DNA of 64,000 nucleotides from Spizellomyces punctatus DAOM BR117 (lineage: Eukaryota). Where the stretch lies: NCBI GenBank assembly GCA_000182565.2, contig KQ257462.1; one strand, written 5' to 3'. Positions 1 through 64,000 of this stretch are shown one piece after another. Below the pieces are notes generated by a model. The model did no database searches. It was not told the origin of the DNA and worked only from the letters and a program-made list of their open reading frames with translations. Made by a program: the position numbers and the translations under genes. How positions within the stretch are numbered: position 1 is the first letter of the stretch; the number at the start of each line of letters is the position of its first letter.

Positions 1-62
1 ATAGATAAGGCACTTATTATATCTTGCACAGCTATTTACAGAAATCTACATATTATTGGGTC

Positions 63-2712
63 TTAACCTTCTGATTGAAATGCCCCCAGAGCCATCATGA
101 TGTTTGTGCCAGTGAACTGTACATTGTAGATTGGTGTTCTTTTAGTTGGGTAAGTCCCAAGATGGGACATGCTGAGAACAGAGCAGAGGGTGAATTTGGT
201 GAGTCCAGAAAATCTCCACTTCATACAACATGGGACTTGTATACCTGTCTTGAGCAATGGAATGTGTGACATCTCTCTTCACACCTAGCTCACGCACTTC
301 TGCTCTCTTAGCATCCCAAATGCGCACCGTGTTATCCCCACCACCTGAAGCGAGAACAGACCCATCCTTGCTAAAGCACAGTGAATGCACCACGCCAGTA
401 TGACCCGCCATTGTTTTGATGCGCTTTCCTGATGATATGTCCCACAGTATAATGTTGTGATCCTCACCTAAAGCACCGGTGTCAATATTTCATGATCCAA
501 TGGAAAAGTGGAACAAAACGCTCTGTACCTGAGGAAGCGACCGTTCGGCCATCCGGAGAGAAAGCGAGTGTCTGGACAGCACCTTGATGCCCCTTAAATA
601 TCCGTACACAGGTCCCTTTCTGAACATCCCACAACCGTGCGGTGCGATCGTTCGATCCGGTTAAGAGGTAGCTGCAATTTGGATGAAAGCGGACGATCTG
701 TAGACGAAATGCGGTGAGGTCAAATAAATCTCAAAATGCTCTACGATAGGTGGACTCACATCTACATCTGACAGATGGCCAACGAATACCCGCAGCGGAT
801 ATATGTGGTCGCAACTCCATAAACGTGCTGTCCTATCGTGGGAGGCTGTTGCGAAATACCATCCTTGAGAGCTGAAGTCAACATCCCACACAGGATAATT
901 GTGCCCTTTATAACATGCCACGTTCGAGAATGTATCTAAGCTCCATAATCGAGCTTGCAGAAGGATGTTATTGACGCCGCAAAACTTAAATCCATTACTA
1001 TACATACCAGTTCTGTCTTCAGAACAGCTTACCAGATACCTTCTATCCGAGCTGAAACTTGTTCCGTACACGGGGCCACCATGTCCGACAAGTCGTCTTG
1101 ATGACTGCGCTCCTTGTTCTCCTTTGAAACCTGACTCTGAAGTTTGCCGCAATTCAATTGAAATGATCCTATGGGCCAGATCTACTCAGATGTCACGCGC
1201 TTCAGACGTACTTGAAGTTTTCGTGTCCGCACCGGTAATATCCCACAGTCGAATGAAAGAATCCGCGAAGCCACCCGATACCATTGATGCATCCGGCGAC
1301 AGAGTAAGTGACTGCAAGCTGTAAAGTAATGTTGGTCGGATAGAACAGAGGGTAGAGGACGACGTCATGTATCATGCCCAGCGCACCTGCTGCTGGAATT
1401 GTGAAATGTGTAGCAGCAAATCGAGGGTAGTGCTGTTGAACTAAGTTGGACACGATTGCGGGTTTCCCTGAGACTCTTAATGGCAGCCGGAACGTCGATA
1501 AGCTTCCTTTACATCATTTAAGTTGTTAGAATGTCACCACCTTGCACGGTGACAGCATCGCCGCTTACTTGGCAGGTAGAGTTATTGCTGGGCTATCGGC
1601 GGTCGCTTCTAGCTTGACCTTCTCAAGTTCCTCCAGCAGCTCGCCTGCATCAGGCGGTGCCTGCAGTAGACGATGCCCGGGGTCAAGATGTGCAGCCGGA
1701 TATTCTTTTCAGAGAATACTACCTCTTCTTTGATTTTCCTTTCAATCTCCGTCAAAAAAGGCATATCAGGGGGCAATGTGCCCAGTGCTAATTGCTGCCG
1801 ATTGAAATCTTCCAGCTGATGCACCGATTGACCCACCAAGCCAATTGTCTGATCTTTTTCAAGTCCATCTTCGCCATTTTCAGGTTCAGTTGATACAACT
1901 GCAATAGCGGATGAGCAGAAGGTATAACGAAGGACATCTCAAGAGAGCCAAGGCAGGCGACACACACCTAGAATGCTTATATGCTCGTTAACAATTCTCA
2001 GAAGCAACATAAAGTTATTGTCCTGGAGAAAGGAGAGGAGCAGCTCAAACGAGTAACGGCTCATTCTCAGACCGTAGCGATTGGACCGGAAATTCTGGGC
2101 GAGGTCATTTTCGGAGACGTGTTGCGGCTCGAGGATGGCCGAAAGTCTTGCAATATCCTGCCCGTGAAGTTCCGAATGGTCAACTCTAAAAAGTTCCATA
2201 AAATGTTTCGCTATTATGGGGTTAACAAAATCTCGACGATTACGATCGTTATCGAATATTTCGGCATAGCAACAAATACCTTGATCTCGCAATTCTCGAA
2301 CAATTAGATCCAGATAAGCGTGCACAAATATGGGGAAAAGAATTCCTCGCAGCTCAACCTATAGTATGGTGAACGACAGACAATGTCGATACCAGTGTTC
2401 TGAAAAGTACCCATAGCCACACCTCAGTACCTTATACTTGTCAATGGAGTCGTCCACCCACTTGCGAAGACGACTGTATCCTCTCTCATATGCATTGGGA
2501 TTACTCGCCTCCGCTTCGTTGTAGAATAGAATGTAGTCGGGCACGGAGGCTTCGTGCCGTTGGTGAAGTCCACTATCCAAAGAGCCCTCACTCAAGGGAA
2601 GATTCGCTTCCTTCCGAAAAAAGGCTTCCGTATGGCGATATCCTCTAGTCTTCAAATAAGCAGCGACCAAACGGTCCGAGTGCTCCTGAGAATGTCGACC
2701 TTCTGCCGCCAT
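63..2712 (-). CDS. TAF5: TFIID subunit 5 (LisH + NTD2 + WD40), multi-exon
   Basis: N-terminal LisH-like [14 protein letters not shown]5 NTD2 segments [13 protein letters not shown] and HAYLDLI...FMELFR; WD40 repeats [38 protein letters not shown]-terminal [17 protein letters not shown] 2712, TAA 63. Confidence 0.95.
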
Positions 2713-3331
2713 TGCCGTCACTGGCTCCTGATCTTGTAGATCAGGGGACTAACCGCCGACACTGATCGTTCAAATTGGATCCTCCAAACAGACAATGTCA
2801 CGCGTCCATTGCAAACCACTGACAACCCTCACCCTAACCTTCCATTTTTCCTTTCGCCTTTCCCTGACCAAAGCTTTCAGGTTTGGGTCCAACCGAGTGA
2901 ATATACAGTTGGCCGAAGGCGTCAAATTGCAAAGATAATCCCACATTACATTTGTAGATTACAAGGAAAACGATGCACGATATGAGCTCCATCCACTACA
3001 TATCTTAGTTGTTGTCATCAATCCAGCTTTTAGCTATGATGGCCGATCGGACCATAGAGCACATAGCTCCTCGTTGCCCTTGAACTCTTGAAAAGAACAA
3101 TCTTTTCATCTTCTTTTCACATAAAGCTCTTTTCGGCTAGGTTAACTGCCGCTGAATAAAACAAGACGGCGATTAATGTTCTCATGGTAGTAGCACTTTC
3201 CCTCTCGATCCTTGAAGCGCATTGAATGGGTATCGGCAGGAATTGTACCGTGTACAGGGAATATGTATTATGATTGACAAGTTGGGCGGTAGACCTAACA
3301 AAGATTTTCGTGTATTATAAAGTCAACATCA

Positions 3332-6300
3332 TTACATAAATATCTCTTGCTCCATGTCCGTATCTGGTTTGTCAGCTGGTTCTCCTAGGGTTCCTGCTAC
3401 TGATGCGAGCAAAGCGCCTTCATCAGTAGCTGGCTCTCTGGGCCTGTCGACAACGACGTCGCGAAATAGTGTATCAACTTTAAGGGGGAAGGATAAGTCA
3501 AGCGCAACGTGCTGGCAATCAATAGCCATGAATACCTTCTTTTAGGAGTTCCTGATCCTCCTCTACCTGTTCCCTGTCTTCCTCCTCATCTGCTTCAAGA
3601 GCCTGGGAACTGTCTTCTCCCTCTATTATACCGGACCTCTGTTCGTCGGTTGATACACGTGTGCGTTTCCCTCCCATCCATTTCAGGCCACCAGACCAAA
3701 TCGACTCTGCTATCTCTTTGCTTACCACAGATGCTGTCACCTGGACAGCCTCCCTCTCCTTGAGAACAAAAGTGGACGGAAGACCATGCTCGAAATATTC
3801 CACCAGATATTCATCCCCAAGTACCAGTTCGCGGAAAGTTGAGATGGACACGTGAATACTGTCATCCGCATTTTTACATTGGCTACCATCAGAGGTAGTG
3901 TTTAGCATGAATGCCCGATTCAGAAGTCCAGATACGGCACCAAGATGTCGATCCCCTTCTTCCCGTCGTAGTAAAAACAGAAGACTTTCCGAGAGCTGTA
4001 TAATTTCTTCTTTTATTAAAGTCCCGTCCTGATCTGCGTCGTGAAGCTCGAAAAAAAGACTTAATCGGGTCATCAGATCACTGTGGATCAGCTTGCCCAA
4101 TCCAGTAACAATGTCCTGAAAATTGATGAACCCGTCATGGTCACTGTCAAAGCAATGCTGGAACAGTTTTTCCATGAAGGAGCTTCCTACAAGGGGCTTG
4201 GGTGCCGCTTCTACGCCAAGACGGCTTTGTTGCTCGTCAGCATCTTTTTTGACATTGGCCCACTCGGTCAGTCGCCCCAGGAACATGATGAAGTGGTCTA
4301 GTTCCATTCGATCTGAGCTTTTCTTTTGGGGTTCCTGGCGACCGTAGTATAGGACACTGAAGAACGCATCGCATAAAAAGAGGAGCTCCTCCTTGCTGAA
4401 ACGGGACGTATGGTTCAGATTTCGAACAACGCTGCGCTTGGCGTATAAGTCCAGCCCGTGAACAACTTTTAGCTGGTGGCTTTTACGCAGATCCATGATT
4501 GATTCATGAGTAACGGTTTGGAACTCGCGGTACGCCGTCTATAGGAGCCAGTCTTAGCCGGTGCTATTGCATAAATCTCGAAAACGCACTCACTAGAATC
4601 AGTTGATTGAATTTGGTGATATTCCGCTTCGCTTTCTGTTCATCGGTATGGACCACCTCGCCCAACTTGGCAAAGTACGTCTTCAGTATATTCCTATAGC
4701 CAAATGATGACCGGTAAATCTCCTCTGAGAGCAATGGGAAGCCTAATAACATTATATTTTTGAATACCCACATCAGCTCTCCATCGTCCTTCACTTTCAT
4801 AATTTGATCTCCATTGATCTTAAGAATACCAAGCCTGGTGAGCGGAAGACAGAACCCACGAGTCAGCTTTGCCAGCAATACTCCAAAGAATGTTTTACGA
4901 CTCTACCCTATCTGGAAGAAAACCTAAAATGGACGATATATGTCACACAGCTGAGAGACTAGCTATGGAACACGATTGGAACGCGTATGACTCACCTTCG
5001 GTCCCTCCATAAAGAAGCAGTCAATGATGCGGAGTGCATACGGAAGGGGCAGCGAGTTGATATATAAGCTAAGGAACCAAGGCAAACAAGCGACCGAAAG
5101 CTGTATTTCATTCTTTTTGAAATGCTCCGCCATGATGGGCATATATTTTGCAACCTACAGCAGCGAGGTATGAGTTTACGCAACATGAGTCTTGCAAGAA
5201 TGGAGAAACCACTCACCAACGTTTCGAAAACGTGGTTATCAATGACCGCTCCCACCATGTTGGTGCTACAAATGGTATGCGGTTTAGACAACGTGAATAC
5301 ATCTTGATAATGGAGAGGCAGTGCAACTTTCTGACCTGTAATAACCTGGTAGCATACGGTCGCATAGTACCGTTAGGATCCAAAATGCTTGCTCCTCGGT
5401 AAGATATATGAGGAGAACGCTCACAACAATGTTCATTGCCTGGCAGTAACCAATTTCCGGTTCTATCGAGGCATTGTGCGCAGAAACTGTTGGTCAGACG
5501 ACCTGCAACATCTTGCACCAAAACTTCACGTACCGTGCCACGAGAACGCCTGACCGAAGAAAGCAAGAAAATGCTGTCAACCGATAAATATGCTTTCTCA
5601 TGTTTCAGTCAGTACTCACATATAGAACACGTCGAAGGGCATTAATGCCCTCTTCTGTCTGATATCTAAAGGCAAGTAAGCAGGTTTCCGGCAAGCTCGG
5701 GATCATCGTCCGATAGAGTATGAAACCTTACCCACTGTATTCTGGTAAGCTCCTTTACTCCAGAAGACTCTGGTTAGGTTTCCATATTTTAATTCCATCG
5801 GAGACCACATCCCACCTATTCAAGTCTTTTTCAATCTCTTCTGTCGACAATGAAACCTGCCCGGAGTGGTCTCTATGCAGCTGCTCATAATAGCCAGTGT
5901 TCATGTATCTGATATTGAGAGATGAGACTCCATTCGCAATAAAAACTGTGAAGCGTACACGTACCTCTTATGGATCGCTCCACAGCAAACTTCCCAAATC
6001 TCCCCTATAACGAGGTATGAAGCATATTCTGCATGTGAATGGCGGGAGCACGACAATTACCCCTCAAAGTATTCGGCAGTCCTATCCGGACAAGCTTAAT
6101 GAAAGTAGGCAGTCGGATCAAGGTAAGATTTCGCCCAAACTCTGCGATTCAAGCTCCGTGGGTTCTCAATCTCCAGTATGTATCAGGCATATAACGAACG
6201 CACCTCGAAAGTAAGCAACCCAGTAGCGCAGTTTGTTTTTCTCAGCTGCCCTGTTGTAACAACAGTAATTCCACGCTGATTAAGCGGCTCCTCCTTTCTT

Positions 6301-8171
6301 CTGTGCAAGATGCAAGATACAAGAGAGTTTCAAGACATACCGTTTGCCGTCCACAAACCCATACTTAAGACCCAAACCTCCCATCTGCACTTCTTTGCCG
6401 TTCAGTAGTTCTTCTGAGGGACAAGTCGCAAGAAATTCCTTCAGCCGCTTCATCAGTCCGACGTGCGCCTGGAGTCGGTCACGTAACGTCCCACAGAATT
6501 TGTCCGCGGACTGTTTATCGCTCGTCATTTGCAGATGCAGTTTTAGTTGATGGCGAACAGTTATGGCAATTGTCGACATTTGACTGTTTATCTTTTCTAC
6601 CCGCATGATTGCGTAGAAAGGTAGAACCAAATAGCATTGATATTTTGCCGAGGAAATGAAACAAATATAAGTATCTGATAAACTGAGTCTTCCACTGAAG
6701 CTTGACTTCGTTCCTGAGATCGTGCATATTGCAGTGATTTCTTCGAGGAGACTTTCACTTGCGGGCAGGTTAAAGACTGATTGAAATTTCGCGTTTCTCT
6801 TCTGTTCTTCAAAGCTTTGCTTCAAAGGTCGCGTACCCGCTCCCGGGCCCTTTAAAGAACCAACGATCCCAGTAATAGAGCTCTGTTCCTGTTCCTGCAA
6901 CGATAACCCAGGAGCTGGCTCCGTGGCTGTGCTTTTCAACAGTTTCTGCATAGCAAGGTTTGTCAAGTGTTCTAGAAGATCATAGGTCTCATCACGGTGG
7001 AAGAGATTTGAAAACACATGCTTGATAGTAAAACAAATATAAGAAGTCCAACTCGGGAATAACGCGCGACTTTCAAAGGCACTACCTCTGTTTTATTTCT
7101 CAATTTTATTTTAATGGCATCCGCAAATACTCCGCGCTTAGATTTGTCTTTAGCTAGCTCCTCAATGTCCTTTAACTCGATCATCACCTTCGTTTCTACC
7201 CCAAAGACGAAGGAGTAGAAGCATAGATGCGACACCGATAGATACAGCCAGCCTTGGTTCAGTAGCTTTTTATGATAGGAGCAGCTATAAACTGAATTGA
7301 GCACGATAAGAATATCGTAAATATGTGCGCAATTTTCGTTGAAAGGTGCGTACAGTTCACCAGTCGTTCGTCCTCAGGCAGATGGAAAATCTGCCGCCAT
7401 GAGCGTGCAGCGGCTCGAAACTTTGCGTCGCTGGATTTCTCGTCCGTGTCTTTTTCTTTGTATTTATATTTGGGAGTCAGTGCAACTGTAATGAACCGTC
7501 GCGGCGATAGCGGGGGGGGGGGGGGGGGGCGTACCTTCACTCGTCACCAGCGATTGGAATTTGGATACCGCATATGCTTCTTTATCAGATGCATCCTCCA
7601 ACTCCACTACTTCGGGCATCAAGTTTTCTGAAAACGACATTACAGTCAAGAGATATAGTTCAAATGAAAGCATGCACAGTTTGAGTACCTTGTATCCAAG
7701 TCCAGTCTTTCTCCATTGCCTTAAGGGTGTCGGCGGTCTAAACATAGTGAACAGGAACCGGTAATAGCAATCCTCCCAGGATAGTGTATTACGTCTTTCA
7801 ACTTACTGCAACCATGTGTCCGACATCGGGACTTTCGGCACTTCTTAACAATATGCGAAATGGTGGCTGCTTTGTGTCAAGTCTGGAGTTCATTGGATTT
7901 AGAGTGTGACGACTGCTTGCATAAAACTTTCTACGAGCTCGAGACCCGTGCATGCGAACACTTACACATTTTGTATAGTGGCCCAGAGTGATTTTAGTGC
8001 TGTACCCTCCTGTTCCTTGAGACGCTGGAGGAGGAAAAGATCATTTTCCTAACATTTGGGGGCCTTATTGTAGGGGACACATGTGTGAGCTGAGCAGCGA
8101 TATAACAAGTTACTCACCTTTACCGTTTCCCAATATGAGGATATATCAACTTGAGAAGGTAAACAAAGCAT
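3332..8171 (-). CDS. GYP2: TBC-domain Rab GTPase-activating protein with GRAM domains and EF-hands (TBC1D8/9, Mdr1/Gyp2 family), multi-exon
   Basis: Spliced N-terminus [27 protein letters not shown]...PFRILL...KDWTWIQENL parallels TBC1D9; GRAM segments [10 protein letters not shown]...[15 protein letters not shown] and [28 protein letters not shown]-hands [10 protein letters not shown] and DADQDGTL. Confidence 0.9.
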
Positions 8172-8858
8172 GTTGCAGTGGATCGCTCTCGCGTCGGGTC
8201 AGTCCGCCGTCTCTGTTAACGCTGTTCCAAGCTTACGAGACCGCCATCACTTCTTCCACGTGACTTTCAATGCTGGTCCTGTCAAAAGACCAACTGAAGT
8301 CGTAGCAAGATCAGTTGGCTGCGTTCATACTGATGTTCTTGTAACCGTTGCTGAAAATGCCTTCTAGACGCTATAACAATATTCTTGCAGTATCGGCTTT
8401 TGCAATGTGCGCTTTAATGTGCGTTTTGGTTTAACCTTGTCAAGGTGTTCAAGTTTCCATGTGCTTACCATAGCAAAAAAAAAGGTCACAAAGCAGATCA
8501 TGCCCAAACTTGAGGATATTCCTGCGCAAACGCAATTACATGAGGTATAGATTTGCATGCATCTTCCATTTGGCCAACCATTGCGAGGGTGATGCAGAAA
8601 GAGCAAGCTCTGTGATTACGTAGGCGTTTGGTTTTCTCCTGCACGCGTGCGTCATCGAAAAATTGTTGTGCTTGGGCCAACCGCTCATCCTCTCCGCCTT
8701 TTTTTGCACTGCAGCAATATATTTTCATTTTTGAAATCGGCGTTTGCAAATCGTCCATTGGCGAGAAAGTACTTTTCAAACGTACGTTGCGATCTTACTA
8801 GTCCCAGTGACAGACGTTTGAGAGGCCTTGCCCATCTGAAGCCGACGTCCCTTTCACG

Positions 8859-10265
8859 ATGGCTGGCGACGCCCCCCACCTTGCGTTCCAAGCAACTCCA
8901 CTCTACCCCCATACAACTTTGTCGCTACCGAACCCACTACTTCGGCTACTGAACTATAACCCAAAAACGGGCCTCTGCCATAAAGGCTGGAATGACTTCA
9001 TCCTGGCATCACTGTTTGCTGCCCTCTTCCTCGTTTTGCGGAGGTATCTCTATACTGCTGTCTTTCCCGTATTGGCAAAACGCATGAGAGTGGCGGGTGG
9101 TCGAATGAATCGGTTAAAGTTCTCGGAACAAGCGTGGCTATTCATATGCCACACCGCATCCTGCGTTGCGGGTTCTATTCTCTTGGTCGGGAAAGACTAC
9201 GCCCCAGCGCTATTTGGAGAGAGGGAAGGGCAAAAGCACTTCTGGTTTGGATATCCGCATACACACCGATTTTTGGACCCAGTGTTTAAGGTAATTAAAA
9301 CAAGCTTTACCCCTCTGAGCCTGGTGATGGTTACAATCGCCCACGTCCTCAATATCCTAATTCCGCTCCTGACTGTGTCTCTCTAGTTGTTCTACTTTAG
9401 TATTTTGGGATATTGGTTGCATCATTGCGCTGCTCTTGCGATTGAGGGTTTTCAGCGGGTGGCATTCGAACGCGCGAAGCTCCAAGGGAGGCGAAGATTG
9501 GCCCATGCGCCAAAGCGATCAGACTTCTGGCCGTTGGCTGCTCATCACGCCATCACGGTTGCGCTGGTTGCTACATCATATTATATGAATTTCACTCGCG
9601 TGGGTCACATCGTCATTATTTTGCTTGACGTGGCAGATATCTTCCTACCGTTGGCTAAGGTAAAGCTGCATTCGAACACGTTTTTATATGGATATTGGTG
9701 GTGTCATTGGTAAACTAAAGCATTATTCTGGATTGGCCATCAGATCTTAAAATACACCCGTCATCAAACCATTTGCGATGTCGCCTTTGCGGTGTTTACA
9801 GTATCCTGGGTGATAACGCGACACTGGTATCTTTTACTTGTCTGCGTGTCCATGTGGCGGGATTCGTTATTATACATACCCGAGACATCACGAGTATGGG
9901 ATCCTTGGGGCACCGAGTGTTTCTACTCCATGAAGGTGTACTGGTTATTCCTAGGACTATTCGCGGCCTTGCAAATATTGCTTCTTTACTGGCTTGCCCT
10001 GATCGTGAAAGTGGTCATAAAGGTGGTCAGAGGCGGAACGGCCGAAGATGTGAGGAGTGATGATGAAGAAGAAGAGACTGAAGACACGCTGGAACCGAAT
10101 GAAGGACAGTCTAAGAGTTTAAGGAACCGCAAGCCTCGAGTGGGAAGACCTCTGAATACAGCCACCTTGACTTACAACAAAGGCAAAAGATCTGGCAGTG
10201 GGGTTGAACTACGAAGTGGAGATTGGGATGCGGTTAAAGAAGGCGAATTCCGGAGGCGGCATTGA
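8859..10265 (+). CDS. LAG1: Ceramide synthase (TLC/Lag1 family), 3 exons
   Basis: KFSEQAW and the Lag1p motif RSDFWPLAAHHAITVALVATSYYMNFTRVGHIVIILLDVADIFLPLAK; C-terminal EDVRSDDEEE. Introns ~9291-9386 and ~9660-9744. LAG1 versus LAC1 orthology not resolved. Confidence 0.9.
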
Positions 10266-10789
10266 CGTTGATGGTGTGTAATAGTGGTATTCGGTGGTAT
10301 TTAGGGTTGATGAATGTAGGTTTAAGCATTCTTAATGACTGGAGAATTATGTCTTGTAAAAGCAATTTCTGTATCAGAGCGGCAAATAGCACAGTCTGTC
10401 TTTTTATAAGAGCGGAAGAGATGTAGCATGCCAAGGGGGTGTGGGTACTAATACAACTAATGTGTCGGTCCCTCCACATTTCGTTCCCTCTAATTTGGGG
10501 AAATCATCGTTCAGGTAATATTTCGCGTCCATCCACTGTTGGACTGAAATGCTTGGCAGAAGTCCGCGGATAGAATAGTCTTGGTATTTATAACCATCAA
10601 AGGGCTGAGAAGGATCGCTTCACCCACCGGACTGGGTGGCGCTTGGTTACTGGCAGGTGTCCCCAAAACACCATGGCGTTGGGATTGCAGTGATGATATC
10701 GCTGAGACAAATCTCTGGGATAGGAACCTCGATATATCGTACTCAGCATCTCGGCTGGAGATCCGTTCATGTGTCATTATTTCGGACCT

Positions 10790-12722
10790 TCATATCACCG
10801 TGCCTTCTTTTGCGGACCACACTCGTATCAGCCCATCTGCACTTCCAACAACTACGTACTTGTCATCAAATGCGAGCCCGGTTACTGCTTTCTCAACTTC
10901 GTTCTGGCAGTTTTCTCCCATCAGTAGGACTGGTCCCTCTCCGCCTTCAATTGTGCACCCTTTCAGGCAATACATGCTTTTCCCTGTCAAATGATTCCAT
11001 ACGATGCACCTCCCGTCGCTGCTACCAGCTATCAATTTCCATTCATCCAATTGCGCGCACAAAGTCCATTTACGCATTGTGGTTGCTGGCAATAAGTTCT
11101 CAGTTGCATTTCCGTCAGCCGCCACTGGCCCCGTTCCAGTGCCCGTGGTGTGTCTGGGAGTGGATAAGGTAGCTACAGGTCGGGATGCCACTCGTACCGC
11201 GTCTGTCTTATATACACCCTTCAGTTTGAAGGTAGTTCTTGCGTTTGCCCAATCCCGTATGTTTTCATAAACGATACCTGATCCGAGATCAGTTTCGTAT
11301 GGACACACATCATAGAAAAACACTCGCCCTGAGAAGGTGCTGAATAGCAAAGATCGGCCATTATAGCAGATACACGAGACGGGATCGTGATCCCCTCCCG
11401 ATGTTCTTCTCATATCTGCATCGTGGTGCATTTTTCGCAAGGAGAAGAACACAGGCAGCTCGAGAGACGTATGGATTTTTACGATGCTCAGACAGTTTCC
11501 GCTATGGTAATGACAAGTGAGCCACACTTCGACATAATTGATATTTATCCATTACAACACATTGTCACCTTTGGACGTGCCATATTCGAAGACAACCCTG
11601 AACATCTCCGCTGATCAGTACATATTGCGTGAAGTCCAAACATTTAATGCCGGCCTGATGTCCTGTCAGCGTGCGCAGCATAGTAACTTTATCCAACTGA
11701 TTCTCAACGGCAACAGTTTTCGTATTTCGACCATTTCTGGTGGGTGACCGACTCCGAGAAATTTTAGAATTATTGGCCGGAGCTTGAGCCAGTTCCCAAA
11801 TCTTCACAGTTCGATCAGCCGAACCGGTTATCAGAATCATAGAACTGAATTTTAGACAAGTGATTGCATCCGTATGGCCCACGGAAGCATGCAAGAGCGT
11901 CCCGGTTTTGCTCGCCCATATGCGCACCATACCATCTGCACTGATATATATTGCACATTGTTAGTACCTTTTTGGCTTATTGAACTGAAGTTCCTACCTT
12001 CCGGTGATAATCTGGCGGTCGTCGAACTGCACACATGTAAAATCCTGTCCACTTAAACTCATCACGCATTCACCTGTGATCGCGTCGTGCATTCGGACCA
12101 GCTTATCTGCACCAGCAGTCACAATTCGTTTTCCATCGAAGCACAAAGACAAAATGGCCAAGTTGTGCGCCTTGAATTGTATGCATTCTAGTTGACCTTC
12201 AGTCCAATTGCTCAATGAGTGAAGACGCTTCGCATTGATTTTCATTGCTTCATGGCATTGATAATATTCTGTGGCCAACGTTCCTAGTCCAATTCGAGTA
12301 TACAGCTTTTGCCACAGGAGCCTGTCTTTCAAAACCTGGCGCCATGCCTTACTGACCTGTGCTACTGTGCAAAAGTCTCGCGGATGTATATAGAAAACAA
12401 TGCGGTGGCTAGCTTCTCGCGGGAGAAGCCGCAAGAAGTCTCTGTGAAGCCGCGGCATAACAGCAGCTAAAAATACCATGTCTGCGGGGTTGCATTGCTT
12501 AAGAAGAGCAAGGAGAATGCTATGTCGATGCGGAGGAGACAGCTGCGGGAAAGATTGGAGGAATTGCGCTGTTACAGACTCGGATGTATGGGGGAAGTGG
12601 TTCAGTTCCAAGGCTGGGGATGCAATCGGCGGACGGTTTGGGACACGACGTTTTGAATCGGGAAGGATTCGTCGCTGGGCGCTAGCAGGTCGATGCATAT
12701 CGGCAGCATTCCGATGGTTCAT
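10790..12722 (-). CDS. F-box/WD40 protein (Cdc4/Met30/beta-TrCP-like SCF substrate receptor); start uncertain
   Basis: F-box RDFLRLLPREASHRIVFYIHPRDFCTVAQVSKAW followed by WD40 repeats GHTDAITCLKF...TGSADRTVKIW, GHQAGIKCLDF and FDDKYVVVGSADGLIRVW. Confidence 0.85.
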
Positions 12723-13273
12723 AGGGGCATATGAAAGAACACCCAGAATACACCATCTGCAATTCTCGTTTCTGTCAGCTTGCTTATGTCAGGGTCATAT
12801 AAGTTCGCGCCAGTCGTCATTCCCAGAATCTTCTAAGGATTTTTGCTCTGTACTCTAACAAATCCACATGTCTACGTACATGGGAGTGAGATTTTCTGCA
12901 AAGCGATAACATTTGTAAGGGACATAAGCCAGAAGTATTTTGAAGACCAAGAGGACCAAGAATCGTCAAAACACGGCCCGTCCTATTAAATGTCAGTAAT
13001 GCATCGAAAATATCAATCCCGAGGGACACCGAATTCTCCTCGGCAGTTGAAGCTATTTGAAGGTGACATAGATGGGCTTCCGCATCAAGGGTATGTGTTG
13101 TTCTTGACATGTCACAAATCGGCCTACAGCTTGAACGGTTGCGATGAACGGTTGCGATTGAGCCAGTCATCACGACGAATCACGTGCATATGAAGGATCA
13201 CGTGCCAACTTGGTTTGACTGCGCTTCTGCATTTGCCCTTCGTACAGTTCTGCGAAGACAACTCGAAATCATC

Positions 13274-15598
13274 ATGGCTGGAGCGGATTCAGACCCTCAA
13301 AGTACATCTTCTCACGGGAATCGCTCCCCATCCCCTGCTGAGGATAGGAGGCTTCGTCCATCTGCTTCGATGTCTCCTTCACCTGGTCCGCTACCTGTTT
13401 CCGCATCGCTTCCATCGCACCACACCCCTTCGTCTGGATCATACTCTCCAAACAATGATAGCGAGCAGATCCAGTCAGTGGAACGGCCAACGGACCGGCC
13501 CGCGACAACGATTGGACGAGCGGGGGGTGCCTATATTCCACCCGCACGGCTCAGGGCTATGCAGGCAGCAATCACTGACAAAAGCAGCCCTGAATACCAA
13601 CGAATGACATGGGAAGCTTTGAAGAAGAGCATAAATGGTCTGATCAACAAAGTGAATACTGGCAATATAAAAAATATTGTGGTGGAACTTTTCGGCGAGA
13701 ACCTTATTCGCGGCCGTGGGTTGCTATGTCGGAGTATTATGAAGGCTCAAGCTGCGTCATTACCGTTCACCCCTGTGTATGCAGCCTTGGTCGCTGTCGT
13801 CAACACGAAATTTCCACAAATTGGTGAACTACTGCTGATACGGTTGGTGGTTCAATTTCGTCGTGCATATAAAAGAAGCGATAAGGCAGTTTGCCTTGCG
13901 GGAGCCAAATTTCTTGCCCACATTGTCAATCAAAAGGTCGCGCACGAGATTATAGCCTTACAGCTACTGACTCTGCTCCTGGAAAGACCCACCGATGATT
14001 CGGTCGAGGTCGGAGTGGGATTTATGCGAGACTGCGGTGCTTATTTGTCTGATATCTCGCCCAAAGCCACCAACGGAGTATTTGACCGTTTTCGGGCGAT
14101 TCTGCATGAAGGGGCCATCGATAAGCGTACACAGTACATGGTTGAGGTGCTTTTTCAAGTACGAAAGGATAAATTCAAAGACAATCCGGCGGTCCCAGAG
14201 GAGTTAGATTTGGTAGATGAAGAAGATCAAATGACCCATATGGTTTCTTTGGACGACGAGGATATTAACGTTGAGGAGGGCTGCAACGTTTTCAAGTATG
14301 ATCCTAATTATCTTCAAAATGAGGAAAAATATCAGCAGATGAAGAAGGAGATACTGGGAGAAGGCTCCGATGACGAGGATGAGGAGGAGGAAGCCAGTGA
14401 TGATGAAGAGGAGGAAGATGAATCAGGGATGGTCCGCGCTGCTCAAGAGCGACTGCAAATACAGGATGAGACCAATACGAATCTGATTAACCTGAGACGT
14501 GCCATATACTTGACTATAATGTCGAGTTTGAATTTTGAAGAATGTGCCCACAAGTGCATGAAGCTGAAAATCCAGCCGGGGCAGGAAATGGAGCTGGTGA
14601 ACATGATTATCGAGTGCTGTGGACAAGAGAGAACGTATGTTAATTTCTACGGTCTTCTGGGAGAGCGCTTCTGCAGAATCAATAAAGCTTGGTCGGATGC
14701 CTTCTGTCAGGCCTTTGAAGAAACTTACAAGACCATCCATCGATATGAAACAAATCGACTCCGAAACATCGCGAAGTTCTTTGCTCATCTTCTTTCTTCC
14801 GATGCTCTCACGTGGGAGGTTTTCGCTTTAATAAGGCTTACCGAAGCAGACACGACATCGTCCTCACGTATTTTCATCAAAATTTTGTTCCAAGACTTGT
14901 GCGAAGCATTTGGTCTGAAGAAGCTCTATGAGCGTCTCAGTGAGCCAACCATGATCGTTCAAGTGCAGACAGAAGCCGGATTCATAACGCGTGGTGTTTT
15001 CGAGGGTTTGTTCCCAAAAGATAATCCTCGCAATACGCGATTTGCGATAAATTATTTCACAAGTATCGGTCTTGGTGGTCTAACAGAGGATCTGCGAGAG
15101 TACCTCAAGAACGCGCCGAAATTGATCATGGCTCAGCAGCAGGAAGTCGAGTCGGATACAGATTCTTCCGACTCGTCGGATTCTAGCAGTGACTCCGAGA
15201 GTGATTCAGAAAGTGATGACAGCGACTCAGATAGCACGTCTGGGTCTGAGTCTGAGTCTGACCATTCGAATTCAGCGCGGCTTTCTGGCAGAAGCACGCG
15301 GGCTCCTCACCCGGACCTGGACCGAGCAAGATCACGGTACTCGAAATATGACGACAGAAAGGATCATAGCTACAACGGAGAAAAAGAGCGGTCGTCCGTG
15401 AGGAGTGATCGTCGAAATGACCGTTACAGCAGAGAAGACGAGAGCAGTCCCGGGCGAGACGGTGGTAGGGGTAGGATGGGTGATAGGTATCGCAGAGACA
15501 GTTATCCAAAGCGCCGAAGAAGCAACACGCGCTCCGTCTCACGTAGTCCTCGTCGTGATCGTGGTGACGGCCGTGAGAAGAGGTACCGTCGCGACTAA
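13274..15598 (+). CDS. CWC22: Pre-mRNA splicing factor CWC22 (MIF4G + MA3), single exon
   Basis: [11 protein letters not shown]...[66 protein letters not shown]-rich tail. Confidence 0.97.
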
Positions 15599-16339
15599 CC
15601 CTTTGCCTGATGGCGGGTTTGTTCTGTACCTATACTTTTGTGTACAGAACATGGAGCATGCACTTTTTGCAGACGAGGGGATTTTCAAATGGCAATGAGG
15701 AAGTCGCGACCATATTTTTCGGCAGTTTAGGTAGACCTGTACATGATAATATGTATCTAAAGCGATGCGCAGCGACATTCCAATTACTTGTGTCAAGAAT
15801 TGGGCACTCGTTACTATGGCAAATCTACAGCACCACTCTCACCCTCATTCCTAATATATGTATTATAGTTAGGTATCCATGCCCCTGATGTCTTTCTTCC
15901 ATCTACTTTTTTCACAGCAGGCTCTATTGAGATTGAACGGTCATTCCACTTAAGGTGTCGTTCTAGTCATTTCCGTTAATTCCAGTCCCGCTCCACCGTC
16001 GCTTCAATGGAGACTACATGCCAGGCTGTTGACGCCTCCGGCAGTTGTGATGACTGCATCTGCGTAGCCAAGATTGGTGTAAGCCCCCCAGCCGAGTTTT
16101 CTCGCCTCGGTGGGTGAGCTCGGCAAGACTTCTGAGATCTAGTGGGGGTACAGAAGCTGTGCGAAGCTGTTCCTAAGGCTACTCGCCCAGTTGGGTCTTT
16201 CTCGGCGCCCGCAGCTGTAGTGACAACCAAGGAGTCGTCCAACAACGAATTGGTGGGTGTGCGCGACCGCCGGTATTTGGCCAGGGCTTCCGCCGGCTCT
16301 CAAGTGTCTTCGTGGTATGCCAACGAGTCAGGAGGAGCA

Positions 16340-17440
16340 AACCCAGAAAACCAGACATCTCACTCCGCCCTCAACGGCAAAATCCCTTTTGAAGCCTGGT
16401 ACAGCAAGAAACCAGATGTCAGCCATCTCTGCGTTTGGAATGCTGCTGCAGAAAGCTCTTTACGGCCCGAAACAATCGCCAGGGTACTGGAACAAGAAGT
16501 TTCACAGGATGTTTACCAGTAGACATGAAGAAGCCAAGCTCGGACGGACAGTTTCAAAAGAATCACGGCAGAGACTGCCTTTACTTTGAAGAAAGGACTG
16601 GGATAATAATTGCAGCGGTTGTGCGCGACCTTCTATCGTGGGTTTACACACGGACATCCCACAGCGGCCCTTTTCAAGAATTCAAGATAGCTGAAAACGC
16701 CTTGGCGAGCTACTATGTGGGATTGGAAGTCATCCACAACGACGGCTATCACCTTCAAAAAACTGGCTACGTAGACGCTCTACTTCAGTATGGCAGAATG
16801 CAATTCTATCGCTACCCCGATGGACACCTTGACCAGCACCTTCAAAATCGACAGCAAACTACATGACGGCAAACGATCTGGGTGGACTGTCGGAAGCTTT
16901 GTATGGCTTACCTGCACACGACCAGATAATGCTTTCGTCGTAAATCTTCTCGCTCGCTACGTTCTCGTCCAACAGTTAACCACTGCTCAGCAGCTACACG
17001 CATCCTACACTTCCTCAAGGAACCAGAACGCTTGGCTTTTCACCGCGGACGTGGACACACCAATCGCCCACTGGTTCCGCCTTCCTCGCTGATAAAACGG
17101 CTATTTCCTGGTCTTCCCGCAACTCACCGTCGCCTCGTCTACAGTAGAAGCTGAATATATGAGTGTAACCGCCGCCGCCCGGGAAGCCATGTACCTCGCA
17201 GCATGCTTACTAGAATCACTCGAGGACTTTCCAGCAAGCATTCACACTTGCGATTTCTCCTTCATCACACCGATGATGTCCCAGCTCGCGGAGGGGCTCA
17301 GCTTTTGGCAAACATTGCTGCCTGTTAGCAACCGAAGATGTGGTCTAACATCACCACACCATGGCCTGGTGCACGCTCCTTCTAAAAGCCACGCCAAGCC
17401 TCTCGATCGGGCTTACGCAATCGCTGGCTCTCACTAAGAC
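16340..17440 (+). mobile_element. Degenerate Ty1/Copia retrotransposon pol relic (integrase end, RT, RNase H)
   Basis: Frameshifted pieces in Copia order: HSALNGKIPFEAWYSKKPDVSHL (post-integrase), YYVGLEV...GYVDALL / MAECNSIATPM, VGSFVWLTCTRPDNAFVVNLLARY (RT), ISWSS...TVASSTVEAEYMSVTAAAREAMYL (RNase H). No LTRs recognised. Confidence 0.88.
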
Positions 17441-18219
17441 CGAAGGCAAGCTTAGAAGGATGCCCCCTTTTTTTCTTCACCACTTGTCCGGCCTCCTTTT
17501 CAACACAATCACCGTACTACTTATTTGCTGCACCGAACCTGTTTTCTTCATCTCCAAAATGATCACGATGGCCGCTGCAGCTCCCGCGATACCCACCTGG
17601 CTCAACAAGGAGCCCAAGTCGCCTCGGCACACGAAGACGGATACCCATGGATGAATTCGAGCTCTGCTTTTGCGAGTACAAAAATCAATCGAGTGCTCGG
17701 TATCCAGGTGACCGTCTGGGTCGATGGGTGGATTGTCCAGCTTTAGAACGACCTCAATGCCCATCTCAGAACACCTGGGTACCAGGACTGGCTGAGCGAT
17801 GGGGCCAAGCAACCATACGCGAAGGGTCAGCCCTTCTCAGCACACATTGCGGAACCCTACATCAAGGCCCCCGGCGGTGGAGAAGCACCAGCGGGGATGG
17901 TTGCCGAACGTGCAGAAAAAGCTTGGAAAGGTGCGAGACGGCGGTTAGGCTCCACGCCGAGGTCCCGCAGCACGCCGTCGGATGCGCCAAAACGGCTCCC
18001 TTCACCACGTGGCCGTGTCATGCCACCCACGACTTTGCCGAGATTGCCATCGAAGCCGCTAGAGGCCTTGCTGTGACGCTGGCGGGCACGGCCGAATAGT
18101 ACGTACACACGTTAGACCCCTGCGCCTATTACAGTTCTCCCGCGATGAAGCTAAGGACTGCCGCGGAATTCTTCACGGCCATCTACGTAACCCGAATGTC
18201 CCACTCCGTGCGCCCAGCA

Positions 18220-18348
18220 GCAGTAATAGTAGTATTATATGTAGTTCGATCAGTCGCCTTAATGATCATAGCCGGAAAAAATGTAATGGGTGCTATGCAA
18301 AGACGGATAGGACCGAATAAAGTAGGATATTCAGGATAGTTACAACCG
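18220..18348 (+). pseudogene. nad1: NUMT: mitochondrial nad1 5' fragment
   Basis: SVALMIIAGKNVMGAMQRRIGPNKVGYSG-(TAG)-LQP matches ND1 consensus VAF.T..ERK..G.MQ.R.GPN.VG..GLLQP; A/T-ending codons typical of mtDNA. Confidence 0.9.
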
Positions 18349-18595
18349 AAGAAGCGAGCGGTTAATATCGAAATCTAACAAAAACGCAGGAAACTTTAAG
18401 ACAACCTGCAGGTAGTATACATGTTAGACACATAATTGTGAAGAAATGATCTGTTTATGAGTCGCTTCAGTAAAATAGATAGACCGTCTGTTTGGATTAT
18501 GTTTACAGGTATCGCGTATAAGATATTATTATGGTTTCTCTTTCAAAACTTAAGGGAAGATTAAGACCATTTATATAATACATCTAAAGGTCCAT
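18349..18595 (+). pseudogene. NUMT continuation: truncated mitochondrial group I intron
   Basis: nad1 similarity stops after LQP and AT-rich sequence follows, with P/Q-like elements ACGCAGGAAA and AACCTGCAGG (GCAGG 18386-18390 pairs with CCTGC 18405-18409) and a TAGACCGTC...ATCGCG segment reminiscent of fungal IB introns. The usual U before the 5' splice site is not seen. Confidence 0.55.
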
Positions 18596-18809
18596 CAGTA
18601 CCATGTTTCCTGATTCGGCATCCCGGTGGAGGTCGTCGGGCTCGGCGGCCTGCCCACCGTGCCCGATTCCAGGACGTAGCCGTGACGCTCAAGGTCGTGC
18701 ATCACCTGTCGGCCGGCGCGTCGCTGGCCGGGCTGCTGACCGGGCCACGCTAGAGGCTGGTGGACCTCAGGGAGCGTCGGGTCTCCGGGGTCGGGGGGCT
18801 ACTTCAGTA

Positions 18810-19146
18810 GTCTGACGGCAACGCACCACGTCGCGGGGCGGCATCGCCAGCTTGGTCTCGACGTCGACGATCAGCGGGTCGATATCGGTGCATCCTCCTT
18901 GACCTCCGAGATCGTGGAGAACTCGTGCAGCACGCACTCAATCCGGATGCTCATGCCCGCGGCACCGGGGATTGAAGACAGGAGGGTGCGGCGGGGCGAG
19001 TTGCCGACGGTGTCGCCGAAGCCCGGCTCCAGCGGCTCGATGGTGAACCGGGACCGGAACTCGTCGTCCTGTACTTCGGTGAGGGGCGGCCGCTGTGCGA
19101 TGAGCACTTTAGTACTCTTTTTCTGCGGCGCCCGCTACATGACTGC
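18810..19146 (-). pseudogene. rpoA: Degraded actinobacterial RNA polymerase alpha subunit fragment with upstream leader
   Basis: GTG start 19107: [72 protein letters not shown], close to Actinobacteria RpoA (MLIAQRP...[27 protein letters not shown]); after a frameshift [20 protein letters not shown] matches a later RpoA segment; GC-rich codons. Confidence 0.93.
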
Positions 19147-19199
19147 TGCGATCTTGCATTCGCTGGGGCGCACTCCTGTTTTTTACGACCATCAATGAT

Positions 19200-19424
19200 C
19201 ACTTCTTCTGACTCTTTGTCGATCGATTCTTCTTTTATTAACAGTTGAAGATGCCATCGAATCATCACCGGTTCTCTGATGTTGACCAACGTCCATTTCG
19301 CGAAGCCTTCTGATTCGATGGCACATTCGTTGAAGTTGCCATCGAATCGTTGCCGCATTGTCTTGTCGCTTCTTCTGCCTCTTTGTCGATTTTTTTTTCT
19401 TGGTTGTAGTTGCCATCGAATTAT
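19200..19424. repeat. Short repeat block: three direct copies of a ~22 nt unit plus one inverted copy
   Basis: GTTG(A/T)AG(A/T)TGCCATCGAAT at 19244, 19329 and 19403; inverted GATTCGATGGCA at 19312-19323; second unit TC(A/G)CTTCTTCTG(A/C)CTCTTTGTCGAT twice. Confidence 0.85.
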
Positions 19425-20553
19425 TGTCGGTTTTCCAAGGACGCGTGGATGTTTTTAACTTGCCGCGCTACCCAACGGGGTCCACAAAATTCCCACGCCC
19501 TGGACCCAATGACGGCCCACGCAGAGTCGTCCCTCGCCAACGCTGCGATCGGAAAGCGCCTACATGAACCACGCCGCTCCCAACAGCCACCCCACACCTC
19601 CTCTACTCACAAGGAGCGTCCCGCTTTACATCGTCAAGGACATTCTCTTCCGGGAACACACCGACTACCTGTTTCCATCTTGATTGGTCGGCGCAAACCG
19701 TTGGCGAAAGATGGGCATTTGGGTTGACCGCTCAAGTCTCTAGTTATCGAGAAAGGGCCAGCGACGGCCAGAGCCAATTGGGGCCTGTGTCGGTTTTTCT
19801 CTGGGGCCTGGTTTTCCCTCGGCTCAGTCGGCGGGTAGAGCCAGCCAGCCAGGCATTACCGCCAGGTCTTGGGGACTGTCGGCGACAGTCTGGTTGACCA
19901 TTTTTGCAGTAAGCGCGGTGTGCTATCGACTCATTGCCGGTTTTCTAAGGAAAAGACGCAATTCCCTCTAGGTTATGTTGCCGCACAATTTACAGACCAG
20001 ATCTGGTTCTGTGCCAATGTCGGTGGCGTACGAAAGTAAGCCTGCCATACTGGCAACAGATTCCCACGGCAGAAGTACCAGGGCTCACAACCCACTACTA
20101 GTAAGCTGGCAAAATCCATATTGTATTCTTAGGTCTTGTAAGATGGATCATGTTCGTGCCCGTTCTGCGCTGTGTACGTAATCTCCGCTTGTCTGGTCAT
20201 ATTACAAGTCACATGACCTGGCTGAGAACTCCGCTGTTAACAGTAAGTTTGATCTATGACTACATTTATTGGTTAGTGTGAATAGCGCTTCAAAAGCTAC
20301 TTTGTTAGCTACTATTCAATACTTGGTGTGGAGAAGACGATGAGAATGAGTAGGTGGATCAATAGGTCCAAACGATAGCCTCGCACGATATTTGAGTAGG
20401 CTATGGGTCAGTTTCTTCGTTCGAGTCGCAATATCTTGCAACATAGATTGCAGTTCAAAGCCAATTTTGAGGACAAAATTCTAAGTTAGGAAGATTCGCC
20501 TATGCTGCTACTAACTGCCCTCGATTTTCAGTGAGAGCTTCCGCACTCTCATG

Positions 20554-22166
20554 CTATGTATCCTCAGGAGTGGCAGCGTGACGTTCAAAACTGACCCTAC
20601 TTGATAAGGAGTGGTTTTCCGAGGTCTCAGAACTTTCCAGTATCGAGAAAGTATCTTCAACCTCAATGATCAGCCCATGTTTAAGCGGCGAAGAGATCTT
20701 AACCACGGCAGCTTCTCCACCACGTTCTGGCGATGAGCCGTATAAAGCCAACGGTGAAAATGGCGACGAAGTCGAAGATGCTGAGGACGCGGAATCGCAA
20801 ACGATGGGAGAAGCCAATGTGGAAGACTCGGAGGCAGATGACGACGCAGCCTGCAACGCTGGAATAGTTTCCAGTACGGTAGGCGGGTCGGAGAAGGCTG
20901 GAGAGTTACCGAACAAAGTTGCACGTTCCGATTCCGATATACTAGATAGAGTACCTTGTGTGTCGCCACTCACTACGCTGAAGCGATCCCCGCGTGGGAA
21001 CACAGGATCCGGTAACGTGGTAATGACCCGAGGAGCGAGTCTTTTGTCGGGAGAAGCAGTTGATATGGGAGCGACACCGTCCGTCGGTGGTTCGACACCT
21101 TTCGCTAGCAAGAGGCGTCAAGTAAGCGTCAACGCAACTGCCGATAGGTGCGACGTACTGCTTTTGGTTTCACCGGCCTTTATGTCCATCTTTGCGCCTC
21201 GTGGAACTGAATTGGAGATATCTGTTCTCCCGTTTCAGTGTGCGCTTGGATATATTGGAAAGTCTCGTTGCGCCGTCTCAGGCCGCAATTTATACTTACG
21301 CATTACGGACACAATCCCGCCTAGTTCTACGAGTTCCGTTTGACTACCGATAGGATCTGAGAAAGGATTACCCGCAAGAGAGATACCTAATTTGACAGCG
21401 TTTTCAGCGCATGATTTAACATACGGTCTTAAAATGCAGAAGAGCTTACCTTTCAGCGCCGGCAGCTTACTGAATATATCATTGACAGATGATAGCTGGT
21501 TGTTGCTGATGCCGAAAAATTGCTACTAAACTACATCAGTCTCCTATGATTAATATCCACTTGTTTTGATGAATATACCAGTCGTGTAAGCTTTGCCATC
21601 GACTCTGGTATCTCAGTGATCTTGTTGTCCGACAAAGAAAGAGACAACAGAGTGTCAATGTCACATATCGATTCCGGGACATACGACAATTGATTATTGG
21701 AAAGATTCAATCTCGTCAGTTGTCCAAGCTTATCCAAGCAAGCGTCTTCTATTGCAGAAGAAGTTAGGCGGTTGGCTCCCAAAGACAGAGTTTCCAGTAA
21801 GAACAGCTGATTGAAACAGGGAGGAAGACTGGTGAGGTGGTTGGAGCTGTTGACAGCAGATTTTGTTAATATTACTTCAGAGAATCTATTTATTCAGGAT
21901 TCCATACCTCAAATGGAGTACTCTCAAGCTTTTAATCGAACACAGTTCAGGAGGTAGTGAGGATATGTTGTTATTACTATAATATATGGATCAGGAAGTC
22001 GGGTCTGCAAACGTAAGTGATTGACATCCAAGGCATAGCTAATTGCATGTCGCAAAGGCAGTATATTTCCCACCTTAAGTTCAGTATAACCAGTGACTTT
22101 ATCGCTAGGACCGTCGCCGGGATCGAGTCCAGCGACGAGTGAGCGAGTTGGACCACCTGGCATCAA
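20554..22166 (-). CDS. Leucine-rich repeat protein with Ser-rich C-terminus, multi-exon; start uncertain
   Basis: LRR exons NNNISSLPPELCSIKSLRVLHL, LTRLNLSNNQLSYVPESICDIDTLLSLSLSDNKITEIP and a LAGNPF cap, followed by a long low-complexity exon. Confidence 0.75.
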
Positions 22167-22458
22167 GAAGCATCGGTCAAAAACCCAGGCTCACATGCGA
22201 AACGGCCGATTCGGTAATACCTCCCCTCCTCCGCGCAGATCATCCTCCTTCCGTCGTGCTTTCATATTTGAGGAGTGTGTAAACTTTCAATTGGGTCAAT
22301 AGACTTGCTGTCGCTAGTTATGCTGACTAATCAATTACTGTGCCATGTTCTTCATCTGCACGTGATGCTAATTGGTGATCCATAACCAAGTTCTGCGACC
22401 AACAGACGAGGTTCCTCCCTTTTCGCGCAACTCGCTTTGTCCACGGAACATTGTGAAC

Positions 22459-23399
<941 letters not shown>

Positions 23400-23675
23400 G
23401 GGGACATTGGGCCGGCAATCGTCTTTCTGCCGCGATTGTCGATATGTACAGGCATTTTTCAATACAATATTCGTGTTGCGGAATCGCTTTTGTGTTGTCA
23501 TTGTGGATCATATTGCTAGATGTATTGCCAAATGAACCTTGTTTTTATATTAAGATATGGAGGGTCGTGGCCATATTCCAACAATATTTAACCAACACGA
23601 GAGTTTCCCTAAGCTCGTCTATTTAAGCGACAGAATGCCAGGAATCTATTCTCATAGTCCCAACCAGTACATTAC

Positions 23676-25842
23676 TTAAGTGAAATAGTACTTAGGACCA
23701 CCGCCTCCTTCCGGAACTACAGCAGCGGGATGATTGATAAGTAAGCGGTACAACGCATAGTTGCCCAAAAGAACGTACCGGTCCAGTCAATGTTCTGGCT
23801 AGGGTCCTTGATATCGCATGTTTTACAGTGAATACAATTTTGGGCGTTGATCTGGAATCGCTTCTTGCCCGGATTTTGTTCGTCATCAAGGTACTCATAG
23901 ACACCCGCTAAATCCCGGATTGTGTCAGTAACCAGAAGCACATTGAAAGGAGAAACCCTCCGTACCAGGGCAAAATTTCTGTTCGGGTCCACCATATACT
24001 GCATAGTTTGTCTCGAGTTGCTCTTTTGGTCCCCTTTGCAATCTCAGATGCACGGGCTGGTTCTCTTCGTGATTAGTTCCCGTGCGACTAACATTCTCCA
24101 GAAGGTCAAAACTTATCACGCCATCCGGTTTGGGATACTCAATGGGTTTAACATCTTTTAAAGGTTTCAACGTGGCATAGTCAGGCTCGGGATGCTTGAA
24201 TGTCCATGGAACACGTCCTTTGAGCAAGAGTGTATCAAGCCCAGCATACGCGATTCCTCCAAACAGACCGAGGGGATTGTGGAAAGCAGGCCGAACGTTG
24301 CGCACTTCCCATAATTCCTTGTAGACCCAAGAGTTCTTAATATTTGACTCGTACGCATCCAATGTAATAGGCCCCTCGGTTTCTGCACTCAGAGCATCGT
24401 AGGCGGCATCGGCAGCAAGCATACCTACATGAAACGAAAGCTTGTTGAGCGAGATGTTCTACTGTTCCGCAGGCCGTAGCGAAATCACATACCGCTTTTC
24501 ATTGCTGTATGCGTGCCCTTAATCTTTGGCACATTCAGAAACCCAGCAGTGCACCCGATCAACGCGCCACCTGGGAACACAAGCTTTGGGATACTTTGAT
24601 ATCCCCCTTCATTGATTGCACGGGCGCCGTAACTGATTATTTTTCCACCTTCCAAATACTTGCGGATAGCTGGGTGCTGTTTATATCTCTGGAACTCCTT
24701 GTATGGGCTTAGCGTTGGATTTTCGTAATCCAGCGCTACAACGTAACCGATTGTACACTTATTGTCCTCGAAATGGTACATGAACGAGCCACCATAGGTT
24801 TTTATGTCCATTGGCCAGCCGACAGAGTGCAAGACAAGACCGGCTTCAAACTTTTCTGGAGCAAGCTCCCACACCTATAAAAAAATCACCAGCTGAGTAC
24901 CCGACATCCAGAAACCAGTCAGAAATGTCACGCATCTACCTCCTTCAGTCCAATTCCGTACGTTTGCGGTTGTGAGTCTTTTCGTAAGTCAAATTTCCTT
25001 GATATCCTCTTTGTCAAGTGACCGTGGCAGCCCTCAGCGAAAAGTGTAACCTTGGCATGAATTTCCATTCCTCGCTCGAAGTTGTCCTTTGGTCTCCCAT
25101 CCCGTCCGATTCCAACGTCATTAGTGGCTATACCCTTCACTGACCCATCCTCGTCGTACAAAACCTAAAATCGCACGCTTACTCTGATGTGCGTCGCATA
25201 TGACTACAAACTTCAGAACCCTACCTCACTGGCAGCAAAACTGGGGTAAATTTCAACACCCAGCTCCTCCGCTTGCTCCCCTAACCATCTTACAAAATTG
25301 GAGAGGGAGACAATGTAATTGCCTTTGTTATTCATTTGAGGAGGATGGGGAAGGGGAATCGCATGTTTTTCGGTTAGGAACAACATCTTATCCTTTGCGG
25401 CAGGGGTGTTAAGGGGGGCACCCTTCTCTTTCCAGTCAGGAATAAGCTCGTTTAAGGCACGGGGCTCGAGAACAGCACCAGATAAAATGTGCGCTCCTAC
25501 TTCGCTGCCCTTCTCTACCACAAAAACCCGCAATTCCTTGCCCTCTTCGTTGGCTCTTTGCTTTAGTCGAATCGCTGCACTTAGACCAGCAGGTCCGGCT
25601 CCAACGATGCACACGTCCACCTCGTCTGCGTAGCGTTCAGCATTCAAAACTTCCAATGTTTCCTGATCCAGATCATTCACGGCTGTTGCCTGCCTTTGTA
25701 CCAGTGTCGTCGCAAACCCACGGACAATCCGCCGAGATCCAGTTATGATAGCAGGTCGTACTATGGTCGCCGGGATTCGCGATGAGGCTCTTCGTAAAGT
25801 GAGCGACGTGGGCCGTCCAACGGAACGAAGCCAGAGAGTCAT
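23676..25842 (-). CDS. ETFDH: Electron transfer flavoprotein-ubiquinone oxidoreductase
   Basis: [53 protein letters not shown], Fe-S motif [18 protein letters not shown], terminal [10 protein letters not shown]. Confidence 0.97.
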
Positions 25843-26147
25843 GTCAGCGTTTATAAAATTATAGCAACCAGCAATTAGAGCGAATTTATGAAGTAAAATA
25901 CAAGGAGAGGTGTTCTTGGCACTAAAGGAGCGTGGTGGAAGATGAATTCGACGAGTCGTGCCAGATGGATTGTGCAGCTGTGGAAAGCGTAGCTTTGCAA
26001 ATCGAGATGCGATCGGCGACAACCGGGGGTCACAGAACAATGACATCATGTGATACTTGTCACGTGGACATCCAAATTGGAAAGCCAAACTTGACATGGG
26101 TTAAAATTGTTTAATCAAGAACTACTGTACATTGCCTATCTACTAGG

Positions 26148-28692
26148 CTATGGATTCAACTGTTCTACATATTCGTGCTTCACGGTCGCCCCAAACGCGC
26201 CTCCAGCACCGCACCAGGAAGTCGATATCTATAGTTGCGTATGAGATAGTTTCAATCAATACTTACTGGGAGATTCCGGACACTTACGATACACGGCAGG
26301 TCTGGATGCCAGCTTACATCCCGCGTAACCTGTGGATATGAGGGATGTCAAAAATTTTGACAAAACAACCAGCGATCAGACGTTTGCATGACAAGCAGAT
26401 CCCTTACTCCTCCTTTATGCATCATACGGGGACGCAATAACTCAAAGATGGCGTGATTTGCCAATTCGGCGTCATCAAACGAAGCCGCTTTAAGCGCGTC
26501 AGCTGGATCCAGCGCTTGGACAAGTGTGCCATCTAGGGCAAAAATGCGGATAATTCCATCCTCACTTCCCGTATAGACAAACCTATAAAATTTTGAGATT
26601 TCATATGAAGGTACGACAACACTGATCAACCCACGAATCAGACCTTTGACCAGTGCTTGCAGGGGGTGAAAAGTGACACCGAATCAACGTTTTGAGGACT
26701 GAATTTGGCGCCTCCAATCGTTAAGTGCCTCGGACCATTCATTTCCGAACCGAATGTAACCCACCGCTATGTCCTGTAAAAGTCTGCACAGAACAGTCCT
26801 TTGGATGACGAAATTCAACCGACCCAGGATAGCGCATAATCCTGTAATCCCAATCTTCGCTAGATAGAAGGAAATATTGTGAAATGGTCCGTCTTGATAA
26901 TCTTCTCTTCTCGCCGACTCTTAAAATGCCGTTTTACCTGTAGTACCCAGTTCTCAAAGTTAGATCTTTCCTCACTTGATTTGGTTCCATCATCTTCCGC
27001 ACGTCCCTGCAAGGAGCGCATGAAATTTGTGTCGTGCACTACCTGAGCATGTCTTTCCCCTTACCACATTTTCATGTGTTGATCTTTGCCGTTCGTTAAA
27101 GCGTACCGATTGTCGCCCTTCGAAGACACGTATGTGATTCCTTCAGTATGTCCAACAAGAACCCCTGCTGGTTGTGCATTCCTGCCAAGGGAGCGGCGAT
27201 CCCAGACCTGGCCATGGTAGTAGTTACGAATTATTGAACATCCACCGGGCAATATCGAGACCATCGCCCACCTTCACAAACGAATCGTCGCTTGCGGAAA
27301 AGAGAACGTGTGAAGACATTGGTTCTGCATAGCAGACTAAACATTGCATGTCAGTAATTTGTCAGGAAAATCTGACCCTAGGGACGTACCTGCATTGACA
27401 TCGTCAGTGTGCCCAGGTATTTGGTGCAGTATAGACCGAGTTTCGATGTCATATACTGCCATGTGTGCATCAGCCACTTTTCCTGTAAGCCTCAAGGTGT
27501 TGAGTCACATAACGTACCCACAATAAGATTATTGCTGGTTCCTGCGACAATCTCCCGCCCGTCTCCAGAAAAACGAATCGACCAAATCTATGATAGGAGC
27601 TGTAGTGATCCATCGGCCTTTCTCTGGAATGGTTAAGCAGCTGACCCCAAAATTGCTATCAAAATGCTGATCAAAGTCCAGCGGAATCTGCTCAGGATCA
27701 TCCCTGTCCAATTGTGCTCGTGTAAGATGAACTATCGGTGTAATCGACGAATAGATCATATGCCTAAATTATGGTACATCAGTGATGAACCTAGTAATAT
27801 TCAGTCAGCTGTGACCTCCTACCGGTTGTCTGGGGAGAGTGCACAATCTTGCAGTGAAAGCATTCTTATGTTACTGGCATGCACGGACGGACATGCAGAT
27901 CAGAAAATATTTCTTTCGTGTTTACCTGTTATGGTCCATCGACCAACCTCGGCATTGATGCTCCGCTGTCGTCTAATATCATTCAAATCCGAGGTGTCAT
28001 AAAGGTGTACATGGAAATCTTGTGTACAGGAGAAGAAGAACTTCCCATCCTCTAGATGACAGCAACATATTTAGTGTTACATTTGTCTAGGTGTTGCAGG
28101 AAACTCTAGATTTACCGACCTGAAAATTGTCCTGAATAAGCGCGAGCTCCGTATTTGTCAACCACAGCCTTGGTCTGATTTGGAATAAATCTCTGGAGGA
28201 GTTCAACCATAATTTCGCATTCAGCATAATGCAGCACTGGTGTTTGTCGCGCAACTAATGCCCTTTCGCGCATCCTATTTCACTTCTAGAAAATGGTCGC
28301 GTATAAAGTCTGCAGCATGACGATACCTTCGCAATGGGAAGGGTATTTTGCGTGTTCATGAGTCCCGTTTCTCTCGACTTAAGAATCCTGTAAACAGAGT
28401 GTTTCCTCCTCTCTGCGGCAGAACTTGCTCCGGCTGGGGTTTGGGTAGCATCTTCGGATCGATTGTCCTTATGTAAGTACGGCGTCTTCCGCGGATTCAG
28501 ATGCGATGATCCTCCTTGGCTTAATGCGCTTGATAATATAAATTGGACTGCTTCGCTGTTATCAAGCTGCAACTCGTCGTCGTATTCGCCCTCCAGTCCA
28601 TCAAAGTCCATAAAGTCATCCTCCATTTCTTCAAAATCATCTTCTTCCTCCTCTTCGTATTCTCTATCATCGTCGGATGCGTCTGTTTCCAT
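26148..28692 (-). CDS. DCAF11: WD40 protein DCAF11/WDR23 (LEC14B-like); start uncertain
   Basis: GHTDDVNA, VWDRRSL...GVLVGHTEGITYVSSKGDNRYALTNGKDQ, VLKTLIRCHFSP, RFVYTGSEDG, RDVSWHP. Confidence 0.92.
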
Positions 28693-28966
28693 TTTTACGG
28701 CATTGTCAGCATTAGCGAAGGAACATTGTAGGTGAACACGATGCGTCACACGGGGTTGCTGATTTGGTAATCGAGGCAGACCATCACATGACTCAGCTTG
28801 TCCCAACCCAACAAGCTGTAACCCAAGCAATTCCGCTACTTTTACAGAATCCCGATCCATCCCCAGTGCTTGAATTCTCGTTAATTTCATATCCATTTCT
28901 GCGGATCCCGCCGCCACGAATCTGCCGCTATAACGGAGACGTTCTCTACGCTCATGATTTTCAGCT

Positions 28967-31610
28967 ATGGTTGAGCTTACTTTATCCACTGTCAGTGAGT
29001 ATCGTCATTTTTGAGCCGGGGGAAAAGTGTCCTTGAAAGCTATTAAGACGGAAAACGGCAGACCAAGTGCTAGTAATTGCTAATTATTTTTTGTGGCTAA
29101 TAGGTAGGGGACCAAATAAGTTTGCCCCTGCTCCCAAAGTCAGACCTCGGCCAGGGCGAGAACGGATAAACGCACCTAAGAGTACGCCGGCTCCAGGCTC
29201 TGCGTCTGCGTCACAGAGCAAACCGACGGGCGCTTCTGGCGACCCAGTTTCTGTGGAATCAGTTTCAGTTGCGCCTTCTGCTGTATTAGTGTCCCACGAA
29301 GCAACCCCGCCAATTCCAGCACTGTCTACGCAAATCCCCTTGTTGTCTGCTACACCTCTCTCTAATACCTCTCCACTTCCTTCATCAACTGCCCCCTTAC
29401 ACGATAATAATGATGTATCTTTTTTGGAAAAGCCAGTGTCCAGAGCTCCTGGTCCTTCTGTGGTGAGCAGATCAGCAGAAGGTTGTCATTGTAAGGCGAT
29501 CCGTATTTATGGGATCCGTCAGATTACTAGGTCGCTCGGACATGCACAGATGTTTCCTCGGGATATGGATGAAGCGGGAGAGGGCAATTTCAGTAGATTA
29601 AACAATCGGCCGACTGCACCCCCTAGAGTAGGTCGTTCCTCGTCGGTTGCACCGTGCCCTTTTGCTCATCCCCTCTGTAGATAGGCGCCGTCTCCGGAGC
29701 ATCGCTTCCCGTTCGCGTACCTAAATTTGTGTCACGAGACATCGACGATGAATTCGACGACGACTATGTTCCGAAGTCCGTCTTGCGTGTATTGGGTCCT
29801 CCCAAGGTAGGTAATGTGAGGCCCGCGTCTTCGTCATCGCCGTGTTGTCGAAAGTTTCCGAAAGTGACGCTTATCCCCCAGATTGGTGTCAGCAATCCAA
29901 CCAGCGTTGAAAAGCAAGGGGGGGCACTTCCGGTGGTGAGCGCTCATGAAGACACTGTCGAGGAGTCACATGTCCGACAACAGGGGTTATCCGATGCACT
30001 TCCTGAGCAAATTCCGCGAATAGGTCTTCGAAGGTCAATGCGCGGAGATCTTTCTGGTGAAGGCAACGAGGATAGGTTGGAAGAGTCCCCAATGGATATC
30101 GATCTCGATGAGTCCACCATTCCGCAAGCCTCTATTGGGGATTTAATAAAGCACAAGTTCCCGAAAGGAAAGCTATCCAGAATTGAGGAGCTTCGACAGC
30201 AACAACGTAAAGAACAAAGAAGGAGAGCGGGAAAGAGAGAAGGAACACCCAGCACAACCCGGGCCGAGTCTCCAGCTATGTTTGAAGCTGTGGATGACGA
30301 AGTGCCGGACATCAAGTATGGCAAAGATTCCAAGATACAAAGTTAATGCGATGGGCTTTTCTCACAGGGTTCTACAGTTTGTCAGGTCCCAGACTTATTA
30401 TGGTGGATGGAAAACTGCAGGTCGACCAGGATTCGCTTGTCATACGGACCCATGTGGAGGATGAAGCAGATCTGGAGCACGTTGATGAAGGAATGCAGCG
30501 CCACATTACGAGCGCATCATTCCGCACAAGAAAAAGGCTTGGCAGGGTGAAATGGACAAAGGAAAGGACCGACCGATTCTATGAGGTATGCCAAATTTTC
30601 TACGCGTCCTACGACGGGATTTCTCACACCAGCTGTGGTGCAGGGCCTATCATATTTTGGAGCGGATTTCAGTATGATCTGCCTGATGTTTCCAGATCTA
30701 AACAGAGGGCAAGTAAAGGCAAAGTATAATGCGGAGGAGCGTGTGAATGGCAGAAGGCTCACTGCTGCTCTGTTGAAGAGACTGCCCCTGCGTAAGTCTC
30801 TGGATATCTAATTTGGCGCCAGCCTGCTGACTTACAAGTGGCATGCTATCTTTACGTCCAGCCAAAGATCTAGTTGTGGAGATGAAGGACCTGGTTCGAC
30901 AACGAGTTGCAAAACGCAAAACTTTGGCTGATGAATCTGACGAGGAGGCAATACCTGCGATGAAGAGAAGTGCCGCAAATACGCCCACCCTTGATGGCGA
31001 CGAAGCTGCTGCTACCCAAGATAGAGAAGATGGTAACTCCCAGCAGCTACAGCATGCTGATCGACGAGATGGCGACGCGGAAACACAGGAATCTATAAAT
31101 CATGAAGGGGAACGCGGGGCTGGCACGCTACTTGGTAGCATCACTATGGATGATGATGGGGGTGTACCACTTTCGGTACCAGTTTCGATGGGTCCTCCAA
31201 TCCGTCGCAACATGGCTGCCGTCGGCGTCCGACCAAAGGTTGTACCTAGGGCGGCCGCAAGGAGGAAAAAGCAGGACATTGAGCAAGCAGGGGATGCAGC
31301 AGAATCATCAGTGCCGTCAGCACAAGTCGGAGAGCAAGAAGGGCCGCAAGGCGCCCAACCTGAATTGCCAATGGCAGTGACCAACGTGGTGAAGCTTTCC
31401 CGGCAACGAACTGTCCCCACCATCGGCTCAGCGGCGTCCTCGGCCGCCTCAAGGCAAACAACGAAGATATTAACTCCAGCCATGCGAGCACAGGCCGCGC
31501 GGACAGCTGCTTTGCGTAATTTACCTGAAGGTGATGCCACTGAGGAGCTCGTGCAGCAGGATGATACCCTGGCGGGCTCTGACGATTTTGAAAGGGAAAA
31601 CGGAGAATAA
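28967..31610 (+). CDS. BDP1: TFIIIB B'' subunit Bdp1
   Basis: N-terminal NKFAPAPKVRPR; PRLIMVDGKLQVDQDSL; HITSASF and SANT domain KWTKERTDRFYE-GLSYFGADFSMICLMFPDLNRGQVKAKYNAEER. Confidence 0.88.
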
Positions 31611-31797
31611 GGTTGGACGTTACTATTACATCCATCTTCAGAGAGTTCTTTGTAAATATTTCTGGTTGAGGATGGGATACTGGACACTCGAGGGTTTACT
31701 GTACACTACCACTGCTCGCTCACATGCTAATTTAGCAATCTAGCTTTGCTTTTTGATTCGAATATGTACAAATATTTCACATTGCAATTGCGTGACT

Positions 31798-32777
31798 TTA
31801 ATGATGTATTTCGATTCTTTTACCAGGTATCCATTCCTGAGCTGCCTTCTTGATATTCACCCAGTACTGTAGCTGAATGGCAAGCCGTTTGGCCGCATCT
31901 AAGTCTCTGTCTCGGAAGGCTTGTGACAACTGGTCGATAGTCTCCTCCATCCGTTCTAAATCGCTGGTGATTAGTTCACATGATTCCAACGATCACAGTA
32001 ATAGTACCAACTTTCATTCTCTCTTCTAATTTCTTCAATCTCACTCTGCGCGTGCGCTTCTTCCAGACGCTCACGAGCATCCAAAACCTCCATCAGCAAG
32101 GCGGGATCATTCATGGACTCGCCTTCCTCAATCGAAACACCGTTCAGCTCAAGCAGATACTGTGCTCGTTGAAGTGGGTCGCGAAGGACCTGATATGCTT
32201 TGTTAATGAACGAGGACTGTTGCTCTGCGCAAAGTTTCTCAGTCTTAAAAAGACCGTACGGCAAAACCAGAATTACGTCCAGCTGTATATAGTTTAATCG
32301 TTTGATTTGTTCACCCACCTGTGACTTCTGACCGTATCCATCAGGATGGACAGCCTGTTGAAGCCTTAGAAATTTGTTTCGCAGTAATCGCTCATCCACA
32401 TCAAAGGCAAACTTTGCTTCGCCGGGCGCGAGCTCTGGCAGAAGAACGTCATAGTATGTTGCTTCATCATAGGTGGGCTGGATAAGACCACGCTCCGCGG
32501 GACAGAATACCGCAGACCTTGGCAACTTCGCACCGCAGCGCCAGCATTCACGTTCCGAGGTGCTTTCAGTCGATAGGAAGCGGGAAAAGGGAATGGTTTG
32601 CTGTCGGGGAGCATGCTGCGTCCTAAAGGGAATATGTTTCGCTTTTGGAATTCGTGTTGGCCGATAGTGCCAAGGTATGGAGCACAAGCGTCGTTGCTGT
32701 GGCGTTGCTTCATGTACACATTTCCAAAATATCCTGATAGACGTGACTCCCCTTGATCGCCCACCAATTTTGCTCAT
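31798..32777 (-). CDS. JAC1: Fe-S cluster co-chaperone HscB/HSC20
   Basis: CWRC motif, J-domain LQQAVHPD, SSFINKAYQVLRDPLQRAQYLL, C-terminal LQYW; basic presequence-like N-terminus. Confidence 0.93.
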
Positions 32778-32935
32778 TCCCGCTGCTTGTGAAGTGAGGC
32801 TTTTTCGAGCTCCCCAGATACTAGCATCATCGAAATCATCATGTGGAGACATTAACCGGCTATAGGCGGATCAAATGCGTGATGACGTAAATCAACTTGT
32901 TGGGGAAACGCAATCTCAACTCTCACCTCTCCAAG

Positions 32936-35900
32936 ATGGCTGACCGAAAACGACAAAAGACATCAGCGTCCACTCCAACGCGTAAGAAAAGACCGCCCAT
33001 CGAGAGCCCGGGCAGACAACGCACATTGGACGCCTTTCTGCGGGGAGGCGTTGCAACCGCCAGTGTCGGCGCAAAGCCTTTGAGCGACGAAGGTTGGGAG
33101 CAATGGCCCCCTGGCACATTTGATACTGTCAAAGTGGAATGGGAGTCGGAGACACAGGAAGAGGGCACGAGCGAAGTTGTAACCACGATAAGTGGCGCAT
33201 TGGCATCTAGCTCTACTGCTTCAACGAACTCCACGTTAGAGAAGGCAGTTCCTACCGAGCAGTCTTCTCTCAATACTGGGTCTTGTGCCATTGACTTTAC
33301 CGAATTTTCCTCTGCGGAACTACCTTCATACTGGCAAGCAGGCTGCCCAACTCCATACAGATGGCTTGTGGACCAATTTGTGGCAGTAGAGAGAGTTACG
33401 ACGCGGCAGTACGTAAATACCAAAGGTGTAGACGATAGTCTATATGTTAAAATATTTATTGATCAAGAGTCATTACGAATATTCTTACAAACATGCTCCG
33501 AACGATCATTCGTAATGCGCCAGAAGATTTGTTACCAGCATTATATCTGTGTACTAACAGCTTAGCACCACCCTATGAAGGTGAGGAGCGTCATCATATC
33601 CAGCTCATTCATGTTCTCACTCCAGTTGAGGTGTGGAGCTCGGTATTGGCCCGCAAATTTTGCTTAAAACGATAACTTCCATATCGGATATGTCCTCCAA
33701 GGTGACCTTTTCTGCCACTTGTCCAGTTCGTCAGTATTTCGTAATTGCTTTTTTTGGTCCAGGCAGTTAAAGCAGCTTGGGAAAAATATGGTGACTGGGG
33801 GGATGTTGTCTTCACCGCTAGGGTCAAGATGCAAATGCTTGTTAAGCCAAAAGCGCTGCTAGTTTCTGGGGTGCGTGACAAGTTGCAAACTTGCGTAACC
33901 ATATGTATTAATAGAATTTAAGGTCCTTCAAACCCTCCGAAAAATAGCACAACTGAAAGGACAAGGAACCTTAAACCAGAAAAGTGATCTCATCAAGAAG
34001 ATGATGGTGGCCTGTGAGGTGTGGCCGGCAGTTGTCGCATCAAGCGGACTAAAATTAATACCCGTTTACGTTTCAGGGTGAAGAGCTACGTTACTTGACT
34101 AGGACCCTAGTGTCCCATTTGCGGATTGGGGCCGTGCGAACAACGATTCTTATTGCTCTTAGGTTTGAAGAATATCTCTCAAATATTTCTGTTTGCGGAT
34201 CTCAAACTGAAGAGCTAAATAGTCATGCAGCAGTACTGGAACATAGTTTCGCTCCATCTGAGATTAAAACTACGCCCAGGGATGCGATAAAGACCCGCTT
34301 CAAACTGGCCGAACAGATTATAAAAGTAGGTAGTGCTGTGCAAATCTGGGATGGGACGATTCTAATTCCTTATTGCAGGAATGTTATGCTCAGGTACCCA
34401 ACTATGATCGCTTAGTGGCCGCCCTCTTGGATCCTGCCACTGGTTTGTCAAGGATGGGGGATGTTCTCAAGTGTACTGTCGGGATCCCTATCCGGCCCAT
34501 GTTAGGAAAGATCACTAGAGATTTGGCGGTAAGGACGTTACAACGCTTAGAAATCGACAGGAAGCGTTAATGGTTCAGTAGGACGTGTTCGAGAAATTAG
34601 AAGGGCTGAACTACTGTGCAGATTTCAAGTATGATGGTATGAGACAATTGGCCCTTAATATTGTCAGCCTGTACGGACTTCCTGTCTTCCCGGCACAGGA
34701 CAGCGAGCGCAAATTCATCTATCAGAAACGGGCCAAGTGTCGATATTTTCCCGACATCTGGGTTGGTGGTCACAGTCCTCTCTTCTATCTGCTCTGTCGT
34801 TTTCGGCTCACATGCCACCGAAAGAAACAATAACCGACAAGTTCCCGGATATATTATCAATAATACCAAGTACAATTGCAGTATCGACTGGATCGTTTAT
34901 AATTGATTCGGAAGTGGTTGCAGTCGACGAGCAGGGCAATATCCTCTCCTTCCAAACTCTAAGCAACCGAGGCAGAAAAAACGTCGCTTTAAAAGATGTC
35001 ACTATTGGAGTTTGTATTTTTGTTTTCGATTTAATGTATTTAAACGGGGAAGTAAGTTAGAAAGGGATAACGAAGTCTTTCATGTTGGCTAAGTGACGCA
35101 TCATCACCTAGAGTTTGATCAAACGATCCTTTCGAGAACGACGAGACGCTATGAGATCCGCATTCAAGGAGATTAAAGGACGCTTTGAATTTGTGCCTCA
35201 GGTAATCGTCGGTGAATTCATTTTCATTGGCCAATCCCCTAAGACATTGTCTTTTATAGATTGAAACAAGGGATGCTGATGAGGTATATTCAAAAAGGAT
35301 GTGTCGACTGTAAAGATTGGTACTGTACAGAATTTAATCACCACTACAGCTGCAAGAGTTCTTGACGCGATCACTGCAAGCGGGCTGTGAGGGTTTAATG
35401 GTCAAGATCCTTGATAAGCCAGCTGTCACTGGCTCGGAAACGCTCCTGGCGACATATGAACCAGGTACGTTGTATACCTGCATCAGCTGTTGAATTCCTG
35501 TCATCGCGAGCTGACGCTTATATCTCCTGGGCTTCTCGAAGATAAACGTACAGAGAGCTGGCTGAAGGTCAAGAAAGACTATGTCGAGGGACTGGCAGAT
35601 AGTCTGGACCTGGTGCCAATTGGGGCTTGGTACGGGACGGGAAGAAAGGCAACCTGGTATTCCCCTTTTCTCATGGCGGCGTATAACCCTGAGACTGAGC
35701 AATATGAGACTGTGTGCAAGTGTATGAGTGGTGCGTCCATGGTGAATGACTGGGTATATCACATCACTTCTATTGATGCTCTCTGTGCTTTAGGCTTCTC
35801 GGATGCATTTTACAAGGAGATGAAGGTATTCATCAAAGCGTCTTTGTAACCGACCATATTTCACGCAATGCCACATGTGCAACAGATAAAGTATGCAAAA

Positions 35901-36504
35901 GACTCCGGTAACACTGTTGACTCTCCAAAGAGTTACTATGCAGTATCGGATGCGTTACTCCCAGACGTTTGGTTTCTGCCGCTAGAGGTAAACACCGAAA
36001 AAAGTTACTCGTCGTCCTTGTACTTACGAATGCTAAGGTTTGGGAAATTCGTGGTGCTGATCTCACTCTTTCTCCCGTACATCGTGCTGCGGCGGGAAGA
36101 GTAGATGAAGTGCGAGGGATAAGGTGAGACCATCCCAAATTAGGTCTGACTTTGGAATCCGATGGAAGTTGATTCATCTTCCTTATTTCATTCGCGTTGT
36201 TATAACCAGCCTTAGATTCCCTCGGTACGTTTAGAGTATCCGACTTTCTGTCAAACTGTACGTATTTATTGGACGTTGGTTCTCTTCATGCAGGTTCATC
36301 CGGACAAGAGGCGATAAAGGACCGGAAGACGCAACGACGCCAGATCAGGTTGGTAAAATGTAAGGAGACATAGCTTTTAGAGATGATCAGCTAATATGTT
36401 GTCCTTTCCAGATTAGTGAAATGTTTCTGAAGCAACGCCAACGCGCTATCGAAGCCCCTGTTGCTGATGAGGATCCAGAATTGGAAGAAGAAGAGGCCCA
36501 ATAA
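32936..36504 (+). CDS. ATP-dependent DNA ligase of the ligase I family (Adl1-like paralogue), many short exons
   Basis: PIP-like [15 protein letters not shown]; active-site [41 protein letters not shown]...VCKCMSGF; WEIRGAD. Confidence 0.92.
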
Positions 36505-36738
36505 ACAAGGCCAAACAAGCAGACTCAGTCCCTAACCCTGTTAATGCTGTGGGAAGGCTGCAATGCAGAATTCTGGCACCTTTTTTTTTGGAATGTTAAA
36601 ATAGAACATCTATTGCTACATGAATCTCTTGACACTGCCTTCAAACGCAAGAGCGATAGAATAATGCACCCCATTAGCTAAAGCGCGAAAGCCTCCACAA
36701 TGCTCTATGCACTTCCCATACGCATTTGCACATTCCCA

Positions 36739-38137
36739 TCAGTCGAGCGAGATTCTCTCTGAGTAGGTGAGATAGTTGCTAGCATTGCGTTTGATGATAT
36801 CCACAACTGGCCCGAGAAGGCGAACAAACGCCTTCTTTCCGAGAGTCGCGCACTTCAATCGACCCTTGGCGATCACAGTCGCCCGTCGTGGCTTATCACT
36901 CAACAGTGCCAATTCTGTAAAGAATATCGCAGATAAATATAGGAAAGTAACCTCTGCAGATTCTTGCCACTCATACCTCCAAAATAGTCCCCTTTCTTCA
37001 AGCCTGGCATTTCATGTTCAATACCATTCTCATCTGTAGTCACCACTCTGGCTTCACCACCCTCAATAATGTAGAAGGCATCACCGACGTCGCCCTGTCT
37101 GATCACCACGTCCCCGTCATTGTAGCTAACACTCTCCAAAGCGTCCGCTATCTTATGACGCTCATAAGGCTCCAGCGAGACCAATAAGGGGACCTCCTCC
37201 AAGAAGGACTCGTACATCCGTCTCTTGCGCGATGTGTTCTCCATCAGTATCCGGCGGAATGTCACGCGATCCAAAGCCCACAAAACGCAATCTTGGGTAG
37301 CCACAACTGTAGCAGCACGAGGGGCATTGTACATGAGCGCCAGTTCACCAAAACTGCCATTCGGACCGTAGTCTGCCACCTTGACTGGCTGTTGCCCCCC
37401 GCGCGACACGTAAACATCAAGGGCACCAGTCTCCACGACGTAAAAGTAGTCCCCAATGCCTCCTTGCTTAATGACTTCTTCCCCAGCTGCCACGCGCTTT
37501 TCCGCCATGGCGTTCACAACGTCTTGGTATTGCTCGTCGTCTAGGCTTTTGAACAGGAAATTACCACGGATTGCGGTCTCAATGCGTTGTTTTTGCTCGT
37601 CAGCCTTTGGAATCACTAGTTTTACGTAGTCCTTATCAAGAGTCGGCGCCATCGATTCCGCGCTTACTGATGTTCGGCGACCACGGTTGTAGTTGGTCGG
37701 AGGCGGCGGGGGAGCGATCTCCTCAACATCGTCATCCTCTTCCTCGTCAAAGTCGTCATCATGATTCTCATCTTCCGACTCGGGCGCTTTGACTTCTTCC
37801 ACTTCATGTCTGGGGTTACCTCCCGCGCCGTAACCGCCAGCTCCTTGCGGTCCAAAAACATCTGTAGCCGCTTGATTTCCTGCTGCGGACATTATGAACA
37901 TTGCACAAATGGATTAAATCAGCGCATGCAGCCAGGAGTTAAAAAAGTTTGCATACCCGTTGTACCTAGCCTGATGAGCTTTGTGCGCTGCTCCTCCAAC
38001 TTCCTATGGAAATAATTGGCACAAAACTGATATATGTCTTTTGGTTGTGCCCGAAGGAGTTCTCGGTTCAGGTCCTTTAAAATCTCGGGGAACTCCGCCG
38101 GCACTGTAAATTGGTCCGGACTGAAACGTTCGCTCAT
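36739..38137 (-). CDS. BCY1: cAMP-dependent protein kinase regulatory subunit
   Basis: RIIa D/D domain LKDLNRELLRAQPKDIYQFCANYF, inhibitor site RRTSVSAES, two cNMP domains (FGELALMYNAPRAAT). Confidence 0.97.
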
Positions 38138-38894
38138 GGCGATTGAAGTAGAAGCGTTATTCGTTGATGTGGGCAGCTATGGTGGGAATATAGGGAATCA
38201 GTCAACTGTCCAAAGGGCGGCCCAGGATATCAACCCACCTTTGCGAAGATAGAGGTGCACGATTGTAAATGCTAGGATTTCAGGGCCAAAAACCTGCAGG
38301 GCACAAGAGAGACACCGAAATGTGCCAAAAGCACCTCGAAAGGACGCGAGAGCGTCAACCAAAGCCAATGGTCAATTCTACAAGCTAGCCCCAACAGCGC
38401 AGTTAATTCTTTCCTATCGAGCTAACAGGGGATAGGAGCTGAGGAAGATGTGGGAACAAGTGCAATTTTGTCAGTTATCGCATATTGTTCGCGGGCATGA
38501 AGAGCCTTGACAAGCACTTTTACGCGCCAGTTGCTAGAGCTTACGTACCCTCTCAGAAAGCCAAATGCAGGTGAAATCCAGTGGAGTAGCCGAGTGCAGG
38601 TGTGGGATGACAATGATGATGAACAAAGGAAGGAGCAGTGTGCAAGTCAAAAGTCACCAAATAAAAAAAGGGAAAATGCAGTTGGTCGTGAGCAAATGGT
38701 GATGAGCGGGGTTTGCGGGGCAAACGGGCCAGGGAGTTGGGAAACCCATTCAATTAGTTGTAACCAGCCATTGGGAAGTTTGGGTCAGGTATAGATCACG
38801 TGATGTATGGGAGGAAACGCCTTGGAGGAAATTCATTCTCTGCTCTTTCACTTTGCAAATAGTCGAAACGGCGTGATTGACCCATAGCCTCGAC

Positions 38895-39830
38895 ATGAAG
38901 TTCCTAAAGACTGGAAAGGTAAATATACTCGAATTGCATGTGGAATGGATGAATGGATGGATGAATGGATGGATGGAAGGAGGGGTTGGGATGGGCCGGA
39001 ATGGAGCGACGATAATGAGACGACATGACAGAAAATTGCATTTTGAAATCGATAGCTGATCGGTACACGTTCTGCTCTCTCTGTTGGTGTTAGGTGGTGC
39101 TTGTTCTTCAGGGCCGGTATGCCGGAAAGAAGGCGGTGATCGTCAAGAACTTTGACGAAGGCACCAAGGAGCGCCCCTACCCCCACGCCATCGTTGCCGG
39201 CATTGAGCGCTACCCATTGAAGGTCACCAAGGGAATGGGTCAGAAGCGTGTTGCCAAGCGCTCCCGCGTGAAGCCTTTCGTCAAGGTCGTCAACTACAAC
39301 CACCTCATGCCCACAAGGTACTTGCCGTCGTGTTTTCGAAAAATGTTGCGTAGACAGGATCGACGATTGGGAGGATGCATATTCTATGACTAGAATGAGC
39401 ATTGCGTCGAAGCAGTGGTTGGGAGGACTGGAGGCATTCTTTTTGGCTGAAGCGTGTCCGTTTCCATATTTTGGGGACTAGTCAGGAGGATCAAGTGCGG
39501 AAATGAGGACAAGGCGCGATGGTGGAATGCGATCTAGAGACAAGGATTCACAAGAGGACGACTCGACGTGCAGTAGCCTGACCATTTTTCCGTTACCTTT
39601 AGGTACAACTTGGACATTGACCTGAAGCAAGTTGTTGGCGCTGAGAGCGTCAAGGAGCCCACCCAGCGCATTCAATCCCGCAAGGCCGTCAAGAAGCTCT
39701 TTGAGGAGCGTTACAACAGTGGCAAGAACAGGTGGTTCTTCCAAAAGCTGCGTAAGTAATTGTTTTCTAACCCCTAGCGTCATTGCACTACTAGCATGCC
39801 CCTGACGTTTTTGCGGTTATAGGTTTCTAA
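38895..39830 (+). CDS. RPL27: 60S ribosomal protein L27 (eL27), 4 exons
   Basis: [26 protein letters not shown]...[11 protein letters not shown]...[15 protein letters not shown]. Confidence 0.98.
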
Positions 39831-40016
39831 GTTAGAAGCAGTTGGCTGTTGGTGTGGGATAATATAATGATGAAATCGAGTGCCTTGTACATTTTTATCC
39901 AGTGTTGCATGTTTACTGTCGTCTCTAATTTGAACAATAATGATCGTTGGGGCTGACGTAATCACCTTGCGCACTCTTTGGCTCCAAGATCACTCTTCGT
40001 CCTGGAGCTCACCAAG

Positions 40017-43000
40017 ATGGACGATTCGACTCTCAAGTCGTTGTCGATAGTACTCCCCACCACCAAAAGCGTTATAAAATTCGAGCCTGCCTTCTCTCCT
40101 ACAGTGAAAAACTACACAGCTTACGTAGCATCAGATACGGAAGGTAAAGGAAATATACCGACGGACGGGCTCTGTATGCTCTCTAGCTGAGTAGTTGCTG
40201 GAAAAAGCCCATTCTTTTCTGTAGCATTGCAAGTCCGCGCAAGCGCCAACGAGCCAGATGCATTTTGCCAGATTCTCAAAGCAGATGCCGCCCAATGTGT
40301 GTATTCATTGTCGTCGCATTGACATTCGGCTGCATTTCCGATTGGTTGAACCTGACTGGTTTCCATTAGCGGTTGCCATCAAAGAAGGGACAAGTGACAT
40401 AGAGATTAAAGTCGATGCACCTGACGGTTCATCCTCTCTTTATGTTATTCAAGTTTACAGACCAAGTGGTGCGCTTCTGGTGGCTTTTGCGGTTACAATA
40501 AACGCTAAGGCTATGTGTATCACATTCCTCCAGGTAGCGATGCCACGCTGAAGTACATAACTTTCTCCGCTGGTTCCCTCGTACCAGAGTTCCATCGATC
40601 AGAAACCACTTACCTTTTGCATGTCGGTAAGATGTATTTGAGTTGATGTATCATGTCGTTTGCACATAGTCAACGGCCTCCGTTCGCCAGATTCGTGCGT
40701 ACGATCTGTTCTCTGCTCCGCTACGCCACTGAATCCAAAGTCAAAGGTTCAGCTCGACCCAGAGGCAAAGCTGTTCTTGGGGGACACCCCAATTTCAATT
40801 CAAGTGACATCAGCTCATGGAGACAACACTAATACATATCAAATCATCGCTAGAAAAGGTATGCTCATAACGGAAAGAACTTGTTGGCTGATGTCAGGTT
40901 ATCTGGGGCTGTTTGATAAACTTTTAGCATCGCAGAAAAGCAAGGATCTCGTCCAGCATTAGCTCCAGTCGCCAGCATATCCCGGGAGTCAATATGTTCT
41001 GCATGCGGATACCTTGTATTTCGACCTCGTACATGCAACGAGGTGGATGATAAGACGTGCGCACATAGATTCTGCTTCACTTGCCTAGACCTTTTGAAGC
41101 TAGAGTTCAACGCTGGGCATCGATCGGGGGAATATCCTTGCCCATTGTGTCCTAGAACCGCTCAAAAGATCTGGAGCAGTAACCCATCAATTGATGTACC
41201 TATGGAAGCTCAATTAGCCGCAGTCCAAGTTGCATGCCTGTTTGCAGCATACGGATGTGAGCAGCAACTGGACATGATGGGTGTATATGATCACGCACAA
41301 TCGTGTACATTTCATCCCGTCTCGTGCTCAGAGTGCGAAATGTCGAATTGCGTCAAGCCTGTTGAAATACTCGATGGTAAACACAAGGAGGCATGCACAA
41401 CCTCATGTGTATGTGGACGCAAAATTAGGGTGGCAGATCGGCCCCGGCACAGTCAGATGTGTCCAAGTAAATTTGAACTGCCTTCAAAGACGGTAGTCAC
41501 ACAATCGTCTTGGGAATCCGCGTTGGTGCGGAGACAGAGATCGCCAAATGACTCGGCTGGGTGCATTAAAGCTGCTGAGGAGAACAAAAAGAATTATTTG
41601 AGAAGCTTGATCGCGGCTAAAGAAGCGGCAGCGACAGAATCTTTCGGTCAGAGCCAGCAAAGGCCTGACAATGACATTTTAGAGGAAATGGCAAATCTAT
41701 ATGCGACAGCTATTGCATTGCAACATGAAGCATGCCTGGGTGGAGGGGCAGATGAAAACTTGCACCTCAACTTGGGCCTGGTGCTCGAAGAGAGTTGTGC
41801 TTCCAAAGAATTATTCCCGATATCCGTTGCAACCGAAACAGGCCCGAGTGAAAATGATCTCGCTCAGGAAAGCTTCATGGCAGATGAAGTAGACGGCTTG
41901 CTTGAGCAACTCGGAATTGCTCGTTCGGCTAGTGATGCTGTTAAAATTAGAGCCATCGAATCAGAGTATCAGCGCCTCAAGGGAGAAGGGCTCTCAGACA
42001 AGGTAAGCAGCGTCGCATCCAGATGTTCTCGCATTGTATTGTTTGATCTCATTGGTTCTCATTATAAGGCCGCCGAAGTGCAGGGGCTGTATGCCTGGAA
42101 GATTAAGCAGGTCGCAGCCACAAGCGGGACTAGTGGCTGGAATCAAGGACATACGAAAATTGGTATTACTACATATTCATCCAATGTCTTGGAAAAGTTT
42201 CAGCATGCCGTAGCTATCAATCCAGAAAATCCATACGCAAAGTAAGTTTGAGTGTTTGACTCTGCAAAGCACGACCTGGACTGACATCCACATCGTCCAG
42301 TTTTCACTTGGGCCGCGCACTTTTGAAAGCGCGTCAGATACCCGAAGCCACAAAGTATCTGCGAACTGCCGTGGGACACAAACCATTGTTCAAGAATGCG
42401 CGAATGCTTTTGGTGAGTGATTCGAGTATCGCAGTTCTCAGATAACATGGGTCCTCAATCAATATCTTACTAGGGCTTAGCACTGCTCTCATCCGAATCG
42501 CCGACAGAGGACATTTTGCTCGAGGGGATAGAGTATCTTCAAGAGGCTGTACGAGAACACTCTGCCCTGCTGTGGCAAGATGTCAAGGACCGCAATCTCA
42601 AGCGTGCATCACAGATACCCTCCCAGATGCTGGTAGATTCTTTTATGGAGCTGACAAACCCTTTTCTTCCTTCGGCCTATGTGGCACTCGCCAGCGGCTA
42701 CAGCATGCAAGGCCTTCCTCAGCAAGCTGCAGAAGTCTTGACGGATCTTATTTATCTCATCCCAGACACTCTCCGTCGTTTATCTCGTCGGAGTGCAACA
42801 GCCGCAAGGCTCGCGTTTATAATGTCTGAAGCACAACGAGACCTCATTAAAGTTCTCCCGCATTGCTCCGGACCAGTGCCAAAATTGAGGGCAGAGATTA
42901 TCAGCGGATCGTTGCTGGATGTAGCGAGAAGATATATGTCGCTGTATGCCAATGTCGAAGGCATTGAGGGTCTCAAATGTGACACCATGGAAAGCATTGT

Positions 43001-45718
43001 GCAAACGCTGGTTGCCGTTCATCCGAGGAAAGCAAAATTCCTAACAGCTCTGGGGTTCGCACAATTGGATCAGTATGACAAGAATCCAATTTATGACCGA
43101 AGTCCGGCCAAGTTGGGCGAAGCGGAACAATCCTTCTTGGCCGCGATAGAGGCAGAAGGAGGGCATGACCCATCACAAGATGCCCGCCTTCCCCCAGGAT
43201 TAGTGAGTAGTCAAAAGTGGTGGATAGCCTATCAACAAGAGATGACATCAATGCAATGGAAAATATCTTCCCATGACGCGAGCAAGGTAGCGCACCAGCC
43301 AGTTGCTGGCAAAGCACCAGCTGCAGGGAAAACCACACCGCTTCGCTCAAAAGATGCAAAAATTGCCAATCCCAAAGTGCCGGCTCCAGTAAGCAAGGCA
43401 AAGATTGAAACTGCTGGCGGAAATAAGAAACCTACACCGTTAGCAAAGGGAAGAGGTGTCGCTATCAGTAGTAAACCAGCCCGATAGATACTGAATATAT
43501 GTCCAGTCAAAGAAATTCCAATAAGGATTGAGATCGAAGTTTGATTTTATTTAGCAGAGATTCAGCTCCCAATGACATCTTCCGGTTTCCTGGAGATGCC
43601 TTGGTGCGCTGCAGAGTGAGTATTTCTGATACCAGCGCAACCCACTAAAGCGCACATACATCCCTTCCAAATACTATATATCTAGTAGAGACGGACAGGC
43701 TTGCCCATGGAGGACTTCATGAACAGAGACTTGACGTTCTGCCAGTTCTTCTTCAAGAGAGAGACCAAGAAGTTGATGGCCAACATAGTGTTGTTGACAA
43801 GCTGGTCCTCAGTCATCTGGACGTGGCCAACGGCAACACCGAGGCAGAGCACCTTCTTCAACTGGAACTTGATGGTCGACTTGATCTCAACCACCTTGTC
43901 CTCCAAGTTGTCGTTGTGGGTCACGGGGGTGGGGAACTTACCGGCCTTGGAAAGACCGGGACCGAGCAAACGGGGGATCTGCTTGATCAAGGCTTCAGAG
44001 GCAAGGAAGGCATCGTACTTCTTGGCGAGCTTCTTGATGAGCTTCTTGTTCTTGTTGAGCTTCTTCAAGTCATCAACGGACATGAAGTCAAGACCGATGG
44101 ACTTGGCCTGGTCGATGTGGTGCTGGTCAGCCAAAATGCAGAGCTTCATCTTGGGCTTGGGGACATTGGGAAGCCTATGGAGATGTCTAATAAGCTCCAA
44201 TTCCAACCGAGAACAGTAGATTGCCTATACATACTTGATGGTACCAGAGAAACGCTTGTCACGCTGAGGGTCGTAGTTCTTGAGACCAATTTGGAGCTCG
44301 ACGGTCTCAACGAACTTACGGGGCTTCTCCTCCGTAGCGTAGGTGAGAAGCTCACGGGTAGCCTGACGCACGGCACTGGCTTGAACCTTGCTGTAAGAGT
44401 TGCAAGTACAGAGGTCAGATCTCGGTTCATGCCATCATTTTTCGTCATGTGGTTGGCCTTCATCCGTCGTCCATTGCCTCCTCTTTTTCATTCGCTGTTC
44501 ATCCACTCATCCATCCATCCATCCATCTCATACATTTCCCAATCAATCACCATACTGACCTGGACATTCTGTCGAAACTTGCTGAACCTCTGCTGTTGTT
44601 CGACCGTGAACGGATGGGAAAGATCCAAAATGCGTTGGGTCGCCCACCAAAGCAAAGCAGCAATGTCACGTGACTCACTAAACTTGTGGCAGACCGCGAT
44701 CCGATCGTGATTGGATAATCACCTAATTCCGATGAAGCAGACCACCGCAAAGGCAGCGCCCAGCGCGCGAACGCCGACAGTCGCGGGAAAGCCCAAAGTC
44801 ACAGAGTCGAAGAGTGGTCCTGGAGGGGGTTCAGGTCTTCGTGACAAGGCAGCATCATCTCGGCCCGCTTCCGCGGCTGGAAAGAAGAATGTGGACAAGA
44901 CCGTGCCAGCGGTTGGCAAAGCACCTTCCACTGTTGCTGCCACCAAGTCCGCGGCTCGCTCGACACCCACCGCTATTTCCCGCACACCTCTAATAAAGGC
45001 TTCAAGTAACTTACCGGAAGAACCTTCGTCGAATGTATCACCGGCTTCTGTCCAGGAACCAGCAGAAGTGCAGCAAGTCGGCAATATCAATGTCCAGGAG
45101 AAAAGCTTTGAGCCTCGCATCGGTCTTGCCCGAGTACTCACTCGGCGTTTAGCTCTAACGCAGGATACAAACACCCTTTCGACATCCGGATCTGTCGATA
45201 CTACCTCACTCAAGGCTGACATTGAAAACTATTACAGAGAAGCAATTGGCCTTTGCCCTCGGTACCACGATGCATACATTGAGCTTGGCGGTTTTCTCGA
45301 ACAACATACTTCACTCGTCGCTGCAGCTGATCTTTACGCTACCTTCCCTTTCGAGCGAAATACGGACCCAAAGTTACCGGAAACGAGTCAGGACGACCTC
45401 TATATTGATTCAGAGATTACACGGATTTTTATGAAACTGAAGCGGTTTAGGGATCCGGTGCTCATTCGTAGTTTGATTGCGGAGGGAAGGGCAATGGGGA
45501 TCGGTGTGCTTGGAAAGAATATTGAGACGTTGGACGCAGCTGGGGAAAATAAAACGTTGATGGAGGTGTACGCGGGAGTTAACCGAAAGGCATTGGATGA
45601 TGTAAGTTGCACACGAGATGGAATGTTAACTATCCAAGTTGGACGCAGCTCATCATTGGCCCTTTCCCTTGATCAGCCTGAAATGGTGGCGTTCTTCAAG
45701 ATAAAGTATTGGATATGA
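40017..45718 (+). CDS. Large uncharacterised protein: two cadherin-like beta-sandwich repeats, RING/TRAF-type Zn fingers, TPR-like helices; last coding block probably joined across the RPL1 gene
   Basis: STLKSLSI...[14 protein letters not shown] and ATLKYITF...PEF...Y repeats; CSAC...CAHRFCFTC...[14 protein letters not shown]...HAQSC; TPR-like [23 protein letters not shown]-rich linker on both sides of RPL1. Confidence 0.65.
43682..44567 (-). CDS. RPL1: 60S ribosomal protein L1/L10a (uL1), 3 exons
   Basis: [74 protein letters not shown]. Confidence 0.98.
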
Positions 45719-45883
45719 AAACTCCTGTCTTGGACATTGATTCCGATCTCACGTCACAGGGACAGGCAAACACAGGCCATCAACTCGCAAAACAAGGAAT
45801 AAACAGAAAGGCCACACATCACATCATTTCCGTGATATATAATGGCACACTCTAAACCAATATTTAAACACATCAATACAACA

Positions 45884-48800
45884 TCAATGAGCCCTGGCCA
45901 GCTCTGAAAAGTAACCCAACAACTCGTCCATTGTGAATTCCAATCGAGTGGAAGTTTCGGGATAGCAAATCATGATCAACTCCCCGTATCTTCTAAACCG
46001 CTTCGTAAATTCTTCTTGAATACCTCGCCACACCACCTGCAAAAGACCTTCCTCGTCCGTGTAATGTTTTTCAACCCGTTTGTAGAGGGACTCGAGACCT
46101 TTTTTGATCTAACATTTTTTTGTCCGCTATTTATCAGATTTTGCTAATAGATGAGCCCTCGCGAAATCTGGTGATCCTTACCTCTTTGCCGGGGTATTTT
46201 CGAACCACTTCCTTGAGTGCAGACTTATTGAATTGCATGTGATAATTCACCTCTTCCGGTGTATTTGTCTTCAACAGCCCTTCAATGCCTTCAAAAAAGT
46301 CCTAAAATGCATCCGGAGCGTCAATCACAAATTTCACAGACACTCGTCGGTAGCCATTATTACCCATAGTTTTCCCAGTGGCTTTCTTATGACCACTTTA
46401 CAATAGGCGTCCAAGTGAACGTCGTACGTTGCTTTTGCTTGCTTCACGTACGGGTCCAGACTGGGTACTTTTCGTGCTCGGACTTCCGAATAGAAGTGAT
46501 GCATGTTTTCTATCCGATACCGTGAATTACTCGTCTTGAAATAGTTATGCAATGCAAAACGGGAAGAAGGCTCTTACCGACGTGAAGGATGTGAATGTTC
46601 AAATGTTCCTTGTCGTCGGCAGCAGCTTTTGTGTCGTTGGCGACCTGCTGGGCCATGGCGTCAAGCGTTTCGAGCATAGTCTTGACGATGCGTGCATATG
46701 CCTGGTTGACTGTTCGTCGTGCGGGACCAGTAGACCCTCCTAGGCATTTCTCAACACGGTCAACGAATTTCTAATAAAAAGAGTCAGACATTACGTCGAC
46801 AAGCATTATGCATAAGGCCACTTACCGGAAACGTTCTGATAAAAGATAAGATACCGCTTCGTTTCTTTGACGTTACTTTTGTTTCATCAATACTCTTTAT
46901 TTGATCCTCCTAAAAAATGCAATTTCATCCGAACAGTCAGTATACAGGAACGGTCAACATCGCTTTAAAGACGACCAACGGACCAAAAACCTCTCAAACA
47001 TTGAAACAAGCTTCTTGTTGATTTCTTCCAGCAAGAGTAGATTATACGTGTGACACGTATCTTTGTATTCCTCAGTGTATTCTTCCACTCGAACCATCAT
47101 CCCAACTGCAAATGTCTGATCCCCTTTCAATCCCGCATCGAGAATAAGCAGGATCTCCTCCCGGACATCGTCAAATATGCCTTGAACGAGTTCTCTGTAC
47201 GGACGAGGTTAGAATCCCCACATCTATCTCCTGCTAATTATTGGCACGTACTGTATTCGCTTGGAGAGCTTTAGATCTTTGATGGGTTCACGAGGCCTAC
47301 TCAGGAGCTCCTGCCAGTTTTGAATCACTTCGTCGGATGCCTCAGAAGCGGGTGACACGAGGTCGGCAGATGACCCCGTCGTATCCAATCTTGCTCCTTT
47401 ATGTAAACTGAATAGATCCGTGATAAAGTTTTGCTCTCGAACGATCACGGGTAGTAAGAGTGACAGGGTATGGCCTAGGGCCTACAAAAATAGAAAATCT
47501 CACATCAAATCGTGCCCAATCACTTAATATTTGCGTGAATCTCTGTCCAGCAAACAAACCTCATCAGGAGCCATTCGTTCATCGGCCCCAACTTCTAGAC
47601 TGATGAGACTATTCATGATACCAGATGCCCGACCCATCGACTCGGACCCGCCTCGTCGGTGACTCCTGATACTCGCCGCATCATCGCTGTCTTCCTCTTT
47701 AAGCGAATCGGTATACGAATCGCTGTCTCGCGACTTTTTTTGGCGATGGCCACCGCCTTTGTAACTATCCAGTTTTTGCTTCATACTGGCAGCCGGCCCA
47801 GGTCGATCAGATGTCGGACTGTTTGCAAATAGGAGATTATTTTGCGACCCTTTGATCGCGGACTTTAGGGCGTTACTGGCAGCAGACGAGACCGATACAG
47901 TCGGCACAGAGAACGCTGAATGTAGATGAAGTGAGTTGGGAATCCAACGTCCGGGCACACAGGAGAAATCATACCATAATCTTGGCCTTCTGCTTCCAGT
48001 TTCCGCTGCATGTGGTGAAGCTTGAATTGTTCAATAAACTCGTGAATGTCTCGAATGTACACACGACCCATTTCTTGCACGTATGCCTAGGACAACCATG
48101 TTTGCATGGACCAAGAATATAGCTGCATAAATATGAAGGCGGTTTACCATCTGCAAATTGAAGTGCTTCCGGGTGTCAACATCTTTAAGCCATTTCAAGA
48201 GTCTGCAAAAGCGGTACAGTCGCTCTTCGATTGCCTCATGTCCATAGAGTTTCAGACTCCCTTTCTTGGAGGTTCGGCCCTTATCCTGCAGATATGCCTC
48301 AGCCTAAAAATGAAAAACAGAGAAAACCGGTGAGAATCGCATCACTTTAAAGTTTGACGACATGTTCATATCTACCTGCGACTGAAAATACGCAATCAAA
48401 TGATCATGAAGCCTCGTAGCAAACTGATTCCCGTAACCGTTCAAAAGCGCAATCTGTTCTTTGACAGCTTGCAAATTGTTCACGTCTGTGAGAAGTGTCG
48501 AGATGAGCCTCTTGCCGTATTTTATTCACGCTGTCGGCAAGGTTGCATACCCTCCTCAAACTTGCTTTGTGTCACATCCATCAGCTTGCGGGTCGCCTCT
48601 TCGCATTGGGCGATTCCTTCATTGTCATCCAAAGGCTCCGTGCGCAGAATCTCTACGATATATGCCGGGATGCGAAGACTTCCCTATATGGGGCAATTCA
48701 GCACAGGACCAGCTCCTTCCAAGATGACATTTAGGATACATACCAGTACGGCCTCAACTTCAGCTAAAAGCAGTTTCTGGTTGTGTGAAGCAATCTGCAT

Positions 48801-50279
48801 TCCCTTATGTCGGACCTCAATCTGATGCACATCTTGTCCCATGCTCTGAAAAAATGAGTCAAATATTGTCCTACTGCATCATTCCTTTTGCAATCACTGC
48901 CATTGTTGCTTACGTCCAGCAGATGGGTATATCGGGATATCCACTCATCAATCTGATCCAGCTCCCATATAGCATGATCCAGTTGGCTGACGACTTTGTT
49001 TGCCTGTTCTTCGCTTGAGATGATGGCATGTACGTTGGCCTAGGTGCGTGAGCGTTGTCAGAAGCACGTACCAAATGATGCAATTCACAGTCGACATACC
49101 GCCTCTAGAGCGTGGAGCTCAGAAATTAATCTGGCTTCCAAGGCAGCTGCATCGCCACTTGCTTCCCAATTGAAGTCGTTAAGGACTTCGTCCATATCGA
49201 GGGAAGGAGCCTCAGGCTCGATGGGTATGGGGTCCACTTCATAAAGCGTAGTGTGAGATGGACATAATGGAGTGACTTTAACCCCTTTGAATTCATTGAC
49301 TCACGTTCTTCAATGACTTCTTCCTCCTCTTCCTCCTCTTCCAACACGACCCCACGAGGCCTCTGCGCCATCGTAGCAAAAGTCGCCGTAAACTCTTTTT
49401 CTGTCGCACTCAAATACGTGGCATTCAAGTGCATCTGGGCTAGACGTTTTGTTAAGCTACAATATGCAACAACTTTATCACATACTGAGCACACACACCT
49501 TTCAAGGACTCTTCATCGACATTAATAAATTTTGGCGGCCGTTTGAGGTATTTTCTACATAACTGGTATGGATCGGCATCGACTGGCATGCTTTAAATGA
49601 CGGGCCATAGGATTTCGCGCATCCTTTTTTTTTTTTGGTACAAAGTGTCCCTTTTTTTCGTACCTTGACTAACGTAAAGAGGAATTCCAACTTTTTGTGC
49701 ATGTCATCCAAGTACCATTTATACGTTTTGCCGAGGTTGACAATCACTTGAGTGTCCTAATAAAATAGATACGTCGGATGAATACATGTATCTTTTAGAT
49801 CCGCGCAGACAAGAAACTCTCACTTCAGCCGACTCGATGGATTTGATATCGTCCAAACTCCACGTTTTCCCAATAGAGAAATTACCACCTTTTCCTTGCT
49901 TGACTTTATGTATACGGATCTTCATATTCTTCTTGACTGAACAAAGCCCAACATCAATACTCGTTTTTCTTGACAGCGTATTCGTTCCATCCGATAAAAA
50001 CAAAACACTGTTCCTTCTCTTCACTGAAAACGTACCCGTCACACAAATAAAGCGCACCTTCCTCCCTTTTGTCGCTTTACCCTTTCCTTCCTCCGCTTTG
50101 GCCTCCTCCGACACCTTGACATTCAACAAGAGTCGTTCATTGAATTTATCCCCAAATGCTCCACCACCATCTCCAGTCGTTGACCGTGTATCCCGTGTCG
50201 GGCTCGATGTCGCATCGTCACCGAAACCAATAAAGAGTTGGTTGGATAGTTGTCGGCGGATGGTTTCGAGGTCGGCCAT
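45884..50279 (-). CDS. SEC3: Exocyst component Sec3/EXOC1, many exons
   Basis: PIP2-binding N-terminal domain RKVRFICV...IHKVKQ...FSIGKTWSLDDIK; IEVRHKGMQIASHNQKLL; ENMHHFY; C-terminal LYKRVEKHY...LLQVVWRGIQEEF. Confidence 0.93.
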
Positions 50280-50385
50280 GGTTTAAAAGGCATAGAATAA
50301 GAGATGCTTCGATTGTGTATGCTTGTTCGATATGGAAATTGTCGTTTTGTCAACGCACAGAAAATGCAAGAGTTTTGTATAATGA

Positions 50386-51328
50386 ATGTCGCACTTTAGT
50401 GTTCCATGCTCTGAAAGCCCGTCAAGAACGCGACGCTTAGCATACAAGCCTTCATCATTTGCTCACGTCACCCACGTACCCTTCCATGTAGATCTCACCT
50501 CCACCTCCCAGCATCACCCTCCAATCAACAAAATACAGCACATACACACACACAGAATATGACCAGCACAACCCCCTCACACCCCATTCAACCGCCCTTT
50601 GATATCCAACTCCGCCGACTTGTGGATGCCCACATCCTACACGAAAACACCGCCCAAGCAGCACAAAAATGCCTCGAGGTTTGAACAACATCATTCCCTC
50701 CTCCCATAACCCATCTTACCCCATAAAAGACACTCCAAAAAATAGCAACCAACATTCTAAACAACCGAACAAACACCAAATACTTTTCCCTAAAAGATAG
50801 TAACCAGCATCTCCAAAATACAATCCTAAAACAAAAGGGCGGACAAGATGCGCTTGTATTAATGGGGTTCCGGAAACGGGTCAAGGAGTTTGAAGCACAA
50901 TGGGTTTTTGAGGATGGGTTGGAAAAGTTGGCGGTGGCTGTGGATGTTTTCAAAGAGTATGGTGAGAAAGTGAGGGAACGGTGTGAGAGGGAGATGAGAA
51001 AGAGGGATATGGCGGCTTTGGAACGTGAGTTTTTAAAAGTCTTCTTTTTGAATGGTTTTTTTTTAAAAAACATATGAGTTAACAAAGCGTTTTTTTTTTG
51101 TGTAGAGAAAATGAGACGAGAGAAGGTTCTGATGGATATCGAAGAAGATCGACAGGAACGTAAGCGACGTGCTTCGCTGAAAGGTCATTAGGCTTGTGAG
51201 CGCAACAGATGCGTATGTTATCCACAATGAGCTTGCACAAGAAATGCATAGCCAGGAACTCGTTCAATATCTTGTTTAAAGGTCTATTGCATATCAATAT
51301 ACCATTAGGCAATAGATCCAACCAGTAG
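50386..51328 (+). CDS. Small PUB-domain protein; ends approximate
   Basis: Spliced KCLE-TLQKIATNILNNRTNTKYFSLKDSNQHLQNTILKQKGGQDALVLMGF fits the PUB pattern; coiled-coil tail with IEEDR. Mostly missed by the ORF track. Confidence 0.65.
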
Positions 51329-51422
51329 CAAAAAAAACCACATTTACACCCATCGCATACATGTCCAAACATATCCATACAATATCACAAACTCATCAAC
51401 AAACCCAATTCCATATTCACGG

Positions 51423-54241
51423 TTACTGACTCGTCGCAACCCTCTTGACAAGCGCCGCAACAACCCCTGGATCCGCCAACGTTGTCAAATCCCCCAACTT
51501 TAGCCTCAACACATCCTCATTGAGTACATCCTCTTCACCTACATCCCCCGCAGCAACTTTTCTTAAAATTCGTCGCATGATCTTGCCAGAGCGGGTTTTG
51601 GGGAGGTCGGGGGTCACCACAATGCGTTTGGGTGTGGCAAAGGGGCCAATATGCGACCGGACTTGGGAGGTAAGAGCCGCAAGGAGGGTTTGATCGGTAG
51701 CTTGTGGGGCCGTATGCGTTTTCAACGTACAAAAGCACACAATCGCTTGACTATTGTAAAAAGATGAATACGTGGTACGAAATAGAATCATAGGAGACAT
51801 TGTTTACCCTGTCAGTTCATCAGGAATGCCAACAACAGCAGCTTCTGCGCATGCCGCGTGTTGCACCAAGGCCGACTCGATTTCCGCGGTACTCATTCGG
51901 TGACCAGAGACATTGATCACATCTAGCCTTGAATGATTAGGAAGACGCAAACATCAACACTATCAACCACATAAAAAACTCACCACTACAAAAAAAAGAC
52001 GCAAAAAGAGACACACACAACAAATTCGTCCGTCAACAACTTGACACTGTACATAATATAGCAAATCCGGAAACTTACTCAACGCGTCCTCTAATCCAAT
52101 AGTACCCATCCTTATCTCTCGTCACTCCATCCCCAGTAAAATAATAGCCGATATAAGGTTTCAAATACGTGTCCATGTACCGTTCATGGTTATCATAAAT
52201 ACTCCTCGCAATTGAAGGGAACGAGCTCCGCACAGCCAAGACACCCGTAACACCCGTTCCAACCAACTCTTTTCCCGTTTGGGGATCCAATACCGCGACA
52301 TCCACGCCAAAAAACGGGAGAGTTGCTGAGCCAGGTTTGCTGGGTGTTGCACCAGGAAGAGGGGTAATAATGATGGAGCCCGTCTCGGTTTGCCAGTATG
52401 TATCCACAATGGCGCATCGTTCTCGGCCAACGACTTTGTAGTACCACATCCAGGCTTCGGGGTTGATGGGTTCGCCAACGGATCCTAGGACGCGGAGGGT
52501 ATCGAGGTTGTAGGGTTGGAGATGTTCGTCGCCAAGACGTCGGAGTGCGCGAATCGCGGTGGGAGCAGTGTAAAACGAGGTGACCTTGTGCTTGTCTACG
52601 AGTTCCCAGTACCGTCCGGCATTTGGGTACGTGGGAATACTCTCAAACAGAATGGTCGTGACTCCATTGGCCAAGGGTCCATATACAATGTACGAATGGC
52701 CTGTAATCCAGCTGGATAGTGGTGTCAATCCTTGCAATTCCGTGAGTTTGTGTACAGAAGGACTTACCCCACATCCGCCATGCATCCGTGCACGTCGTCT
52801 TCATGAAGGTCGAAAATGTACTTTGTAGTGGCAGTGACTCCCAAAAGGTATCCAGCAGTCGTGTGCAATACACCCTTGGGTTTCCCCGTACTACATCCAC
52901 ATCCAATATCAGCAAAGGCCGTCATAGAGCCATCGAGACTGCCCACCCTCACCTTCCACTCGTATACAGCATAAACAAAGGGTCCTCGCTATTCATCGGC
53001 TCACAAGGACAATAAGGCCGTTGGTTCATCTATCGTAAAATCCTTAAGTCCAACGGTTTTACAAGCTTGGAAACCAAACCAACCATCTCACCGTTTCATC
53101 ATGCCACCACACATCTCGCGGGGGATGGAATGGAACCGCCGCATCCCCAGTCCGCTGGAACACAATGACAGTCTACACGCAAAGGTTAAACACCCACCAT
53201 CAAAATCCCAAGCCTCTTACAAAAAACCCGTCAAAAAACGCACATGAACTGACGGACACTCTGCAAGCGCCTCATCCGCAATCTTTTTCAACTGAATCGT
53301 CTTGCCTCCTCGTTTACCTTGATCCGCCGTGATCAAGATCTTGCACTTGGCATCCAGCATCCGATCACGTAGCGCATCTGCACTGAATCCGGCAAAGACG
53401 ACACTAGAAATCCAAGTTGGATTTGTGTCAATTATCAACCATCACGCCCTGTCAGCCAGCATGGCTTTTTCTTACCTGTGAACAGCACCAATCCTTGCAC
53501 AAGCCAACATGGCATACACAGCCTCGGGGACCTGCACACATTTTATTCAGTCAACGTCCAGGGTAACGAATTATTTCCATTCAGAACCCACCATCGGCAT
53601 ATAAATCGCCACAGTATCCCCTTTCCGCACACCATACTTTTTCAAAACATTGGCCAATCGCGATACCTCGGCAAGAACGGTACCATACGATATCGACACA
53701 TGCTGATTTGGTTCATCCGCTTCCCAAATAATGGCAATCTACATCACACATTAGCACAACAGATCCATTATTACTGTTCTTTTCTATTTACCTTGTCGGG
53801 ATTCGCCAACGCGTGTCGGTCGACGCAATTATAACAGGCATTCACCTGCCCATCCAAAAACCACGATACATTCCCCTCCTTGAACGACCTGAAATCAACA
53901 TTCAGCAAAGACATTACAAACCTTCCAATACCATGATGATAGCATACCCAAAAGTGACTTTTCCAAATGGTTTAAACCATGTCAAAAGATCTTGAGCCAT
54001 CTAGAAATACATCACTACACGATTTCCATGACAAGACACATGCACAACCACCATGTCTCTATAGTGTGTATATATATACCTTTCCGAAAAACGTGGCAGG
54101 ATCCGCTATACTCTGCTCATACATTTTCTTGTACTCGTCCATTGAGGAAATATGCGGCGTTGGTCTTCCCTGTCGTGGAGGCCGGGGTGGGAAGACGGGG
54201 GCCTCCACTTCAGGTGCATTGGTAAGGAGGTCGGTGGTCAT
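51423..54241 (-). CDS. ACS: Acetyl-CoA synthetase (AMP-forming)
   Basis: [62 protein letters not shown]. Confidence 0.97.
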
Positions 54242-54768
54242 GCTTTATTCAGTGAGGGATGAATGATGCTCACTGTTCTTGGGGCACTTGGTCGATGCAA
54301 AAACGCTTAAAAGGCAGTTTCCCCTTCCCCTTCGGCTGTTCCGCTCAACTTGAATGTGTCACCCTCGTGAGATGATGGTCCCGTGACCTTAATGTAAATA
54401 ATAAACTCTCCAAACTCAGCCATCAGCGTGTCGCTGAGCTAAAAGTGTTAAAATCGCCGTGTGTTTGCTTGATGGTCTGAATTTTGGGAGATTTGGGCAA
54501 GTTGGAATTCAACGGCTGCATACAGAAAGGAAACGAACGACAAAACTTGTCTTTTCAACATAAAAGAACAGTCAAAACAATAAATAAATACCAACGACCG
54601 CAATTTAAACCACTCAGCAACTCGCCAAATACAAACACATCCACGAGTGTTTCGCCCCATTTTCGTATTATTTTACGAAAAACAGAAAAACCCCGACTAC
54701 AAAACGAACACACTCCGCAATTGCAAATGCACGCTGTCACCCAACATCTCATAATCACGTTCCCCACA

Positions 54769-57576
54769 CTATTCGAACCCAAAGCCGCTTGTCGCTGAAT
54801 AAAACATGGATGCAGCAGTTCCATGACTTGCTGATACGCTTGCTCCCCCAGGACTCAGCAGTTGCCCATGTTGCGAATGCACTTGTTGCTGTACAGGTTG
54901 GGGTGGAGCATTCGAACGGGACGGGGATTTCGGACTGATGGGCTCTGCGGGTGGGGTTTTGGTCAGGCTTGCTCGGCGGGTGTTGTGGGTGACTCCTCTA
55001 GCGGCTGTGGGAACGAGTGCGGCGGCAGCGAGACCCAACCCTTTTGCGACATTGATCGTCGTTGGCGGCGTTGTCGAAAAGTGGGTGGGTGGAGACGGTG
55101 GAACAGGTGAGTCAGAGGAGGTCGACGACGGAGGAGGGGGAGGTTGGTAGTGAGGCCGGTCAGGTAGTCTTGAGAGTTGAGGGGAAGGTGATGGGGTCGG
55201 TTTGGTATCAGTAGTTGGCGTCGGGGCTGCGTTGGTTGTGGTGGTCGTGCTGGATGCAGCCTCCTTTTTACGCTTGGCGGATTCCTTGAGTTTGTCCCAT
55301 CTTTCCTTATACTTTTGCATAGCTGTCGACTACAACGCCGACATTAGAGACACCAGATTGATATTCTAGCATGCCAACAGCCAGTACACACCTGCTTCTC
55401 ACTGTCCTCTCTCACCCTCTTCAACTCTTCTTCCAACTCTGCTACACGGTGTGCCAGGGCGGTCGAATCTTGCCAGAAATAAAATAAATAAGCCTTTGAT
55501 GCGCAACAGTTTTCACAGTTTGGTGGTTGTTTACCATCATGTCCCACCCCAGTCCCTCGGCCAAAACCATGTCCATGCAACAAACTCCCAAAGCGCGACT
55601 GCGTTTGGCTGTGCATAAAGCGCTTGGCTTGTTTCTGAACATCTTGCCGGAACTGAATGATGCTGCTCCTGAGAAGATTATTCTCTTCAGCAGCCTACAT
55701 GAAAGAATGAGTGTGAGTGGTATATTCGTCTGCATAATCACTCGAAAACGTACGCGTTCCAGCACAGCGAGTTTACGAGTGAGTAGGTCAATGGTGTGTT
55801 TGAGCTGCTCATTCTCCATCAAGAGCTCTTCCTGCGTCTTGTTTTTCATGGGCCCCCTAGTATCGTCCACCGTGTTAGCTCGTGCTCCAGCACCCACACA
55901 CACACGCAAGTCCTTACCTATCGAATCTCACACCCCCATATTCTCTTGACATGACCGATCCGCTTGTAGAACCAAGAATAGGGCTAGCCACCCTGCCAAC
56001 TCCACTCCCACCGCCACGACCATAATCGTTCATGCTATGAACGCTGCTCATTCTGTTACCCGCTGCTCCAAAGTAATTGGACTCAATAGAGGCCGATACA
56101 GGATGCATATTGTTGTCTGCCTCTGTCACTACAACACCCCCGTGGTAAAAAACGGGGCGGCCGTACTGCGTACTCATCCCCCCAGACGCGGACGCAGATG
56201 TATGCGAGGAAAATGAGCGTGAAGTGGCCATACCTTCCCCCGTCGGAGGGACGACAAAGTATGAGTTGAGCATGGTTGTACTGCGGAGGGTATCAGCCAG
56301 GTCACGATTTTGCGGGTCTGTTGGATGAGAAAGATGAGTAGAAGCTCCACAATACTTTGCACATCCCACGGACTGCACCTCTTGACGCGTCAGGATACCC
56401 AGCCAAAGAACTGACTGCAGGCTGCTCTTGCCCTTGAACGTTTCCCAGAGGGGCGGTAGCGAAAGCTACAGGTCCCGTCAGGGAAATCTTGTCAACGAGG
56501 TTCTCGACTGCTTCCCAAAACTTGTTGAAAGGATCTTCAGGATCATCCCCGGCTTTTTCACCGACGACAGAGTACGATTGGGCGACCGAATCCATAGCGT
56601 CAGGTGAATAGTGTTCTGACTCATCCAAGGACGTTACGGGCATGGTTGCTGGTCCTTGTGAGCTGGTGGCGTGGGTAATGACTAGGATGGAGAGGACAGA
56701 ATCAGTTCGTGTTTGAGCCATGCATAACCGTGCAAATGAAATGTGGGCAAGAGATTCATTCAGCACATTAGTCATTTCCGGAAGACCATTCCGTGCCGGC
56801 ACACAAGGCATTCGGTACACTTTCCATTTCAACACACCACAGGCCCGGTTAACTCACCATTTCCACCGCCACCATACACCCCATTGGTCGCTCGATGAGA
56901 ATGCATCATCATACCACTGTCCGACTGCGACTGGCCCAAGAAATAGTGGCGCGATCCGTATTCCATTGTTTCCGGGAATCCCGATGAGGGAGACTCGTTA
57001 GACGGTGTGCGCTGGCTAGCATAGGATCCAGGGCGACTAAATTGAGGGTGAGGATGGGGTGACCATGTTGGCTGCGCGTTAGGGGGAGGCAAGGAAGTGG
57101 GGCGCTGCCTTGTTGTTTTTGTTGTTGTGCGGGAGGTGACAGGGTGCTGTTGCTGTTGTTGTTGTTGATGATGAGGGGCTGTACGAGGAGAAGCAGATGG
57201 GGATCGCGTTTGCAGACGACGTTGGAGTTCCTTTCCTTGTCTCGTGTGATTTGCATAGAGGAGTTTAAGAGTCTTTATTGCTTCTGGATCTGCCGTGTAG
57301 CTAACAGCCGAGAGAAATTGTTCTGGGTTTTTAAGTGTGAGAGAAGGCATTTTGTCTTGTGAGCGCGTGCTACACATGTATACTTGGACAGCATACCTGC
57401 AGCACGAAAGTGAGCTTCGACGGCGTTTGCATACTGTCCTCTTTCCGCAAAGTCCTCAGCAGCACTGGCAAAGGCATTAGCCTTGGAGCAAACCATAATG
57501 AGTGTCCGTGTGCTGGCCGAGTGTCATTGTGTATTAAATTGCGTGAACAGACCTTGTTTACGGGCCCATCGTCCAT
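54769..57576 (-). CDS. NRBF2/Atg38-like protein (N-terminal MIT-like domain, coiled coils)
   Basis: Spliced MDDGPVNK-ANAFASAAEDFAERGQYANAVEAHFRAA-EQFL...AIKTLKLLYANH resembles the NRBF2 MIT domain; DPFNKFW...VAFATAPL, KTQEELLMEN and KYKERWDKLKESAK match motifs recalled from fungal homologues. Confidence 0.75.
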
Positions 57577-58321
57577 GAGAAAACACCTCAAGTGCGTGTG
57601 TGCCCGTTGCAGTTGGAAAAAGGACAATGAGCACTTGCAACAGTCGTTATAGTAGGAGAAGCAGCAGAAAGGTACGGCGGCGTCTTTTGAACCAGGGTGT
57701 GTAAAAACGAAACGCAAATACAAAAAGCGACCAGCAAGCCAATGAGGAGAGAGCGATGCGATAAAAGACAAGGTGAAAAACACCAAGCAAGTAATAAATA
57801 AAGACAACGACAGGAGGAAACAAGGACAACGAAGGAGAAGAACCAGGAGCAAACACAGGGCAATTCCCAACACGTCAGCAGAACACACACACCACCAACA
57901 AGCCCGTATTTCACGTGACATGGTCAGTGATCGACATTCTCGCTTTATACAAGAAGTGCTGCCAGGACGAAAAAGAAGGTAAAAGTGGAAAGAACAAGAG
58001 TGAGATAGAAAGTGAATACATATGTTAATAAGTGATCATGAAAGAATGCCATTGGGGAGGATGCGAGGGCGACAAAAACAAGAACTTCTTACAACAGCAA
58101 TCCGATGGCCATACCAAGAGGAAGCACCCTATCTAACCAACAACACTGCTATTTGGGTGTGCATTTGATAAGTCATAAAGAAGCCTCACTTACGGAGGAT
58201 CTAACAATATGCGCCAGACAAGAGTAAATAGTGATGGAGTGTGCACATTGTATGTGGGCCATGCAATGTGACTGTCCGCCCGAGGTTTGAGCTTTGAGTG
58301 ACTGTCTTGTAAGCGGGACTG

Positions 58322-58436
58322 AAAAAAAGTCGTCTGAAGCAAAGGATGATCGAGGATCCCAGGACTCGAACCTGGCAATCTCATCATTCTAACTTGCCGA
58401 CAAGGACATTCCATTCCACTCGGCCATGGAACGACC
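58322..58436 (-). ncRNA. Unidentified ~108 nt Pol III-type small RNA (A box, B box, terminal stem, T7 terminator); not a tRNA cloverleaf
   Basis: A box TGGCCGAGTGG, B box GGTTCGAGTCC within hairpin CCAGG/CCTGG, 5' GTCGT pairs with 3' ACGAC immediately before TTTTTTT. Confidence 0.7.
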
Positions 58437-58758
58437 TTAGCAGGCATATTGATTCTCTAATTCAGCTCCTTGGAGAGAACAGGCAAAAGAGAGAGAGTGT
58501 GTGTGAGAGGAGACCGATCGAGAAGCCTAGGATTCGCTCTCCTGATGCACACATACAAGCGATTCACCCATTATGCCACGACCCATACGACATCGATAGA
58601 TTATAATGAATTATATGACCGATCCTAATAAGTGCCAAAAAGAAGCTGTAACGATTTGCAAGTAATCAAATTGGCACTTTCTCCTTGCTTTTAGGAAAAG
58701 CATTTCACACACCCATACGCATGGGCATCTTGCAAAAAGTTCTGTTTGTTCGCTATCA

Positions 58759-58834
58759 TCGGGCTTACCAGGATTTTGAACCCGGTATTCTCCTGATCCA
58801 TCACCAGGCGCCTTAACCATTAGACCATAACCCG
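58759..58834 (-). tRNA. Atypical or pseudo tRNA (anticodon position ATG)
   Basis: Cloverleaf CGGGTTA / D arm GTCT-AGGC with TGGTCTAATGG / CCTGG-TGATGGA-TCAGG / CCGGG-TTCAAAAT-CCTGG / TAAGCCCG; T5 at 58734-58738. Defects: G at position 33, 8 nt T loop, bulged acceptor stem. Confidence 0.7.
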
Positions 58835-59207
58835 CAATTGTTTTCAACCTGCTGTTGACAAAACTTGTGAGTGACCTCAGAATTCAGAGCATGACGGCTG
58901 AGTATGACGATTTGAATACTATGCTGGTAGTTGCCATAGAGCATGTAAAAAGTCTGACATATTGAGTACAGATTTGATATAATGCCTATGAAAGGGTACG
59001 GGGATAAGAAACTTGAAAATATCGATAGTGTGGCGACTCACAAGAGTATAGGCCACATGTAAATGTCCATAAGTAGTAATAGTAATATCTGTCCTGTTGG
59101 TACTCGTAAAAAGAGAGAGTCAATACAATGTATAATTAGAGTGAGAGAGTGAGGGAGAGAGATGCTGCAAGTCTTTAGTTATTATTATTCTTATTAACAA
59201 AAGAGTT

Positions 59208-59241
59208 GCTCTCTCTCTCTCTCTCTCTCCACTCTCTCTCT
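59208..59241 (+). repeat. (CT)n microsatellite upstream of the C2H2 gene
   Basis: ctctctctct... run with one interruption. Confidence 0.9.
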
Positions 59242-59484
59242 CACAGAGACAAAGACTTACAAAATAAATCCCTGCCTCGCTCATTCTCATTACGTAATAA
59301 ATTCCATAATAATAAATCAATTTCATAGCCACCCTTATATCTACAACTATTGCCGTTTTTCTCCTCTTTTTTTATTTCTCACATGAAATATTTTATTTTT
59401 TTTTTCTTTTTGCATTTTTGACTTTCCCACGCACTCTCTCACTTGGTTTTTTTTTGGTTTTTTCATTTTATTCACTCTTTGGTC

Positions 59485-61227
59485 ATGGCTCTTCCTGGTT
59501 TGTCGTCGTCGTCGTCGTCTTTGTCTTCGTCATCACCACCATCTTCTTGCAAGGTGGATGATAGGGCACAACGCCATGAACGCAACACCCAACTAGACAT
59601 TGCATCATCCTCCCCAAAGAGAGCTAGGCTTCATTTAGACATCAAGAGACTAGATTCTTACATGCCTTCTTCTTCTCCTCGTTCTTCCTCGTCTTCGCCT
59701 TCTCCCCACGTCTCCCTCTCTCCCACTGCCATGGACTTGCCGCCGCCATCATCATCATCACAAGAGCAACAGTCGATGACAGCTGCTGCAACACCAACGA
59801 TAGCAGCAGCAGCAACTCCAAGCAGCGCTGGTGGGAATAATGGTGGCGCTCCGCTCTATCCCCACCGGATGCTGCCTCCCGTCCTCTTTCATCCTTCTCA
59901 ACCGCCCCTCCTCCCACAACCACCATCTCAACAACAACAACAACAACAGCAAACATCACACTCGCAACCGCCAGAACAACACCAACAACAAGAGTATCAT
60001 GGGAGTAACTTGTCGGACATGTACCATCATCACCATCCCTCACCACACCATTCCCACAACTCCCCGTATCACACGTCAGAGCCCACAAGCGCTCATGGAG
60101 GATCGCCGCATCTACCCTTTCCCCCGCCCCTGCCTTACAATACACTGCCCACCCCACATCAGTCCCCTGGATCTGGTTATTATCCCTCCTTTCATGGGAC
60201 CTCGGCGCACGGTCCGCCGCCGCCGCAAGCGCAACCGCCGCGCCTAAACTATCTGTTGCAAAATCCGTCCTTTCGCCCATCCTTTCAGCAACCACCTTCA
60301 CCACAGCCACCACAACATCAGCAACAAGAACAGCACCATCACCACGCACATCGCCAACACCATCATCAGCCAAGTTACCACTCTTACAGCAACAACCACA
60401 ATAATGCCATCTCTTCGCAGCCGCAGAGTCCTGCCGGTTCAGAATCGTCTCTAGCCAGTCCAGGTCCAGGAAGTGCACTGGTTGGGCACGGTCCGCGATT
60501 CCCTCCCACTCCTCCTACACAATCCCCGCTGTCGGTCCAATCACCCTCCGTTCCGCTCTTGTCTCCAGGCTTGTACGCTCATCCGTCGGGTGGCTATGTG
60601 CACATTCACGGTCCACCACAACAACCGACCGCTGAACAACAACAACAGTCGTCCACGATGGAACATGCCCCGCACATGCAATCCATGCATCACCATCATC
60701 ATCATCAGCAGCATCATCATCATCAAGACTGGCGACCACCGTCACCCAATAGGATACATCCAGAAGAGCGAACTCATTCGCCCATGATGATCTCTGAGCA
60801 GGATGGACGCATGCCACCACCGCCTCCCCAACACAACTACGTGCAGCCGTATACTGACGCTATATCCGACATGGACAAGCAGCAAAGGATGTTTAAATGT
60901 CCTACACCATACTGCTCAAAGGTAAGCAAAAGCAGAGTTGTGCAAGACATGTACGCAAACTGACTATATTGTTTAAAGATTTACAAGAATGCAAACGGAC
61001 TGAAATACCATCTTGAGCGGGGATCTTGCGAAATGGAATGGGCATCTGGGGACGAGTACGCCGATTTGTCCATGCTCAACATTAAGGTGGCCCATCGACC
61101 GTACTGGTGTCGCGTAGCCGGGTGCGGCAAAAAGTACAAGAATCTGAATGGCCTAAAGTACCATGCAAAGGCCGCTCACCCAGAGTTGGATTTTGGAAAA
61201 GAGGTCAAGGGGCATTTGCGATGGTAG
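59485..61227 (+). CDS. Sfp1-like C2H2 zinc-finger transcription factor with long P/Q/H/S-rich N-terminus
   Basis: FKCPTPYCSK-IYKNANGLKYHLERGSC and RPYWCRVAGCGKKYKNLNGLKYHAKAAH; intron ~60922-60978. Confidence 0.88.
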
Positions 61228-61741
61228 TGTTTGGACGCGGTCATCTATTAGAGTGTGGCTTCGATGGACTCGGCGAGGGGAGCGGAACCGCCCTCGTCCG
61301 ACGTGACCCGACCGCGAGCCGACACTGTTCAAGTGTTGTGTTTTTGGTTACCCTGGCAGAGACATGCAAAAAGTGCACAAGGGCGGAGACGGCTGTATGC
61401 GCCAGGTGGTTAATTTTGACAGACCTTTAAATTGCTAGATATCTCACGTTTTATTAGCTTTTACCCCCACTTTTAGTTTTTTCTAGAAAGAGCTAGTTTA
61501 TGCTCGATATACTTTAGACTTTAATAGTTGATAAACAGTGTAGTGTTTTATGGTTTTTTTTTTGCGATTAGGTAGAGTTTTAAGCCAAGAAAAATAATAG
61601 TATCTGTTTTATAGTCTTTGACATGGCATAATGCTTGATGTGGAACGCGATCTTTTGCGTCCGCCTCTCCGGACAAGCTGCCAGAATCACCATTTTACAT
61701 TCCCAGTTGCCATTAGCCTTGCATCTGCACAAATAAAGAAC

Positions 61742-63918
61742 ATGGTCCAAGAAAACTCTACTGATCCCATAGATATGGGACAAGAAAAGACGAGCGAAGC
61801 CATGCAAGTCGGACCACTCGTCTCACCAACCAAACACATTTCCAAGAAAACATTTACCGACGCCAATGTCCAAACCGACCCTGTCCGCATCATTAGTCCC
61901 GGCGAACCCGGCTACACCACGACTGTCCCCGTCAAACCACCCACCTCCTCCATCCTCAAACCCATCCAACAAGCCCGACCGAAACCCGAATGGACGGACG
62001 ATGACAGTGAGGACTTGATTGTGGATGTTGAAGGCGAGGACAGTGATGCGAGTACGAGGAAGAAAAAGAAGGTAAAGGGCAAGGCCAAGACGGTTAAAAA
62101 GGCAAAAGGCAAGGGGACAGGTACTGTTTCTTTGCTGTTCTTCAATTGTTTTGTTTGAGTTTTGTAAATGTTGATTGTTTTGATTGTATGTCGTAGGTGA
62201 GGAAGACGAGGAAACCGCTAAAAAACGCAAGCCAACGACAACCAGCAAAAAACCTGTAAAAGCCAAGGTACATTCATCTAATCCCATTATTGCAAATGTG
62301 TATATATATGTATATCGTGACCAACGTCCTCGCAACACACTAGTCCAAACTCCCACCTATCGACCCGACAGAACTCCTTGACCTCTCAACCACCTACCCC
62401 GATACCTACTGGACCCACCTCCCAACCACAACCTCCATGATCGACACCGTCAACGAAACAACACCCCTGACACTCGTCAAACAAGCCGACATGCGCGACG
62501 CAGGGCACATTACGGGTATGGTCCTCTCACCCGACGGCAGCATGCTCGCAACATTCTGCACAATGGGTCTCGCAAAAATATGGGATCTTGAAACCTACCG
62601 CGTCATTCAAACCCTCCAAGACACGTCTGAACCCAATATTGATGAATTCTATGTGGGACGGTTCACACCTACCATGACCCGCCTCGTCGTAGGTGGGAAA
62701 CTCAAGGACCCCAAGAAATGGAGTGATGAGGATGAGGATAATCATATTTTGCCGTGTCCTCTTAAAGTGTTTGATTTGATTTCTGGGAATGTGGTTGAGA
62801 GGCTTGAGGGGCATGAAGAGGAGATTTTGTGTTGTAAAAGTGTCGAGTTTCGGGGGGAGAGGTATTATGTTACTACCAGTCAGGATGGGTATATTATTAA
62901 ATGGAAAGTAGACCAAGATTGGAGGTACGTTTTGCTTTTATTGGTTGTTGGATGATGCCGTTTTGTCTCATGGTGCTTTTCTTTTTTTTCTAGTCGGTTA
63001 CAAGAGTATAAACGCATGGAAGATGGCAAGACGTGCATGGCGTTCAACGTCTCGTTTCTACCCAACACTGGAAACAAGTACTTTGTCGCAGCATGCGATG
63101 GCGGGATATGTCTCTTTGATTTTGAAAACGCAGTGGTAAGCCGGGAACCCACAATGTCAAAAAGCAAGATCAAACTGACTCGCATTTAGAAACTCCAAAC
63201 ATTTGAAAATCTTTATACGTGCTATTGCGATTGTACCAAAGTCGTGGAATGCCTAGAGTACCCTGAACCCCCTCGGACATGGCAAACGGTCTTGGAAGAT
63301 GGGGAGCCGATGTTTACTTATCTCTTAAGTCGGGGTGTTGAAGAAGTGGATACTGTGGATGGAGGGGATGTGCCGATTAGTATGTTTGCAAAGATGTTTA
63401 AATCGTCCTTTATGGAATGCTAATATGTTTTTGGTAGATACGGAGCCGAACACGGTGCGATTGCATAAACTTGTTTATCCCACGCGACGGGGCGGAGTGT
63501 TTTCGTTGGAGGAGGTCAAGAGGTTTCAGCATGAAGAGTATGTCAGGATTGCATTTTTCTTTGTGGATACATGTGTATCTGTGTATTGATGATTTGGGAT
63601 TTTCAAAGGTACCGCTCCAACTCTTGGTTAACAAAAATCTCGTCCAACGGCCGATACGTTCTTGCTCCCACATATGATGGAGCCGTTGTCGTGTTTTCAT
63701 TGGCGAGTGGGCAAGTGACGGCTGTCTTGCGGGATCATGAGGGGGTGGAAGTGAGAGATTGTGTCTGGGGATGGAGGTGGGGACAGGTGTTTACATGTGG
63801 TGATGGTGAGTTTTCTTGATTTTGATTTTTGTAACCTTGGGTTTGCTCAGTTTTTATGTCTTTAGATGGGACGGTCAAGGTGTATGTGCAGGACAGGGAT
63901 ACGATGGACGAGTCATGA
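61742..63918 (+). CDS. WD40-repeat protein of unknown function, multi-exon; start uncertain
   Basis: GHITGMVLSPDGSMLATF...KIWD, LEGHEEEILC...TTSQDGYIIKW, LRDHEGVEVRDCVW...TCGDDGTVKVY; Lys-rich NLS-like stretch. Confidence 0.85.
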
Positions 63919-64000
63919 TGGGTGGACGGGATGATTGGGTACGAGGCCAAGTGTCAACGCCAAACTAGGGGCGCGTCATTTCATTCGCTATCCAACCCGG

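Follow-up and report, generated by a model that had tools for sequence, protein, structure and literature searches.

The Wolbachia inserts of arthropods are neutrally evolving fossils of bacterial DNA, often large, whose donors are intracellular germline endosymbionts. Capture of mitochondrial DNA and of retrotransposon cDNA at double-strand breaks has reportedly been seen in yeasts (Ricchetti in 1999, Moore and Haber in 1996 and Yu and Gabriel in 1999 are said to have described it), and NUMT-mediated break repair is said to occur in primates. Mosaic organelle insertions, called "numins" or complex NUMTs/NUPTs, are described with signatures of non-homologous end joining (NHEJ) by Portugez, Martin and Hazkani-Covo 2018 (PMC6215612). 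Co-integration of mtDNA with transforming vector DNA is reported for 16 S. pombe mutants in a further study (PMC3418178), and a survey of xenologs places Actinomycetia among the donors to chytrids (PMC11291939).

The locus studied here lies in a window of 64,000 nucleotides from Spizellomyces punctatus DAOM BR117 (contig KQ257462.1), in a spacer bounded by the 3' ends of a CWC22-like and an LRR gene. The original prediction had described this spacer as a gene-free island joining retrotransposon, mitochondrial and bacterial DNA. The mosaic is genuine, and it is built of finer pieces than first described: the foreign pieces identified measure 68-296 bp each, come from three sources and lie in mixed orientation. 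Independent data were RNA contigs from 2011 (X4, whose strain may be the assembly strain), raw 38-nt ChIP reads from 2026 (X20) and raw RNA reads from 2026 (X19). The features, from left to right, are the following:

13148-15598, plus strand: CWC22-like gene (left flank), 816-aa open frame (Pfam MIF4G 1.2e-16, MA3 4.6e-28)
15904-17325, minus strand: spliced non-coding RNA antisense to the Copia relic (X4 contigs, X19 minus-strand reads)
About 16000-17302, plus strand: truncated, frame-shifted Ty1/copia pol relic with integrase C-terminus, RT and RNase H (phmmer, tblastn)
17303-18215: GC-rich stretch with no source match (GC up to 0.635, without codon periodicity)
18216-18348, plus strand: NUMT of 133 bp, decayed nad1 codons 3-46 (X4 mitochondrial contig, Pfam NADHdh)
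18349-18615: AT-rich piece of 267 bp, GC 0.33, with no source match
18616-18760, plus strand: actinobacterial UvrD/PcrA-like SF1 helicase fragment of 145 bp (nucleotide matches in 5/5 genomes)
18761-18823: GC-rich 63 nt between the helicase and rpoA pieces (no significant match, searched inside the helicase query)
18824-18891, minus strand: rpoA fragment B, about codons 186-208 (60/68 identical to positions 2560-2627 of locus L032)
18881-19107, minus strand: rpoA fragment A, codons 1-76 (PDB RpoA, L032 alignment)
19108-19176, minus strand: bacterial rpsD-rpoA intergenic DNA, 69 nt (the alignment reaches 19176)
19177-19450: local block of repeats, each unit about 75-85 bp long and carrying TGCCATCGAAT, three direct and one inverted (repeat and fold analysis)
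19875-19892: small, ordinary hairpin with a 7-8 bp stem (z -2.27; 7/200 shuffles fold equally well)
20416-21893, minus strand: 3' part of the LRR gene, interrupted by three short introns (spliced contigs of X4 and X10, CT..AC skips)

On the left, A-tailed RNA reads place the poly(A) addition site of the CWC22-like gene at about 15783. On the right, LRR motifs were recognized by reading in minus-strand frames at 21235-21893, and the last coding frame of that gene (20557-21117) is without a Pfam match. Between them, composition switches as abruptly as had been claimed, GC stepping from 0.58 to 0.33 near 18220, from 0.33 to 0.71 near 18600 and from 0.60 to 0.45 near 19150. Across the whole 64 kb, 150-nt windows have a mean GC of 0.478 (sd 0.057), and values of at least 0.66 are confined to 18601-18875 and 18901-19100. 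The bacterial DNA had been taken to end near 19150; its homology in fact stops at 19176, in the loop of a hairpin of the reference.

The very GC-rich block had been called actinobacterial. Its bacterial origin is clear from the rpoA N-terminus, which matches the Streptomyces RpoA chain 7vpd_A (PDB) at E 1.3e-27, but the single block proved to be two gene fragments, a plus-strand helicase piece (18616-18760) and a minus-strand rpoA piece (18824-19176). All 80 of the 80 actinobacterial rpoA loci kept for comparison align. Fragment A with its upstream DNA is identical to Actinoallomurus vinaceus locus L032 at 256 of 297 positions, and its start codon now reads GTG (19107-19105). Fragments A and B overlap by 11 nt at GTCGGTG, a 7-nt microhomology, and the intervening stretch of about 330 bp (codons ~77-185) has been lost. 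The helicase fragment corresponds to about residues 473-521 of a reference frame of more than 1020 aa that carries UvrD-helicase and UvrD_C domains; it matches one locus per genome in five of five genomes (E down to 5e-34), and the reference parts from the window sequence after 18760. Both pieces nest within a bacterial group at the nucleotide level, with identities of 86-88% to Actinoallomurus loci for rpoA and 79-83% for the helicase. Four control queries from the rest of the window had matches in none of the five actinobacterial genomes, and the matches of a fifth, which fell inside an AMP-binding gene, reached no more than 68-69%; no further actinobacterial-type DNA was found in the remaining 57.4 kb searched.

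By sequence comparison, both bacterial pieces appear closest to Actinoallomurus-like actinobacteria. The nearest rows to the window in the tree are Actinoallomurus, with weak branch support and no starred clade that includes the window, whose terminal branch measures 0.19 against a median of 0.02. In a 61-genome order sample, the same two genomes (G001 and G061) rank top for both rpoA and helicase, and the best five rpoA genomes all fall within the best seven helicase genomes; the two rankings correlate with a Spearman coefficient of 0.48 (n=40). These rankings point to the same donor lineage for both pieces. The two loci are far apart in relatives (1.87 and 10.47 Mb in G002, 3.05 and 6.20 Mb in G005); being unlinked there and in opposite orientation in the window, they do not represent one eroded bacterial block.

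The mitochondrial piece matches Pfam NADHdh (E 4.5e-6) and PDB ND1 chains. An X4 contig with a depth of 1003.7, where nuclear pieces have 3-100, aligns to 18216-18348, from which it differs in 10 letters and by two gaps, and diverges from the window on either side, continuing beyond 18348 in the nad1 frame (FADGIKLILK). The nuclear copy is thus homologous to the fungus's own mitochondrial genome and distinct from the organelle copy, and the raw X20 reads hold both versions, the window letter being present in 5/17 reads at 18306 and in 3/7 at 18239. An intron had been proposed to accompany nad1. The nad1 part stands, and the intron part does not: Rfam gave nothing at E<=1 over 15800-20400, and 18349-18615 had no mitochondrial-depth read or contig, no plasmid or phage match and, when translated with mitochondrial codes 4 and 16, no open frame. 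The 18348/18349 border, preceded by G and opening with AAGAAG, presumably conforms to the rules of neither intron class, group I or group II. A mitochondrial intron is therefore unsupported here, and the piece may be a partial or diverged intron.

The claim of a Copia pol relic was confirmed. A phmmer search with the ORF at 16775-17089 gave 26 matches at E<=0.001; RVT_2 was present in eight of the nine scanned, which were long ones, and tblastn with all 26 produced 37 alignments, every one inside 16775-17302. Direct Pfam hits were sub-threshold (RVT_2 E 0.11 at 16443-16517), the Atlas lead was to Ty1/copia RT clusters, and the part left of 16443 was assigned by reading alone. The copia arrangement of integrase, RVT_2 and RNase H is thus recognizable at relic grade only. 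The frame is split into at least five pieces, with no intact polyprotein, and neither LTRs nor long flanking direct repeats were found; the sequence is a relic, not an element. It may have inserted earlier and independently, or it may be a cDNA fragment captured at about the same time. The RNA antisense to it has introns at about 16395-16515 and 17151-17210, with GT..AG borders when read on the minus strand; X4 contigs cross them as two CT..AC skips with no other letters, and the longest ATG-started ORF of the spliced model is 59 aa. The island is therefore gene-free for proteins but not for RNA, given this transcript and minus-strand reads at 18478-18945. The neighbouring stretch at 17303-18215 has flat GC by codon position (0.61/0.62/0.58), low Atlas recognition, no Pfam match and no DNA or protein match in five actinobacterial genomes.

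The identified coding pieces carry the substitutions and indels that had been noted. In rpoA, nine of 135 invariant columns (>=95% across 80 actinobacteria) are changed, at codon positions 1 (3/57), 2 (5/62) and 3 (1/16), as are two of 33 in its upstream DNA. The helicase piece is changed at eight of 81 conserved columns (>=90% invariant in 27 references) and has lost one nucleotide near 18667 and gained a stop (TGG>TAG) at 18751-18753; the NUMT carries its 10 letters and two gaps. With every codon position affected, a reading frame shifted, one codon turned into a stop and an internal stretch deleted, the bacterial DNA shows loss of constraint, and genes so broken and unconstrained argue for a decayed insert, not contamination. 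These counts, together with the long terminal branch, give quantitative backing to the earlier view of an old integration. Change per piece amounts to 6.7% for rpoA, 9.9% for the helicase and 7.5% for the NUMT; similar decay of the three would be compatible with one age, on small counts (9/135, 8/81 and 10/133) and with a mitochondrial lineage that has itself changed.

We favour reading 18216-19176 as the neutral, decayed scar of an end-joining repair that captured mixed extrachromosomal DNA, with a probability of roughly 0.6; the scar may extend left into 17303-18215. The data show directly what each identified piece is, where its borders lie, which way it points, how far it has decayed and that it recurs in independent runs. 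That a chromosome broke, that end joining closed it and that the pieces came in at one time are what we infer from this. The chromosome would have broken in the spacer, and end joining would have closed the break by pasting in several short loose pieces: 133 bp of the fungus's own nad1, about 145 bp of UvrD-like helicase, about 365 bp of the rpoA 5' region, and two or three others. Both bacterial pieces would come from one Actinoallomurus-like soil actinobacterium, rpoA would have lost about 330 bp at the microhomology during repair or later, and all pieces would then have drifted without selection. Short pieces, three sources, mixed orientation, similar decay and a join at 7-nt microhomology favour such patchwork repair of a double-strand break. 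As for the end-joining signature, the microhomology lies at the internal rpoA B/A join, no flanking duplication was found, and spacers of 267 and 63 nt separate the pieces.

Those spacers bear on the strongest competing explanation, that a fragile or permissive spacer was repaired several times, gaining Copia, the NUMT and one or two pieces of bacterial DNA on separate occasions. If they are native DNA, separate insertions are implied; the Copia relic is moreover a different class of insert, and a spacer between two 3' ends is a place where insertions are tolerated. Such a hotspot is nevertheless rather improbable, as the three datable pieces are similarly decayed, no other actinobacterial-type DNA occurs in the rest of the window searched, and both bacterial fragments point to one donor lineage, so that two captures from a rare donor 63 nt apart would be a coincidence.

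The original prediction had offered transposon cargo as the other option beside break repair; the repair half agrees with the anatomy of the pieces and the microhomology, and the cargo half found no support. The right side does hold the repeat block that had been claimed and small hairpins, as a Helitron- or Pack-type fragment-capturing element inserted here might. TGCCATCGAAT occurs in exactly four copies within 19252-19421, and at up to one mismatch has seven matches against 1.35 expected, a number reached in none of 100 shuffles; the block also has a hairpin with a 12-bp stem (19312-19348). The "hairpin-bearing end" exists at 19875-19892, but its fold is nothing special, and the letters behind it read as no CTRR. 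The island was found to be bounded neither by terminal inverted repeats nor by a target-site duplication, no second copy turned up in the 64-kb window, and raw-read depth over the patch is no higher than in the flanks. Fragment-capturing transposons take up nuclear host DNA, so under the cargo reading the bacterial and mitochondrial DNA must first have been nuclear. We consider this origin very unlikely.

An assembly chimera or contamination, with mitochondrial and actinobacterial reads misjoined to nuclear ones, would account for the abrupt composition jumps and draws on the read coverage. Of the seven junctions, three are spanned by X4 contigs: one contig at 18785-19000 (one other letter) crosses 18824 and the rpoA B/A join at 18881-18891, and one at 19097-19335 (no other letters) crosses 19176, tying the bacterial intergenic sequence to the repeats and so, on the right side, to host DNA. 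The other four (18216, 18349, 18616 and 18760) are not individually bridged by contigs and are covered by binned depth only. X20 covers 30/30 bins, with 3264 of 3481 reads at least 99% alike and just one read partly on the stretch; its mean depth is about 3.4 over 17776-19179, compared with about 6 in the left flank and 9 in the right, with a minimum of 1.15 at 18478-18711, the bin with the 18616 junction. Composition bias is a likely cause of this low depth. A living contaminant would have intact rpoA and helicase genes, whereas a frameshift, a stop, a 330-bp deletion and changes at invariant positions 1 and 2 are seen here; the NUMT differs from the mitochondrial sequence at 10/133 positions, with both versions in the raw X20 reads, and the decayed versions recur in the 2011 and 2026 runs. 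A chimera is thus highly improbable.

The patch encodes no protein and is weakly transcribed from the minus strand, below neighbouring genes. That it was retained for the function of a minus-strand RNA or small ORF is equally hard to credit: the X19 minus-strand reads and the two X4 contigs, at a depth of about 4.5, are set against changes at all codon positions, broken frames, no family match in any frame and low expression.

Like Wolbachia inserts, the locus consists of non-functional bacterial gene fragments decaying in nuclear DNA; unlike them, its pieces measure only 68-296 bp and its donors belong to a group of free-living soil actinobacteria. As in break capture in yeasts, retrotransposon sequence may figure as another class of filler, but the yeast cases are laboratory events at known breaks, and ours is natural, old and decayed, with a break that we deduce. 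It shares the broad donor class, Actinomycetia, with xenologs of early-diverging fungi; those in that proteome-based survey (PMC11291939) are functional, intact and expressed, whereas this is a non-coding by-product, and a locus like it would be undetectable by such pipelines. It shows in physical form, as is rarely the case, how bacterial DNA came into a eukaryotic genome, most likely via repair of a broken chromosome. As in the S. pombe events (PMC3418178), exogenous and mitochondrial DNA are ligated into one chromosomal site. It also resembles numins (PMC6215612), in which short extranuclear fragments of differing origin share one nuclear site, non-functional and decaying; end joining is proposed for them, the fragments having come together before they integrated or while they did so. 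Here, unlike in those numins, the host is not a plant, and the partner of the mitochondrial DNA is not plastid DNA but that of a free-living actinobacterium, from two unlinked genes.

The island occupies the spacer between two genes. On its left is a CWC22-like gene, whose 816-aa frame carries MIF4G and MA3 domains; on its right is an LRR gene on the minus strand, with LRR motifs in frames at 21235-21893 and, in RNA-derived contigs, three introns bounded by CT..AC. A-tailed RNA reads mark the end of the CWC22-like transcript at 15783, and the interval, about 4.6 kb long, thus separates the 3' ends of the two genes. The abrupt composition switches described in the original prediction were confirmed: GC content passes from 0.58 to 0.33 near 18220, from 0.33 to 0.71 near 18600 and from 0.60 to 0.45 near 19150. 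Over the 64 kb, 150-nt windows have a mean GC content of 0.478 (sd 0.057), and values of at least 0.66 are confined to 18601-18875 and 18901-19100. The stretch just left of the patch, 17303-18215, showed no Pfam match, no DNA or protein match among five actinobacterial genomes and no codon periodicity; its Atlas recognition was 1565, with meaningless neighbours.

Four sequencing runs were compared with the window: X4 (2011, under another organism code), X19 (2026, RNA), X20 (2026, raw 38-nt ChIP reads) and X10. X4 is RNA-derived, since its contigs skip GT..AG introns, and it may come from the same strain as the assembly.

Further left lies a Copia relic, in which a direct Pfam search detected only RVT_2 (E 0.11). 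Word-indexed searching of the longer proteins with the Copia ORF yielded 34 candidates, none of which scored. Exhaustive phmmer with this ORF found 26 proteins, with RVT_2 in eight of the nine long ones scanned, and all 37 tblastn matches from the 26 proteins fell within 16775-17302 on the plus strand. The frame is broken into at least five pieces, and no flanking LTRs were found in a repeat search of the window. Antisense to the relic lies a spliced RNA that appears to be non-coding (15904-17325, minus strand), with GT..AG introns at about 16395-16515 and 17151-17210. It was seen in X4 contigs (no other letters), X19 and X10, and the longest ATG-started ORF of its spliced model is 59 aa. X20 depth climbs gradually from about 6 to about 118 over 16372-17775 (summit 16840-17307), a 20-fold peak across 16.6-17.5 kb whose reads are almost wholly perfect matches, with a second, smaller rise of 13-25 at 19414-20115. 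These look more like ChIP peaks, perhaps at promoters of minus-strand RNAs, than repeat copies.

Within the patch, a minus-strand frame at 18874-19134 matches RNA polymerase alpha chains from residue 2 (best match Streptomyces 7vpd_A, E 1.3e-27). A scan of species-representative genomes for rpoA loci gave 599 pattern matches, of which 481 were confirmed; among the best 80 of these 481, which were used as references, the top loci belong to Actinomadura, Spirillospora and Actinoallomurus. Blastn against the reference loci resolved the window's rpoA sequence into two collinear pieces.

rpoA pieces in the window, with identity to the Actinoallomurus vinaceus locus (L032)
18881-19176, minus strand: start of rpoA (codons 1-76) and about 69 nt of the intergenic DNA before it; 256/297 identical
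18824-18891, minus strand: rpoA codons ~186-208; 60/68 identical

About 330 bp of rpoA are absent between the pieces, and the join sits on GTCGGTG, a 7-nt microhomology found at both reference sites. The right border, 19176, corresponds to a position within the loop of an intergenic hairpin of the reference. Beyond it, the predicted repeat block is present at 19252-19421, but its extent had been drawn too small: the unit bearing TGCCATCGAAT has a diverged copy outside it, at 19920-19945 (3 mismatches to the 26-nt pattern). Two matches to this pattern were reached in 0 of 100 shuffles. A sixth TGCCATCGAAT-like copy, with one mismatch, lies left of the patch at 18045. One-mismatch copies also occur far off, at 21594 and 41951. 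The copy at 18045 was taken as possibly due to chance rather than as the sign of a repeat array split by the patch.

For the GC-rich DNA beside rpoA (18600-18823), an origin from the neighbours of rpoA was rejected, as tblastx against the 80 rpoA loci returned only low-complexity, out-of-frame matches to the 3' part of rplQ. Whole-genome searches identified its true source as a helicase gene elsewhere in the bacterial genome. The plus strand of 18616-18751/60 matched one locus in each of the five genomes searched (79-83% identity, E down to 5e-34), and at that locus an open frame exceeding 1020 aa encodes both a UvrD-helicase and a UvrD_C domain. The helicase and rpoA genes lie at 1.87 and 10.47 Mb in one of these genomes (G002) and at 3.05 and 6.20 Mb in another (G005). 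Control queries 1-17400, 17400-18230, 19150-20450 (the right side of the patch) and 20451-40450 matched none of the five actinobacterial genomes. The control 40451-60450 gave only 68-69% matches and one short 85% match, in and beside a gene for an AMP-binding enzyme (Pfam 3.8e-34, frame 52078-52800, minus strand). The matches lie at 51571-51611 and 52330-52593; those of 68-69% extend over 159-242 nt in two of the five genomes, and the short match is collinear with them. The likeness is due either to normal conservation within the enzyme family or to a functional transfer long ago.

Among 61 genomes sampled evenly across the order, 42 held a match to the helicase piece (41/60 without the unpublished genome G006, on which none of the conclusions depends) and 58 a match to the rpoA piece (57/60). 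The same two genomes, G001 and G061, top both lists, and the best five genomes for rpoA all fall within the best seven for the helicase. Bit scores of the two pieces are correlated (Spearman 0.48, n=40, G006 omitted), with a p-value that is only indicative because related genomes are not independent. In a maximum-likelihood tree of the window and 79 of the 80 rpoA loci (the locus without a match to the codon ~186-208 piece was omitted), Actinoallomurus is nearest to the window, which falls in no well-supported clade.

The left part of the patch is mitochondrial. The frame 18100-18336 has a Pfam NADHdh match (4.5e-6) and matches ND1 chains, and an X4 contig of 924 nt, with a depth of 1003.7, matches 18216-18348 only, differing in 10 letters and 2 gaps. 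Before the match this contig carries other AT-rich sequence ending in ATGAT; after it, it continues with TTTGCTGACGGGATCAAATTG..., which reads FADGIKL in the nad1 frame. The NUMT therefore comprises nad1 codons 3-46 and is about 7.5% diverged. The adjoining 18349-18615 (GC 0.33) differs from the continuation in the mature mitochondrial message, the comparison being with spliced RNA. Its earlier assignment to a mitochondrial intron following nad1 found no support: no Rfam intron model, mitochondrial-depth contig or variant read was found for it, and the border at 18349 departs from the splice-site rules of both group I and group II introns. Nor did this stretch match any plasmid or phage, and no frame is open in it under tables 4 or 16. 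At nad1 codon 43, a Leu position in ND1 proteins, the window has an in-frame TAG (18337-18339). This TAG is absent from the itemised differences that set the window apart from the mitochondrial contig or reads, two of the contig's ten not being itemised. If this TAG is truly mitochondrial, the mitochondrion reads UAG as sense, which suggests, as a lead, a code like that of Spizellomyces-type chytrids or some green algae. The gene structure and the GC content of 0.478 in the window would likewise suit a chytrid.

The bacterial pieces are decayed. In the rpoA piece, 9 of 135 columns that are at least 95% invariant in the 80 actinobacterial loci are changed (3/57, 5/62 and 1/16 at codon positions 1, 2 and 3), as are 2 of 33 invariant columns in the non-coding part upstream. 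The helicase piece is changed at 8 of 81 columns at least 90% invariant in 27 references (2/31, 4/39 and 2/11, respectively), and has also lost 1 nt and gained a stop codon (TGG>TAG). In the rpoA tree the window's terminal branch measures 0.19, where the median is 0.02. Changes spread evenly over codon positions, at sites that purifying selection keeps fixed in all the bacteria sampled, indicate drift without function and exclude a living bacterium as contaminant. Of the 17 changes at invariant columns, six are C>T, three T>C and eight of other kinds, a mixture with no clear signature of a RIP-like bias. The density of disabling lesions in the Copia relic is not obviously above that of the bacterial pieces.

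Three sources, the mitochondrion and two unlinked bacterial loci, account for the foreign pieces that could be identified, all of them short (68-296 bp) and in mixed orientation. Searches of the window found no transposon termini, flanking duplication or second copy. Together with the 7-nt microhomology, this is the pattern of filler-DNA end joining, in which extrachromosomal "filler" DNA would be ligated into a chromosomal break by end joining. On balance a single event, or several events close together, is preferred to a long-lived hotspot taking up pieces over time, which seems unlikely because the NUMT and both bacterial pieces are similarly decayed and the donor lineage is common to both of the latter. 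A bolder reading, slightly less likely than not (probability roughly 0.45), is strictly a single repair event, in which DNA of a free-living soil actinobacterium and the cell's own mitochondrial DNA would have been together in the nucleus and ligated into one break. The break, its timing and the route of the bacterial DNA into the nucleus are inferred.

Independent reads bear on the presence of the patch in the genome. X4 contigs cover 16151-16378, 16516-17325 (spliced), 18785-19000 (1 other letter) and 19097-19335 (no other letters). Three junctions are thereby bridged: 18824, 18881-18891 and 19176. In X20, 30 of 30 bins are covered and 3264 of 3481 reads are at least 99% alike, one read lying partly on the stretch. 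Both versions of the NUMT are present in this run, with the window's letter in 5/17 reads at 18306 and 3/7 at 18239. Mean X20 depth is about 3.4 over 17776-19179 versus about 6 and about 9 on the flanks, with a minimum of 1.15 in the bin holding the AT-to-GC switch. An assembly chimera, for which speak these depth dips, the possible identity of the X4 and assembly strains and the junctions 18216, 18349, 18616 and 18760, for which no individually bridging contig was seen in the runs compared, is very improbable, as it requires three separately decayed pseudogene fragments elsewhere in the genome that were then misjoined.

X19 has minus-strand RNA reads on 15904-17307 and on 18478-18945, the latter at depths of 7.4 and 3.6. 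The reads on 18478-18945 and the X4 contigs at 18785-19000 and 19097-19335 reveal low-level transcription of the bacterial patch. The RNA is in sense orientation for the rpoA fragment, and its terminus probably lies within the AT-rich piece. Two short X10 contigs match 18998-19057, the most conserved part of rpoA; they were not counted as support for the island, having 2 other letters each and, in one case, a continuation unlike the window. They probably represent the rpoA of a genuine actinobacterium in the sample, beside this organism's transcripts.

For fungi, as for other eukaryotes, horizontal gene transfer is mostly inferred from intact, useful genes, and to our knowledge its entry step has almost never been seen. 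The patch is useless to the cell and probably records the raw entry of bacterial DNA into a eukaryotic nucleus. As a junk mosaic of mitochondrial DNA and random fragments of two essential, unlinked bacterial genes, it would show this step unfiltered by selection: short naked fragments from mixed sources, end joining, then decay. If the single repair event is correct, it would be direct structural evidence that bacteria-to-fungus transfer shares the end-joining "filler" route of NUMT formation, and most such transfers would be short, random, non-functional fragments unseen by proteome-based surveys. With one such locus in 64 kb, a genome-wide scan for sub-kilobase bacterial fragments by NUMTs could give the raw entry rate, a figure to set against the few xenologs that have been retained.

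Taken singly, NUMTs, mosaics of organelle DNA and bacterial inserts in decay have all been described before. Full-text literature searches, which covered few subscription journals and so are weak evidence of absence, turned up no natural insertion in which mitochondrial and bacterial DNA form one mosaic. Chytrid xenologs of Actinomycetia origin are reported (PMC11291939), capture of exogenous DNA is argued to run via alternative end joining (PMC7329468), and mtDNA co-integrates with transforming vector DNA in S. pombe experiments (PMC3418178). End-joining filler is described for NUMTs and for plant mitochondrial/plastid mosaics in PMC6215612; whereas those plant mosaics combine mitochondrial and plastid DNA, the patch described here combines mitochondrial DNA with that of a free-living actinobacterium.

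Follow-up and report, generated by a model that had tools for sequence, protein, structure and literature searches.

The genome of the chytrid fungus Spizellomyces punctatus DAOM BR117 harbors a decayed fragment of an actinomycete rpoA gene which is real and physically linked to fungal flanks. The fragment is part of a foreign insert of approximately 936 bp (about 940 bp in round numbers), which occupies positions 18216-19151 of the window (the whole 64,000-nt stretch of contig KQ257462.1 analysed here) and is set inside host repeats. The insert comprises a copy of mitochondrial nad1 followed by a group-I-intron-like stretch, a broken adnB gene on the plus strand, and rpoA together with its leader on the minus strand. 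The identities of these pieces, their linkage and decay, the repeats at a deletion within rpoA, and the clade of the donor are directly supported. The whole is probably a non-functional mosaic, in which end joining inserted co-ligated mitochondrial and actinomycete fragments into a break in repeat DNA, where they decayed neutrally thereafter. A preliminary description of the locus had correctly recognised an actinomycete rpoA fossil, but it overlooked the mosaic with adnB and mitochondrial DNA and the extension of the patch leftwards to 18216.

Extent and linkage of the insert

Within the window, a GC content of at least 68% over 120 nt occurs only at 18601-18880 and 18921-19110, both inside the insert, and the region 18100-19200 is single-copy in the S. 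punctatus genome (24.1 Mb, 38 contigs). The pieces adjoin within a few bases of one another, with host DNA absent between nad1 and adnB. If the unconfirmed reading of 18349-18605 as an intron is correct, DNA of the two origins is at most 10 bp apart, with nad1-like DNA extending to 18614 and adnB beginning at 18616.

For the linkage check, four of 22 listed sequencing runs (X1 from 2020, X9 from 2011, X16, and X17) were mapped on 14600-20600. Contigs from X1 (18514-19097 and 19097-19254) and from X9 (19097-19335) show no differences from the assembly. Together they bridge the joints between the intron-like stretch and adnB, between adnB and rpoA, at the rpoA deletion, and between the leader and the right flank; the listed contigs of the four runs leave the joints at 18216 and 18348 unbridged, and the patch is not covered end to end by any of them. 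In X17, a ChIP run with 38-nt reads whose depth does not represent copy number, 30 of 30 bins are covered, one of 3259 reads is partly aligned, and no breakpoints are listed.

These data bear on the reading that a contaminating bacterium or an assembly chimera produced the locus, which is very unlikely and to which we give next to no weight. In its favor, the four runs may come from one strain, and X9 may stem from the assembly's own project. On the other hand, the genes are disrupted and have decayed by about 8%, identical damaged letters recur in runs of 2011, 2020, and 2026, the inner and right joints are bridged, and the rest of a 6-kb rpoA-operon reference has no match in the genome. The position of the fossil in fungal DNA, as claimed initially, is thus corroborated: the reads show damaged letters and bridged joints instead of an intact rpoA unlinked to fungal flanks, the outcome that had been named as fatal to the claim. 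No empty site was seen at the locus, whose flanks are rearranged, and an exact look-up of the overlapping 135-aa and 78-aa ORFs in a protein collection gave no entry.

The rpoA remnant

Codons 1 to about 75 of rpoA are located on the minus strand at 18885-19107, with a GTG start at 19107 and a frameshift at codon 73. The piece matches PF01193, and its best match in the PDB is 7vpd, an actinomycete-type RpoA of 340 aa (E = 3e-28, residues 1-73), followed by weaker matches to 6wvj (E = 1e-17) and to 329-aa chains of the E. coli type (E = 1e-13). At the DNA level, the metagenome locus L016 gives the best match of the 87 loci that served as database, with 82% over 276 nt including the leader. A second piece, codons 187-208 (18824-18889, minus strand; 81-86% to the best references), is joined to codon ~73-76, the internal deletion amounting to 339-340 bp with 113 codons lost. 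Its ends are 339 nt apart in 73/73 references, one base having been lost at the joint, and they share an exact direct repeat of up to 7 nt, which measures 6-7 nt in 39 of the 73 references. Past about codon 208 no rpoA match was found, PF01000 has no match at the locus, and the remnant does not possess the full frame with dimerisation and C-terminal domains of a functional RpoA. The GTG-started N-terminus of ~75 codons reported in the preliminary description therefore agrees with both PF01193 and 7vpd; of its interval 18810-19146, the N-terminal part stands, but the second rpoA piece (18889-18824) had been overlooked there.

A scan of named genomes with the damaged fragment returned only two distant, non-actinomycete-like loci among 344 candidate stretches. 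The region 18600-18810 was considered as a continuation of rpoA or as a minus-strand regulator and was rejected, as it matches adnB on the plus strand.

Full-length rpoA was also observed on Streptomyces plasmid records (L006, 4039-5055; L007, at 3001; L008, 3000-4007), with 22 Streptomyces records matched. In both annotated plasmid records, L006 and L008, the gene is located outside the ribosomal operon, and in L008 it lies two genes from a terminal-protein gene. The 11.85-Mb record NZ_LT559118.1 (L005, L010) is labelled as a plasmid and bears an rpsD-rpoA-rplQ operon; it is probably a chromosome rather than a plasmid.

Decay and age

The decay of rpoA was assessed against 84 reference loci, of which 82 were parseable and 61 both complete and not redundant. 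Near-invariant sites (at least 95%) in the first or second codon position number 122; the fossil is changed at 9 of them, the 61 references at 1 in the median and at 5 at most. Relative to P0103, a protein of its own clade (see below), it shows 16 amino-acid changes in 90 codons, 16/16 of which are single-base steps; of 274 RpoA rows, P0103 requires the fewest base changes. This corresponds to a decay of about 16/199 non-synonymous sites (8.0%), with another estimate of 9/133 (6.8%). The dN/dS ratio of the fossil versus the 60 references that yielded a value has a median of 0.25 and is only modestly raised over the 0.17 found between references (95th percentile 0.30); as a decay test it is weak, since dS is dominated by the distance from donor to reference. 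The GC3 content of the fossil is 0.91, compared with 0.50 in the adjacent host gene. Both the damaging changes at conserved sites and the unselected decay proposed earlier are borne out, the former by the near-invariant positions and the latter by these together with the single-base steps, the frameshifts, and a stop.

The mitochondrial piece has decayed to a similar extent: 10/133 (7.5%) in nad1 does not differ from the two rpoA values (Fisher p = 1.0), with wide intervals of about 4-13%. The like decay of both pieces is consistent with one capture, although, given the width of the age intervals, two events close in time would also be compatible.

The donor

A tree was calculated from 32 rows and 90 columns, the 31 reference rows being all actinomycete-type and chosen by us from match lists. 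The fossil, which has a long branch, groups with six unnamed proteins in a clade of seven rows (support 97/100), and the rows of Streptosporangiaceae, Nocardiopsis, Actinocorallia, Streptomyces, and Actinopolymorpha lie outside it. It shares 74/90 residues with the clade proteins P0103/P0300, but unlike them it is cut short, has an internal deletion, and carries a frameshift. Identity to P0103 is 83-88% in the proteins listed next, and those of them with names are mostly Streptosporangiales. The donor thus falls in an actinomycete clade in which it is placeable, not nameable. The actinomycete origin stated in the preliminary description is supported by this clade as well as by 7vpd as the best structure match; as to the identifiability of the donor, the clade (97/100) can be given and the name cannot.

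The locus L016, near Actinocorallia and a Streptosporangiaceae MAG, was tried as kin of the donor and rejected, as it requires 21 steps versus 16 for P0103. For the clade proteins P0103, P0086, P0081, P0084, P0119, P0169, and P0300, names are absent from the records (Logan assemblies and one NCBI record).

The adnB fragment

The actinomycete adnB fragment (18616 to ~18790, plus strand) is disrupted twice, by a frameshift of 1 nt near 18669 and by a TAG stop at 18751 in place of the Trp of the reference. In the plasmid collection it matches the Nonomuraea locus L010 (70% over 134 nt, E = 3e-6), profile matches occur in two frames (E = 7e-4 each), and the GC3 of the second frame is 26/29. The reference gene in L010 is the second of two tandem UvrD + PD-(D/E)XK genes, the arrangement of AdnB, which is the name we assume for this second gene; the sources call it ATP-dependent helicase. 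Homologues were collected as the 120 nearest relatives of the Nonomuraea gene among 4670 matches, which places the donor of this piece no finer than "actinomycete". On the circular Nonomuraea record adnB and rpoA are ~2.4 Mb apart, and in the patch, where 18790-18823 constitutes their junction region, they have opposite orientation. A search of the genome with a 10-kb adnAB reference gave no match and also missed the known 70% piece, being too blunt for counting fossils.

The mitochondrial piece

The nuclear copy of nad1 covers about codons 4-48 (18216-18348, plus strand; PF00146, E = 1e-6) and contains TAG at a conserved Leu position. In mitochondria of some chytrids, TAG serves as a Leu codon; together with the flanking genes, this codon points to a chytrid-type fungus as the host. 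The PF00146 match is the only one in the 24-Mb genome, in which cox1 has no match at all. Compared with a mitochondrial contig of X9 (depth 1004), the copy shows 10 substitutions and 2 gaps in 133 nt, and five of the eight listed changes are non-synonymous; it is a nuclear copy neutrally diverged from the fungus's own mitochondrial DNA, i.e. a NUMT.

Position 144 of nad1 is followed by an AT-rich (34% GC), unconfirmed group-I-intron-like stretch (18349-18605, plus strand). Searched with patterns which we take to represent the P, Q, R, and S elements of group I introns, it displays P-, Q-, and S-like motifs at 18386, 18403, and 18557 as well as a terminal G, and no R motif was found in 18349-18605. 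The exon in front has G as its last letter, an oddity for group I introns, for which U is expected before the 5′ splice site, and Rfam gave no intron match and nothing meaningful on the insert. Behind the stretch, the nine nucleotides at 18606-18614 (plus strand) resemble nad1 past position 144, agreeing with the mitochondrial continuation in 7/9 letters, and nothing else in 18349-18630 matches it better. The stretch is absent from the current mitochondrial contigs of both X1 and X9, where nad1 continues without interruption, and may thus be the trace of a nad1 intron that has since been lost.

The direct joint between nad1 and adnB would also be expected if bacterial DNA had entered the mitochondrial genome first and the joined piece had then moved to the nucleus, and bacterial DNA in a fern mitogenome has been published (PMC10027690, available excerpt). 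Such a detour is nevertheless very doubtful here, given that nad1 would be cut ~9 nt past the intron-like stretch, that the mitochondrial contigs of today continue as plain nad1, and that no mitochondrial-type variants are listed over 18349-19151.

The rpoA leader and its hairpin

Upstream of the GTG start, positions 19108-19151 (minus strand) contain the hairpin of the actinomycete rpsD-rpoA spacer and a decayed ribosome-binding site, and the alignment with L016 reaches 19151. The leader sequence GTCATGTAGCGGGC at 19143-19130 on the minus strand deviates by one mismatch from a 14-nt core which we drew from the reference leaders themselves; on both strands of the 64 kb, only one other site has at most two mismatches to this core. 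The hairpin of the fossil is located 25 nt from the start, within the 20-30 nt typical of the conserved spacer hairpin, has one change in its loop, and has kept three inner pairs. The resemblance to an element upstream of actinobacterial rpoA, noted initially, is therefore confirmed by the core motif and the retained pairs, and the alignment to rpsD-rpoA spacers proposed at that time succeeds with both the Nonomuraea spacer and L016.

Of 61 non-redundant actinomycete leaders (L005-L008, L011-L090), 51 contain a hairpin with an 8-nt loop, situated 20-45 nt ahead of rpoA. Stem pairs 4-7 are kept in 47, 46, 45, and 40 of these 51, with swaps between GC, CG, and TA, and pairs beyond in 21-22 of 51; as the pattern was taken from the same leaders, only pairs 4-7 constitute a free test. 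Rfam families gave no match on the spacer in four reference loci, and one narrow literature query returned nothing relevant. The leader hairpin is a candidate for an unlisted cis-element of actinomycetes.

The rpsD-rpoA spacer belongs to the operon transcript, and the same leader precedes the stand-alone plasmid rpoA of Streptomyces L006. Since the spacer is transcribed and a plasmid gene carries it, the leader alone proves neither a DNA nor an operon origin, and the earlier view of a transfer from genomic DNA goes beyond what it shows. Indirect evidence for a DNA origin of the pieces comes from the intron-like stretch, which is unspliced, and from the opposite orientation of the two bacterial genes.

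An RNA copy made by host retroelement reverse transcription, or a vector such as a plasmid or virus with a stand-alone rpoA, would be the alternative. The genome contains many intact RVT_2 genes (61 matches), the flanks are retroelement-like, and rpoA occurs on Streptomyces plasmids, one of them with the same leader. Against this, the fossil is separated in the tree from the Streptomyces rows including the plasmid copy L007, adnB and rpoA are ~2.4 Mb apart on the Nonomuraea record and oppositely oriented in the patch, and the mitochondrial piece looks unspliced; we regard this origin as highly improbable.

Flanks, neighboring genes, and RNA

The left flank (17385-18217, plus strand) is a decayed multicopy host repeat ORF with matches on contigs C3, C4, C8, C9, C12, and C28; it is 69% identical to L095, and the match ends at 18217, where the ORF is cut. 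In L097, a copy of the repeat adjoins a chromodomain ORF (Chromo PF00385, E = 8e-17), and for this reason the repeat is probably retroelement-borne. The right flank (19152-20025, no strand assigned), bridged to the rpoA leader by contigs of both X1 and X9, consists of degenerate host repeats and contains, at 19921-20025, another piece from the repeat ORF family of the left flank. Two readings of the surroundings were given up: the GC-rich region 17630-18100 is host repeat and not bacterial DNA, and a clean splitting of one repeat copy by the insert (18217/19993) was not established, the right flank looking like a second, partly deleted copy. Further outwards, 16104-16259 and 20407-20721 are contiguous in L100 (contig C24) and oppositely oriented here, which suggests an inversion of ~4.5 kb containing the insert.

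Low-level RNA in the sense of rpoA appears at 18419-19021 (minus strand; X16 depth 3.6, 8.4, and 0.9). The minus-strand X16 reads with depth 3.6-8.4 cover 18419-18820, with no variant letters listed. At the 3′ end of an adjacent gene, which we presume to be Cwc22-like, X16 reaches a depth of 114, first mates reading the sense of this plus-strand gene. None of the listed runs is on record as RNA; X9, labelled "DNA?", shows a depth of 4.5 on the patch versus 103 and yet a spliced-looking joint. The RNA over the patch is probably read-through from the right flank. Ten ATGs upstream within about 310 nt of the rpoA remnant, together with the broken frame, make an RpoA product unlikely.

Three further observations concern the neighborhood. 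The Cwc22-like gene (13184-15598) is intronless, combines MIF4G and MA3, and is expressed, with poly(A) loose ends near 15783. In X9, a 60-nt skip with CT..AC borders at 17150-17211, over a copia-like remnant (RVT_2 only at E = 0.097), would be spliced minus-strand RNA. The ChIP run X17 is strongly enriched at 16400-17600 and 19600-20200, with up to ~60 per strand versus 2-4 in the neighboring gene.

Origin of the mosaic

In the reading we favor, one cell would have contained both a piece of mitochondrial DNA of the fungus itself and scraps of an actinomycete chromosome, namely adnB and the leader-bearing rpoA. End joining, aided by short homologies, would have ligated these fragments into a double-strand break located in host repeat DNA, and neutral decay of ~8% would have followed since insertion, with no RpoA made. 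We infer the single event, the repair pathway, a common donor of both bacterial pieces, and the route of DNA entry. The homologies at the joints comprise ~2 nt between host and nad1, an imperfect GG(G/C)ATC between nad1 and adnB, and the up to 7 exact nucleotides at the rpoA deletion; microhomology is thus clear at the deletion, and the other joints are short or imperfect, eroded by decay.

Chance adjacency is unlikely, because the genome of 24 Mb contains only this nad1 copy and no cox1 match. This bears on an explanation by separate insertions, in which mitochondrial and bacterial pieces arrived at different times at a fragile, repeat-rich site. The scrambled repeat neighborhood, in which the pieces contiguous in L100 are split and inverted, and the loose age estimates are in line with it. 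Nonetheless it is unlikely, as nad1 and adnB abut without host DNA, the divergences are equal within error, mitochondrial copies seem rare in the genome, and, in the available text of a study on rice (PMC6215612), no recurrent insertion was met. A more specific version of a joint capture, that the actinomycete lived inside the chytrid or was digested by it and that both DNAs were freed in one compartment and ligated there, is rather improbable. If it were true, the patch would be a fossil of a chytrid-actinomycete association and would point to a route by which actinomycete genes reach these fungi.

Significance and comparison with known systems

Most likely, the patch is a scar of DNA-break repair, by which foreign DNA enters a fungal genome without being useful. 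Surveys of gene transfer in fungi count the useful survivors, whereas the patch samples the raw input, namely scraps of core genes beyond selection. Although functionless and a single locus, it is a test case for the entry of foreign DNA into fungi: the attached mitochondrial fragment serves as an internal clock, and the donor can be traced to a clade. If one event created it, DNA of bacterial and of mitochondrial origin came together within a fungal cell, which renders the entry route testable.

Dead fragments of bacterial core genes in eukaryotic chromosomes are familiar from endosymbiont-to-host transfers, e.g. the nuclear inserts derived from Wolbachia. In contrast to these, which stem from endosymbionts, the patch has the high GC3 of free-living actinomycetes.

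Actinomycetia are among the donors to Chytridiomycota according to the accessible portion of a proteome-based study (PMC11291939). The bacteria-to-chytrid xenologs described there are intact proteins, whereas the patch holds a scrap of an informational gene without a product, invisible to a proteome screen. The available portions of PMC10473863 and PMC10507103 contain nothing specific to such a patch, and among the open-access entries listed, covered by listing and the starts of abstracts, neither this locus nor a fungal mosaic of mitochondrial and actinomycete DNA is described.

The closest counterparts are numins or complex numts, i.e. mosaics of mitochondrial and plastid DNA joined bluntly or through microhomology (Portugez, Martin and Hazkani-Covo 2018, PMC6215612, available excerpt), whose fragments meet before or during integration according to that excerpt. 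As far as it describes them, numins likewise place adjacent fragments of two origins in one non-functional nuclear insert; their partner is plastid DNA and their hosts are plants, whereas the S. punctatus patch combines mitochondrial with actinomycete DNA of GC3 0.91 in a fungal host. The patch thus works like a numin but is not one, its partner being actinomycete and not plastid DNA.

Follow-up and report, generated by a model that had tools for sequence, protein, structure and literature searches.

This locus raises the question of whether a short minus-strand unit with internal Pol III signals encodes a new small RNA or is what remains of a tRNA gene. A sequence-only reading had proposed a novel non-coding RNA, closed by a terminal stem and laid out like a vault RNA. 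The minus-strand sequence quoted in that reading lies exactly at 58436-58322 of the window (the whole 64-kb stretch of DNA that was analysed), with the A box, B box and T7 run in place. The explanation favoured here, to which a moderate degree of confidence is attached, is that this unit (Elem1) is a nuclear tRNA-gene relic. Three such tRNA-derived units, all diverged, are taken to share this strand, and the Pol III signals of Elem1 have stayed intact. The other two units are called Elem2 and Elem3 (Table 1).

Table 1. Positions of the three tRNA-like units, their signals, the predicted hairpins of Elem1 and the putative gene starts on either side.
Feature	Position	Strand	Remarks
Elem1, tRNA-derived unit	58322..58436	(-)	115 nt, from the putative 5' end to the last base of T7
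Elem1 A box TGGCCGAGTGG, D-loop motif	58426-58416	(-)	Fits consensus T-R-G-C-N-N-A-R-T-G-G
Elem1 perfect T arm CCAGG-TTCGAGT-CCTGG	58375-58359	(-)	Contains B box GGTTCGAGTCC, 58372-58362
Elem1 stretch between T stem and T run	58329..58358	(-)	30 nt; read by homology with Elem2
Elem1 T7 run, Pol III terminator	58328-58322	(-)	Read from sequence
Elem1 predicted 5' hairpin, stem CGUUCCAU/AUGGAAUG, A box in loop	58404..58436	(-)	33 nt
Elem1 predicted long hairpin extending the T arm, AUGAUGAG with CUCGAUCAU, one bulge	58343..58390	(-)	From folding
Elem2, near-cloverleaf tRNA-like unit	58834-58760	(-)	ARAGORN 'tRNA-His (atg)'; Rfam tRNA 26.2 bits
Elem2 T5 run	58738-58734	(-)	29 nt past the Elem2 T stem
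Elem3, probable third and more decayed copy	~58588-58484	(-)	Between Elem2 and Elem1
Elem3 A-box consensus match TGGCATAATGG	58578-58568	(-)	From pattern search
Elem3 T4 run	58485-58488	(-)	37 nt past the T-arm remnant
Putative gene start, ATG	57496-57494	(-)	Read from ORFs and ATG positions
Putative gene start, ATG	59662	(+)	In frame with the 513-codon ORF 59422-60963

Read from 5' to 3', Elem1 consists of GGTCGTTCCA, the A box, 40 nt of other sequence, the T arm, 30 nt ending in a terminal GACGAC, and the T7 run. The A box is followed by the B box after 43 nt, and the T7 run begins 33 nt after the B box and 30 nt after the T stem. The 11-mers of both boxes have one exact match each in the 64-kb window. 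Five T-arm-like matches occur in the window, and only that of Elem1 has a G+C-rich canonical stem. Consensus searches of the window gave four A-box and two B-box matches, which form a single pair at the right spacing. No such pair appeared in 300 mononucleotide shuffles of the window, and the layout of the motifs in Elem1 is thus real rather than a product of chance. With an A box, a B box at permitted spacing and a downstream oligo-T, Elem1 has the complete set of a type-2 Pol III unit, and the Pol III layout described in the sequence-only reading stands. Lone consensus matches to one box, with no partner, were seen at 8576 (-), 31870 (+) and 21089 (+); the number of such matches is about that of the shuffles (means of 1.9 A boxes and 0.8 B boxes per window).

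According to passages in PMC5356446, the stability of the TFIIIC-DNA complex is determined mainly by binding to the B box. The same passages state that termination needs only four to six T residues, depending on the species, and that yeast Pol III terminates efficiently at T7. They also describe two yeast tRNA-gene relics, ZOD1 and the YGR033C locus, which are occupied by the Pol III machinery, ZOD1 being transcribed weakly. Given this precedent, as far as those passages go, the intact A and B boxes and the T7 run of Elem1 suggest that it can probably still recruit TFIIIC and Pol III in the manner of ZOD1. ZOD1 (derived from tRNA-Ile) and YGR033C (derived from tDNA-Arg) are, like Elem1, former tRNA genes that keep internal Pol III promoter elements. 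The present case differs in grouping three relics, each decayed to a different degree, in another eukaryote.

Elem1 does not behave as a tRNA gene. In its default mode ARAGORN made no call on Elem1, its sole call in the window being Elem2, and Rfam at gathering thresholds returned nothing in the whole window. A functional tRNA is expected to form a cloverleaf scoring at or above the model threshold (RF00005, ARAGORN), and Elem1 falls short of this. A search of the segment against Rfam had been suggested in the sequence-only reading. Run at E ≤ 10 on 1.1 kb and on 141 nt (58310-58450), it gave no tRNA, vault or Y RNA match over Elem1; the 141-nt segment had three matches, none of them to vault RNA. 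The Rfam library includes vault and Y RNA families. The earlier statement that Elem1 is not a functional tRNA is thus borne out by both programs. It had been based in part on the failure of the 7 nt after the T arm to pair with the 5' end as an acceptor stem would. This is correct for GATCCTC when the 5' end is set as it was there. When the start is moved 4 nt upstream, five of the seven canonical acceptor positions pair with GATCCTC, which is not significant by itself and is consistent with a degraded acceptor stem.

A reading of Elem1 as a C/D box snoRNA was rejected because it has no CUGA D box downstream on the minus strand and its scores are at chance level. The C/D snoRNA matches of Rfam on Elem1 reach 11.8-12.8 bits against thresholds of 35-45, and these fragment matches are driven by a C-box-like AUGAUGA at 58387-58381 within the unit.

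About 400 bp upstream of Elem1, on the same strand, Elem2 is still recognizable as tRNA-like and folds de novo into a cloverleaf. Its Rfam tRNA score of 26.2 bits lies below the threshold of 29, and it has several oddities, namely an anticodon loop UGAUGGA, a G at position 33 and a T loop of 8 nt. Elem2 is probably a pseudogene rather than a His tRNA with an A34 anticodon, and the ARAGORN 'tRNA-His(ATG)' beside Elem1 should not be counted as a real tRNA. Just upstream of Elem2, a weak Rfam match to DdR16, a Dictyostelium C/D snoRNA, was seen at 58842-58923 (-). It scores 17.7 bits against a threshold of 70 (E 5.8), with two CUGA motifs and no clear C box, and is probably due to chance. Elem3 has lost the 5' half of its T arm; the remnant is followed by CTCGATC, which is found at the same place in Elem1.

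The kinship of Elem1 and Elem2 can be judged in a register fixed by the T arm. Among the positions flanking this arm, 17 of 28 are identical (p ~2e-4), with 9/15 before the arm and 8/13 after it. Both units have CGAT-S-AT, which spans the discriminator and the first bases of the trailer. The distance from the T stem to the T run is 30 nt in Elem1, 29 nt in Elem2 and 37 nt in Elem3. The sequence-only reading had counted about 30 extra nucleotides after the T arm as a departure from tRNA. These nucleotides are present, but the agreement with Elem2 and the distance to the T run indicate an acceptor strand and trailer rather than a new domain. By homology with Elem2, the first 8 nt of the stretch would be what is left of the acceptor 3' strand (GATCCTC) followed by the discriminator G, and the other 22 nt or so would be a 3' trailer inherited with them. 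In D loop, variable loop and T arm, the units may resemble eukaryotic tRNA-Arg genes.

The relic reading is weakened by the fact that the similarity of the units is weak when judged against the whole window. Searches with single units by nhmmer or blastn against the window gave E values of 2.6-9.4. Leave-one-out profiles recovered the omitted unit in two of three runs (E 8.3 and 6.8). Elem3 has the weakest statistical support (E 2.6-7.3 singly), and its place in the cluster rests mostly on location, strand and order. Its local alignment with Elem2 scores 36, against a mean of 24.4 and a maximum of 46 in shuffles. In the window (128 kb of search space), however, the best same-strand matches of Elem3 outside itself are Elem1 (E 2.6) and Elem2 (E 5.1). 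It is this arrangement, in which the best matches of Elem3 are units within 300 bp, in the right order and on the right strand, that makes the kinship convincing. In addition, two of the four A-box matches of the window fall within one 260-bp stretch of the cluster.

Further copies were sought in the window, in contigs of one sample and in metagenomes. Searches by blastn, nhmmer and a three-unit profile found no fourth copy in the 64-kb window, the next best match having an E value of 2.7. When the contigs of four runs from one sample (34.2 million letters) were compared with 58150-58950 at 80% likeness, a setting blind to copies less than 80% alike, such as the three local units, a single contig was recovered, the locus itself, with no differences; a lack of coverage from the other runs carries no weight as evidence. 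Two element-specific gapped patterns had 0 matches each in metagenomes.

Several lines of evidence carry the relic reading. The A and B boxes of Elem1 are the D-loop and T-loop sequences of a tRNA, and they occur as a pair far beyond chance. The strand of Elem1 also carries, 400 bp upstream, a recognizable tRNA-like cloverleaf in Elem2, which agrees with Elem1 in fixed register outside the generic T arm. Between the two lies Elem3, which has an A-box match and CTCGATC in common with Elem1. Tested as a relic, which calls for tRNA ancestry together with lost tRNA function, Elem1 shows the first in its motifs and its likeness to Elem2 and the second in its failure against tRNA models. Ordinary eukaryotic tRNA pseudogenes likewise have D-loop and T-loop motifs, a broken cloverleaf and sub-threshold scores in tRNA finders. 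Elem1 differs from them in its flawless A and B boxes and strong terminator, which are kept despite strong divergence elsewhere.

The history of the cluster would most likely have begun when a tRNA gene, its 3' trailer of about 22 nt and its T run were duplicated locally as one piece, and decay of the copies would have followed. This decay would have been unequal, with Elem2 still a cloverleaf and Elem3 deprived of half of its T arm. In Elem1, small insertions ahead of the A box and within the D/anticodon region would have destroyed the cloverleaf, and the 5' acceptor strand appears to have been scrambled. Elem1 may still recruit TFIIIC and Pol III, in which case a transcript of about 115-125 nt is predicted. 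Such a transcript could not be aminoacylated and would probably be unstable or low-level, as with ZOD1 and YGR033C.

Turnover of tRNA genes is known to leave behind relics and pseudogenes that keep Pol III promoter elements. As a relic, Elem1 matters little, and the locus should be annotated as a tRNA-like pseudogene cluster rather than a new class of RNA. Elem1 would count as a tRNA gene reused as a new small RNA only if it proved to give a stable RNA, which is considered unlikely.

Plain neutral decay does not account easily for every feature of Elem1. The copies are only about 60-70% alike, yet the 17-nt T arm and the 11-nt A box of Elem1 are perfect, which may reflect either a recent origin or selection acting on the promoter elements. 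A stable 5' hairpin, a terminal complement abutting the T run and one compensatory pair also speak against neutral decay. These same features, with the exact A box, perfect B box and T7 kept despite heavy divergence from the neighbours, are what can be said for a functional, lineage-specific, tRNA-derived Pol III small RNA. Such an RNA, folded either as two hairpins or as a closed stem around a tRNA-like module in vault- or Y-like layout, would act via a protein partner. This alternative is judged improbable, and the predicted folding of Elem1 bears on it directly.

The minimum-energy fold of Elem1 (-40.6 kcal/mol) has two hairpins and no closed ring, and as a whole it is only mildly better than those of shuffled sequences (z -2.37; 5/200 as good). 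The 5' hairpin, which holds the A box in its loop, stands out more clearly (MFE -13.8 kcal/mol, z -3.13), with 1 of 200 shuffles as good. The 3' domain of 74 nt folds at -24.9 kcal/mol (z -1.91; 8/200 shuffles as good). In the long hairpin that extends the T arm, one base pair has undergone a double compensatory change, G-C to C-G, between Elem1 and Elem2. Two further pairs are disrupted, and in Elem2 these bases belong to the anticodon stem.

The two ends of Elem1 had been said to pair right at the terminator. The complementarity exists, GGTCGTT and GACGACT matching at 7/7 positions with two G-U pairs, but the pairing is not what folding predicts. Each pair of the terminal stem has an ensemble probability of 0.0013-0.0018, and forcing the stem gives -37.0 instead of -40.6 kcal/mol, a cost of 3.6. 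In random sequence, a 7/7 stem arose in 13% of trials when the 3' strand was free to take any place in the trailer, against 1.1% when it had to abut the T run. The terminal stem is thus not the preferred fold and may have arisen by chance. Transcription by Pol III in model eukaryotes begins a few bases upstream of the mature tRNA 5' end, which would probably put the 5' strand of the stem inside the transcript and not at its true end. Neither of the two predicted hairpins, nor the terminal stem, recurs in Elem2 or Elem3; this makes the terminal stem and the 5' hairpin look like incidental features of one decaying copy and not a conserved design. No Rfam family was matched at a meaningful score. 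The earlier proposal of a novel non-coding RNA with a closing stem is not supported by these results; Elem1 has two diverged tRNA-like relatives within about 400 bp upstream, and they lack this stem.

The suggested link to vault RNAs fares no better. Vault RNAs of metazoans and the vtRNA of trypanosomes resemble Elem1 in their length of about 100 nt, their internal A and B boxes, their oligo-U terminus and the capacity of their two ends to pair. This is only a generic Pol III layout, however, and tRNA ancestry accounts for the boxes of Elem1; folding does not predict the terminal stem, and Rfam gave no vault match at E ≤ 10. Among the translations of 44 of the 48 ORFs of at least 160 aa in the window, none matched a vault, MVP or TROVE family, and the vault-protein scan of these 44 ORFs gave only generic WD40 matches, far below the cut-off.

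A related possibility is that the relic has been exapted, giving a stable, lineage-specific, tRNA-like Pol III RNA of about 115 nt that serves as a protein-binding scaffold. From the predicted fold, the A box may lie in the loop of the strong 5' hairpin while the T loop caps the long 3' hairpin, or the ends may be closed in the style of Y or vault RNAs. The probability of this is rated low. If true, it would be a scaffold RNA in an organism without any such described RNA class.

Equally doubtful is the idea that the three units are copies of a tRNA-derived SINE, or of some other retroposed Pol III element, inserted near one another, perhaps because such an element targets Pol III genes. As in such SINEs, several diverged copies have a tRNA-like Pol III head and a short tail of about 22-30 nt unrelated to tRNA. 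The units end in T runs, however, and not in an A-rich or simple-repeat tail, and no target-site duplications were seen by eye at their flanks. In the limited data available, the units were seen side by side only, with no dispersed copies in the 64-kb window. Local duplication fits better with the confinement of all three to 520 bp of one strand. An LTR or primer-binding-site reading was also rejected, because a whole tRNA-like unit is present and not just its 3' 18 nt, and because the flanks of the units are dissimilar.

Elem1 might instead have been kept as DNA, as a TFIIIC-binding site of ETC or tDNA type that forms a boundary or insulator between divergent genes. The cluster lies in a stretch of about 2.2 kb flanked by two putative divergent genes. 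Elem1 has a perfect B box, and decay has affected its RNA body but spared the promoter elements. On the other hand, a T7 terminator and an A box would be superfluous for a site bound by TFIIIC only, and the flanking gene models rest only on ORFs and ATG positions. There is a small chance that this account is right. Should TFIIIC still bind Elem1, an effect of Elem1 on the two neighbouring divergent genes is conceivable.

A further alternative, nearly refuted, is that Elem1 still works as a tRNA gene once non-canonical insertions or introns are removed to restore a cloverleaf. In its favour, the T arm is perfect and the ends can pair as a 7-bp acceptor-like stem, with one base between this stem and the terminator. 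Against it, Elem1 offers no anticodon arm with a 5-bp stem and a 7-nt loop, and an intron would need more than the 3 nt inserted ahead of the A box. No Rfam tRNA match was obtained at E ≤ 10, and the intron and relaxed modes of ARAGORN, in which intron-containing or permuted forms were sought, yielded only chimeras of different units. These calls are 'tRNA-Ile(gat)' at 58350-58836 (-) with a 397-nt intron (intron mode) and 'tRNA-Arg(cct)' at 58350-58587 (-) with a 148-nt intron (relaxed threshold). Each stitches the 5' half of Elem2 or Elem3 to the T arm of Elem1 and is regarded as an artefact, which could nevertheless be taken up by automatic annotation.

The rest of the window contains ordinary eukaryotic protein genes, apparently split by short introns. 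The families found include MIF4G/MA3, cNMP-binding, ETF-QO, AMP-binding, F-box/WD40, HscB and Sec3, among others. No reverse transcriptase was found in the 44 scanned ORF translations, and the ORFs flanking the cluster matched no Pfam family. The intergenic stretch has GA/CT-rich low-complexity tracts and a long A/T-rich tract (59138-59244, 58488-58509 and 59356-59470), with a pure (CT)n run only at about 59208-59231; these tracts produce many low-complexity calls of short direct and inverted repeats. Elsewhere in the window, four consecutive long ORFs (441, 337, 353 and 335 codons) at 40920-45718 (+) have no Pfam match and could together be the exons of a single large gene, its family unknown.
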